DNA of 44,047 nt, from NCBI GenBank assembly GCA_965363405.1, contig CBDTTR010000001.1:1-44047 (forward strand), written 5' to 3'. The notes beneath the pieces were generated by a model, which saw nothing but the letters and a program-made list of their open reading frames with translations, did no database searches and was not told where the DNA came from. A program made the translations under genes and the position numbers. Below are positions 1 through 44,047 of the stretch, in pieces. Position 1 is the first letter of the stretch. Each line of letters begins with the position of its first letter. The stretch comes from an uncultured bacterium. Lineage in GTDB: Bacteria > Desulfobacterota > WTBG01.

Positions 1-2
1 AA

Positions 3-2054
3 GATAGTGTAGTTAAAAATAAGGAGATAAAAAGTGAAGATATAGTACGTTTAGTTACATCTACCACTACAACCATCAGCATAGAGTATACAGGAGGAGG
101 AGAAAGAAAATCAGTTAGCGCAGAGGAAAGGAGAGTATACGATTCAGCTCAAGAGCTCTATAAGCAGAAGAGATATAAGGAGGCGCTGTCTAATCTTCGT
201 TATTATATGGATAACTATCCCCGCAGTGGATTAGCTGATGATGTCTCATTTTTAATCGGTGATTGCTATTTCTACCTTGCGGAGGAAGGTGACGTATCTA
301 GTTATCAACCTGCCATAAGTGCCTTTCAGTTAGCATTAGCGCTCTATCCTGACTCTAAAGATGTACCTTTGGGGTTGTTTCGATTGGCCAACAGTTATGG
401 AGAGATGAAATACCATTATGAAGCAGATGAGAACTATAAGTTGTTGATAGATGGACATCCCTATGCCGAATGTATCCCTGATGCACATTTTGGGAGGGCA
501 GAGAACCTCTTCCAAAACGATGAATTTGATGAAGCGAAAAATTTATTTCAGGAATTTATGATAAAGTATCCCCAGAGTAATTTTTTGAAACAGGCTGTTT
601 TCCGAATAGCAGATTGTTATGTTGGATTAAAAGAGTATGGTAAAGCTCGAAAAAGCTATGAGGAAGCTCTGAATCGATGGGCAGGTTATTCCGGTTTATC
701 TCCGGAGACCCTATTTTCATTAGGATTGACTTATTTAAAAAACGGAGATTGCGCAAAGGCAAGGTCTGTTTTGTTTTTGGGTTTAAACGTTTTCCCAAAA
801 GAAGATTATAACCATATTATATTAGCCAAGATTGGGGATACCTACCAGATGGAAGAGAAAGTTGAGGAAGCACTTAAGATTTATTCGCAAAATGGTCTTC
901 TGTATCCTGAAAGCAAAGGTGCTCTGATAAGTGAAATTAAAATGGCTGATATAGGTGTGAATAACCCTGGCTTTTTCAAGTATAATCAGTACCTTGAGCC
1001 TCTAAAAGTTTACCAGCAGGTTATTGAAAGATATCCAGTGACGGATCTTGCAGAAGAAGCTTTATATAAACAGGGATTTGCATTCTCAGAACAAAAAAGA
1101 TATCAGGAGGCAATTGTTTCTTTGAAAGCTATATTGGAAGATTATCCTGATAGCAATCTTTCCAGGAAGGCTTTTTATAATGTACAGGAAATACTTTGTA
1201 AGTTGATTGACTCTTATTTTTCGGAAGGAAAGCACTATTTTATCCTTGATACATATCGGAAAAATAAAGATCCTTTTCTTGATGATATTAAAAACACAAA
1301 GACCCTTTTCCAGGTGGGGGATAGCTTTCGCCAGGCAGGCTTGTACGATGATGCTTTGGAAATATATAAAAATGCAAGACGGATCTATCCCAGGAATTAT
1401 CCGGAAGATGCACTCATCCTTAGAATGGGAGAGATTTACGTGCTTGAGAAAAAGTACGTCAAAGCAAATAAGGTGTTTCAAAAGCTGATAAAAGATTTTC
1501 CTAAAAGTGGATATCGTAAGCTTGCTTTTCATGGTCTTGCGGATAGTTATTTTCAACAGGGAAGTTATGAAAAGGCTCGACTTGCTTACCTCAGGGCTTT
1601 AGAAGGTGAACAGAGAATTCCTCGAGACATAAAAGGATTTTTCTGTTTGGGAGAATGTTATCAAAACATGGGTGATATCCCCTTGAGTGTTGAGGCATAC
1701 AGAAAGGCTATCCAGACGGCTGAGAATTTGGAGAAAGATCAGGTGGAAGATGAATTTGTAATAAAAAGTTATTTTAGGGTGGCCGACTGTTTATACCAAA
1801 GCCAAAGATATCTGGACTCTGTTGAGGTCTATACTCAGGCAGCTCAACTTTACCCGGAAGATGATCGTGCTCAATGGGCATTATATCGCATTGCAGCAGG
1901 ATATCGGAAGGCAGGAAAGGGAAGCGTTGAGATTGAATCTTTAAGAAAACTTGTGAGTGAGGGGAAGAGGGAACCATTTTGGGAAAGAGTGATTGATGAA
2001 AACATTAGAAATATGGAGTGGGAAGAGAAAAACCTTGAACACTTGGCACACTGA
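3..2054 (+). CDS. TPR-repeat protein, 5' end outside window
   Basis: Frame 3 is open from nt 3, with no stop before the track's Met at 207. The upstream residues ...AQELYKQKRYKEALSNLRYYMDNYPRSG... form a TPR/YbgF-type helix pair that Met207 would bisect, so the true start lies upstream of the window. The rest is a long array of degenerate TPR units. Confidence 0.8.
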   Translation, partial: DSVVKNKEIKSEDIVRLVTSTTTTISIEYTGGGERKSVSAEERRVYDSAQELYKQKRYKEALSNLRYYMDNYPRSGLADDVSFLIGDCYFYLAEEGDVSSYQPAISAFQLALALYPDSKDVPLGLFRLANSYGEMKYHYEADENYKLLIDGHPYAECIPDAHFGRAENLFQNDEFDEAKNLFQEFMIKYPQSNFLKQAVFRIADCYVGLKEYGKARKSYEEALNRWAGYSGLSPETLFSLGLTYLKNGDCAKARSVLFLGLNVFPKEDYNHIILAKIGDTYQMEEKVEEALKIYSQNGLLYPESKGALISEIKMADIGVNNPGFFKYNQYLEPLKVYQQVIERYPVTDLAEEALYKQGFAFSEQKRYQEAIVSLKAILEDYPDSNLSRKAFYNVQEILCKLIDSYFSEGKHYFILDTYRKNKDPFLDDIKNTKTLFQVGDSFRQAGLYDDALEIYKNARRIYPRNYPEDALILRMGEIYVLEKKYVKANKVFQKLIKDFPKSGYRKLAFHGLADSYFQQGSYEKARLAYLRALEGEQRIPRDIKGFFCLGECYQNMGDIPLSVEAYRKAIQTAENLEKDQVEDEFVIKSYFRVADCLYQSQRYLDSVEVYTQAAQLYPEDDRAQWALYRIAAGYRKAGKGSVEIESLRKLVSEGKREPFWERVIDENIRNMEWEEKNLEHLAH

Positions 2055-2084
2055 AGTGCTATCTAAACTGGTGGGAACAAAAAA

Positions 2085-3389
2085 ATGTACGAGAATATAA
2101 ATGGAAAGCAAATGAATGACAAAGATCCACAGCTTAAGGGAAGAAAAGAAGAAATATCTACAATGAACCAGGCCCTTTATCATTTTGACCTGTCAGCTTC
2201 GATACTTCAACATTCCTATCAACAACTGCAGCAACGCATAGATATGCTCAATCTTGAATTAGAGGAGAAGAATAAACAACTTGAACTCAACCTGAGAGAA
2301 AGAGCGCGGGTTGAAGAGTATCTGTCTAATATATTGGAGAGTTTGAAGAGCGGAGTAGTAGTGGTCGATGGGAAAGGGGAAGTTAAAACTATTAACAGGG
2401 CAGCGGAACGGATCACAGGAATTGCCAGAGGAGAAGTTGAAGGGAAATATTTTAACCAGGCAATAAAACCACTCCTTCCCGATGACTTCACAAGAGTCTT
2501 TCCTGCTGGAGATTCTATAAAGTCCGAGGGAGAATTTAAACAGAAAAGAAGGGATGGGAGCGAAGTGCGGGTAAAATTCTCGGTCACCCCTTTAAAAGAG
2601 AAAGGAAAGGAGTTGGAAGATAATGTAATCATCTTCCAGGAAGTTACAAAACTCAGGAAGCTAGAGGAAAAGGCAGAGCGCAACAGTAGATTAGCGGCTA
2701 TGGGTGAGATCGCAGTGTGTATTGCCCACGAGGTGAGGAATCCCCTGGGCAGTATTGAATTGCTTGCTTCACTGCTTAAAAGGGAAGTAGGAAGCGATGA
2801 AGACAAGAAAAAACTTACGGACCATATTTTAGCTGGAGTGAAGAGTATAGATTATATCATTAATAATCTTCTGCTCTTTAGCAAGCCTCAACACCCGGTT
2901 TTTAAAAAGGTTAATATCCATGCATTTCTCGATGAATCTATCCTTTTTATTCTCCCTTCGCTAAAACAGAGGCAGATTGAGCTCATCAAAAAGTATGATT
3001 CTTTTGACCCCCTTATTTTGGGTGATCTGGAGTTATTAAAACAAGTATCTCTAAACCTGGTTTGGAATGCCATTCAGGCTATGCCACAAGGTGGCAAGTT
3101 GATTATTTCCACTAAGATAGTTGATAACGGTCTGGAATTTCCCAATGCAACGGGCTGCCTGGAGATAAGGTTTGCTGATTCCGGTGTGGGAATATCTGAT
3201 CATGATAAGGGAAAAATCTTTAATCCGTTTTTTACCACTAAAGAAAAGGGTACGGGGCTGGGTCTGGCAATCGTGCATAGCATTATCGAGGTTCATGACG
3301 GGATGATAGAAGCCGAAAGCAGTGATGGCCAGGGATCAGCTTTTACCATTACCCTGCCTTTAATGGAAAAAGAAGAAAGAAGAGATTGA
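2085..3389 (+). CDS. cytoplasmic PAS sensor histidine kinase (NtrB/FlgS/FlrB-like)
   Basis: No TM helix. Coiled coil, then PAS (SGVVVVDGKGEVKTINRAAERITG), H-box AHEVRNPLGSI, N-box LVWNAIQAM, G1 DSGVGI and G2 GTGLGLAIV. A 3-nt gap separates it from the partner regulator gene. Confidence 0.9.
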   Translation: MYENINGKQMNDKDPQLKGRKEEISTMNQALYHFDLSASILQHSYQQLQQRIDMLNLELEEKNKQLELNLRERARVEEYLSNILESLKSGVVVVDGKGEVKTINRAAERITGIARGEVEGKYFNQAIKPLLPDDFTRVFPAGDSIKSEGEFKQKRRDGSEVRVKFSVTPLKEKGKELEDNVIIFQEVTKLRKLEEKAERNSRLAAMGEIAVCIAHEVRNPLGSIELLASLLKREVGSDEDKKKLTDHILAGVKSIDYIINNLLLFSKPQHPVFKKVNIHAFLDESILFILPSLKQRQIELIKKYDSFDPLILGDLELLKQVSLNLVWNAIQAMPQGGKLIISTKIVDNGLEFPNATGCLEIRFADSGVGISDHDKGKIFNPFFTTKEKGTGLGLAIVHSIIEVHDGMIEAESSDGQGSAFTITLPLMEKEERRD

Positions 3390-3392
3390 TTC

Positions 3393-4754
3393 GTGCTGGA
3401 TAAAACAGAGAAGAGACCAATATTAGTTATTGATGATGAGGAAAGCATGCGCATTGCTCTTACTGAAGCGCTTTCCAGAAGTGGCCATCTGGTTGACTGT
3501 ATTTCCAATGGATATGATGCCCTGGAGAAGGTTCAATCTGCCTCCTTCAAATTGGTTATCACAGATGTGAAAATGCCAAAGATGGATGGGTTGGAGATTC
3601 TGCTGGAGATTAAGAAAGTTCTACCACAGACCCCGGTGATTATGATTACTGCTTATGGAACTATAAACAATGCCGTGGAAGCTATGAAGAAAGGGGCGGC
3701 AGATTATATCTTGAAACCTTTCTCATTCGAAGAACTGGATGCGGTTGTTAAAAGAGCACTGACGAATGGTAGAGATAAGGAGACCCCTGTCAAAGATGGC
3801 CAGAAGCACAAAGAAATTATAACCAGAGATTCACAGATGATAAAGCTAATCGATTTAGCTAAGAGCATTGCCTTAAGTAAATCGACTGTCCTCATCCAGG
3901 GAGAAAGTGGGACGGGCAAAGAACTATTTGCCAGATATGTTCACCAGTATAGTGAGCGAAGAGCAAAGAAGTTTGTTGCAGTTAATTGTGCTGCTATTCC
4001 TGAGGATCTCTTGGAGAGCGAACTCTTTGGGTATGAGAAGGGTGCTTTTACGGGTGCTGTCAGTAGAAGACTGGGAAAATTTGAGCTGGCTGATGGAAGC
4101 ACCATTCTCCTGGATGAGGTAAGTGAAATGGGTCTTAAACTTCAGGCAAAACTCCTGAGAGTGTTACAGGAATTTGAGGTTGACAGGGTAGGAGGGAAAG
4201 AACCTGTCCCCGTGGATGTAAGGGCTGTTGCCACCACTAATGTTGACTTGAAACAGGCAGTTGAGGAAGGTAAATTCAGGGAAGATCTCTTTTATCGATT
4301 AAATGTTATTCCTTTAAAGATCCCTCCTCTCAGGGAGAGGAGGGATGACATCCCTTTGCTGGTAGAATATTTTGTTGAGAAACATAGTCTAAGGTGTAAG
4401 AAGGTAGCCCCCCGGGTTTCTCCGGAGGCTCTCACGGCCTTTAAAAACTGTGAGTGGAGAGGGAACGTGAGAGAATTGGAAAATGTGATTGAAAGAACTA
4501 TCCTCCTTCACAGAGATGAAGTTTTGTTGCCAGAGCAAATCAATATGGAAGAGGTGAGTGAAGGTGGGAAGGTGAAAGGGGTTATTCATAGAGGGACTTG
4601 TTCAATGAAGGAGATGGAACAGGATTTAATATTAAAAACACTTGAAGAATTAGGAGGAAACCGGACTCATGCCGCTAAAGCTCTGGGGATAAGCATCAGA
4701 ACGCTAAGGAACAAATTGAGTGACTATAAGAGGCAGGGAGGGGTGCAGATTTAG
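3393..4754 (+). CDS. sigma54-dependent response regulator (NtrC family, FlgR/FlrC-like)
   Basis: GTG start. REC domain (ILVIDDEE, VITDVKMPKMDG, ILKPF). AAA+ sigma54-interaction domain (Walker A GESGTGKE, GAFTGA loop in ELFGYEKGAFTGA). C-terminal Fis-type HTH (NRTHAAKALGISIRTLRNKL). Confidence 0.93.
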   Translation: MLDKTEKRPILVIDDEESMRIALTEALSRSGHLVDCISNGYDALEKVQSASFKLVITDVKMPKMDGLEILLEIKKVLPQTPVIMITAYGTINNAVEAMKKGAADYILKPFSFEELDAVVKRALTNGRDKETPVKDGQKHKEIITRDSQMIKLIDLAKSIALSKSTVLIQGESGTGKELFARYVHQYSERRAKKFVAVNCAAIPEDLLESELFGYEKGAFTGAVSRRLGKFELADGSTILLDEVSEMGLKLQAKLLRVLQEFEVDRVGGKEPVPVDVRAVATTNVDLKQAVEEGKFREDLFYRLNVIPLKIPPLRERRDDIPLLVEYFVEKHSLRCKKVAPRVSPEALTAFKNCEWRGNVRELENVIERTILLHRDEVLLPEQINMEEVSEGGKVKGVIHRGTCSMKEMEQDLILKTLEELGGNRTHAAKALGISIRTLRNKLSDYKRQGGVQI

Positions 4755-4824
4755 CTAGAAACATGTAGATAATAAAGCTTGTAACTTTCTTAATGGTAGA
4801 TTGAGTAGATAGTTAGAATTAAGC

Positions 4825-4894
4825 GGGATTGCTTCGTCGCTCCGCTCCTCGCAATGACAAAAGAAAATGTCATTGCGAACGCAGTGAAGCAATC
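4825..4894. repeat. bipartite imperfect hairpin (REP/MITE-like palindromic element)
   Basis: GATTGCTTC (4827-4835) pairs with GAAGCAATC (4886-4894). CGCAATGAC (4850-4858) pairs with GTCATTGCG (4869-4877). There is an asymmetric internal bulge, an A-rich 10-nt loop, and no T-tract afterwards. Single copy in this window. Confidence 0.6.
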
Positions 4895-4919
4895 TCATAA
4901 AATTGCGGTGATTTGAGAA

Positions 4920-4947
4920 GCAGAAATACATTTTCTCAATTTCTTGC
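4920..4947. promoter_or_regulatory. inverted repeat GCAGAAAT-N11-ATTTCTTGC, candidate enhancer (UAS) for the flgB promoter
   Basis: Imperfect dyad centred about 64 nt upstream of the -24 GG. The left arm is the exact complement of the ATTTCTGC octamer found upstream of the motA sigma54 promoter (17698-17705). Confidence 0.3.
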
Positions 4948-4995
4948 TGAGTAAAATCAATAGTCATATAATTTGCCATAATTTTATCTTATTTC

Positions 4996-5011
4996 TGGTA
5001 TGTGATTTGCA
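4996..5011 (+). promoter_or_regulatory. sigma54 (-24/-12) promoter of the flgB operon
   Basis: TGGTATGTGATTTGCA matches TGGYAY-N5-TTGCA, with GG and GC separated by exactly 10 nt. It ends 49 nt upstream of the flgB ATG. Confidence 0.75.
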
Positions 5012-5060
5012 TGAAAATTTATTTGATGAATCTCAATTGATAATATTTTAAAAGGAGGAA

Positions 5061-5477
5061 ATGATTGTGCCGCCTGAAGCATTATTTAATTCTACTATTC
5101 TAATGTTAGAGAAATTACTGGATTTCCAATCGGAAAGGCACTCTATGCTTTCCACTAATGTCGCCAACATTGATACGCCCGGGTATAAGGGGCATGATTT
5201 ACGTTTTTCAGATGAACTCAAAAAAGCAGCTGGTAGAAAGGGAAGCATGCCTTTAACAAAAACCAATGAAAGACATTTGCCTTTAGAAACAGGTAATATA
5301 AAAGGGGGGCGTTTGGTTCCCACTAATGATGCTGTCCATCGACTTGATGGTAACACAGTGGATCTCGACAAGGAAATGGCAAAATTGGCAGAGAACAGCT
5401 TGTATTATAACACAGCAGCTCAGATAACATCTAAAAAATTGAGAGGAATTTTAACAGCTATCAGCGAGGTGAGGTAA
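5061..5477 (+). CDS. flgB: flagellar proximal rod protein FlgB
   Basis: Rod N-terminal motif LSTNVANIDTPGYK. GGAGG RBS. Size and position upstream of flgC. Confidence 0.93.
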   Translation: MIVPPEALFNSTILMLEKLLDFQSERHSMLSTNVANIDTPGYKGHDLRFSDELKKAAGRKGSMPLTKTNERHLPLETGNIKGGRLVPTNDAVHRLDGNTVDLDKEMAKLAENSLYYNTAAQITSKKLRGILTAISEVR

Positions 5478-5478
5478 A

Positions 5479-5916
5479 ATGGATTTTTTAACTGCTCTTA
5501 ATATTAGTTCTTCAGCCTTAAGTGCTCAACGACTTAGACTGGACGTAATTTCAAGTAACCTGGCTAATATAAATACAACCCATACACCTGAAGGTGGTCC
5601 ATATCGAAGGAGGGAGGTGGTCTTTGCCGCTCTACCGGCTACCGATGATTTTGGTGAGGTGCTTAATTCTGAAATGGAGAAAAATCTTCGGAAAGTTGAG
5701 GCGGTCGATGTCATCATTGATAGAAGGCCACCTAAGATGATATATGACCCTCAGCATCCTGATGCCAATGCGTCAGGATATGTTGGAATGCCTGATATCA
5801 ATGTTATGGAAGAAATGGTGAACATTTTATCTGCCACCCGTTCTTATGAAGCAAATGTGGCTGTTATTAATGCGACTAAAAGTATGGCAGCGAAAGCTTT
5901 AGAGATAGGCAGGTAA
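5479..5916 (+). CDS. flgC: flagellar proximal rod protein FlgC
   Basis: ISSNLANINTT N-terminal motif and C-terminal SYEANVAVINATKSM. 1-nt gap after flgB. Confidence 0.95.
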   Translation: MDFLTALNISSSALSAQRLRLDVISSNLANINTTHTPEGGPYRRREVVFAALPATDDFGEVLNSEMEKNLRKVEAVDVIIDRRPPKMIYDPQHPDANASGYVGMPDINVMEEMVNILSATRSYEANVAVINATKSMAAKALEIGR

Positions 5917-5958
5917 AAAGATTGATAAACTGCAAATTTTTAAGGAGATAAGGGCAAT

Positions 5959-6261
5959 ATGAAAGATATAACCATCGAGTCAAACTTAAAGTCATTAATC
6001 CCCCTCTCATTAGGAAGGAAAGAGGAAGCCAGTGTTAATGGTGATTCTTTCGGAAAGCTGTTGAAGAATTCTATGGAAGAAGTGAACCAGTTACAAAATG
6101 AGGCAGATAGATCTATTGAACAGTTAGTCGCAGGGGAATCTAAAAACCTGCATGAGACGATGATTGCTATGGAGAAAGCCAATATTTCCTTCCGGTTGAT
6201 GATGGAAGTGAGAAACAAAATTATTGAAGCCTACCAGGATGTTATGAGAATGCAGGTTTAA
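5959..6261 (+). CDS. fliE: hook-basal body complex protein FliE
   Basis: 100 aa. Conserved C-terminus HETMIAMEKANISFRLMMEVRNKIIEAYQDVMRMQV. Positioned after flgC. Confidence 0.92.
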   Translation: MKDITIESNLKSLIPLSLGRKEEASVNGDSFGKLLKNSMEEVNQLQNEADRSIEQLVAGESKNLHETMIAMEKANISFRLMMEVRNKIIEAYQDVMRMQV

Positions 6262-6383
6262 GACATATGGAAAAGTGAGTAAACGTAAAACAGGTCATAG
6301 GATTTTGGATTTTAATTACGCAATGCATATTCATTTAATCAAGTATCCAGAATCTAACATCCAGATTAAAGCGAGGGATAAAA

Positions 6384-7976
6384 ATGTTTGAATTTTTAAA
6401 GCAATTTATTACGCAGGTACAAGCCAATTTTAAAATGCTCCCGTTTGCGAAAAAGGTAGCGGTAGCAAGCATTGCTTCATCTACCCTGATGGGGATTATT
6501 CTTTTGATTGTCTGGACTAATAGGATTGATTATCAGCCCTTATACTTTAATCTCAGTATGGAAGATGCAGGTATGGTGGTGGAAGAGCTAAAAGATCAGA
6601 AGATCCCCTTTCGCTTATCTGCCAATGGGAAAACAGTTATGGTTCCGTCTGATAGGGTCTATGATCTCAGATTGGATATGGCCAGTCGGGGGATTCCCTC
6701 CGGAGGGGGGGTTGGCTTTGAGATATTTGATAGAACTGATTTGGGTACTACCGAATTTGTGCAGAAATTGAATTACCAGCGCGCACTTCAGGGAGAGCTT
6801 GCTCGCACCATCAACCAGTTTGTAGAAGTAGAACAATCAAGAGTGCATATTACCCTTCCCGATAAAACCATATTTTTTGAAGACGAACAGAAACCTACAG
6901 CATCAGTGGTATTAAAACTTCGTCGCAGGGGTGCACTTAAGGAAAAGCATGTTCAGGGGATTGTGCACCTGGTTGCGGGTAGTGTAGAAGGTTTAAACCC
7001 TGAAAATATTACTGTAGTAGATGTAGATGGCAATGTGTTGTCAGCTGGAGCTTCTGATGATTCCAAGCTTGTTGGTCTGAGCGGAAACCAGCAGGAATTC
7101 CAGAGAGAATTTGAAGAAGGATTGGAAAAAAGAGTGCAAACCATGCTCGAGAAGGTTGTTGGTACGGGTAAAGCCATTGTCAGGGTAAGTGCCACTCTCG
7201 ATTTTAAACAGGAGGAGAAGACAGAAGAGATCTTTGACCCGGAGAGTGCTGTCATTCGGAGTGAGCAACGGACAGATGAAAAATCCAAAGGGATTACCCC
7301 GGTTGCTATGGGAGTTCCAGGGGTGGCAGCAAACCTTCCTGAGGAAGGTGGCAAGGCAGCAACCAACGTTAGTAGTTCTGACATGCGAAATACGAATGAG
7401 ACAGTAAATTATGAAATTAACAAGGTAGTAAAGAGGATAATTAAACCTACAGGTACCATTCAAAGACTTTCGGTAGCTGTTTTGCTTGACGGAACCTATG
7501 AAGTTGTCAAAGGAGAAGATGGAAAAGAGGAATATGCCTATGTCCCAAGAAACGATGAGGATATGAAGAAATATAAGAATATTGTGATGAAGGCAGTTGG
7601 CTATAATGTAGAGAGAGGAGATCAAATAGAGGTAACCACTACCCCCTTTGAAACGGTTAAGTTTACTGAAGCAGAGAAGAAGGAGTTGGCACGTGATACC
7701 TTATGGGGAAAAATTTGGGGATGGGTACCCTATCTGGCTACCATTTTACTGATTGTCTTACTGGTAGTTATCGTACTGCGACCATTGGTGAAGTGGATAA
7801 CCAGGCCAGAAGTAGGTATGCTTACCGGGGTTACTGAAGGTGGGACAGCGGGAGAGCTTGCTGAGAGAACTCCCAGATTGCTGAAAGAGGGTGTTCCAGG
7901 AAGGGAACAGGTGGTGCGGCTTGCAAAAGCCGATGCTGAACATCTTGCTAAAGGACTCAGACAATGGATGAGCTAG
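6384..7976 (+). CDS. fliF: MS-ring protein FliF
   Basis: 530 aa. N-terminal TM (VAVASIASSTLMGIILLIVW) and C-proximal TM (LATILLIVLLVVIVL). YscJ/FliF-like periplasmic region. Positioned before fliG. Confidence 0.93.
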   Translation: MFEFLKQFITQVQANFKMLPFAKKVAVASIASSTLMGIILLIVWTNRIDYQPLYFNLSMEDAGMVVEELKDQKIPFRLSANGKTVMVPSDRVYDLRLDMASRGIPSGGGVGFEIFDRTDLGTTEFVQKLNYQRALQGELARTINQFVEVEQSRVHITLPDKTIFFEDEQKPTASVVLKLRRRGALKEKHVQGIVHLVAGSVEGLNPENITVVDVDGNVLSAGASDDSKLVGLSGNQQEFQREFEEGLEKRVQTMLEKVVGTGKAIVRVSATLDFKQEEKTEEIFDPESAVIRSEQRTDEKSKGITPVAMGVPGVAANLPEEGGKAATNVSSSDMRNTNETVNYEINKVVKRIIKPTGTIQRLSVAVLLDGTYEVVKGEDGKEEYAYVPRNDEDMKKYKNIVMKAVGYNVERGDQIEVTTTPFETVKFTEAEKKELARDTLWGKIWGWVPYLATILLIVLLVVIVLRPLVKWITRPEVGMLTGVTEGGTAGELAERTPRLLKEGVPGREQVVRLAKADAEHLAKGLRQWMS

Positions 7977-7986
7977 GGGTGACTAT

Positions 7987-8997
7987 ATGGAAAAGGAAAA
8001 TGCATTAAATAATCTCGAAAAGGTAGCAGTCGTTATCTCTTCTTTACCTGAAGATTTAGCTTCCGAAATTTTTCGGCAGCTGGATACTGCTGAAGTTGAG
8101 AAAATAAGCAGATGCATGTCCCATATGGGGATGGTAGCGGGTGATATGGTTGATAAGATCATAAATGAGTTTGTAGAGATGACAAGTCGCGAAGAAGGGT
8201 CTGTCTCTCTTGGAAAAGGTTATGCGGAAAGCCTGGTTACTAAAGCCCTGGGTGAGAATAAGGCCAAATCGATAGTTGATAAAATATCTGATGGTAAGGA
8301 GTATCGATCTCTTAGCCTTTTGGATGATATTGATCCCAAAATGGTAACGGATATCATTAGAAACGAACATCCTCAAACGATTGCACTCATCCTCTCACAT
8401 TTAAGTCCGGAAAAATCAGGTACGATTTTGCCTAATTTGCCTGAAGAGCTAAGAGCTGAAGTGATTTTGAGGATTTCCAATCTGGAAGGAGTTCCTCCTG
8501 AGGTAATTAATGATGTTGCTGAGATGCTAGAGAGTGAAGTGAAGTCAATGGGAAATACGGGTGGTCATAAGTTAGGAGGAGTAAAAGCAGTAGCGGATAT
8601 CCTTAATCAAATGGATCGTGCAACGGAATCTGCCTTACTAGCTAAAATTGAAGAGACAGACCCCAAAATGGCTGATGAAATTAGACAACTTATGTTTGTA
8701 TTTGATGATCTAGTCCTGATTGATGATAGAGGAATACAGGAGATACTAAAAGATATATCAAGCGATGATCTGGCAAAGGCTCTGAAGACTGCTGGTGAAG
8801 CGGTGAAAGAAAAGATTTTTAAGAATATGTCAGAAAGAGCAGTGGATATGCTTAATGAAGATATCGAGGATATGGGACCTATCAGACTCAGTGATGTTGA
8901 AAAGGCTCAGCAGACCATTACTCAAGTAGCAATGAAGTTGGAAGAAGAGGGTAAGATTACTATGGGAGGTCGAGGAGGTGAGGAAGTCTTTGTTTAG
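7987..8997 (+). CDS. fliG: rotor/switch protein FliG
   Basis: 336 aa with EHPQTIALILSHL and the MFVFDDL motif. C-terminal torque-helix region present. Confidence 0.95.
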   Translation: MEKENALNNLEKVAVVISSLPEDLASEIFRQLDTAEVEKISRCMSHMGMVAGDMVDKIINEFVEMTSREEGSVSLGKGYAESLVTKALGENKAKSIVDKISDGKEYRSLSLLDDIDPKMVTDIIRNEHPQTIALILSHLSPEKSGTILPNLPEELRAEVILRISNLEGVPPEVINDVAEMLESEVKSMGNTGGHKLGGVKAVADILNQMDRATESALLAKIEETDPKMADEIRQLMFVFDDLVLIDDRGIQEILKDISSDDLAKALKTAGEAVKEKIFKNMSERAVDMLNEDIEDMGPIRLSDVEKAQQTITQVAMKLEEEGKITMGGRGGEEVFV

Positions 8998-9742
8998 TAG
9001 CGTTATCAAGGGGCAAGATGAAGAACGGCTTTCTATAAAGTCGTATGCTATGAGAGATATGATTTCTCAACCCAAATTGCAGAAAGTAGAGGACTATTCT
9101 GATAGTTTCCCTTTACACGCATCATCAGATTCTAAAAATAAAACCGAACAGCTTCTACAAGAAATAGAAGACAGAGAAAAATATATCAAACAGATGACGG
9201 AGAAAACTGACGGTTTGGAAAAGGAGGCCTATGAAAAGGGCTTTGCTCAGGGAGAAAAAGCAGGAATGGAGTTGGGGGAGAAAAGGTTTGATTCAATTCT
9301 TAAGGGCTTTACTAAGACGTTAGAAGGTGTGAGGAAGATAAAAGAAGAAGTCTATAGTAATAGCGAACAGGAGATGGTGGAACTGGTACTTGCCATTGCG
9401 CGCAAGGTAATCCAAAAGGAAGTGAGTACAGACAGGAAAATCATTCTTGACATAGTAAAATCAGCTCTCAAGCATGTTGCTGATCAAAAAGAGATCAGAG
9501 TGCGCTTAAATCCTTCTGATTTGGAATTTGCCAGCCAGTATAAGGGGGAAATATTGGATGGGATAGAAAAGGCGACTTTTGAAAGTGATGTGGAGGTTCT
9601 GCGAGGGGATGCTGTTATTGAAAGCAATTATGGGAGTATTGATTGTGGCATTGAAAAACATTTACAAGAGGTGGAAGAGGCTTTAAGGGCGCGAGCGGGA
9701 AGTGATACTCAATTAGAAGGAAAGACAGATAGGGTTGAGTGA
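8978..9742 (+). CDS. fliH: export ATPase regulator FliH
   Basis: GTG start overlapping the fliG end by 20 nt. Charged coiled-coil N-terminal half with EKGFAQGEKAG. Positioned between fliG and fliI. The exact start is uncertain. Confidence 0.8.
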   Translation: MRKSLFSSVIKGQDEERLSIKSYAMRDMISQPKLQKVEDYSDSFPLHASSDSKNKTEQLLQEIEDREKYIKQMTEKTDGLEKEAYEKGFAQGEKAGMELGEKRFDSILKGFTKTLEGVRKIKEEVYSNSEQEMVELVLAIARKVIQKEVSTDRKIILDIVKSALKHVADQKEIRVRLNPSDLEFASQYKGEILDGIEKATFESDVEVLRGDAVIESNYGSIDCGIEKHLQEVEEALRARAGSDTQLEGKTDRVE

Positions 9743-9745
9743 CTC

Positions 9746-11065
9746 ATGACAGTTAAAATTGATTGGAACAGGTATCAGGAAACAATAGATAAGGTAGCTC
9801 CCCTTTCCTTTCATGGAAAGGTAAACCAGGTAGCGGGTATTACCATTGAAGGGTATGGAACCGATTGTTTTATAGGAGAGATTTGTGATATTTATACAAG
9901 GGGGGATAATTCGCCTATCAAGGCAGAGGTGATAGGGTTTAAGGATGGACGAATAGTGATCATGCCTTTGGGTGATGTACGTGGAATCGGACCGGGAAAT
10001 CGTATAACAGGTTTAAAGCGAAAAGCCACTGTAAAAATCGGTGATGAAATACTCGGCAGGGTTATTGACGGGCTGGGAAATCCTATTGATGGTAAAGAAG
10101 ATCTCTCTTTAGAGAAAGAGTATCCTCTTTATACTGATCCTATCAATCCCCTGCACAGGGGACGGATAACAGAGCCCATGGATGTTGGCATCAAGGCTAT
10201 TAATGCATTACTTACCTGTGGTAAAGGGCAGAGAATGGGTATCTTTTCAGGATCTGGAGTGGGCAAAAGCGTCCTTTTAGGAATGATGGCCAGAAACACC
10301 AGTGCTGATGTAAGTGTTATTGCCCTAATAGGAGAGAGGGGACGTGAGGTAAAAGAATTCATTGAGAAAGACTTAGGAGAAGAGGGCTTAAAAAGATCTG
10401 TAGTGGTTGTTGCCACTTCTGAAGAGTCTCCTCTGGTCAGAGTCAGGGGAGCACTGGTTGCAACTACTATTGCAGAATATTTTCGAGATAAAGGCAATAA
10501 TGTTCTCTTCATGATGGATTCTATTACTCGATTTGCTATGGCTCAGAGAGAAATTGGGTTGGCAGCTAATGAACCTCCAACCACTAAAGGTTATACCCCA
10601 TCTGTTTTTGCCATGATTCCAAAACTGGTGGAAAGGGTAGGAAACCATTGTGAGAAAGGAAGCATTACGGGATTATATTCGGTTCTGGTGGAAAACGATG
10701 ATTTTAATGAACCCATCTCTGATGCTGTAAGGTCTGTTTTAGATGGACACATTGTTCTTTTAAGAGACCTGGCTAACCGAGGTCACTACCCTGCTATTGA
10801 CCCGCTTCCCAGTGTGAGTCGCACCATGATTGATGTTGTTTTTAAGGACCATTTGGACTATGCCCGTCGTCTTTTAAATATCCTTGGAACATATAGGAAA
10901 GCAGAAGATTTGATAAACATTGGTGCCTATGTTTCAGGAAGCAATTCCGAAATTGATTATGCCATCAGCATGATTGATAAAGTGAATCAGTTTTTGCAGC
11001 AGCCCATTGAGGAGAAGGTGAGTTTTGAAGAGACGGTGCAAATGATGAAGAAGTTATTTGATTGA
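9746..11065 (+). CDS. fliI: flagellum-specific ATPase FliI
   Basis: Walker A GSGVGKS, Walker B VLFMMDSITR, F1/T3SS ATPase fold signature RGHYPAIDPL. Confidence 0.97.
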   Translation: MTVKIDWNRYQETIDKVAPLSFHGKVNQVAGITIEGYGTDCFIGEICDIYTRGDNSPIKAEVIGFKDGRIVIMPLGDVRGIGPGNRITGLKRKATVKIGDEILGRVIDGLGNPIDGKEDLSLEKEYPLYTDPINPLHRGRITEPMDVGIKAINALLTCGKGQRMGIFSGSGVGKSVLLGMMARNTSADVSVIALIGERGREVKEFIEKDLGEEGLKRSVVVVATSEESPLVRVRGALVATTIAEYFRDKGNNVLFMMDSITRFAMAQREIGLAANEPPTTKGYTPSVFAMIPKLVERVGNHCEKGSITGLYSVLVENDDFNEPISDAVRSVLDGHIVLLRDLANRGHYPAIDPLPSVSRTMIDVVFKDHLDYARRLLNILGTYRKAEDLINIGAYVSGSNSEIDYAISMIDKVNQFLQQPIEEKVSFEETVQMMKKLFD

Positions 11066-11087
11066 TACATACTTATAGGAACACTCC

Positions 11088-11525
11088 ATGTACAGGTTCA
11101 ATCTTCAATTTTTGCTTGATTATAGAAAACATATCGAAGAAGGAATACAAATCGAGCTGTCCCACATTCAGAGGGAATTAGAGAAGGAAAGACAGCTGAT
11201 CATTTCTTTTAAGGAAGAGAAGAACTATTATGAAAAAGAGCTTGCAAGGAGAGAAGAGAAAAGGATTAATGTCGATGAAGGCATTTTGTATCGGGACTAC
11301 CTTAAGGGGATGAGGATAAAAATAAAAAAGCAAAGAGAAATTGTAGCCAAGATACTGCCAGAACTTGATAAGAAGCGAGATGAGTTATTGACCGCAACGA
11401 AAAAGAGAAAGGTTCTGGAAAAGGTAAGGGAGAAAGATTGGAAAAGGTTTGTAAAAGTTTTGGCAAGAAGTGATGGGATGTTTATGGATGAGATAGGGAT
11501 TAGGAAATATCAGAGGAGTATGTAA
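11088..11525 (+). CDS. fliJ: export chaperone/stalk protein FliJ
   Basis: 145-aa all-helical charged coiled coil immediately after fliI. Confidence 0.75.
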   Translation: MYRFNLQFLLDYRKHIEEGIQIELSHIQRELEKERQLIISFKEEKNYYEKELARREEKRINVDEGILYRDYLKGMRIKIKKQREIVAKILPELDKKRDELLTATKKRKVLEKVREKDWKRFVKVLARSDGMFMDEIGIRKYQRSM

Positions 11526-11526
11526 C

Positions 11527-11552
11527 AAGTTTGACAAAGTAAAGTTTGACAA
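11527..11552 (+). repeat. 11-bp direct repeat AAGTTTGACAA x2, each copy containing TTGACA; possible internal sigma70 promoter
   Basis: Copies at 11527-11537 and 11542-11552. The first TTGACA (11531-11536) is followed after 16 nt by TAAATT (11553-11558). Confidence 0.3.
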
Positions 11553-11581
11553 TAAATTTTGTTTTTTTAAAGGGAGATGAA

Positions 11582-12196
11582 ATGAAACCTTTAATGACAT
11601 TCAAGAAGATACCGATTTCAAGCAAAAACATAATGATATTTATACTGCTTTTGTTGATATCTAAATTATTTTTTGTTGGGTATTTCGTGACACAAAGATG
11701 GGGACTTTCCTTCTCTCCTTCCCTGAGTCAAGCAGTTGCCCAGGAAGAATCTTCGGAAGTAAAAAGTGAGGAGGTAAGTGGTGTGGTAAATGATGAGCAG
11801 GATTTTGAGTATTTAAGCATGTTGGATAAAAAAAGAAGTGAATTGGACAGAAAGGAAAAAGAACTTACGCAAAAAAAGGAACAATTAAATAAGCTTCAAA
11901 CTGAAATTGAAAACACTCTGGATAATTTGGCACAGAAAGAAGAAGGGATAGATAAGAAAATCAGTCAATTGATTACCCTTAAGGAAAGTCTGGAAGAGGA
12001 AGAATTGAAAAAATTAGCAAAAGTCTTTGAAGCTACTCCCCCAGAGCAGGCAGGTCCTATGTTTGACAAATTGGATGTAGAACTTGCAGCGAAAATTCTT
12101 TTTAGAATGAAAGGAAGGAATGCGGGCAAGATTTGGGGGTATGTTGATCCTGATCAGGCAGTGAGGATTAGCAGAGAATTATCTAACCTGAAGTAA
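11582..12196 (+). CDS. YlxF/MotE-like protein (MgtE_N-like C-terminal domain)
   Basis: I prefer the ATG at 11582 (GGGAG RBS) over the track start at 11546. Single N-terminal TM, coiled coil, and C-terminal PEQAGPMFDKLDVELAAKILFRMKGRNAGKIW. It occupies the same slot as ylxF in the B. subtilis fla operon. Confidence 0.7.
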   Translation: MKPLMTFKKIPISSKNIMIFILLLLISKLFFVGYFVTQRWGLSFSPSLSQAVAQEESSEVKSEEVSGVVNDEQDFEYLSMLDKKRSELDRKEKELTQKKEQLNKLQTEIENTLDNLAQKEEGIDKKISQLITLKESLEEEELKKLAKVFEATPPEQAGPMFDKLDVELAAKILFRMKGRNAGKIWGYVDPDQAVRISRELSNLK

Positions 12197-12325
12197 GTTT
12201 CTCTGGTAAAGTTATCATGCAATGCGGCAAAAATTACCTATCATAAATTTCCCTTCTAAAACCATTCCTTGATTATAAATCTTCTAACTCACTAAAAAAC
12301 ATTGAAATAAATAAAATCCTCCATG

Positions 12326-12341
12326 TGGCATACTACCTGCT
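12326..12341 (+). promoter_or_regulatory. sigma54 (-24/-12) promoter upstream of fliK-flgD-flgE
   Basis: TGGCATACTACCTGCT, with GG-N10-GC spacing exact. Sits in a 183-nt intergenic gap, about 40 nt before the fliK ORF start. Confidence 0.65.
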
Positions 12342-12379
12342 AAGAGATTTGGATAGCATTTAGTCTGTCTAAGAAGGGA

Positions 12380-13768
12380 GTGATTTTAATAGAAGCTTTT
12401 CCTGTAAATATTATATCTGATATGCCGGCTGATAAAGCGAAGATATCCACCCCATCGGATAAGGGGGGGGATGAACCTTTTGCTGGTGTTTTTGCGGTCC
12501 TCACATCCGAAAGCTCCTCTGCCCAGCCAGAGTCATGGGATAGCAAGGAAGCTGAGGGGTTTGAAAAGAGTGATAGGGATTCGGCGCAGTTACTCAGTGA
12601 CCATTCGCCTGCGGAAAACCTGGTGGGTGTCAGTACAACCCAGATATCTCATCCAGAAGCAGGATCCCAGCACCAAGATATTTCAAGAGGTTCTCTTAAG
12701 GGACTGGGACAGAACTCTTTGTATGTTCAAGAAGCGGGGCTATCTCTTAAGAAAGATTTAAATGTTATTTCCCAGCCCGGGTTTACTCAAGAAGGGGTTT
12801 ATGGTTTTACAAGCGTAAAAGATCCTGGTAAGGCAAAAGAGCTCCTCTTAAAATTGGGATTAAACTCAAGTGAAGTAGAACAGCTTGTTGGGATGAAATC
12901 TAATGGCCCGAGTAGTAAGGAAGAAGCAACTCTCATTTTGCAGTTGATGAATGCATTGCAACAAGAAGGAGCGTCGCCGGATCAGCTAAAACTAACTATT
13001 AATGATGTAAAAAGCCTTTTAGCAAAAATAGGAATCAATATTGAGGATACAGGACTGATTGTCACGGGGAGAAACTCTGGCGAAGAGGTTTCTCTTAAGG
13101 AATTAATAAATTTGTTAAACAGTAAAGGTAACATTAATATTTGCGATGGAGATAAAGTTCATCTTTCTGAGAATAAAGATCTTTTTGCACAAACTGGTAA
13201 CGAAACTAACCACAGCAAAGGAAACCTTGATCTAAGTAATAACGGTCAGTTTACTATTCATGCCATAGCGGACAGAGCAGTAGAGGGAGAAAATAGACCG
13301 GTTGAGTTTGAACGGATGATATTTAAAACAGAGATGAGGGAGCCCACGGCCCAAAGGGTTATAGAACAAATAGTAAAGGGGGCACACGTGCAAGTTCGTA
13401 GTGGGCAAACCAGGGCAAGAATCTCTTTGCACCCACCATCCTTAGGGGAATTGCAGCTTAGTATTGTTACCAAAGAGGACCAGGTTAGGGTTGCCTTTTT
13501 TACTGAAACCCCACAGGTAAAAGAGATTATTGAAAACAATTTGCCGCAGTTGCGTGAGAGTTTTTTTCAACAGGGCTTAAAAGTGGAACACTTTAGTGTT
13601 TTTGTAGGAAACCACCCGAGTGGCAGCCAAGCCGAGCAGCAAAACGATTTTAATGCAACAAAGACCTCTCAATCAGTGGGGAAAGGACAGGATAAAGATG
13701 ATACTCCACCACTTGAAGGGTTGAAGAAGTGGATGCTCGGCAATCACAGGGTGAATCTTTTTGTGTAA
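12380..13768 (+). CDS. fliK: hook-length control protein FliK
   Basis: Low-complexity N-terminal region. C-terminal Flg_hook-type domain ISLHPPSLGELQLSIVTKEDQVRVAFFTETPQVKEII. The start is ambiguous: GTG at 12380 or ATG at 12422. Confidence 0.85.
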   Translation: MILIEAFPVNIISDMPADKAKISTPSDKGGDEPFAGVFAVLTSESSSAQPESWDSKEAEGFEKSDRDSAQLLSDHSPAENLVGVSTTQISHPEAGSQHQDISRGSLKGLGQNSLYVQEAGLSLKKDLNVISQPGFTQEGVYGFTSVKDPGKAKELLLKLGLNSSEVEQLVGMKSNGPSSKEEATLILQLMNALQQEGASPDQLKLTINDVKSLLAKIGINIEDTGLIVTGRNSGEEVSLKELINLLNSKGNINICDGDKVHLSENKDLFAQTGNETNHSKGNLDLSNNGQFTIHAIADRAVEGENRPVEFERMIFKTEMREPTAQRVIEQIVKGAHVQVRSGQTRARISLHPPSLGELQLSIVTKEDQVRVAFFTETPQVKEIIENNLPQLRESFFQQGLKVEHFSVFVGNHPSGSQAEQQNDFNATKTSQSVGKGQDKDDTPPLEGLKKWMLGNHRVNLFV

Positions 13769-13789
13769 ATAAGAAAAGGAGAAATTACC

Positions 13790-14572
13790 ATGGCATTTGT
13801 TAATCCAATTAGTTATTCATCACAAGCTTCTTCTATCGATAGTACCTCTGGTAATGGGGGTAACAATATGGGCAAGGATCAATTCCTGCAACTTCTTCTC
13901 GCCCAGCTTGAGAATCAGGATCCTCTTAACCCAATGGATTCTACTGACATGACCGCTCAACTAGCTCAGTTTAGTCAATTGGAACAGCTCGCAAATATTA
14001 ATACCAGCTTGGAATATTCAAAGTTATACCTTGCATCGTTAAATAATGCTCAGGCAGTCGATTTTATTGGAAAAGAGATTGAGGCACGGGGTGATTCTGT
14101 TCAATTGTCAGAAGGCAATTCTGCGCAGCTCAGTTATGAATTAAATGGCGACGCAGGATCATCTACCATCAATATTTATGACCAAAATATGCACCTGGTC
14201 AGGAAAGTTGAACTGGGATCTCAGCCTGCTGGTGCTCATGAATGGAGGTGGGATGGCAGGGATAACGAGGGGAATCAGGTCGCAGCTGGAACCTATACCT
14301 TTGAAGTTTCTGCAACTGATGTTGATGGGGAAGAGGTTGCAGTTAATACCTATTTCAGAGGGGTGGTTACGGGTGTAACCTTTGAAGATGGCATTACCTA
14401 CCTGCTGTTAGGAGAGCAGAAGGTAGCCATAGGAGATGTTATCACAGTGAACGATCAGGAAGTGGTTGCAGTTAATGAACCTGAGGGCAAAACAGAAAAA
14501 GCGCTCGAGATAATGAAAGGTATAGGTCAATTTATGAAAAATGCTGCACCCATTGCAATGATGTTTATTTAA
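13790..14572 (+). CDS. flgD: hook capping/scaffold protein FlgD
   Basis: N-terminal KDQFLQLLLAQLENQDPLNPMD. FlgD Ig-like middle domain (AGTYTFEVSATD). Confidence 0.94.
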   Translation: MAFVNPISYSSQASSIDSTSGNGGNNMGKDQFLQLLLAQLENQDPLNPMDSTDMTAQLAQFSQLEQLANINTSLEYSKLYLASLNNAQAVDFIGKEIEARGDSVQLSEGNSAQLSYELNGDAGSSTINIYDQNMHLVRKVELGSQPAGAHEWRWDGRDNEGNQVAAGTYTFEVSATDVDGEEVAVNTYFRGVVTGVTFEDGITYLLLGEQKVAIGDVITVNDQEVVAVNEPEGKTEKALEIMKGIGQFMKNAAPIAMMFI

Positions 14573-14599
14573 ACTTGTATGGAAAGGAGGTGAGAAACA

Positions 14600-15832
14600 A
14601 TGTTAAGTTCACTATATTCAAGTGTTACAGGTCTTAATGCAGCAGGTTATACCATGTCGGTCATATCGAATAACATTGCCAATTCCAACACGGTGGGGTT
14701 TAAATCTGATTTTGCCTCTTTTGCTGATATTTTGAGCCAGAGTTTGGGAGGGATAGTTGGAGGTAATCAGATAGGCCGTGGGGTAAACTTGTCGGATATT
14801 GGTACCATCTTTAGCCAGGGATCTTTTGAGAACACTACCAGCCCTACTGACCTGGCCATTGAAGGAGCAGGTTTTTTTATAGTGGCTGATTCTAGCGGTA
14901 CCTACTATACGCGTGCAGGTCAGTTTGTTATGGACGAGGAGGGGTACCTTGTTAATCCCGGTGGTTTTAAACTTCAAGGATATATGGCAGACGAAACGGG
15001 AACGCTTCTCAGCACTGTGGGAGATATCAACATAGCACAGACTTCTTCTGCCCCCCAGCAAACCAACGACTTGAGAATTGTAGCCAATCTGGATGGTCAA
15101 GCAGCGACAGACGATACCTACTCAAGCACGATCACTGTCTATGACTCCATTGGTGGAGCAATTCCACTAACCATTACCTTTACCAAACTGGCTACTGGTA
15201 ATGAATGGAGTTTTGTGTCGAGTGTTCCCAGTGATTTAGGCACGGTAACAGGAGGCACAGGTACAGTAGGATTTGATGTCAATGGAAATATAGAAAGTCT
15301 TGATGGAAATACTACTTTTGCAGACGTTTCTATTGATGTTCCCGGCACTAACGGTGGGTCCTTTACGGTAAGTTGGGATCTCTGGGATGATACTGCAAGT
15401 GCCGCCATGGCAGATTTAACGGGGTATGCCTCGCCCTCTAATACCAGTGCCCTTTTCCAGGATGGCTATGCTCCGGGGTCTGTTCAGAATGTTTCTGTAG
15501 ACCAGGATGGACAGATTATAGGACTCTTCACCAATGGTCAGACCCGTACTTTGGGACAGGTGCTTCTGGCGGATTTTATCAGCCCCTGGGGATTAACCAA
15601 GATGGGCAGAAGCCTCTATGCAGAATCAGCAAATTCTGGCCAGCCTACCGTTGGTGAGCCTGGCACTGGGGGTCGAGGACAGGTTTCCCCCAATTCACTG
15701 GAGATGTCCAATGTGGATATGGCATCAGAATTTGTCACAATGATTACTGCCCAGCGTGCTTACCAGGCCAATGCGAGGGTAATTACCACCAGTAATGAAA
15801 TGCTTTCAGAACTGATGAACATCGCGAGGTAG
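14600..15832 (+). CDS. flgE: hook protein FlgE
   Basis: N-terminal VISNNIANSNTVGFK and C-terminal MITAQRAYQANARVITTSNEML. Strong GGAGG RBS. Confidence 0.95.
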   Translation: MLSSLYSSVTGLNAAGYTMSVISNNIANSNTVGFKSDFASFADILSQSLGGIVGGNQIGRGVNLSDIGTIFSQGSFENTTSPTDLAIEGAGFFIVADSSGTYYTRAGQFVMDEEGYLVNPGGFKLQGYMADETGTLLSTVGDINIAQTSSAPQQTNDLRIVANLDGQAATDDTYSSTITVYDSIGGAIPLTITFTKLATGNEWSFVSSVPSDLGTVTGGTGTVGFDVNGNIESLDGNTTFADVSIDVPGTNGGSFTVSWDLWDDTASAAMADLTGYASPSNTSALFQDGYAPGSVQNVSVDQDGQIIGLFTNGQTRTLGQVLLADFISPWGLTKMGRSLYAESANSGQPTVGEPGTGGRGQVSPNSLEMSNVDMASEFVTMITAQRAYQANARVITTSNEMLSELMNIAR

Positions 15833-15837
15833 TCAGA

Positions 15838-15880
15838 GGGAGTAGGGAAACCTGTTTGAGGATTTTCCTACCCCCTTTTT
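15838..15880 (+). terminator. Rho-independent terminator after flgE
   Basis: GGGAGTAGG (15838-15846) pairs with CCTACCCCC (15867-15875) with one mismatch, followed directly by TTTTT (15876-15880). Confidence 0.7.
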
Positions 15881-15899
15881 GGTTAAAACCTAGAGTCGT

Positions 15900-15931
15900 T
15901 TGTAAACTTCTGGTTCCAAAACCTGTAGTAT
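15900..15931 (+). promoter_or_regulatory. sigma70-like promoter with 20-bp spacer (MerR-type architecture)
   Basis: TTGTAA (15900-15905), 20 nt, then TAGTAT (15926-15931). The spacer contains the dyad GGTT-N4-AACC. It lies directly upstream of the MerR-like gene, leaving a very short leader. Confidence 0.35.
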
Positions 15932-15943
15932 GGGTTGAAGATT

Positions 15944-16294
15944 ATGGAAAGAAATGGAACGCTTTTACGAATTGGAGATGTAGCAGGCATTACTAAGGTA
16001 TCCATTCATACCCTGCGCTATTGGGAGAATGTGTTCGGAGGAGTTATAGACCCATGTCGAAGCGAGGGTGGCCAGAGAAAGTATAGTGAGAGGGATATAG
16101 AGAAAATATTTGAGATCAAAAGATTGCTAAAAGAAGAAGGCTATAGCATCAATGGAGCCAGAAGGATTTTCAAAAACGGTAGTAGGGATGAGAGATCAGT
16201 TTTATCTTGCAGGGAAAAGGAGTTCGATTGGTCTCATATTGCGCAGGAAGTTACCGAATTGATTCGGAAAAAGTTGTCAAGAGAGATGGGTTAA
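15944..16294 (+). CDS. MerR-family transcriptional regulator (short, about 116 aa)
   Basis: MerR HTH LRIGDVAGITKVSIHTLRYWE...GQRKYSERDIEKIFEIKRLLKEEGYSINGARRIF. I prefer the ATG at 15944 over the TTG at 15935. Confidence 0.85.
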   Translation: MERNGTLLRIGDVAGITKVSIHTLRYWENVFGGVIDPCRSEGGQRKYSERDIEKIFEIKRLLKEEGYSINGARRIFKNGSRDERSVLSCREKEFDWSHIAQEVTELIRKKLSREMG

Positions 16295-16323
16295 ACATAT
16301 CAGGGGTAGAGGTTAATATTTTT

Positions 16324-17583
16324 ATGACAGCAGGATCTCCTGGTAGGAAGTTAAAAATGATTCTGAGATGGGCATGCAGTTTATCAGTGCTTCTTGCTTT
16401 TTGCGGCGGGGTCTATGGAGAAAGTGCTCTGGATTGCTTAAGTGAAGCGCAGATGTTGCAGAAGCAGGGAAATATTGCCCAGGCTTTGAAGCTCTATACA
16501 CAGAGCCTTCACATGGAACCTCAGCGTCACCATGCCGATAAAATCTATAATAACCGGGGATTAATCTATTATGCTCAAGGAAAACACCTAAAGGCATTAG
16601 GAGATTTCAACAAAGCCATTGAGCTCAATTCGGGGGATAGTGATTTCTATTATAACAGGGGGAATGTCTATCGTGTCCTGAAAATGATTGATAGAGCGAT
16701 AATTGATTATACTGCAGCTATTCAGTCAGATCCTCAGAATGCCTTAGCCTATAATAACCGGGGAAGTATCTATTTTGAGAAAGGGAATCTTAAACAGGCT
16801 GAATCCGATTACAATAAAGCGATTCAATGTAACCCTGGTGATACCGAGTTTTATTGTAATCGTGGGAACCTTTATAGAAGCAGGCGTCAATATAAACGTG
16901 CCTTTTTAGACTTTGATAAAGCCATAGAAATCAATCCTCAAAATGCCGTTGCTTATCATTATAAGGCTATGCTCCATTTCGATAGAGGAAACTATAAGAA
17001 GGCCAAGACGGAACTGGATGAGGCTTTAAGGATTGATCCTTTTGACCCGGAACTTTATTGCTGCCGGGGGGATGTCTGTAGTGCTCAAGGTTACTATGAT
17101 TGGGCCATTGCAGATTATAGTCGAGCAATTAAATTATCTCCTCTATATGCTTCTGCTTTTAACAAAAGAGGAAGCATGTATTTTGAGAAAGGAGATATCG
17201 CAGGAGCTCTTATGGATTTTGCCAGAGCCATTGAGATAGATCCTCGATTTGCTCTTGCTTATTATAATCGAGGCGATGTTTATTTCGAACAGGGTAATTA
17301 TGAAGATGCCCGGGAAGATTATACCAGTGTGATTTCTCTTAATGCCTCCTATTGTCAAGCGTATTACAAGAGAGGGAAGCTCTCCTTTATACAAGGTAAT
17401 TATACCCAAGCTATTGATGATTGTACAAAGGCAATCGAGATTAATAACCTTTACAAAGATGCCTTCTATATGCGGGCAAAGGCATATCAGTCACAAGGTG
17501 AAGTTGATAAAGCCAAATTAGATCTTGAAAAAGTCGAGAAACTGGGTGGAATTTCAGAAATGAAAGAAGAAAGAAAGTTTTAG
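16324..17583 (+). CDS. secreted multi-TPR protein
   Basis: The track start at 16207 is a TTG overlapping the MerR gene, so I prefer ATG 16324 (or 16357). Signal peptide ILRWACSLSVLLAFCGGVYG, then about 11-12 canonical 34-aa TPRs (YNNRG.IY...G....A..D...AI...P). Confidence 0.85.
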   Translation: MTAGSPGRKLKMILRWACSLSVLLAFCGGVYGESALDCLSEAQMLQKQGNIAQALKLYTQSLHMEPQRHHADKIYNNRGLIYYAQGKHLKALGDFNKAIELNSGDSDFYYNRGNVYRVLKMIDRAIIDYTAAIQSDPQNALAYNNRGSIYFEKGNLKQAESDYNKAIQCNPGDTEFYCNRGNLYRSRRQYKRAFLDFDKAIEINPQNAVAYHYKAMLHFDRGNYKKAKTELDEALRIDPFDPELYCCRGDVCSAQGYYDWAIADYSRAIKLSPLYASAFNKRGSMYFEKGDIAGALMDFARAIEIDPRFALAYYNRGDVYFEQGNYEDAREDYTSVISLNASYCQAYYKRGKLSFIQGNYTQAIDDCTKAIEINNLYKDAFYMRAKAYQSQGEVDKAKLDLEKVEKLGGISEMKEERKF

Positions 17584-17689
17584 AAACCTGCTAAGAATGA
17601 AATTTAAGTTTTTGTGTCAATTTTATGACTATATTACAAAATAATGACTAATCAATCCCTTAATTAATATTCTAAACAACCTCTTAAGT

Positions 17690-17732
17690 AACGAGTAATT
17701 TCTGCATATCACATCAACGAACGAGTAATTTC
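17690..17732 (+). repeat. 13-bp exact direct repeat AACGAGTAATTTC x2 (30-bp phase), candidate enhancer upstream of the motA promoter
   Basis: Copies at 17690-17702 and 17720-17732. The nearer copy lies about 50-60 nt upstream of the -24 GG. Confidence 0.4.
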
Positions 17733-17780
17733 GCTCCTCCTAAATAGCATGCCGTCTAACACTTTCCAATAAGCTTCAAT

Positions 17781-17796
17781 TGGCATAGTATTTGCT
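17781..17796 (+). promoter_or_regulatory. sigma54 (-24/-12) promoter of the motA operon
   Basis: TGGCATAGTATTTGCT is near-consensus TGGCAT-N5-TTGCT with exact GG-N10-GC spacing. It ends 57 nt before the motA ATG. Confidence 0.8.
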
Positions 17797-17853
17797 CACC
17801 ATTGTTATTAAGTTGGCTTTGTCGATTTTTTAAACTCCCATTCAGGTCTTTCT

Positions 17854-18621
17854 ATGGATGTAGCTACACTTTTAGGTGTTGTCTCAGGTTTCTCCCTGGT
17901 AATCATTGCTATAAAAATGGGTGGTGGACTGATTTGGTTTGTGAATATACCCTCTTTGATGATCGTAATGGGTGGAACCTTTGCAATTACCCTCATCAAC
18001 TATCCACTCTCTGATGTCTTAGGTGTGATGAAGGTATTGAAAAACGCCTTTCTTTACAAAGTCCCCCAGCTCACAGCTATGCTTCCTAAGATTGTTGGTC
18101 TTTCCAGAGTTGCGAGGCGTGATGGGATTCTGGCGATGGAAAAGGAAGTTAAAAAGATAAATGAGCCTTTTTTAGGTAAAGGAGTGGAACTGGCAGTTGA
18201 TGGTGTGGAACCTGATACCATAAGAAATATATTGGAAAATGAACTCTTCTTTACTGAGGATCGCCATAAGAAAGGGGCAGAAATATTTACGGTAATGGGC
18301 ACAATGGCCCCGGCTATGGGAATGATAGGTACCTTGATTGGTCTGGTGAATATGTTAATGGTGATGGATGATCCCAAGTCAATTGGCCCTGCCATGGCTG
18401 TTGCCTTGATTACCACCTTTTACGGTTCTGTTTTGGCGAACCTGGTCTTCATACCTATTGCAGGGAAATTGAAGGTACGCAGAGAAGATGAGTCAAAGTA
18501 TAAACAATTGATTATAGAAGGGGTCACCTCCATTCAGTTTGGAGACAATCCACGGGTAGTTGAACAGAAGCTAAATACTTATCTTTCGCCCGGTGAACAG
18601 AAGTCAGTTCCTAAAAAGTAA
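17854..18621 (+). CDS. motA: stator protein MotA
   Basis: 255 aa with four TM segments. Conserved C-terminal TM3/TM4 region MGMIGTLIGLVNML ... PAMAVALITTFYGSVLANLVFIPIA. Confidence 0.93.
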   Translation: MDVATLLGVVSGFSLVIIAIKMGGGLIWFVNIPSLMIVMGGTFAITLINYPLSDVLGVMKVLKNAFLYKVPQLTAMLPKIVGLSRVARRDGILAMEKEVKKINEPFLGKGVELAVDGVEPDTIRNILENELFFTEDRHKKGAEIFTVMGTMAPAMGMIGTLIGLVNMLMVMDDPKSIGPAMAVALITTFYGSVLANLVFIPIAGKLKVRREDESKYKQLIIEGVTSIQFGDNPRVVEQKLNTYLSPGEQKSVPKK

Positions 18622-18634
18622 TCTAAAAAGTAAT
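18611..18634 (+). repeat. perfect 12-bp tandem duplication CTAAAAAGTAAT x2 spanning the motA stop codon
   Basis: Copies at 18611-18622 and 18623-18634. The second copy re-creates KK-stop in frame. Confidence 0.9.
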
Positions 18635-18641
18635 CGGATCG

Positions 18642-19427
18642 ATGGCTGAAGAAAGCGGACAAAAAAAAAGGGAGAATGATGAATCAGGAGGTGGTGGAAC
18701 CCCAGCCTGGCTCACTACCTATTGTGATTTGATGACCCTGATGCTTTCATTCTTTGTTATCTTGGTTTCATTCGCTACCTTTGAAGAAGGGAGGATTGTT
18801 AAGTTGGTTGGTTCTTTTAGGGGAGCCTTCAAAGTTCTTCCCGGAGGTTATAAAACAGATCCGGGAGAGGAGGTAATTGAACCGGGGAAGGAAATGGTTC
18901 AGAGCTTTAGGGAATCTGGTAAGATATTAACCAGAATGAGAGGGGTAGTTGCAAAGGAGGGGCTTAATCAGGGAGTGGAACTTATGATGACAGGCAAGGG
19001 GTTTGAAGTATTCATTGCTGATTATGTACTATTTGGTTTGCAACCGAAAAACGCAGGCATCGTTCCTGAAATGGAGCCGTTTTTGGATGAACTGGCTGAG
19101 ATTATCCTTCAAAAACAGTATTTAGTAAGAATTGAGGGGCATACCGATGATCGCTATGTTAGAACAGAACAATTTCCTTCCAGTTGGGAGTTATCTACAA
19201 CTAGAGCAGTCAACGTCCTTAAATATTTTGTCGAAAGGGGAGGGATTTCACCTTTGAGATTATCGGCTGCAGGATTTGGTAAACACCGGCCCCTCTTTCC
19301 TAATGATACACCGGAACAACGGGCTAAAAACAGGCGAGTAATGATACATCTGGAACAAAGCGACTTAGCAGATAAAGTGCTTGTAGAAGAGCCTTTATTT
19401 AAGAAAGGTGTAGTGAAGGATCTTTGA
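18642..19427 (+). CDS. motB: stator protein MotB (paralogue 1)
   Basis: N-terminal TM with the essential Asp (TTYCDLMTLMLSFFVILVSF). C-terminal OmpA-like peptidoglycan-binding domain (IEGHTDD...FPSSWELSTTRA...NRRVMI). Confidence 0.9.
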   Translation: MAEESGQKKRENDESGGGGTPAWLTTYCDLMTLMLSFFVILVSFATFEEGRIVKLVGSFRGAFKVLPGGYKTDPGEEVIEPGKEMVQSFRESGKILTRMRGVVAKEGLNQGVELMMTGKGFEVFIADYVLFGLQPKNAGIVPEMEPFLDELAEIILQKQYLVRIEGHTDDRYVRTEQFPSSWELSTTRAVNVLKYFVERGGISPLRLSAAGFGKHRPLFPNDTPEQRAKNRRVMIHLEQSDLADKVLVEEPLFKKGVVKDL

Positions 19428-19545
19428 TTTTAACCGGTTAGAAAAAGACATTGCCATAATGGCGGAGTAAAAAAGAAGCAAGATGTTTGATTGGATTTAA
19501 TGCCCGTCAAAGTTTTATAACAGTTTTGGTTAGAGAAGAGGAGCG

Positions 19546-20259
19546 ATGGCTAAAAGGAAAAGCGAAGAAGAAGCAGCAGATACAATGAAATGGATGGTGA
19601 CTTTTTCAGACCTGATAACACTTCTGCTCACCTTTTTTGTTTTATTACTTACCATGTGTTCTCTTGAGGCAGGTAAAGTTGAGCAGTTTCAGGCCGCTTG
19701 TAGTGAAGCTATGGGGGTGCTGCTTGAAGGAAAGTACTCAGAAGTACAGGAAAGAATCATAACATCATCAAAGAGGCATATAGATGAGCAGGCATTAAAA
19801 ATGGAAAATATCTTGAAACAGTTTTCAGGTATAAAAACGATGTTGATAAGTGAAGATAAGGGAGGGAGATTAAATTTTAAAGAGCTTGAAAGGGGGTTGA
19901 GCATCATAATAAGAGATGATTTGCTTTTCGGCTCGGGAAAATCAGAAATCAACCCGGAAGGCATATCCGTGCTAAGGGATATTGGTAGTAAGTTTGGAAA
20001 TTTTGAGGGTAAGGTGATAGTAGAAGGTCATACAGATAATATTTCTATTAGCACAGAGAAGTTTCCCTCCAACTGGGAGCTTTCTATCTCCCGGGCAGTA
20101 AATATTGTAAAGTTTTTGGCTGAGGAAGTGGGAGTAAAACCGATGAAGATGTCTGCTGTGGGGTATGCTGACACCAAACCGGTGGTTTCTAATGATACAC
20201 CAGAAAACCGGCGCAGAAACAGAAGGGTAGAGATAATTTTAGTACCACAAATAATATAG
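19546..20259 (+). CDS. MotB-like stator protein (paralogue 2)
   Basis: TM with Asp (VTFSDLITLLLTFFVLLL). OmpA-like domain (VEGHTDN...FPSNWELSISRA...NRRVEI). No second motA is present. Confidence 0.88.
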   Translation: MAKRKSEEEAADTMKWMVTFSDLITLLLTFFVLLLTMCSLEAGKVEQFQAACSEAMGVLLEGKYSEVQERIITSSKRHIDEQALKMENILKQFSGIKTMLISEDKGGRLNFKELERGLSIIIRDDLLFGSGKSEINPEGISVLRDIGSKFGNFEGKVIVEGHTDNISISTEKFPSNWELSISRAVNIVKFLAEEVGVKPMKMSAVGYADTKPVVSNDTPENRRRNRRVEIILVPQII

Positions 20260-20274
20260 GGAGGTGACAATCAA

Positions 20275-20775
20275 ATGGCAGAAAAGGAAAAGGGAAAAGA
20301 AAAGGAAAAGGTTGAAGAAGCACCGCCAGAGAAAGGGAGTAACATAAAATGGATTATTATTGCAATAGTAGTCCTGCTGGTTTTAGGAGGAGGTGGTTTC
20401 GTCAGCTGGAAGACATTCTTGAATCCTGCGCAGGAGGATGGCAATAAAGAGGATAAACCCGTAAGGGTTCAGCTGGGCCCTACTTTTCCTCTGGAAGTGT
20501 TTATTGTAAATCTGGCAGGTACTTCTGGCGAGCGATATCTCAAAGTGAACCTGGAACTGGAGCTTAAAGAAAGTTCGTTGGCAGCGGAGTTGCAAAAGAG
20601 AAGCCCGCAGATTAGGGATACCATATTGCTCCTGCTTTCTGGTAAGACCTTTGAGGATGTAGCAACATTTAAGGGCAAGACGAGAATCCGCAATGAGATT
20701 ACCGCGAGACTGAATACCCTTTTAGAACCCGGTTCAATCAAGAAGGTTTATTTTACGGAATTTGTGGTGCAGTAG
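20275..20775 (+). CDS. fliL: flagellar basal-body-associated protein FliL
   Basis: Short charged N-terminus, single TM (WIIIAIVVLLVLGGGGFV), FliL domain (ERYLKVNLELEL...IRNEITARLN). Confidence 0.9.
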   Translation: MAEKEKGKEKEKVEEAPPEKGSNIKWIIIAIVVLLVLGGGGFVSWKTFLNPAQEDGNKEDKPVRVQLGPTFPLEVFIVNLAGTSGERYLKVNLELELKESSLAAELQKRSPQIRDTILLLLSGKTFEDVATFKGKTRIRNEITARLNTLLEPGSIKKVYFTEFVVQ

Positions 20776-20819
20776 AATTTAACAAGTAGTGTAATACTAT
20801 AACCTGTTGGAGAATAACA

Positions 20820-21800
20820 ATGAGTCAAGTTTTGTCTCAGGATGAGGTTGATGCCTTGCTAAGCGGGATTTCCGGAGGTGAGGTTGAAACAGGAACGGAT
20901 AAACTGCCTGATACTTCAGGGATAAAGGTTTATGATCTAACCAGCCAGGAGAAAGTAGTCAGAGGAAGGATGCCCGTCTTAGAGTTGATCAGTGACCGGT
21001 TTTCTCGCTCGATGCGCACATCCCTTGCTTGTACCTTGAGGAAGCCTGTTGGGGTTACGGTTATCTCAAATGATATGATGAAGTACGGTGATTTTTTAAG
21101 CAACTTGCCTCTTCCAACCAGCCTCAACATATTGCGAATGGAACCTTTGAAGGGGAATATCCTTCTGGTGTTGGAATCGAAGCTTGTCTTTTTCCTGGTT
21201 GATATCTTGTTCGGAGGAAGCGGGGGAGAGACCTATAAGATTGAAGGAAGAGAATTTAGCAATATTGAAAACAGGTTAGTCAGAAATATCGTCGATGTTA
21301 TGATGAATGATCTTAAAGAAGCATGGAAAAATGTTCTGCCTGTTTCTCTCCATTTTGTAAGGTCAGAGATTAATCCGCAGTTTGCTGCCATAGTTCCTTC
21401 TGATGATATTGTATTGGTTATAAATTTTGAGTTGGAGATGGAAAGCTCTACAGGAAAGGTAACCCTCTGTTTACCCTACGCTGTCTTGGAACCCATCAAA
21501 GATAAACTACAGGGACTTGTCCAGACTGATCAATTAGAAGTGGACAGTATTTGGACAGAGAGGTTTAGGAACCGCTTGAAGGAAGTTCCTGTAGAGATTG
21601 TAGTGGAACTGGGAAAGGCTGATGTAACGGGAAGAGAGGTGTTGGATCTAAACATAGGAGACGTTATTCAGTTGGATACCTATTCCAAAGATAAACTTAT
21701 GGTAAAAGTAGAAAATGGTATCAAGTTTGCAGGTTACCCTGGTTTTCATAGAGGTAATCAGGCGATACAGATATCCAATACTGTTGAAAGGAGGTATTAA
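20820..21800 (+). CDS. fliM: switch protein FliM
   Basis: N-terminal CheY-P docking peptide LSQDEVDALL. FliM middle domain and C-terminal SpoA-like domain. Confidence 0.95.
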   Translation: MSQVLSQDEVDALLSGISGGEVETGTDKLPDTSGIKVYDLTSQEKVVRGRMPVLELISDRFSRSMRTSLACTLRKPVGVTVISNDMMKYGDFLSNLPLPTSLNILRMEPLKGNILLVLESKLVFFLVDILFGGSGGETYKIEGREFSNIENRLVRNIVDVMMNDLKEAWKNVLPVSLHFVRSEINPQFAAIVPSDDIVLVINFELEMESSTGKVTLCLPYAVLEPIKDKLQGLVQTDQLEVDSIWTERFRNRLKEVPVEIVVELGKADVTGREVLDLNIGDVIQLDTYSKDKLMVKVENGIKFAGYPGFHRGNQAIQISNTVERRY

Positions 21801-21801
21801 A

Positions 21802-22302
21802 ATGTCTGACGAAGAAACCCTTAAGGAACAAAATTCAGAGGAGGCAAAAGCAGTTGATGGTGGTGAGGAAAAGAGATCGGATGAGGCAAAAACTGCAGAG
21901 GAACAGGAAGACAAGATGAAGGATGAAGGAGTAAAAACAGCCGAGGATACAAAAGCAGCTGGAGATAGTAAGGCCAGGACAAAAGTTGAGGCAAAAGCAG
22001 CGCAGTTTTCTAATGTTCAGGATGCAGGTAAATCTGCGGAACAGAAGAGTATCGATTTTGTCTTAGATCTCCCGTTGCAGGTTACTGTAGAACTGGGACG
22101 CACCCAGATGTTGATTAATGATTTGCTCCGGTTAGGGCAGGGTTCAGTAGTTGAATTATCCAAGCTGGCAGGGGAACCCATGGAAGTTTTGGTTAACCAG
22201 AAGCTGGTAGCTCGCGGAGAGGTGGTAGTAGTCAATGAAAAGTTTGGGGTGCGCCTGACTGATGTCATAAGTCCGTTGGAAAGGGTTGAGCAACTCAGAT
22301 AG
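21802..22302 (+). CDS. fliN: switch protein FliN (K/E/A-rich N-terminal extension)
   Basis: ATG at 21802 follows a GGAGG RBS and sits 1 nt after the fliM stop; the track start at 21715 lies inside fliM. C-terminal SpoA domain LDLPLQVTVELGRTQMLINDLLRLGQGSVVEL...VVVNEKFGVRLTDV. Confidence 0.92.
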   Translation: MSDEETLKEQNSEEAKAVDGGEEKRSDEAKTAEEQEDKMKDEGVKTAEDTKAAGDSKARTKVEAKAAQFSNVQDAGKSAEQKSIDFVLDLPLQVTVELGRTQMLINDLLRLGQGSVVELSKLAGEPMEVLVNQKLVARGEVVVVNEKFGVRLTDVISPLERVEQLR

Positions 22303-22323
22303 CTAAGAAAGAAAGGTGATCGA

Positions 22324-22827
22324 ATGGATATTGAGACCAATCTCATTAATGCAGTAACTTTTTCTCAACCCGATTTTTATTCCACTGCAATCAGGACATT
22401 TTCGATCTTGTTTATTATTTTGGCAGTGATTCTAATCGGCTCGTACCTAGCCAAGCGTTTCTGGCCTAAAGGTTCAGGGCTTATGGGGAGTAATCAATGG
22501 ATTAAAGTTATTGCTGCCAGCTACATTGCTCCAAAAAAGACGATTAGCCTGGTTGAAGTAGCAGGAGAAATACTGGTTCTGGGTCTTACAGATAGCCAGA
22601 TTACTATGCTCACCAAAATTAACGATGAACATAGGATTAGTCATCTTAAAAAATGTCAGGAGAAAACTAACGCAAAATCCCCTTTTTATCAGCAGTTCAA
22701 ATTTTTAATCAATGGGTGTGAACATGAAAGGGAAAAGGAGGCAGTGTTCCTCCATAAGATTACGAGCAACCCTCACGAAAACAACAAGGTGATTGAAAAG
22801 ATTAATATGCCTGGTATCAAAACCTGA
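22324..22827 (+). CDS. fliO: export gate-associated protein FliO
   Basis: Single TM (IRTFSILFIILAVILIGSYLA) followed by ISLVEVAGEILVLGLTDSQITML. Positioned before fliP. Confidence 0.7.
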   Translation: MDIETNLINAVTFSQPDFYSTAIRTFSILFIILAVILIGSYLAKRFWPKGSGLMGSNQWIKVIAASYIAPKKTISLVEVAGEILVLGLTDSQITMLTKINDEHRISHLKKCQEKTNAKSPFYQQFKFLINGCEHEREKEAVFLHKITSNPHENNKVIEKINMPGIKT

Positions 22828-22836
22828 TTATTAGTT

Positions 22837-23601
22837 ATGAACAAAAGAAAAAATATTCTATTAATTTTCGTTTTTTTGGTTTTTTTTAACGCTATCTTCT
22901 CACCAGCCTATGGTCAGTCAGTAGCTATCCCTAACATTCACATAGCTATAGGAGAATCAGAGGATCCTGGTGATTTGGCAGTAACCTTGAAGATTATGTT
23001 GCTGCTTACGGTTCTGTCTATAGCTCCCACCATTCTTATTATGCTCACCTCTTTTACCAGAATGGTAGTGGTCTTTTCTTTTCTGAGGCAGGCTATGGGT
23101 ACTCAGCAGATGCCTCCTAATCAGGTTATTGTAAGCTTAGCCCTTTTTCTTACCTTCTTTATCATGACACCGGTCTGGCAAGAGATTAATAGCAACGCTC
23201 TTCAGCCCTTTTTGGCAAAGGAAGTTTCCTATGAGGTAGCGTTGGAGAGTGCGGCTAAACCCCTTAAGAAATTTATGCTAAAGCAAACGAGGGAGAAAGA
23301 CTTATCACTTTTGCTAAAGATTGCAAAGACAAATAAACCTAAGACTGTTTCTGATATCCAGTTGACCACACTCATTCCTGCTTTTGTGATTAGTGAATTG
23401 AGAATTGCCTTTCAGATCGGATTTTTAGTTTATGTACCATTTCTTATTCTCGATATGGTGGTAGCCAGTGTATTGCTTTCTATGGGCATGATGATGCTGC
23501 CCCCCATTATGATCTCCTTGCCGTTTAAACTGTTGCTGTTCGTGCTGGTTGATGGCTGGTATTTAATTGTAGGTTCTTTAATAAAAAGCTTTGCTGTATG
23601 A
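22837..23601 (+). CDS. fliP: export gate protein FliP
   Basis: Signal peptide plus conserved RMVVVFSFLRQAMGTQQMPPNQV and FVISELRIAFQIGFLVYVPFLILDMVVASVLLSMGMMMLPP. Confidence 0.96.
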   Translation: MNKRKNILLIFVFLVFFNAIFSPAYGQSVAIPNIHIAIGESEDPGDLAVTLKIMLLLTVLSIAPTILIMLTSFTRMVVVFSFLRQAMGTQQMPPNQVIVSLALFLTFFIMTPVWQEINSNALQPFLAKEVSYEVALESAAKPLKKFMLKQTREKDLSLLLKIAKTNKPKTVSDIQLTTLIPAFVISELRIAFQIGFLVYVPFLILDMVVASVLLSMGMMMLPPIMISLPFKLLLFVLVDGWYLIVGSLIKSFAV

Positions 23602-23676
23602 TCTATTTATACAGGAAGCCTCTTTTTACAAAATGATTCAGGGACTATAGGATGGGCTGTGGTGGCTAAAATGATA

Positions 23677-23733
23677 CTGGATACTGGTTGCTGGATGCTA
23701 GATAAAATAAAAACTGGACATGTACATCCAGCA
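23677..23733 (+). repeat. three tandem heptamers (CTGGATA CTGGTTG CTGGATG) overlapping a 9-bp-stem hairpin in the fliP-fliQ spacer
   Basis: Heptamers at 23677-23697. TGCTGGATG (23689-23697) pairs with CATCCAGCA (23725-23733) across a 27-nt A-rich loop. Confidence 0.5.
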
Positions 23734-23777
23734 TCTTGTCCACGCAAAATGCGCTAAGCTCTTTAGAGGTATTACTT

Positions 23778-24047
23778 ATGACACCAGAATTTATAGTAGG
23801 ATTTGGGAAGGAAGTAGTTTGGGTAACGTTACTGGTATCGGCTCCCATGCTCCTTTGCGGCCTGATTGTAGGACTGGTCGTTAGTATATTTCAAGCAGTC
23901 ACTCAGGTTCACGAGATGACCTTGACCTTTATTCCAAAGATAGTAGCGGTGATGGCCGCATTGGTGATTTTTTTCCCCTGGATGATGAGGGTACTACTCG
24001 ATTTTACGGAGAAACTTTTTGTTAATATACCAATGTATATTCGTTAG
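23778..24047 (+). CDS. fliQ: export gate protein FliQ
   Basis: The ATG at 23778 (AGAGG RBS) gives the canonical 89 aa: MTPEFIVGFGKEVVWVTLLVSAPMLL... The track start at 23736 adds 14 atypical residues. Confidence 0.93.
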   Translation: MTPEFIVGFGKEVVWVTLLVSAPMLLCGLIVGLVVSIFQAVTQVHEMTLTFIPKIVAVMAALVIFFPWMMRVLLDFTEKLFVNIPMYIR

Positions 24048-24062
24048 CAAAGGAGCACTTAC

Positions 24063-24842
24063 TTGATGAGCCTTTTTAGCCTTCCGCTACCGCAGGTTCA
24101 AGCCGCCGTTCTGGTCTTTATCAGAACAGGAGCAATTCTTATAACTGCGCCTCTTTTTGGCAGTAGGAATGTACCGTTAAAGTTGAAAGCAGGCTTGTCT
24201 CTTGTTCTGACATTGGCCATTTTCCCATTAGTGGGTTTCAAGGAAGTTTATTTAGCAAGTGTTCCCTCTCTGGTGTCCGCTATGGCAGGAGAGGTTCTTA
24301 TTGGAGTCATTATTGGGTTCACTGCAAGACTTATTTTTGCTGCGGTACAGTTAGCAGGAGAACTGGTAGGTTTTCAGATGGGTTTTGGTATTGTTAATGT
24401 TATTGACCCTCAGACCAGCACTCAGTTTTCTATCATCGCACAGTTCCAGAACATAATAACACTCCTCATATTTCTGGCACTGGATGCTCATTATTGGTTT
24501 ATCCTGGCAATTTCAAAGAGTTTTGAATTGATACAACCTCTTGGGTTTTGTTTCACTGACTCTCTGATGGAGACTATTATTAGTTTATCCTGTGATATGT
24601 TTGTAATCGCTGCCAAGGTAGCAGCTCCTGTTATTGCTGTGCTTTTTTTCACCAGTGTTGCTTTGGGATTGATAGCCAGAACGGTTCCTCAGATGAACAT
24701 ATTCATCGTGGGATTTCCTGTTAAGATTGCTATAGGACTTTTGGGGATTGGATTCTCACTTCCACTCCTTTCTTACCTGCTGAGAAACCTTTTTCAGAGA
24801 ATGGGTGGTGACATCATTTTATTAATGAAACTGATGTCATGA
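24063..24842 (+). CDS. fliR: export gate protein FliR
   Basis: 259-aa polytopic membrane protein with VLVFIRTGAILITAPLFG. TTG at 24063 or ATG at 24066, after an AAGGAG RBS. Confidence 0.93.
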   Translation: MMSLFSLPLPQVQAAVLVFIRTGAILITAPLFGSRNVPLKLKAGLSLVLTLAIFPLVGFKEVYLASVPSLVSAMAGEVLIGVIIGFTARLIFAAVQLAGELVGFQMGFGIVNVIDPQTSTQFSIIAQFQNIITLLIFLALDAHYWFILAISKSFELIQPLGFCFTDSLMETIISLSCDMFVIAAKVAAPVIAVLFFTSVALGLIARTVPQMNIFIVGFPVKIAIGLLGIGFSLPLLSYLLRNLFQRMGGDIILLMKLMS

Positions 24843-24923
24843 GTTGTGACCAGCATTTTTGATATGGTTAGATAACAAGTAATAAGTGGAATTTCTTATT
24901 CTGTAATTTTAGGAGTTTTCTTA

Positions 24924-26009
24924 ATGTCAAGAGGATCAGATCAGGAAAAGACGGAGTCTGCTACTCCGAAGCGGCTGCAAGAAATGAGGGAAAAAGGACA
25001 GGTTGCAAAGAGCAGAGAAGTTCCTTCTGTTGCAGTTTTAATCGCAAGCCTGCTCGTTTTCTATTTCCTGGGATCCACCATGGTTAAACAGCTCATGGAT
25101 ATGATGCAGTGGGTGTTTAGTAGTTCAGGAAGCTTACAGATTGAGGAAGCAAACCTCCAATGGTTGCTAATAGAGCTCTTAGGCAGAGGATTAAAGGTTG
25201 TGGCCCCCCTGTTAATGGCATTGGTGGCCATGGGGTTGGTATCTAACTATCTTCAAGTGGGTTTTCTGTTTTCCTTCCAATCTATAGTACCCAAGTTTTC
25301 CAAACTGGATCCCATCAAGGGTTTTACCAAGATGTTTTCCAAGCAAACCCTGGTGGAACTGGTAAAGAATATTTTCAAAGTGATGATTGTTGGATGTGTG
25401 GCCTACCTTACAGTTAAGGGTGAGCTTAATCATATTATCCCCCTGATGGATATGGAGGTCTGGTCTGTTCTGTCCTATATCGGGGGTGTATGTTTTAAGA
25501 TAATGCTTCGCACCTGCTGGGTGCTTGTTGTTTTGGCACTTCTGGACTATGTCTTTCAGAGGTGGGACTTTCAACAAGAAGGCAAGATGACAAAACAGGA
25601 AGTTAAAGATGAGTTTAAACAAAGGGAAGGAGATCCGCTAATAAAGTCCAGGGTAAGACAGGTACAAAAAGAGATGGCAAGAAGACGAATGATGGAAGCA
25701 GTACCCAAAGCGGATGTGGTTATTACCAACCCTTCTCACTTGGCAATAGCGCTGGAATATAACGCTCAACAAATGACGGCTCCCAAAGTGATTGCCAAAG
25801 GAACCCGGCTGATGGCGGAACGCATCAGGGAGGTAGCCAGAAAAAACCAGGTTCCCATTATGGAAAACAAACCTTTGGCTCAAGCACTGTTTGGCAGTGT
25901 TGAGGTAGGCCAGGAAATTCCTATGGTGTTCTATAAGGCAGTAGCAGAAATTCTCTCGTATGTCTATCGACTCAAAAACAAGAGGATGTTATATGACTCG
26001 GCAAATTGA
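24924..26009 (+). CDS. flhB: export switch protein FlhB
   Basis: N-terminal EKTESATPKRL, four TM segments, and an autocleavage-site region reading NPSH (25728-25739) instead of the canonical NPTH. Confidence 0.96.
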   Translation: MSRGSDQEKTESATPKRLQEMREKGQVAKSREVPSVAVLIASLLVFYFLGSTMVKQLMDMMQWVFSSSGSLQIEEANLQWLLIELLGRGLKVVAPLLMALVAMGLVSNYLQVGFLFSFQSIVPKFSKLDPIKGFTKMFSKQTLVELVKNIFKVMIVGCVAYLTVKGELNHIIPLMDMEVWSVLSYIGGVCFKIMLRTCWVLVVLALLDYVFQRWDFQQEGKMTKQEVKDEFKQREGDPLIKSRVRQVQKEMARRRMMEAVPKADVVITNPSHLAIALEYNAQQMTAPKVIAKGTRLMAERIREVARKNQVPIMENKPLAQALFGSVEVGQEIPMVFYKAVAEILSYVYRLKNKRMLYDSAN

Positions 26010-28089
26010 AGAAGCAACAGGTATCCAAGGACTTGCTCGCAATAGCGATGTAATACTGGCATTTGGTGTGATAGGGATACTGGTAATTATGGTGATTCCT
26101 ATACCCACTATCTTGCTGGATATGTTTTTGTCTTTCAATATTACCCTTGCTGTCGTTGTACTATTAGTTGCTATGTACACCTTAAACCCATTGGAGTTTT
26201 CTGTGTTCCCCTCTCTCTTACTGCTTGCTACCCTGCTTCGGCTATCTTTGAATGTGGCCTCAACAAGATTGATCCTCTTACACGGTAATGAAGGGACAGC
26301 CGCCGCCGGACAGGTTATCAGAGCATTTGGAAGCTTTGTGGTTGGTGGTAACTATGTAGTTGGGATGGTAGTATTTTTGATTCTGGTAATAATAAATTTT
26401 GTCGTAATCACAAAAGGGGCAACTCGTATTGCTGAAGTTGCAGCCAGATTCACTTTGGATGCGATGCCTGGGAAACAGATGAGTATCGATGCAGATCTCA
26501 ATGCAGGTCTCATTACAGATATTGAGGCAAAGACAAGGAGAGCTGACATTTCACGGGAAGCCGATTTTTATGGGGCTATGGATGGTGCCAGTAAATTTGT
26601 AAGAGGGGATGCCATTGCTGGTATTGTTATTACACTTATTAACATTCTGGGGGGGTTGGTCATAGGCGTGTTACAGCAGGGGATGTCTGTATCCACTGCC
26701 GCCCAAAATTACACCTTGTTGACTGTAGGGGATGGTTTGGTCAGTCAGATACCTGCCCTGATTATTTCCACTGCCGCTGGACTGGTGGTTACACGGGCAG
26801 CCTCTAATACTCATTTGGGAAATGACATGATAAGTCAACTTACCGGACAACCTCGGGCTGTTGCCATTGCTTCTGGTGTTCTCATTTTCTTTGGGTTTAT
26901 CCCGGGATTACCTACGATTCCCTTTATCATGCTCGGTTGCCTGGCTGGGGGATTGGCTTATATGACTTTCGAAGGCAAGAAAGCGGTTATGCTCAAGGAG
27001 GAAGAAGATGAGGAGGCAGTTGAAAAGGGGAAAGGATTGGAGAAGGTCGAAGAACTTTTGCCTTTAGATCTCTTAGAGTTAGAGGTGGGTTATGGATTGA
27101 TTCCCTTGGTGGATACGGAACAAGGTGGGGAATTGCTGGAAAGGGTTAAGTCCATCCGTCGTCAATTTGCGCTTGAGATGGGAATGATTATTCCACCCAT
27201 GCACATAAGGGATAACCTTCAGCTTAAGCCCAACCAATATTCTATTATTATTAAGGGAGTAGAAATTGCTGGGGGAGAACTCATGCCTGGATATTATCTG
27301 GCAATGAATCCTGGAGATGTTAAAGCTGAGATCGAAGGTATTCCAACGAAAGAACCAGCATTTGGCATCCCAGCCCTTTGGATTGGCGAAAAGGATAAAG
27401 AAAAGGCACAGATTGCAGGATATACCGTAGTCGATTTATCCACGATGATTGCTACTCACATATCAGAAGTTTTAAAGACTCATGCCTGTGAATTATTGGG
27501 TCGGCAGGAAGTGCAGTCTCTGCTAGATAATTTAGCACTCAATCATCCAAAAGTAGTAGAAGAACTGGTACCTAATCTTCTTTCTTTGGGTGGGGTCCAA
27601 AAAACCTTTCAGAACCTGTTGAAAGAACAGGTTTCCATTCGCGATTTGCTTTCCATTGTTGAAACCTTAGCAGATTATGCACCCATAACTAAAAACGTAG
27701 ATATACTGACTGAATATGTAAGGCAAAGGTTAGCAAGAAGCATTACCAAGCAGTATAAAACACCTGAGGGGGACATACCTCTTATGACGCTTGATGCTGA
27801 GATTGAAGAGCTTGTAAATAATGCCATTCAACATACGGAACATGAATCTTACCTTTCGTTAGAACCCGCACTCGCTCAGAAGATTTTGGCACAGCTTAAT
27901 AAGGCAATGGGAAAATTTACCAGCATGAACTATCAACCCATTATTCTCTGTTCGCCGGGTATTCGACCACACCTGAAAAAATTGACTGAAAGATTTATTC
28001 CCACTTTGGTGGTACTCTCTCATAATGAAATTGATAAACGGGTTAAACTAAAATCACTGGGGGTAGCAAGTCTAAACTATGCAGGTTAG
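25993..28089 (+). CDS. flhA: export gate protein FlhA
   Basis: I prefer the ATG at 25993 (AGAGGA RBS; overlaps the flhB end by 17 nt). Conserved N-terminal TM domain, FHIPEP-type region, linker, and large cytoplasmic C-terminal domain. Confidence 0.96.
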   Translation: MTRQIEEATGIQGLARNSDVILAFGVIGILVIMVIPIPTILLDMFLSFNITLAVVVLLVAMYTLNPLEFSVFPSLLLLATLLRLSLNVASTRLILLHGNEGTAAAGQVIRAFGSFVVGGNYVVGMVVFLILVIINFVVITKGATRIAEVAARFTLDAMPGKQMSIDADLNAGLITDIEAKTRRADISREADFYGAMDGASKFVRGDAIAGIVITLINILGGLVIGVLQQGMSVSTAAQNYTLLTVGDGLVSQIPALIISTAAGLVVTRAASNTHLGNDMISQLTGQPRAVAIASGVLIFFGFIPGLPTIPFIMLGCLAGGLAYMTFEGKKAVMLKEEEDEEAVEKGKGLEKVEELLPLDLLELEVGYGLIPLVDTEQGGELLERVKSIRRQFALEMGMIIPPMHIRDNLQLKPNQYSIIIKGVEIAGGELMPGYYLAMNPGDVKAEIEGIPTKEPAFGIPALWIGEKDKEKAQIAGYTVVDLSTMIATHISEVLKTHACELLGRQEVQSLLDNLALNHPKVVEELVPNLLSLGGVQKTFQNLLKEQVSIRDLLSIVETLADYAPITKNVDILTEYVRQRLARSITKQYKTPEGDIPLMTLDAEIEELVNNAIQHTEHESYLSLEPALAQKILAQLNKAMGKFTSMNYQPIILCSPGIRPHLKKLTERFIPTLVVLSHNEIDKRVKLKSLGVASLNYAG

Positions 28090-29314
28090 AAAATATCAAG
28101 CAGCAAGTATGAATGAGGCACTAAAACTGGTGCGAAGGGATTTGGGATCTCAGGCTATCATTGTGTCAACAAAAACAGTTGGTGGAATGAAAAATAAAGA
28201 CAGTTTTGGCAAGCAATCAGGAGTAGAAGTTATTGCTGCTATCGACTATGACTTTGATTCCTCTTCTCCGGAGACTAAATCTTTTTCCCAATTAGTCAAG
28301 GACAAGCTTCCTCCTATAGGAGGCCTCCCATCAGAAGGGGATTCGTTAGAGAAGATTCGCTATGAGCTCTCTGAATTGAAGAGGATAGTGAAACAATATT
28401 ACAATTGCTCTGAGGAAATCAAAGGTGGTTATGCTTACGGGGAACTGAAAGAACTCAAATGGATGGCGCAATTTTTCTTAAGGCAGGCAACGTCCTTTAA
28501 TCACGGTTATTTCCCTGAACATCTAGTTGATCTTTATTACCAAATGTTAAAACAGGATATTTGTGAGGAGACCGTTTTGAAATTGGTTGAGGAGTTAAGG
28601 GAGGATCTATCACCGGATCTATTGGGGGACAAGGGTCAGGTGAGAAAGAGTCTGATCTCGAAAATAGAAAGAGACCTCTTACTAGCAGGACCCGTTGATT
28701 TAACCCCTGGCAAAAACAAGATTGTTGCCTTTGTTGGTCCTACTGGTGTGGGCAAAACTACTACGATAGCTAAATTGGCAGCTAACTATGCATTGGAAAA
28801 GAAAAAAAAGGTTGCCCTGGTTACTATCGATACCTATCGGATAGCAGCAGTTGAGCAGTTAAAGATATACTCCAATATTATAGGGCTTCCCCTTAAGTCA
28901 GTATCATCACCTGAAGAACTTAAGCAAGTATTGGCTAAATTTGCAGACAAGGATTTAATCTTGATTGACACAGCTGGGAGAAGCCAGAGGGACCAGTCCC
29001 ATATTGACGAGATTAAAGGATTTCTCGAGCAATCCTTCCCTGTTGAAATCTCTCTGGTTATGAGTATTACCTGTAAAGAGCATAACCTTTCTGCCGTGAG
29101 TCAACAATTTGGTCTTCTTCCAATAGACAGTATCATTTTTACTAAACTCGATGAGAGTTATACCTATGGAAGTATTATTAACCAGCTGTTCAAAATAAAA
29201 AAGCCTTTATCCTATCTCACTACTGGTCAAAAAGTACCGGAAGATATTGAGGTTGCCACGAAGGAACGCATTATTTCGTTGGTTTTAAATGAAGCGGAAA
29301 ATCACTATTGCTAA
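28079..29314 (+). CDS. flhF: SRP-type GTPase FlhF
   Basis: B-domain N-terminus (RKYQAASMNEALKLVRRDLG). G-motifs GPTGVGKTTT, DTAGR and TKLDE. Confidence 0.94.
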   Translation: MQVRKYQAASMNEALKLVRRDLGSQAIIVSTKTVGGMKNKDSFGKQSGVEVIAAIDYDFDSSSPETKSFSQLVKDKLPPIGGLPSEGDSLEKIRYELSELKRIVKQYYNCSEEIKGGYAYGELKELKWMAQFFLRQATSFNHGYFPEHLVDLYYQMLKQDICEETVLKLVEELREDLSPDLLGDKGQVRKSLISKIERDLLLAGPVDLTPGKNKIVAFVGPTGVGKTTTIAKLAANYALEKKKKVALVTIDTYRIAAVEQLKIYSNIIGLPLKSVSSPEELKQVLAKFADKDLILIDTAGRSQRDQSHIDEIKGFLEQSFPVEISLVMSITCKEHNLSAVSQQFGLLPIDSIIFTKLDESYTYGSIINQLFKIKKPLSYLTTGQKVPEDIEVATKERIISLVLNEAENHYC

Positions 29315-29334
29315 CTTAATAAGGGAAGGGATAT

Positions 29335-30270
29335 ATGATGGATCAAGCAGGAACGTTGCGCAGTATAGTTGAAAAGAAGGGAAGGCCTGGGTCACGTATG
29401 AAGATGAAAGGTGAAGGGCTAAGGAATGAAGGAAATTTACCAGTTCAAGTCATTGCGGTTACCAGCGGGAAGGGAGGAGTCGGTAAAACCAACGTGGTGG
29501 CCAATCTGGGCTGTGCCTTAACCAGATTGAACAAGAGAGTATTAGTTTTAGATGCAGATATGGGGCTGGCTAATATGGATGTTATTTTGGGACTTTCTCC
29601 TAAATATAATTTACAACATGTGCTCAACGGCGAGAAGACTATCTCAGAGGTAATCATTTCAGGGCCAGGAGGCATGAAGATTCTTCCTGCCAGTTCAGGT
29701 GTACAAGAACTATCAGATTTGAGTAAAGCACAGAAGCTTTGCTTATTGTCAGAGCTGAATTTCTTATGTGATGAGATAGATGTTCTGCTAATTGATACCA
29801 GCGCGGGTATTTCTTCTAATGTGATGTATTTCAACATGGCAGCTCAAGAGATCCTCATCGTGGTCTCGCCCGAGCCTACATCCATTACAGATGCCTATGC
29901 TATGATGAAGGTTTTATTCCTTAAGCATTCGAAGAATCATTTTAGGCTTTTGGTCAATTCAGCAAGGAATGCCGAGGAAGCTAAGGAAGTCTTTAATAAT
30001 TTGAGTCTGGTGGGACAAAAGTTTCTCAATCTCTCAATGGATTATTGGGGGTACATCATGCAGGATGACCATGTGGCGAAGGCCGTGAGGCAGCAGAAAG
30101 CGCTTGTTGAGCGGTATCCTCATTCTCCCGCTAGCAGATGTTTCTCTGATCTTGCTAAGAGAGTTTGCGAAAATCAACCCAATACCAGTTCCAGAGGAAA
30201 CATCAGTTTCTTTTGGGATCAAATTATCGATAATTCCGATGCTTTACCTTTGGAAGTTTCTAAAATTTAG
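29335..30270 (+). CDS. flhG: MinD-type ATPase FlhG (FleN/YlxH)
   Basis: N-terminal FlhF-activator motif DQAGTLR. Deviant Walker A SGKGGVGKT. Confidence 0.92.
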   Translation: MMDQAGTLRSIVEKKGRPGSRMKMKGEGLRNEGNLPVQVIAVTSGKGGVGKTNVVANLGCALTRLNKRVLVLDADMGLANMDVILGLSPKYNLQHVLNGEKTISEVIISGPGGMKILPASSGVQELSDLSKAQKLCLLSELNFLCDEIDVLLIDTSAGISSNVMYFNMAAQEILIVVSPEPTSITDAYAMMKVLFLKHSKNHFRLLVNSARNAEEAKEVFNNLSLVGQKFLNLSMDYWGYIMQDDHVAKAVRQQKALVERYPHSPASRCFSDLAKRVCENQPNTSSRGNISFFWDQIIDNSDALPLEVSKI

Positions 30271-30412
30271 TCCTGTTGGATTTAACTTATCTTAAACTTA
30301 GATCAGGCAAGTGAAATACTGGAACTATGGAACGTTGGATGATGGCTGATTAAAAAGTCGAGCAATTAAACAGTTGGCAAATTAAATAGTTTAAAAATTA
30401 AGGGGAAGGAAG

Positions 30413-31174
30413 ATGAGAGGATTATACAATCAAATGGCAGAAAAAGATTCAAGTTTTAAAGATGATTTTACAAAAAGAGATCGTCTGATCATGGAACATG
30501 CCCCTTTGGTCAAGTATATTGCTAATAGAATCGCAATGCGGCTACCACCTCATATTGATGTTGACGATCTTATCAGCTCCGGAGTTCTGGGTTTAATCGA
30601 CGCTATTGAGAAGTTTGATCCTTCCAAAGAGGTGAAGTTTAAAACTTATGCTGAGATTCGTATTAAAGGTGCAATCCTTGATGAATTGAGGGCGATGGAT
30701 TGGATTCCCAGATCTGTCCGCAAGGTTATTAACGAATTGATGGGTGCTTATCATGAGTTGGAACAGCAACTGGGAAGACCTGCTAAAGACGAGGAAATGG
30801 CTGAACTACTGGGTTTGGGAATGGAGGAATTTTATAAACTGCTCAAGCAATCTGCAGGCGTACCACTAATCAGCCTGGATGTTCTAGTAGATTATGATGA
30901 GAAGAAAAGAAATATTTTGAGTTGCCTTGAGGATCCTAAATCTGTCAATGGCTTTGGCATCATGGGGTTGAGCGAGGTTAAAGATGCTATTGCAAAAGCT
31001 ATAGAAGATTTGCCGGAAAAGGAAAAACAGGTAATTTCTCTCTATTATCACGACGAACTTACCATGAAGGAGATTGGTAAGGTGTTAGACCTGACAGAAT
31101 CAAGAGTTTCACAAATTCATACTAAAGCCGTGCTGAGATTAAAGGTGAGGATTAAGGATTTGAAAAAAATATAG
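30413..31174 (+). CDS. fliA: flagellar sigma factor sigma28 (FliA)
   Basis: Region 2 (DDLISSGVLGLIDAIEKFD, YAEIRIKGAILDELR) and region 4 HTH (ELTMKEIGKVLDLTESRVSQIHTKA). Positioned after flhG. Confidence 0.94.
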   Translation: MRGLYNQMAEKDSSFKDDFTKRDRLIMEHAPLVKYIANRIAMRLPPHIDVDDLISSGVLGLIDAIEKFDPSKEVKFKTYAEIRIKGAILDELRAMDWIPRSVRKVINELMGAYHELEQQLGRPAKDEEMAELLGLGMEEFYKLLKQSAGVPLISLDVLVDYDEKKRNILSCLEDPKSVNGFGIMGLSEVKDAIAKAIEDLPEKEKQVISLYYHDELTMKEIGKVLDLTESRVSQIHTKAVLRLKVRIKDLKKI

Positions 31175-31260
31175 TTTGATTTTCGTAAGCTTATAATAAT
31201 TGTTTGTCAGTATATTTTTCCCATTAGAGTAATTGGTTTAGATCTACTTTTTCTAAAGGA

Positions 31261-32892
31261 ATGGTAAAGGTGAAGAAGCATACCATATTGGTTGTTGATA
31301 CCCAGCAGGATAGGACCGGAGGTTTGTCCAGGATTTTAAGAGATGAGGGTTATTCAAGTTCGACCGCTGGCAGTGCCAAGGAGGTTTTGGAAAAACTGAA
31401 GGAAAACCATGTTGACCTCATCATTTTGGATTGTGCGATGAAAGGTATATCAGTGAATAATCTTTTAGAAAGGGCAGAAAAACCATACTCTCCACCCATT
31501 TGTATCATATTAACCGATGAGCAAGAGGCAGAAAAAAGGTTATCAGCAGCTAACGGAAATGAGTATTGCTGGTTCTTGAGTAAACCCTGGGAAAGAGAAA
31601 ACCTTGTCCTTACTGTGAGGAATGCTTTGAAATACGGTGAGCTGCTTTCTAAAAACGAGACACTGCTAGAAACTGTTGCTGTTTTGGCAGCAAAGGATTT
31701 TTCGCTTGAGGAGAAATTACAGAGAATCCTCCAGCTTTCTCTTAAACAGATTAATGCAGAAAGGGGCTCTATTATGTTGAGAGATAAGCAGGGTGATTTG
31801 GTCATCAAGGCTGCGAGTCGCAAGCGGCTTATAGGGGTAAAACAATTTATAGAGGATGAAAAGAGTGTCTCTGCCTGGGTGGTAAAAAATGGAAAATCGA
31901 TTCTTGTAGAACACAGCAAAGAAGATCCACGTTTTAATCCTCCTGAGGAAGCTTTATACAAAACGGACAACTTTCTTTGTGTGCCCATAAAAAATGAAAA
32001 AGGTGTTGTTATTGGTGTTTTTAATGTTACCGACAAGAGTGATGGAAGATCAATTACTGAAGAGGATGAGATTATTCTTTCAGGATTTATAAGCAGAATT
32101 GTAATGTTAATTGAAAATGCACAGCTTAAGGAAGACCTGGAGGAGGAGAGGAGGCGACTAAAAATAAAAAACAAAGAACTCCTTGCTTTGGAGCAGATGA
32201 GAGAGGATTTAATTAATATGATTATCCATGATCTGAAGGGCCCTCTGGGGGAGATTACAGCTAATTTGGATCTTTTAAGCTATGTGCAATTAGAAAGCCA
32301 AGACAGAGAGTGTTTGGATACCGCTATCCAAGGTGGTGAAAATCTTCTCAGGATGATCCTTAATATGTTGGATGTAAGGAAGATGGAAGAGGGTAAACTC
32401 AAACTTCATTACGAAGAGCTTGATGTATGCGAGTTGATTGAAGGTGTTATCGAAAAAATAAAAACACTGATTAAGCAGAAGGGGATGGAAGTAAAAACAG
32501 TGATTGATGAAAATGTTTTTACTTGGGTGGCAGATAGATCTCTCATTGAAAGAGTTCTTATTAATCTTCTAAATAATGCCATAAGGTATTCACATCAAGG
32601 AGGGAAGGTAGAGATCAGGAGCAGGTATAGTCATGAGAGCAAGCAACTCCAGATGGAAGTGAGAGATAATGGAAAGGGGATACCCAGGGAATTTCAGCAA
32701 AAGATTTTTGAGAAGTTTGGTCAAGTAGATGCTGATTTTTCTGATAGAAAGAACAGTACTGGCTTGGGATTGACATTTTGCAGAATGGCAGTTGAAGCTC
32801 ATCAGGGAAAAATCTGGGTTGAAAGTGGAGAAGAAAAAGGAAGCAGGTTCATCTTCTTACTTCCCTTGATGCAGAAAAGTGCTTTGACTTGA
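31261..32892 (+). CDS. hybrid REC-GAF-histidine kinase
   Basis: REC (ILVVD, LIILDCAM, FLSKPW), GAF (LQRILQLSLKQINAERGSIMLRD), H-box IIHDLKGPLG, N-box LINLLNNAIRYS, G1 RDNGKGI, G2 STGLGLTFC. No TM segment. Confidence 0.9.
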   Translation: MVKVKKHTILVVDTQQDRTGGLSRILRDEGYSSSTAGSAKEVLEKLKENHVDLIILDCAMKGISVNNLLERAEKPYSPPICIILTDEQEAEKRLSAANGNEYCWFLSKPWERENLVLTVRNALKYGELLSKNETLLETVAVLAAKDFSLEEKLQRILQLSLKQINAERGSIMLRDKQGDLVIKAASRKRLIGVKQFIEDEKSVSAWVVKNGKSILVEHSKEDPRFNPPEEALYKTDNFLCVPIKNEKGVVIGVFNVTDKSDGRSITEEDEIILSGFISRIVMLIENAQLKEDLEEERRRLKIKNKELLALEQMREDLINMIIHDLKGPLGEITANLDLLSYVQLESQDRECLDTAIQGGENLLRMILNMLDVRKMEEGKLKLHYEELDVCELIEGVIEKIKTLIKQKGMEVKTVIDENVFTWVADRSLIERVLINLLNNAIRYSHQGGKVEIRSRYSHESKQLQMEVRDNGKGIPREFQQKIFEKFGQVDADFSDRKNSTGLGLTFCRMAVEAHQGKIWVESGEEKGSRFIFLLPLMQKSALT

Positions 32893-32909
32893 GAGATTGA
32901 TAAGGTGAG

Positions 32910-34079
32910 GTGACGGTCTTGAAAGACTCAAAAGAAATGAAAATACTAATTATTGATGATATGCCCAATATGGTCAGGACCATTAAAAATATGCTTCGTC
33001 ATCTCGGCTACCGTCATACTGCAGAAGCAGGAGATGGGTTGGCAGCATGGAAGGTGTTGAAGAATGATACAGTTGATTTTGTGATAGCAGACTGGAATAT
33101 GCCTAATATGACGGGTATTGATTTGTTGCGCAAAGTCAGGTTGGATGAAAGTCTTAAAGATATACCTTTTTTAATGGTTACTGCAGAAGTAGATGAAGAA
33201 ACTATAGCTGAGGCAGCCGAGACAGAGGTCGATGGTTATGTTATTAAACCTTTTGTGGCTAAAACCTTAGAAGAAAATATTCAAAAAATTCTGGAGAGGA
33301 GGAACAGTCCAGATGAAGTGGATACTTGTTTAAAATTGGGCAATGTCTACGCAAACTCAGGGAGATTGGAGGATGCCTTGAAAGAATATGAAAAAGCTTT
33401 AAAAGTTCGGCCTAATAATGCTAGGGTGTACTGTGCCCTGGGGAATGCTTACCAGCAGAGAGGGGAAGTAGACGAGGCAGAGAAAGCTTATAGCAAAGCA
33501 ATAGGGATTAGCCCTCAATATTTAAAAGCGCATGAGAGTTTAGCCTGGGTATATGAAAAAAAAGGTGAAAAAGAAAAGGCGATCAAGTCCATCAAAGAAG
33601 CGGTAAAAATCAGCCCTAAAAATCCAGACCGTCAGATCAAGCTGGGCAAGGCACTTCTTAACACAGGGAGAAGGGAAGAGGCTAAAGAAGCGTTTGATCA
33701 AGCGGTAAAGGTTGATCCTGACAGGGCTGCTGGCAGGAGAATTGAAATTGGTGAAGCCTTTTTGGACATGGGGATGGCGCAAGAAGCTGAAGAAGTCTTC
33801 CAAAGAGTTTTAGGAACTGATCCCAATAACATTGAGATTTATAACCGTTTGGGTATCGCCTTGAGAAAACAAGGAAAATACCGTGTGGCTATTGGTGAAT
33901 ATAAGAAAGCTTTGAAGGTAGACCCGGAGGATGAGAACGTTCATTATAATTTAGGCAGAACCTATATGCAAGCAGGGATGGTTGCTGATGCAATAAAGGA
34001 GTTCGAGGAGTCTGTAAGACTTTGCCCGGATTTTGAGGAGGTAAAGATTATACTTCAAACCCTTAAGGAGAAGACGTAA
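32910..34079 (+). CDS. CheY-like receiver fused to a TPR domain
   Basis: REC is strongly CheY-like (KILIIDDMPNM, FVIADWNMPNMTGIDLL, FLMVTAE, GYVIKPF), followed by at least 6 TPRs and no DNA-binding domain. The start is uncertain: GTG 32910, TTG 32919 or ATG 32937. Confidence 0.88.
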   Translation: MTVLKDSKEMKILIIDDMPNMVRTIKNMLRHLGYRHTAEAGDGLAAWKVLKNDTVDFVIADWNMPNMTGIDLLRKVRLDESLKDIPFLMVTAEVDEETIAEAAETEVDGYVIKPFVAKTLEENIQKILERRNSPDEVDTCLKLGNVYANSGRLEDALKEYEKALKVRPNNARVYCALGNAYQQRGEVDEAEKAYSKAIGISPQYLKAHESLAWVYEKKGEKEKAIKSIKEAVKISPKNPDRQIKLGKALLNTGRREEAKEAFDQAVKVDPDRAAGRRIEIGEAFLDMGMAQEAEEVFQRVLGTDPNNIEIYNRLGIALRKQGKYRVAIGEYKKALKVDPEDENVHYNLGRTYMQAGMVADAIKEFEESVRLCPDFEEVKIILQTLKEKT

Positions 34080-34216
34080 AGAGCAAGAACAACTATTCAA
34101 ACGTAAAACGCGATAACCACTGTAAGGATTACAACCGAAAAATTACCAATCCTGTCATTTTTTAAGAAAGAGGGATTCCTAAGATTAAGTATTATGGATT
34201 TCAGTGAGGTGTGTTA

Positions 34217-34879
34217 ATGGTCGATGAGCAAAAAAAAAGTACAGAAGAAAAGGCCGTGAAGACACAAGAGGAGAGCGGAGATAAAGAGAAGCACTCTGGG
34301 AGAGGTGCAGATGGAATTGAAGAAGGTGGGGCAACTGAAGAAAGATCAAAAACGGAACTGGATGTAGAAGGTCTTGATTTAGAAGAATCTCCCCAAGAGG
34401 TTGCAGCTGATAGAAGAGAAGAAACGGTTCAAGTTAAAAAGAGGAATAAGAGAGAATGGGTTTTAACTTTTTTCTCCTTGCTGGTAATTTTAATAATGGT
34501 TATTGGAGGTGTATTCATTTGGGCGAGGTATTTTGCTTCAGACGATGGGAAAAGGCTAGCCTTGAATACTCCCCTGGGAGTTGTATACGAACTCAAGCCA
34601 TTTTTTGTACCATTGAATTCAAACGCTGAATCGGGGAAGTTTTTAAGGGCAACCATGGTTTTGGAATTGTTTAATGAGAGTTCTTATGAACAGATTGAGA
34701 GTCGGATTGAAGAAGTAAGGAGCAATATCTTTAAAATATTGGTCAATGCTTCTCCTAAAAATGTTGGAAATACTAAGGGAAAGAAGATCTTGGCAGAAAG
34801 GATTGTTTCAACAAGTAACCATCTCTTTGGGGAGAAGGTTGTGAAACGGATTTTTTTCAAAGATGTACTAGTAATTTGA
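34217..34879 (+). CDS. FliL-family paralogue with a long acidic N-terminal extension
   Basis: ATG at 34217 after a GTGAGG RBS. An acidic cytoplasmic region of about 85 aa, TM (VLTFFSLLVILIMVIGGVFIW), then a FliL-like domain (KFLRATMVLELFN...IEEVRSNIFKIL). Confidence 0.75.
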   Translation: MVDEQKKSTEEKAVKTQEESGDKEKHSGRGADGIEEGGATEERSKTELDVEGLDLEESPQEVAADRREETVQVKKRNKREWVLTFFSLLVILIMVIGGVFIWARYFASDDGKRLALNTPLGVVYELKPFFVPLNSNAESGKFLRATMVLELFNESSYEQIESRIEEVRSNIFKILVNASPKNVGNTKGKKILAERIVSTSNHLFGEKVVKRIFFKDVLVI

Positions 34880-34880
34880 G

Positions 34881-34907
34881 GTTTTAAATTACTAAGAGAT
34901 TTAAAAC
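34881..34907 (+). other. perfect 9-bp AT-rich hairpin just after the fliL-like stop
   Basis: GTTTTAAAT (34881-34889), a 9-nt loop, then ATTTAAAAC (34899-34907). No T-tract follows, so it is weak as a terminator. Confidence 0.4.
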
Positions 34908-34954
34908 GAGATGGTGCTTTTCCAGATGGATGAGTCACCGATCATTCTTAAGCT

Positions 34955-35188
34955 ATGAGGAAAGAGAAGCAGGATTTAAGGATTAAAGGAGGGGCCGCAG
35001 ACTTTATTCCAAACCGAAGGAAATATATTGGAGTATTTTTTGAATGCTGTAGTGCCTATGCCAGGATTTATATCAATAGAGAAAAGACGTCATATGCGGG
35101 TTGGTGTCCCAAATGTGCTCACAGGATTGAGATTAAAATTGACAAGAAAGGGACTGATAGTAGGTTTTTCAGAGTGATTAAGCATTAG
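34955..35188 (+). CDS. small basic Cys4 protein (putative zinc ribbon), function unknown
   Basis: 77-aa ORF filling an otherwise empty 400-nt gap. Paired cysteines ECC ... CPKC. No clear SD, so coding status is uncertain. Confidence 0.45.
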   Translation: MRKEKQDLRIKGGAADFIPNRRKYIGVFFECCSAYARIYINREKTSYAGWCPKCAHRIEIKIDKKGTDSRFFRVIKH

Positions 35189-35237
35189 AAATTAGTTGTG
35201 TTATAAAGAAGGGGATTTATTTCAAAAGGAAAGTGTT

Positions 35238-35265
35238 TTGATAATTGTAGTAGGTGTTGTATAAT
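35238..35265 (+). promoter_or_regulatory. sigma70-type promoter for the PAS kinase gene
   Basis: TTGATA (35238-35243), 16 nt, then TATAAT (35260-35265). Confidence 0.55.
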
Positions 35266-35301
35266 CACAGAGAAATTTAATTGCAGGTTAATTATAAAAG
35301 A

Positions 35302-36399
35302 ATGGAAGGATTAGCATCTATTTCAAAATTTATTATGGGTGAATCATTGGAAGGGTTGGTGGTTATTAACCCTGATTATAGTATATCCTATGCCAGTTCT
35401 CTTATCTCTCAGTTGACGGAGCTGCGAGATGGAGAATTGCAGGGCAAGTTTTGCTACCAGATATTGCAACAAAGGGAAAATCCTTGTGAAGGAATGACTT
35501 CCCCCTGCCCTCTGCGGCAGGTTGTAGAATCTGGTAAGCCATTTAGGTCTTTTCAAAGTTTAATTAATTCAAAAAAGGAAGAGGTTCCTTTTGCTGTTGA
35601 TTGTTATCCTTTTAAAAATGAGGAGGGAAAGGTTGTGCAGGCCGTAAGTATTCTGAGGGATTTGTGTGAAGCAAGCAAAATAGAATCTGAGCTGGGAAGA
35701 ATGTACAGATTCGCTGCTATGGGAGAGCTTTTCCCCGGCATAGCTCATAACTTAAATACGCCCCTCTCTGCGGTGATGGCGAGAGCGGAGATGTTACTAG
35801 AGAGGTTAGAGGGACTGAAGAAAGGGGAAGAAGAAAGAGAGAATTCTTTTGAATCAAAACTGGATAAGAGTATAAGGGATGCTGGTGTTATTGTGGCCAA
35901 CGCCACGAAACTTTCGGTAATCATAAGGAATATGATGCAAAAAGGATTGCGGGAAAGTGAGGAAACTCCCCAGATGCTTAATCTGAGCCACCTGCTGAAA
36001 GAGGAACTCCAATTTTTGGAATCGGATATGAAGTTTAAACATGAATTAAAAAAGAGTTATTCCCTCGATGAATCTGTCCCCTTTATAGATGGGGTCTATT
36101 TTCATTTTTCTCAAAGCTTTGTAAATATCATTAGGAATGTTATGGAATCAATTGACAAATCGGAAGTTAAGGAGTTAAGCATCAGTTGTAAACATGATAA
36201 AGATAATATATATATTGAAATCCATGATACGGGATTGGAAGCAAATATGATAACACAGGAGAATCAGCCGTATACTGCTGCGGAAAAGCGATTGGCACAA
36301 ACTCGAGAGTTATTGAAACCTTATGATGCTGAGCTGAAGATTAGAAGCGAACCTCATGATAACCTTCACGCTATTCGTATTCCCTGTAAAAAACCGTGA
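35302..36399 (+). CDS. cytoplasmic PAS histidine kinase with a Cys-rich PAS core and atypical short ATP-binding domain
   Basis: I prefer the ATG at 35302, because the TTG at 35281 would lie about at the predicted TSS. PAS contains FCYQILQQRENPCEGMTSPCP. H-box GIAHNLNTPLSAV and N-box FVNIIRNVMESI are present. G1 is reduced to HDTG and no clear G2 box is seen. Confidence 0.8.
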   Translation: MEGLASISKFIMGESLEGLVVINPDYSISYASSLISQLTELRDGELQGKFCYQILQQRENPCEGMTSPCPLRQVVESGKPFRSFQSLINSKKEEVPFAVDCYPFKNEEGKVVQAVSILRDLCEASKIESELGRMYRFAAMGELFPGIAHNLNTPLSAVMARAEMLLERLEGLKKGEEERENSFESKLDKSIRDAGVIVANATKLSVIIRNMMQKGLRESEETPQMLNLSHLLKEELQFLESDMKFKHELKKSYSLDESVPFIDGVYFHFSQSFVNIIRNVMESIDKSEVKELSISCKHDKDNIYIEIHDTGLEANMITQENQPYTAAEKRLAQTRELLKPYDAELKIRSEPHDNLHAIRIPCKKP

Positions 36400-36432
36400 A
36401 TAGCATTAGCCTTTTTTAGGAATTCCTCAAGT

Positions 36433-36460
36433 TAAAGTTTTGGAAGTTTCTTGTCGATAA
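36433..36460 (+). promoter_or_regulatory. sigma28 (FliA)-type promoter
   Basis: TAAAGTTT (36433-36440), 12 nt, then GTCGATAA (36453-36460), compared with the consensus TAAAGTTT-N11-GCCGATAA. It lies 62 nt upstream of a GTG start with a GGAGG RBS. Confidence 0.65.
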
Positions 36461-36522
36461 ATTAATAAAAAAGGAATTTTTAAGAAATTGAACCAGTTGT
36501 TTAATGTTTTGGAGGTTTTTTA

Positions 36523-36843
36523 GTGCTAAGATCTGTAGATATACAACAGATTTTGCTGCATACAACGTCTGTAGAAAAAATTCAACAGGTTCAACAGCAG
36601 CACATGGATGTGGAGAAAAAATACTTTGCACTACAACTACAAGAAGAGATGAATCAGAAAAAAAGTGAAGTGCAAGATACGAAGGAAGCTGAAGAGGCCA
36701 AAATAAGAGAAGAAGACAAGAGAAGACAACAGAAGGAAGAGTATAAGTTTGGTTCTGACAGAAACAAGCAAGGCAGTGATAAACATAAAAAGAGAGAATT
36801 GGAAGAGATAGACCAGGGTAAAATCCTAGATCTTATTGTTTAA
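36523..36843 (+). CDS. hyper-charged 106-aa protein of unknown function
   Basis: GTG start 7 nt after GGAGG. Q-rich N-terminus (SVDIQQILLHTTSVEKIQQVQQQH), then a K/E/R/Q-rich region. No FlgM-like C-terminal motif. Confidence 0.6.
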   Translation: MLRSVDIQQILLHTTSVEKIQQVQQQHMDVEKKYFALQLQEEMNQKKSEVQDTKEAEEAKIREEDKRRQQKEEYKFGSDRNKQGSDKHKKRELEEIDQGKILDLIV

Positions 36844-36869
36844 ATATCTCTCAATGAGGAGGGTGGGAA

Positions 36870-37331
36870 ATGGCAAGCTATACTGTTGAATTCTGGTTGA
36901 TTCTCCAAATGATTATAGAGGTTTTACTCTGTGGTATCATTGGTTACTATGTCTACCATGAGAAGAGTAAAAAGGTAGAAGTGAGACAGGAACAAGAGAA
37001 GATAAAGATACTTATGGGTTCACTGCAAAGTTTTATTGCAAAATCTGACGATTTGGACAAAAAACATCAAAAGGTACTAAAGCTCTGGGAGAAGATAGAA
37101 AAGAGAGGAGAGGCAATAGAAGCGTATATTGATTACTATGAAAGAAAGCTTAAGTCTTCCCCTGAAGGGGAAAAAGCTGGGGAAGGATCAGACAGTGTAG
37201 AATCAAGTGTTGCCTGTTATGAAAAAACCTCCCGCTTGATTGAGAAAGGATTGTCTGCAGAAAAAATTGCTCAGACAGTTGGGTTACCAAAGGGAGAAGT
37301 TGAGTTGATCATGAATCTTAAAAGGCAGTAA
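36870..37331 (+). CDS. membrane-anchored coiled-coil protein with a C-terminal HTH-like motif
   Basis: N-terminal TM (FWLILQMIIEVLLCGIIGYYVY), coiled coil, and C-terminal GLSAEKIAQTVGLPKGEVELIMNLK. From memory, the architecture resembles the DUF2802/SwrB-type proteins seen in other flagellar loci. Confidence 0.65.
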   Translation: MASYTVEFWLILQMIIEVLLCGIIGYYVYHEKSKKVEVRQEQEKIKILMGSLQSFIAKSDDLDKKHQKVLKLWEKIEKRGEAIEAYIDYYERKLKSSPEGEKAGEGSDSVESSVACYEKTSRLIEKGLSAEKIAQTVGLPKGEVELIMNLKRQ

Positions 37332-37358
37332 TTGACCATCCAGAAACACACATTTATT

Positions 37359-37406
37359 AGAAAGCAGGAAGTGAAAGTCAACATTCGTTCTTCTTGCTTT
37401 CTTTTT
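37359..37406 (+). terminator. Rho-independent terminator
   Basis: AGAAAGCAGGAAG (37359-37371) pairs with CTTCTTGCTTTCT (37390-37402): 13 bp including one G-U, with an 18-nt loop. The 3' arm runs into a T-tract ending at 37406. Confidence 0.8.
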
Positions 37407-37488
37407 ATGAGAATAGCTGCCAAGACGCTAACTACGAGAAGTGTATTAGAAAATAAGACAATTTATATAATTATGGAAAAAATTAAAG

Positions 37489-38655
37489 ATGTTAGAAGAG
37501 ATACATGCTGAATCGATAGTCCGTCAAAATTTTACTCTCTTACTATCCTCCTCACAGAAGAGCACATTTATTGACAATCTTGCTGTGGGTCAACTGCTGG
37601 AGGGAGAGGTTGTGAGGTTTGTAAGTGATCATAGGCTCCTAATCAATTTTAAGGGATTTGAGGTAATTGCTGAGAGTATGATTGCGCTTAAACCTGGACA
37701 ACAGATACAAACAAGAGTGGTTCAGACTCATCCTCAAGTGGTGATGACACTGATGACGGAAGGGATTCCGGACCCAAAAGCGCTCTCTTTGCTAAGATCT
37801 TATCTGCCGTTACAAGTTGATTGGGGAGAGGTGATAGAAAGTCTTGGAAATGTTTTAAATGATGAAAAACTTCACCTGCTGGAAATAGTGGTTGATAAAA
37901 GATTGCTGGAAAAAGTGACATCTTCTCTTTCTTCTTTATCATTTGATAAAGATAAAGCAGGTGATGGTGAAAAGATTAAGCAGTTTATGGAGAACTCGGG
38001 GCTTCTCTATGAATCGAAGCTAAAGGAGTTCTTATCCTTTGGGAAAATATTGCCTAAGCAACTTATAGAAATCGTTGAGAAAGACTTTAAAGGATTACTG
38101 CTTAAGCTTTCTCAAGAACTGGAGAAAGCAACAGAAAAGGTTGATGCGTATGGAAATATTGTCTTGAAGGATACGGTAGAAAACCTGTTAAGAACAGTAA
38201 ATTCATCGATAAAAAGGATTGAGCTTCATCAACTAGTTAATTGTTTGACCACAAAGAATGATCAGCAGCTGGTTTTTCAAATACCCTTGGTATTGCCAGA
38301 AGGTATTAAAAATGCAGAACTCTATATCCGATATGGTTACCAAAAAGGCAGAAAAAAGAAGGTTAACAAGGATGACTGTCAAATTGTTTTTCTTCTTAAA
38401 ATGAGAGGTTTGGGAAATCTGAGGATTGATACGCATTTAGTTAAAAAGAAGATTAGCTGTATAATTCAGGCAGACAGTAGAGAAATTGCCAGCTTTGTGA
38501 GTAGGAATATTTCTGAGCTTCATAATCGGCTAGAATCTTTGAACTATAAGACAGAGAAAATTTCTTGTATAGTAAGAAAAGAGAATATTAGACAAGAGCT
38601 TCCACTTCAAGGTTTTTCTTTATTTGAAATGAAGCTTATTGATATTATTGCTTGA
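37489..38655 (+). CDS. FliK-like (Flg_hook-type C-terminal domain) protein, second copy
   Basis: The C-terminal region LKMRGLGNLRIDTHLVKKKISCIIQADSREIASFVSRNISELHNRLESLNY follows the hook-length-control domain pattern. It is paired with a downstream FlhB_C-like gene. Weak RBS. Confidence 0.6.
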   Translation: MLEEIHAESIVRQNFTLLLSSSQKSTFIDNLAVGQLLEGEVVRFVSDHRLLINFKGFEVIAESMIALKPGQQIQTRVVQTHPQVVMTLMTEGIPDPKALSLLRSYLPLQVDWGEVIESLGNVLNDEKLHLLEIVVDKRLLEKVTSSLSSLSFDKDKAGDGEKIKQFMENSGLLYESKLKEFLSFGKILPKQLIEIVEKDFKGLLLKLSQELEKATEKVDAYGNIVLKDTVENLLRTVNSSIKRIELHQLVNCLTTKNDQQLVFQIPLVLPEGIKNAELYIRYGYQKGRKKKVNKDDCQIVFLLKMRGLGNLRIDTHLVKKKISCIIQADSREIASFVSRNISELHNRLESLNYKTEKISCIVRKENIRQELPLQGFSLFEMKLIDIIA

Positions 38656-38733
38656 TTGGATGGATCCCATCAATTACGTGCATGCGGTGGTATCAAAGGG
38701 GTTGTGAAAAACATGTTTTATAGTGGAATTTAA

Positions 38734-39030
38734 ATGAAGGGAAAAGAAAGAAAATTATTTAAAAAAGCGGTGGCTTTAAAATATGAACCACACAGGCATG
38801 AAGCCCCAATCGTAACTGCCAAGGGACAGGGGCTTGTTGCTGAAAAAATTATTGAAGTAGCTAAAAAAAAGCATATCCCCATCAAGGATGACCCCGATTT
38901 GGTGCAGATACTTTCCCAGCTTGAACTGGGAGACCAGATCCCTTCCGCTGTCTATCAAGTAGTAGCTGAGATATTTTCCTTCATCTACCATCTTAACAAC
39001 AAGTATCAGGAAGAGAAACACACCAGATAA
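38734..39030 (+). CDS. free-standing FlhB C-terminal-domain protein (FlhX/YlqH-like)
   Basis: 98 aa. AVALKYEPHRHEAPIVTAKGQGLVAEKIIEVAKKKHIPIKDDPDLVQIL...IPSAVYQVVAEIFSFIY aligns with the post-cleavage FlhB segment, e.g. this locus's own FlhB (LAIALEYNAQQMTAPKVIAKGTRLMAERIREVARKNQVPIMENKPLAQAL...IPMVFYKAVAEILSYVY). Confidence 0.85.
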   Translation: MKGKERKLFKKAVALKYEPHRHEAPIVTAKGQGLVAEKIIEVAKKKHIPIKDDPDLVQILSQLELGDQIPSAVYQVVAEIFSFIYHLNNKYQEEKHTR

Positions 39031-39068
39031 CCTTCCCTATCAGCACCCCTTTTTTTAATACAGTTTTA

Positions 39069-39129
39069 GCAGGTAGGAAGAAAATTCCTAGTAAGGCAGG
39101 TATTTAAATATTGATGATGAAAGCAGGTA
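39069..39129 (+). repeat. three direct GCAGGTA repeats in exact 27-bp phase, candidate enhancer for the flgF promoter
   Basis: Copies at 39069-39075, 39096-39102 and 39123-39129; copies 1 and 3 extend to AGCAGGTAG. They lie 73-127 nt upstream of the -24 GG. Confidence 0.4.
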
Positions 39130-39194
39130 GTGGGGCGAGAATAATTTTTATTATATTTCAATATGTTACAAGAATTCTTCCCGCTTGATAGGAA

Positions 39195-39210
39195 TGGCAT
39201 AGCTCTTGCT
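39195..39210 (+). promoter_or_regulatory. sigma54 (-24/-12) promoter of the flgF operon
   Basis: TGGCATAGCTCTTGCT, with GG-N10-GC spacing exact. It shares the TGGCATAG half with the motA promoter and ends 35 nt before the flgF ATG. Confidence 0.8.
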
Positions 39211-39245
39211 TTATTATTTAGAAAATATGACTGAGGAGAAAACCC

Positions 39246-40064
39246 ATGAGTTTTGGACTTTATACGGCTGTTTGTGGGAGTAGATGCCAGGAGAATAGAC
39301 TGGAGATCCTTTCCAATAACCTTGCTAATGTAAGTACGGCAGGTTTTAAAGAAGATAGACCGATTTTCAGAGTGTCTAATCCAAGGATAGAGAATTCCGT
39401 TGTGATTAACGATCCAGCCGCTCACAGGAAGTTCATGCTTTCCCAAAAACTGAATATAAACTATCCGGCATTTTCTGGTATCAAAACAGATTTTTCCACT
39501 GGACAAATGAAATATACCGGAAATCAGCTGGATGTTGCAATAAGGGGCCAAGGATTTTTTGTTGTGGATACACCACAAGGGGAACTCTATACTCGAATGG
39601 GAAACTTTTCCATAAACGATAAAAATAAATTGGTTACGCAAGAGGGTTATCTTTTAAAAGGGAAAGAGAAGAAGGGGAAAGGGGAGCAAGAAAAAGAGGA
39701 ACATATAGAGATCACAGGAACAGAAATTTCTTTTAATAAGGATGGTACGATAAGTGTGGGTGGTGAACAGAGTAATACCTTAACAGTCGTTGATACCTTA
39801 AGGGTGGTTGATTTTAAAGATTATTCAAGTTTAAGGAAAGAAGGTAGTAATTTATTTAAGAATGTAGGAGGTGAAAAAAACAAGATAAAAGCAGAAGAAT
39901 ATGAAATAGACCAGCACTTCCTGGAATTATCCAGTGTTAACGTAGTAAAAGAGATGCTAAAGATGATTGATGTATTAAGGACATATGAGTCTTATCAGAA
40001 GGTTATTCAATCCCTGGACGAAATTGATTCCAGGGCAACCAGAGATGTAGGTGCAGTTGCATAA
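39246..40064 (+). CDS. flgF: rod protein FlgF
   Basis: N-terminal LEILSNNLANVSTAGFK and C-terminal NVVKEMLKMIDVLRTYESYQKVIQSLDE. Positioned before flgG. Confidence 0.9.
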   Translation: MSFGLYTAVCGSRCQENRLEILSNNLANVSTAGFKEDRPIFRVSNPRIENSVVINDPAAHRKFMLSQKLNINYPAFSGIKTDFSTGQMKYTGNQLDVAIRGQGFFVVDTPQGELYTRMGNFSINDKNKLVTQEGYLLKGKEKKGKGEQEKEEHIEITGTEISFNKDGTISVGGEQSNTLTVVDTLRVVDFKDYSSLRKEGSNLFKNVGGEKNKIKAEEYEIDQHFLELSSVNVVKEMLKMIDVLRTYESYQKVIQSLDEIDSRATRDVGAVA

Positions 40065-40089
40065 CAACAAAAGGTAAAAGGAGGGTAAG

Positions 40090-40881
40090 ATGCCATTAAG
40101 GTCTTTATCGACAGCAGCTTCAGGAATGCAGGCACAAGCGATCAATATTGATGTTATTTCTAACAATCTTGCTAATGTAAATACAACAGGTTATAAAAGG
40201 AGCAGGATTGATTTTCAGGATTTAATGTATCAGAACATGCGGATTGCGGGCGCTGCATCTTCATCAGGTACCGAGCTTCCAACATCCAACCAGATAGGTC
40301 TCGGAACTAAAGTGGCATCCGTTGCGAAGATTTTTGCACAGGGAGATTACAAACAGACAGGAAATAATCTTGATTTAGCCATTGACGGAAATGGATTTTT
40401 CCAGATTACTACCCCGGAAGGAGAAATAGCATATAGTCGAGCAGGATCCTTCAAGCTGGATGGTGATGGGAACATAGTTACCTCAGATGGTTATTTGCTT
40501 GAACCTCAAATTACTGTGCCCAGCAATACCGTTCAACTGACAGTCGGTCCAGATGGAACAGTGACGGTGATGAATGCTGGAGAAATAACACCTTCAGAAA
40601 TAGGAAAAATTGAAACGGTAAGATTTGCTAATCCTGCTGGTTTAAATGGTGTAGGGAAGAATCTGTTTATGGAATCGGAGACTTCAGGAACCCCTACAAC
40701 TGGCACACCAGGCGAGGATGGTCTTGGTACCCTCTCGCAGGGTTATCTGGAGATGTCGAATGTCAATGTAGTGGAAGAAATGGTTTCTATGATTGCCGCT
40801 CAAAGGGCATACGAGATCAATGGTAAAGCTATTCAGACATCAGATGAGATGTTACAGATGGCAAACAACGTTAAACGTTAA
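40090..40881 (+). CDS. flgG: distal rod protein FlgG
   Basis: [17 protein letters not shown] and C-terminal [31 protein letters not shown]. 263 aa. Confidence 0.96.
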
Positions 40882-40898
40882 GATAAGGTGATACCATT

Positions 40899-41879
40899 AT
40901 GCGTATAGTACTTAGAATAAAATGGGTTTTGATTACAGGAATGGTTTTTTTACTCCTCTCTTGGAATTGCCCCTTTGTTTTGGCGAGGACCGTAGTTAAG
41001 GTTCCAGAGCGTGCTAAAGTGAATTCAAAACTGATCAGTTTGGGTGAAATTGCCGACATTAAAGGGGACGATAGTCAACTGGTGGAGGCATTAAAATCAA
41101 TCGTACTGGGCAAGGCACCCCTGCCTGGTGAGATGAGAGAGATTAGTGACCGCTATGTTGAGATGAAGGTTAAACAAAAGGGTATCGATCCCTCGACACT
41201 GACGCTGGATCTCCCTGAAAAAATCGAAGTGCTAAGAGAATCTATTGAGATATCTCCCAAAGAGATAGAGAAAATCGTAAAGCAGTTCATTCATCAAAAG
41301 ATGCCTTGGGATTCTAAACAGGTGACTATCAAGACTTCACCAACAAAGGGGATTGTCCTGGCTGCAGGGGAAATTACCTATGAAGTTGTTCCTCAAAAAA
41401 GGGAAGATTATCTGGGAGTTAGCAATCTTTCAGTAATTTTTATGGTGAATGGGAGAGTAGAAAGGAAACTTTGGGTTAATGCTCATATAGATGTGAGTAA
41501 AGAAGTAGTGGTTAGCAACCATCTATTAAGAAGGCATTACACTATTACAGAAGGGGATATACGTTTGGAGAAAATGAATCTCGCAGAGCTTTCCGCCAAT
41601 GTGGTCACTGATCCTCTTGAGGTGATAGGGAAAAGGACTAAAAGAGCAATAGATCCTAACCTTCCTCTTAAGCTTAATTTCCTGGAAGTACCACCCCTGG
41701 TTAGACGTGGTGACCTGGTAACCATAGTTGCTGAATCAGACACTTTAAAAATTACTACTCAGGGCATTGTGAGTGAGAATGGTTGTAAGGGAGAGATGGT
41801 GAGAGTGATCAATACCAATTCTCGAAAAGATGTCTATGCCAGAGTGGTTGATTCGCGAACAGTAGCAGTAGATTTTTAA
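40899..41879 (+). CDS. flgA: P-ring assembly chaperone FlgA
   Basis: Signal peptide. C-terminal SAF-type domain VRRGDLVTIVAESDTLKITTQGIVSENGCKGEMVRVINTNSRKDVYARVV. Confidence 0.88.
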   Translation: MRIVLRIKWVLITGMVFLLLSWNCPFVLARTVVKVPERAKVNSKLISLGEIADIKGDDSQLVEALKSIVLGKAPLPGEMREISDRYVEMKVKQKGIDPSTLTLDLPEKIEVLRESIEISPKEIEKIVKQFIHQKMPWDSKQVTIKTSPTKGIVLAAGEITYEVVPQKREDYLGVSNLSVIFMVNGRVERKLWVNAHIDVSKEVVVSNHLLRRHYTITEGDIRLEKMNLAELSANVVTDPLEVIGKRTKRAIDPNLPLKLNFLEVPPLVRRGDLVTIVAESDTLKITTQGIVSENGCKGEMVRVINTNSRKDVYARVVDSRTVAVDF

Positions 41880-41912
41880 GAGATAAAAACAGAAAAGAGT
41901 CGGGGGTATAAG

Positions 41913-42638
41913 ATGATGAAGTTGTTTTATCTGTGGATTGGTATCGGAATTATATTACTACCAGCAATTGCCTTATCCGGAGGCATAGGTTTTGTAGAGA
42001 TACCTGCCTCTGTTTCAGGGCATCTTGAAGACCAGGCAAAAGAACTAAAAAAGGATTTATCCTTTTATCGTTATGAAGGTTCTCTCTGGGAAGAAAGAAG
42101 TTCATCTCTTTATATGGATGACACAGCCAGGAGAATCAATGATATCCTGACCATAGAGATTGATGAGTTATCTAATGCCTCTCAGCAGGTTTCAACCAAG
42201 ACTTCGAGGGATAGCAGCATCATCGCAAAAATTACCGAGTTCCTTGGTTCTCCTCTCGATTTTGGTCTTGATAATTTTTGGGGGAAGGGAAATCCATTTA
42301 AGCCCGAGATTCAAAGTTCAGCGAAGAGTTCTCATAGTGGTTCGGGTAAGATTACGGGCAGTGGGAAGTTGATTGCCAGCATTACGGCTAAAGTGACAGA
42401 GGTTATGCCTAACGGAAATCTTATCGTTGAAGGGAGAAAAGAAGTTACCATCGAAAAAGAGAAACGCTTCATCATATTAAGCGGCATGGTTCGTCCTGAA
42501 GATATTGAGTTTAATAATACTGTTTCTTCAAGCAAGGTAGCTGATGCGAGGATTGAATACACTGGAACAGGTGTAATTAGTGACAAACAAAGCCCCGGTA
42601 TTTTCCATCGCATCTTCGATTGGGTTTATCCGCTCTAA
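41913..42638 (+). CDS. flgH: L-ring protein FlgH (no lipobox cysteine)
   Basis: Conserved GSLW...INDILTIEIDE...GNLIVEGRKEV...LSGMVRPEDI. The signal peptide ends LSGG, and the protein contains no Cys at all. Confidence 0.92.
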   Translation: MMKLFYLWIGIGIILLPAIALSGGIGFVEIPASVSGHLEDQAKELKKDLSFYRYEGSLWEERSSSLYMDDTARRINDILTIEIDELSNASQQVSTKTSRDSSIIAKITEFLGSPLDFGLDNFWGKGNPFKPEIQSSAKSSHSGSGKITGSGKLIASITAKVTEVMPNGNLIVEGRKEVTIEKEKRFIILSGMVRPEDIEFNNTVSSSKVADARIEYTGTGVISDKQSPGIFHRIFDWVYPL

Positions 42639-42670
42639 TTGGCAAGGATTTATAACGGGGGGAAAGATTT

Positions 42671-43816
42671 ATGTACCATGGTGACGAGTTAGCTAAGAAT
42701 AGAGTGAGGAAGAGAATTGTTGCCATCTGTTTGATTATGGCTTTAGGTATATGGATGGGTACAGAAGTTGATGTGTGGGCAGCTCGGGTGAAAGATATTG
42801 CTGGTATTAAGGGAGCACGCCCTAACCAGTTGATTGGCTACGGATTAGTAGTAGGATTGAACAGTACCGGTGATGATGACAAGACTGAATTTACCTTTCA
42901 GAGCTTGACCAGCATGATGAAGCGGATGGGAATTGTGGTGGATAAGAAAAAGGTAGACCTTGATAATGTCGCAGGGGTTATGGTGACTGCGACCTTACCT
43001 TCCTTTACTAAAGCGGGAACTCGAATCGATGTAGTGGTTTCTTCCATGGGTAATGCCAAGAACTTGCAAGGTGGTACTCTTCTGATGACTCCACTTAGCG
43101 CACCCGATGGAAATGTTTATGCGGTAGCTCAAGGTCCCCTCTCTACTGGTGGGTTTGCTGCTGGCGGGGCAGCAGGAGGTGGTGTCCAAAAAAACCATCC
43201 CACGGTTGGTTACATACCCGGAGGGGCAATAGTTGAGAAAGATCTGTCCTTGAACCTGCTTGAAAAAAATGTAATGTCGTTGAATCTTAACAACCCGGAT
43301 TTTACCACCTGTTTGCGTTTGACCAGAGTGATTAATATGGGTTTAGGAGAAGAGTTCGCACAATCCGTTGATGCCGGTACGGTAGAGATAAAAATACCCG
43401 GGGAATTCCGAGAGAGGCTAGTGGAGTTTATCTCGCTAGTTGAGAATCTGGATATTGTCCCCGATGCTATTGCAAAGGTTGTACTCAACGAACGTACTGG
43501 TACGGTAATTATGGGTGAGAATGTGAGGATTTCTACCGTTGCTATTTCTCATGGCAATCTGAGCATTATTGTTAAGGAAAGAGAGCGGGTATCGCAGCCA
43601 CTTCCTTTTTCTGAGGGTGAGACCGTTGTTACTCCCGATACTGAGATTACAATAAAGGAAGAGGATGGTCGACTGATGGTAGTGCCTGAAGGGGTTAACT
43701 TAAGAGAGGTAGTTGGGGGGCTAAACGCCATAGGTGTTTCCCCTCGTGATTTGATTTCAATCTTTCAGGCTATTAGAGCCTCTGGAGCTTTACAGGCAGA
43801 ACTGGTGATTATCTAA
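42671..43816 (+). CDS. flgI: P-ring protein FlgI
   Basis: Signal peptide, then RVKDIAGIKGARPNQLIGYGLVVGLNSTGD. C-terminal ALQAELVII. Confidence 0.96.
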   Translation: MYHGDELAKNRVRKRIVAICLIMALGIWMGTEVDVWAARVKDIAGIKGARPNQLIGYGLVVGLNSTGDDDKTEFTFQSLTSMMKRMGIVVDKKKVDLDNVAGVMVTATLPSFTKAGTRIDVVVSSMGNAKNLQGGTLLMTPLSAPDGNVYAVAQGPLSTGGFAAGGAAGGGVQKNHPTVGYIPGGAIVEKDLSLNLLEKNVMSLNLNNPDFTTCLRLTRVINMGLGEEFAQSVDAGTVEIKIPGEFRERLVEFISLVENLDIVPDAIAKVVLNERTGTVIMGENVRISTVAISHGNLSIIVKERERVSQPLPFSEGETVVTPDTEITIKEEDGRLMVVPEGVNLREVVGGLNAIGVSPRDLISIFQAIRASGALQAELVII

Positions 43817-43817
43817 T

Positions 43818-44047
43818 ATGACTAAACAGGTTTCGCTATCATCCATATCCCATTCCCATCTTGTTCTAAGGGATAAATTACAAGAAGAAAGTCTTGTGAA
43901 GGGACATCAAAAAGATGGGTCCAAACAGGATGAAAAAAGACTAAAAAAGGCTTGTGCTGAATTTGAATCTCTTTTTATTTATCAAATTGTGAAACAGATG
44001 AGAAAAACCATAGTTAAATCGGGACTTACTGGTGGGGGTAAGGGCGA
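43818..44047 (+). CDS. flgJ: FlgJ-type rod-binding protein, 3' end outside window
   Basis: Not in the ORF track. The ATG at 43818 is 1 nt after the flgI stop, and the frame stays open to the window end. The translation contains the rod-binding motif ACAEFESLFIYQIVKQMRKT. Confidence 0.8.
   Translation, partial: MTKQVSLSSISHSHLVLRDKLQEESLVKGHQKDGSKQDEKRLKKACAEFESLFIYQIVKQMRKTIVKSGLTGGGKG

Follow-up and report, generated by a model that had tools for sequence, protein, structure and literature searches.

The nine genes lying between fliA and flgF in the window (the whole 44,047-nucleotide stretch of DNA analysed) span 7.8 kb and are best read as one form of an accessory segment that is conserved after fliA in the flagellar clusters of Thermodesulfobacteriota and neighbouring phyla. 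Three of the nine belong to already described flagellar families, and the new part consists of a kinase, a CheY-like receiver fused to TPR repeats (REC-TPR) and a FliL paralogue (FliL2) with a conserved cytoplasmic peptide; this trio may couple a two-component pathway to the motor stator. We favour, with slightly better than even confidence, a composite reading in which this lineage-specific segment unites a CheY-like/FliL2/stator branch (unit A, g1 to g5), a sigma28 late operon (unit B, g6-g7) and a fliK2-flhX pair (unit C, g8-g9). The initial annotation had presented the block as a candidate undescribed system; this is true of the kinase/CheY-TPR/FliL2 part, but g7 falls in the FipA/FlrD family and g9 in FlhX.

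The nine open reading frames lie between fliA and flgF at the annotated coordinates, all on the plus strand, and Pfam and TIGRFAM profile searches upheld most of their domain assignments (Table 1, where promoters and terminator are called by consensus match). The Pfam domain search also agreed that the block holds two receivers and no DNA-binding output; the two-component system through which the cluster acts on transcription, a PAS kinase and a sigma54 activator, is encoded elsewhere (2085-4754). Two MotB paralogues and a canonical FliL are encoded upstream of the block, and the same cluster encodes FlhF and FlhG.

Table 1. Features of the fliA-flgF interval and its borders
Feature	Position	Strand	Evidence
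fliA (sigma28), upstream boundary	30413-31174	+	Sigma70_r2/r3/r4
g1, REC-GAF histidine kinase	31261-32892	+	Pfam Response_reg, GAF, HisKA, HATPase_c
g2, CheY-like receiver with about 6 TPR repeats	32910-34079	+	Response_reg 91.5 bits; TPR families
g3, FliL paralogue (FliL2)	34211-34879	+	PF03748 42.4 bits (gathering threshold 24.6)
Cytoplasmic motif in g3, SKTELDVEGLDLEE, consensus [KR]-[TVA]-E-L-D-[ILVK]	34346-34387	+	Conservation among FliL2
g4, 77-aa Cys4 protein (CC...CPKC, C-terminal GTDSRFF)	34955-35188	+	Homologue family
Sigma70-type promoter-like site 5' of g5 (TTGATA-16-TATAAT)	35238-35265	+	11/12 consensus match
g5, Cys-rich PAS, DHp and degenerate catalytic domain	35281-36399	+	PAS_4, HisKA
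Sigma28-type promoter-like site 5' of g6 (TAAA-N16-GTCGATAA)	36433-36460	+	11/12 consensus match
g6, 106-aa charged protein, nameless family	36523-36843	+	37 homologues
g7, FipA/FlrD-like, DUF2802	36870-37331	+	39.4 bits (threshold 33.5), plus DUF6115
Terminator-like hairpin and U5 3' of g7	37359-37407	+	dG -19.3 kcal/mol, z -3.8
g8, FliK2-like, C-terminal Flg_hook-like domain	37489-38655	+	Flg_hook 27.3 bits, E 3e-6 (threshold 29.8)
g9, FlhX-like free-standing FlhB C-terminal subdomain	38734-39030	+	Bac_export_2 74 bits, profile positions 262-335
Sigma54-type promoter-like site before flgF (TGGCATAGCTCTTGCT), downstream boundary of the block	39195-39210	+	Consensus match
flgF, downstream neighbour	39246-40064		TIGR02490 185.5 bits (cutoff 178.5)

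At least four diverged lineages share the order fliA, REC-TPR, FliL2, kinase, degenerate kinase, 100-aa protein, DUF2802 protein, FliK-like protein, FlhB_C-like protein, flgF. The whole block lies between fliA and flgF in locus L081 (about 94% amino-acid identity), on the contig carrying P0006 (55%), in the Syntrophales loci L084/L085 (44%), in L089 (50%), where flgF is also preceded by a similar sigma54-type site, and in L091-L093. Since gene order is kept where the REC-TPR is only 44-55% identical to that of the window, the arrangement is not due to chance. In most related loci, fliA lies directly 5' of a CheY or REC-TPR gene. The L-numbered loci come from one pattern scan, and fractions among the matches listed are descriptive, not unbiased frequencies.

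The full order kept in four diverged lineages, the close spacing and common direction of the nine genes and the lack of a DNA-binding output in the block would also suit the single module proposed initially, in which kinases and receivers jointly govern rotor/stator function and the export-specificity switch post-translationally. We consider this improbable because parts of the block occur on their own: the kinase/REC-TPR/FliL2 triad exists without the other genes, a post-fliA CheY-FliL2-DUF2802 set exists without kinases, and the fliK2-flhX genes of Pseudomonas putida (PP_4328-PP_4329) form a separate FliA-dependent operon and are unlinked in some pseudomonads (bioRxiv 10.1101/2021.08.29.457346). 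Moreover, a sigma70-type site, a sigma28-type site and a terminator-like hairpin lie inside the block, and the role described for FipA with FlhF needs no kinase (PMC11620751). No link between the signalling genes and the export-specificity switch was found in the analysis. The single module thus gives way to separable units that carry their own promoter- or terminator-like signals and are found independently elsewhere.

A (GAF-)kinase, a REC-TPR and a FliL gene follow one another amid housekeeping genes in L003, L004, L006, L083, L086, L094 and L095, and MAGs of Nitrospinota, Nitrospirae and Tectomicrobia carry kinase, CheY-TPR and FliL2 as a cassette of three genes that is not near flagellar genes. 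Several REC-TPR homologues, those of L002, L005, L008-L014, L088 and L090, lack a neighbouring FliL2, which counts against the reading favoured here. In Desulfovibrionales and other Thermodesulfobacteriota, fliA is followed by a plain CheY, then FliL2, then a DUF2802 protein. Among the matches listed, a FliL paralogue lies directly 3' of the post-fliA 126-aa CheY, itself 50-57% identical to the g2 receiver, in about 33 of about 38 loci, and a DUF6115/DUF2802 protein usually comes next. Kinase cores adjoin REC-TPR genes in many of the matches listed, with a HisKA kinase in about 19 of the 27 REC-TPR loci, whereas the fliA-CheY-FliL2 segments among them have no adjacent HisKA kinase.

Unit A would comprise g1, g2 and g3, with g4 and g5 as accessory genes, and would direct a two-component output to the motor and not to DNA; for the kinase/CheY-TPR/FliL2 part, the post-translational, motor-directed output suggested initially is indeed the most economical reading. 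The domain assignments of g1 and g2 were upheld. The g1 product carries an H-box (HDLKGPL) and N, G1, F and G2 boxes and is apparently a catalytically competent kinase. The receiver of g2 finds its best solved-structure matches in CheY (1e-33 to 1e-40), scores 132 bits against CheY PRK10610 and carries DWNMPNMTG, TAE and GYVIKPF; full-length homologues number 442. We propose that g1 would pass phosphate to this receiver, and that the TPR domain may be a scaffold tying the receiver to its dedicated kinase and/or to g5, since TPR and dedicated HisKA kinase co-occur.

The g3 gene, probably starting at the ATG at 34217, encodes an acidic cytoplasmic N-terminus, one transmembrane helix and a periplasmic FliL domain. 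Its assignment as a FliL paralogue stands, but the acidic region previously described as a tail is this N-terminal cytoplasmic extension. The protein matches the solved FliL structures 9hmf and 7sgn and is 25% identical to the canonical FliL (20275-20775). Its ELD motif, 31-57 residues N-terminal to the transmembrane helix, is present, among the matches listed, in 10/10 FliL2 adjoining a REC-TPR and in about 26/33 adjoining a post-fliA CheY, and was seen again in an unbiased phmmer search of 1.8 billion representatives. Eight CheY-adjoining FliL2 among the matches listed lack it; they belong to Desulfobulbales- or Desulfobacterales-type loci and have very long acidic N-termini. The motif was not found in the canonical FliL copies of these loci, and among their FliL-domain proteins listed it occurs only in copies adjoining these receivers. 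In composition it is close to the N-terminal CheY-binding peptide of the FliM of the window, the canonical LSQDEVDALL; CheY also binds a C-terminal peptide of CheZ. From gene adjacency and the shared motif, we infer that phosphorylated g2 would act on FliL2, most likely by docking on the acidic K-T-E-L-D peptide. Docking would change the periplasmic support that FliL2 gives to MotA/MotB stator units, and torque or speed would be altered. Known CheY-binding peptides differ from this motif, which could have another target, such as FliG, FliF or MotA.

The strong likeness of the g2 receiver to CheY also fits a reading without direct coupling, in which g2 is a motor-switch CheY acting on the canonical FliM N-terminus, FliL2 is a structural protein for the second MotB and the ELD motif binds another part. 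CheA could then be the donor, the TPR domain would serve localisation or kinase docking, and the cheY-fliL2 order would be inherited operon structure. The two MotB paralogues and the canonical FliL upstream agree with this, as do FliL paralogues with a known stator role of their own, such as MotF of Sinorhizobium meliloti (PMC9541039). We nevertheless regard it as rather unlikely. REC-TPR and FliL2 stay paired in housekeeping neighbourhoods of several phyla, and this persistence outside flagellar clusters makes inherited order alone hard to accept; the restriction of the motif to FliL proteins beside these receivers, among the matches listed, also argues against it. Furthermore, by manual alignment, g2 has Ile at the positions equivalent to K119 and K122 of E. 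coli CheY, which we take to be FliM contacts.

The position of the block immediately 3' of fliA raises the question of whether its two-component proteins instead have FliA/FlgM or the sigma54 activator as their target, through partner-switching or TPR sequestration, and so time late genes or assembly and not motor output. TPR domains are general protein-binding scaffolds, and HptB/HsbR/HsbA partner-switching on FlgM is described for Pseudomonas. However, STAS, anti-sigma and phosphatase 2C domains are all missing from the Pfam results for the block, the partner conserved across phyla is a FliL paralogue and not FlgM or FliA, and the triad persists where fliA is not nearby, which makes control of this kind highly improbable.

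Two further genes accompany the proposed stator branch of the composite segment. The g4 protein gave no family match in profile searches, and the Cys4 description is borne out by eight homologues (47-90% identity), always encoded between FliL2 and a g5-like gene, in which C31, C32, C51 and C54 are invariant. Its pN/pS against L081 is 0.36, and AF2 predicts a beta-rich structure (pLDDT 76.5) for which a fold search gave no match. For g5, the annotated PAS and HisKA domains and sigma70-type site were recovered; this site is the best match in a 10-kb scan, is identical in L081 and keeps its -35 hexamer in L091. The H-box (AHNLNTPL) is present, but the Pfam search gave no HATPase_c match, and alignment to FixL-type kinases stops at G1, with no G2 box or ATP lid, so that the kinase label is doubtful; of the two kinases annotated, g1 looks competent and g5 has a degenerate ATP-binding domain. 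Since the phospho-accepting His is kept while the ATP lid and G2 box are lost, g5 is a probable pseudokinase or phosphatase, perhaps a modulator of the pathway, and its Cys-rich PAS domain may read a redox or metal signal. Orthologues of 229-276 aa have no PAS domain and no strong Pfam matches.

Unit B would be a sigma28-driven bicistronic late operon. Its promoter-like site is the sole 11/12 and best sigma28-type match in the 44-kb window and is kept amid diverging flanking sequence in L081 and the more distant L091-L093. Of the two genes called unknown behind this site, g6 remains nameless (no family match in profile searches), and g7 is a FipA/FlrD-type DUF2802 protein. The 37 homologues of g6 have conserved N- and C-termini, with positional orthologues in L084 and L089; its pN/pS is 0.11, and its AF2 model is one long helix (residues 2-81). 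The hairpin after g7 was matched in stability by 0/200 shuffles, and its sequence is conserved in L091. The FipA-like product of g7 may help FlhF to place the flagellum.

Unit C would act on the export gate through a protein resembling FliK and a soluble version of the FlhB C-terminal subdomain. The FliK-like label of g8 keeps its C-terminal Flg_hook similarity and the pairing with an flhX-type gene; the score lies just under the Pfam threshold, orthologues carry a recorded Flg_hook match, and no pairwise similarity to canonical FliK was found. The FlhB_C-like label of g9 was confirmed: the product is 46% identical to FlhB residues 274-353, starts just past the NPSH site and reaches 112 bits against flhB_rel TIGR00789 (cutoff 117). 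No promoter was found for g8-g9.

By its sequence features, this pair matches the described but poorly understood fliK2-flhX, the FlhX of Helicobacter pylori being HP1575 (bioRxiv 10.1101/2021.08.29.457346). In both pairs, which lie within or near a flagellar cluster, the first protein ends in a FliK-type domain and the second is a copy, of about 100 aa, of the FlhB C-terminal subdomain starting past the autocleavage site; g8 differs in its subthreshold score, its lack of pairwise similarity to canonical FliK and the absence of a sigma28-type site 5' of the gene. FipA (FlrD) of Vibrio, P. putida and Shewanella is a membrane protein with a DUF2802 domain and recruits FlhF (eLife 2024, PMC11620751). 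The g7 protein resembles it in length (153 aa vs 163), in layout (N-terminal transmembrane helix, coiled region, C-terminal DUF2802), in the G-16-E-3-L spacing of DUF2802 and in its place downstream of flhA-flhF-flhG-fliA, the segment encoding FlhF and FlhG. However, FipA was studied in gamma-proteobacteria, a group to which the host of g7 does not belong, and g7 also scores on DUF6115 and is preceded by the conserved partner gene g6 and a sigma28-type site. The gamma-proteobacterial operon flhA-flhF-fleN-fliA-cheYZAB-motCD-...-cheW-flrD (bioRxiv 10.1101/2021.08.29.457346) likewise has a post-fliA segment with a CheY-family gene at its head, a DUF2802 gene at its end and stator-related genes in it, whereas the block of the window lacks cheZ, cheA, cheB, cheW and stator genes and has a FliL paralogue, HisKA kinases, a TPR fusion and the small proteins g4 and g6. 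MotF of S. meliloti and Rhodobacter sphaeroides is also a second FliL-family protein beside a canonical FliL in one flagellar system, and in S. meliloti it interacts with MotA/MotB and is required for stator activity (PMC9541039); neither a receiver partner nor an N-terminal ELD motif has been reported for it, so that its comparison with g3, which adjoins a CheY-like gene across several phyla, extends to the shared FliL fold. Finally, as for CheY and FliM, a CheY-family receiver gene adjoins the gene of a motor protein whose flexible cytoplasmic end includes a short acidic peptide that is conserved, with E-L/V-D followed by hydrophobic residues; here, the motif sequence differs, a FliL paralogue associated with the stator is proposed as target in place of the C-ring, and the receiver of the window has TPR repeats and a HisKA kinase neighbour instead of CheA.

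Nine plus-strand ORFs (g1-g9) fill the region between fliA and flgF (31261-39030), as the initial annotation had proposed, and profile searches upheld most of its domain calls. The first product, g1, is a complete REC-GAF-HisKA-HATPase_c kinase (HisKA 30.2 bits and HATPase_c 99 bits, both over thresholds), in which the phospho-accepting His and the N, G1, F and G2 boxes are readable. An antisense 274-aa Ser/Leu-rich ORF inside g1 (31350-32174, minus strand) is probably a by-product of coding-strand composition. The second, g2, is a two-domain protein made of a receiver and about six TPR repeats. It scores 132.4 bits against PRK10610 (CheY; cutoff 189), has CheY as its top solved-structure match, and carries the conserved residues of CheY (equivalents of D12, D13, D57, T87, Y106 and K109) together with a DWNMPNM motif; the database names of its homologues are all the generic 'tetratricopeptide repeat protein'. 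No CheA is encoded in the window. The third, g3, contains a FliL domain (PF03748, 42.4 bits against a threshold of 24.6, residues 125-221) preceded by a hydrophobic segment at about residues 83-105, and it matches solved FliL chains. With 50.8 bits it stays below the NCBIfam FliL equivalog cutoff of 187, indicating a diverged paralogue, here called FliL2. The acidic stretch of this protein, first described as a tail, is an N-terminal cytoplasmic extension instead.

Two kinases had been announced, of which only g1 is convincing. Although g5 has a PAS domain and a HisKA/H-box part (29.4 bits), with an Asn following the phospho-accepting His, no HATPase_c was matched in the profile search. FixL-type kinases can be aligned with it only as far as G1 (DTG); AAEKRL stands at the G2 position, and the G2/lid region is missing. 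The g5 orthologues found elsewhere (229-276 aa) are devoid of PAS and give almost no Pfam signal (13.9 bits or nothing). The kinase assignment of g5 is, on its sequence, not convincing. The ORFs without family match, g4 and g6, are real genes. We found eight g4 homologues of the same length, invariably located between FliL2 and a g5-like gene, in which Cys31, Cys32, Cys51 and Cys54 are invariant; Pfam and NCBIfam gave no match even at E 5. The AF2 model of g4 is small and beta-rich, and since its comparison with PDB folds returned nothing better than E 0.5, the zinc ribbon suggested by the Cys pattern stays a guess. For g6, 37 homologues were collected, no family was matched at E 5, and the AF2 model consists of a single long helix plus a disordered tail; a resemblance to YjfB-type small motility proteins was considered and given up, as Pfam did not support it. 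The pN/pS ratios against a relative of ~95% nucleotide identity are 0.36 for g4 and 0.11 for g6, from few substitutions.

Both g6 and g7 had been listed as unknown genes, which holds for g6 alone, as g7 belongs to the DUF2802 family (39.4 bits against a threshold of 33.5). Hydrophobic residues at about 7-29 are followed in g7 by a coiled region and the C-terminal DUF2802, where GLSAEKIAQTVGLPKGEVEL shows a G-16-E-3-L spacing identical to that of FipA G110/E126/L129. The gene lies 5.7 kb downstream of fliA, with flhF and flhG upstream in the same window. SwrB of Bacillus subtilis, monotopic and encoded after sigD, was considered as an analogue by description only and set aside. The g8 product has a sub-threshold Flg_hook match (27.3 bits, E 3e-6, threshold 29.8) and no BLASTP similarity to the canonical FliK, and Flg_hook matches are recorded for its positional orthologues in the Syntrophales loci L084/L085 and in the contig of the homologue P0006. 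It lies immediately upstream of g9, with a gap of 78 bp. The g9 product is 46% identical to residues 274-353 of the window FlhB, a stretch that begins just past NPSH and runs to the end of the protein. It covers profile positions 262-335 of PF01312 (74 bits), the last 75 residues of the FlhB family, and scores 112 bits with TIGR00789, a little under the cutoff of 117.35. Judged by sequence, g9 is FlhX by definition, that is, the FlhB part after the autocleavage site. We also noted that the canonical FlhB (25674-25790) has NPSH at the autocleavage position and not the usual NPTH.

The neighbourhoods of these genes were examined starting from the g2 search. The locus sample comes from one pattern scan and twelve neighbourhood look-ups, so the fractions reported here are descriptive, and many of the loci come from MAGs or metagenome contigs that end near the genes of interest. 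One relative, L081 (94% identical), has g1-g6 in the same order. Three independent lineages at 44-55% identity (the P0006 contig, L084/L085 and L089) keep the block order: fliA is followed by REC-TPR, FliL, a short HisKA kinase, a 254-276-aa g5-like gene, a 98-105-aa g6-like gene, DUF6115/DUF2802, a 386-387-aa Flg_hook protein and (FlhB_C-like), and then by flgF-flgG-flgA-flgH-flgI-flgJ-flgM. The block as a whole is thus linked to flagellar genes in relatives, and not scattered away from them. In these lineages, the kinase is encoded after FliL2 and lacks REC and GAF, g4 is absent and the g5-like protein has no PAS. The REC and GAF domains of the kinase and its place before g2, as well as g4 and the PAS of g5, are particular to the lineage of the window.

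The transcription signals, which are consensus matches and putative sites, also divide the block. The sigma28-type promoter proposed before g6 scores 11/12 against the consensus, a value that no other site of the window reaches. Both L081 and the more diverged L091-L093 retain it, while the intergenic sequence around it changes. The same consensus gives sites before flgM in L084 and L089. The sigma70-type site suggested before g5 was the best of a 10-kb scan and is partly conserved. A hairpin after g7, spotted by eye and confirmed by folding, is conserved in sequence in L091; the standard terminator scan of the plus strand gave nothing useful, the long loop having hidden this hairpin from it. 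No terminator emerged when five other intergenic regions were folded. An A/U-rich perfect hairpin spans the g3 stop codon (34869-34894) in a region that folds with z -3.2, with no U-run. For g8-g9 we found no convincing promoter, and no sigma28-type match of at least 9/12 upstream of g8. No RNA family was detected by an Rfam scan of 30000-40000, and a repeat search across the block gave just short two-copy chance matches.

The block is therefore composite, its parts occurring independently and internal signals separating them. That the nine genes would form one integrated module is improbable in our view, given this independent occurrence and the internal promoter- and terminator-like signals. 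The undescribed nine-gene module initially proposed dissolves, with g7, g9 and, as a putative member, g8 falling into the named families FipA/FlrD, FlhX and FliK2, respectively.

The genome scan matches listed were mostly single-domain CheY proteins. These CheY-only loci are informative: they represent a specific class and not noise. The CheY in question has 126 aa, is 50-57% identical to the g2 receiver, and its gene immediately follows fliA in Desulfovibrio, Desulfomicrobium, Desulfobulbus, Bacteriovoracaceae and others. Among the matches listed, a FliL paralogue directly follows it in ~33 of ~38 loci, and the next gene is usually DUF6115/DUF2802, sometimes with g6-like and g8-like genes. 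From this recurrence, we read the window block as one version of a 'fliA > cheY > fliL2 > ... > fipA-like > fliK2 > flhX' segment that is widespread. A HisKA kinase adjoins REC-TPR in ~19/27 loci, and none of the CheY-only segments has a dedicated one (both among the matches listed). What sets the window clade apart is the fusion of TPR repeats to the receiver, with dedicated HisKA kinases alongside. In Desulfovibrio vulgaris, a tractable relative, the plain cheY-fliL2 pair is apparently present after fliA. Its DVU3227 is annotated as basal-body-associated and gains loss-of-function mutations when motility is costly; we take this gene to be fliL2 and DVU3228 to be the neighbouring cheY.

Across phyla, the g1-type kinase, the g2-type REC-TPR protein and a FliL2 with a conserved peptide travel together. 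MAGs of Nitrospinota, Nitrospirae and Tectomicrobia, as well as metagenome contigs, carry this triad on its own in housekeeping surroundings (L003, L004, L006, L083, L086, L094 and L095). The organisms with such 'non-flagellar' contexts may simply have their flagellar genes scattered. In one of these loci, L094, a lone FliMN_C (FliN-like) gene (15922-16275) lies 5 kb from the triad, whose other neighbours are housekeeping genes. In Desulfobulbia-type MAGs (L008-L011, L013 and L014), a GAF-kinase precedes REC-TPR, and after this pair comes, in place of FliL2, a ~700-aa protein that has no Pfam match (about 11160-13270 in L008). In L090 (8247-11188), a gene for CheX, of the CheY-P phosphatase family, stands directly before PAS-kinase > REC-TPR, which fits a receiver handled like CheY.

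The conserved peptide emerged from the alignment of the FliL paralogues, as a short motif of a cytoplasmic N-terminus that is acidic and varies elsewhere. In Nitrospinota and Syntrophales, where it stands at the extreme N-terminus of FliL2, the motif is R-K-T-E-L-D-I; it reads SKTELDVEGLDLEE in g3, where a 45-aa extension precedes it, and K-V-E-L-D-L-D-D-A-P-F-L in Desulfovibrionales; 'KVELDLDDAPFL' is the FliL2 peptide paired with the Desulfovibrio post-fliA CheY. In Bdellovibrionota-type loci it is doubled, as K-A-E-L-D-K-D-G-I. The distance from the motif to the transmembrane helix is 31-57 residues in all cases. Among the matches listed, the motif is present in 10/10 FliL2 beside REC-TPR and in ~26/33 beside CheY, and the canonical FliL copies of the window and the compared loci are without it. 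A six-frame search of the loci collected to that point matched only downstream of REC-TPR genes. In an all-against-library phmmer search, the motif recurred among the top matches, and the ordinary 160-180-aa FliL proteins in the list lacked it. In make-up, although not in sequence, the FliL2 peptide resembles CheY-binding peptides, to judge from its residues; the CheY-binding peptide at the C-terminus of CheZ is similar in make-up, and the N-terminus of the window FliM reads MSQVLSQDEVDALL. We found no REC-FliL fusion among the long FliL matches. One 391-aa protein from the FliL2 representative search, P0290, combines a FliL domain with an N-terminal Zn_ribbon_4, and in the lineage of the window a Cys4 protein, g4, has its own gene immediately downstream of FliL2; together they may hint at a zinc-binding partner at the cytoplasmic side of FliL.

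FliL surrounds stator units, with a role that differs among species, and to our knowledge no FliL regulator has been described. In solved structures, stator units are surrounded by the same FliL fold as that of g3. We propose that g1 would phosphorylate g2, that g2~P would bind the cytoplasmic peptide of FliL2, and that this binding would change the support given by FliL2 to MotA/MotB. The receiver is the likelier binding surface because it is common to the CheY-only and CheY-TPR lineages, and the TPR domain, which co-occurs with HisKA kinases, would tether the kinase and/or the degenerate kinase g5. The latter could sense through its Cys-rich PAS and serve as phosphatase or modulator, and g6-g7 and g8-g9 would be late flagellar units, each following a logic of its own: placement by FlhF for the first, the export gate for the second. 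We lean slightly towards this overall picture of the block. Its specific step, docking of a phosphorylated CheY-family receiver on the K-(T/V/A)-E-L-D of a dedicated FliL paralogue to control stator engagement or torque, is put forward tentatively, as a possibility that we consider rather unlikely. If true, the receiver would act alone or, when fused to TPR, be fed by its own HisKA kinase, giving a direct two-component-to-stator control of speed that is distinct from the CheY-FliM switch and conserved in Thermodesulfobacteriota, Nitrospinota, Nitrospirota, Tectomicrobia and Bdellovibrionota.

The pair might also be adjacent without coupling, with g2 serving as the usual CheY of the switch and FliL2 acting structurally beside the second MotB. 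The CheY-like sequence of g2 and the two MotBs of the window speak for this explanation, which nevertheless leaves the persistence of the pair outside flagellar clusters unexplained, and we hold it to be doubtful. An indirect control of FliA/FlgM, for which no supporting domain was seen, is highly improbable.

All genes of the 44-kb window are on the plus strand and make up a single large flagellar cluster; the G+C content is ~40%. At its head are a TPR protein, a PAS histidine kinase and a sigma54-type response regulator with HTH_8, followed by basal-body, hook, motor and export genes; flgF stands directly after the block (TIGR02490 above cutoff). FlhB, FlhA, FlhF, FlhG, FliA and several other upstream ORFs were named by matching to loci with Pfam-labelled genes rather than by direct scans.

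Selected genes and putative signals in the window
Feature	Position	Strand	Remark
PAS histidine kinase	2085-3389	+	cluster head
sigma54-type response regulator with HTH_8 domain	3393-4754	+	cluster head
canonical FliK	12380-13768	+	Flg_hook 79 bits
MotB paralogue 1	18642-19427	+	MotB_plug + OmpA
MotB paralogue 2	19546-20259	+	MotB_plug + OmpA
canonical FliL	20275-20775	+	95 bits
flhF	28079-29314	+	upstream of block
flhG	29335-30270	+	upstream of block
sigma28-type site before g6	36433	+	TAAA-N16-GTCGATAA; sole 11/12 match in whole window
hairpin after g7	37359-37407	+	13-17 bp stem, then U5; dG -19.3 kcal/mol, z -3.8

One motA, the two MotB paralogues and the canonical FliL succeed each other at 17854-20775; with two MotBs and two FliLs, there may be a separate stator variant for each FliL. 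Between flgE and motA, a MerR-family regulator ORF (15935-16294) overlaps the gene of a 458-aa TPR protein (16207-17583). A 216-aa ORF after fliJ (11546-12196) has a weak MgtE_N match (27.4 bits) and occupies what we take to be the position of FlbB/YlxF-type proteins in spirochaete and Bacillus clusters. Sigma54-type sites (TGGCAT or TGGTAT, N5, TTGC) at 4996, 12326, 17781 and 39195 lie 50-75 bp ahead of the ORF at 5061, fliK, motA and flgF (50 bp for the last). Together with the PAS kinase and sigma54 activator at the head (2085-4754), they suggest a FlrBC/FleSR-like hierarchy.

Part of this block is already known: the FipA/FlrD, FliK2 and FlhX families (3/9 genes, g8 as a putative FliK2), FliL paralogues and the post-fliA cheY. 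A literature search on a CheY/TPR-FliL connection gave nothing relevant, and no publication came up on the pairing of receiver and FliL2, on its motif or on the TPR/kinase elaboration, nor on the g4, g5-like or g6 families. The latter are three unnamed families, small proteins or a degenerate kinase, specific to flagellar clusters. FliL2 stands almost always beside a CheY-like receiver and has a peptide absent from ordinary FliL, which makes the pair a testable candidate for signalling that reaches the stator side rather than the switch; on this purely comparative evidence, the pair and its peptide would merit the attention of flagellar-motor specialists.

FliL paralogues with stator roles have been reported, e.g. 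MotF in S. meliloti (PMC9541039). In Vibrio, Pseudomonas and Shewanella, FlhF is recruited by its membrane partner FipA, whose gene lies downstream of flhA-flhF-flhG-fliA (PMC11620751). The architecture, G/E/L spacing and post-flhF-flhG-fliA position of FipA are shared by g7, for which the FlhF interaction is putative. In Pseudomonas putida, flhX lies in a FliA-dependent operon with the FliK-like fliK2, a pair whose function is, according to the authors, still not understood (10.1101/2021.08.29.457346); g8-g9 have the same adjacency, but not a sigma28-type match upstream of g8. FipA and fliK2-flhX, previously described in gamma-/epsilon-proteobacteria, are thereby extended to another phylum. 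Finally, the post-fliA CheY-FliL2 segment parallels the gamma-proteobacterial fliA-cheY...cheW-flrD operon (10.1101/2021.08.29.457346).
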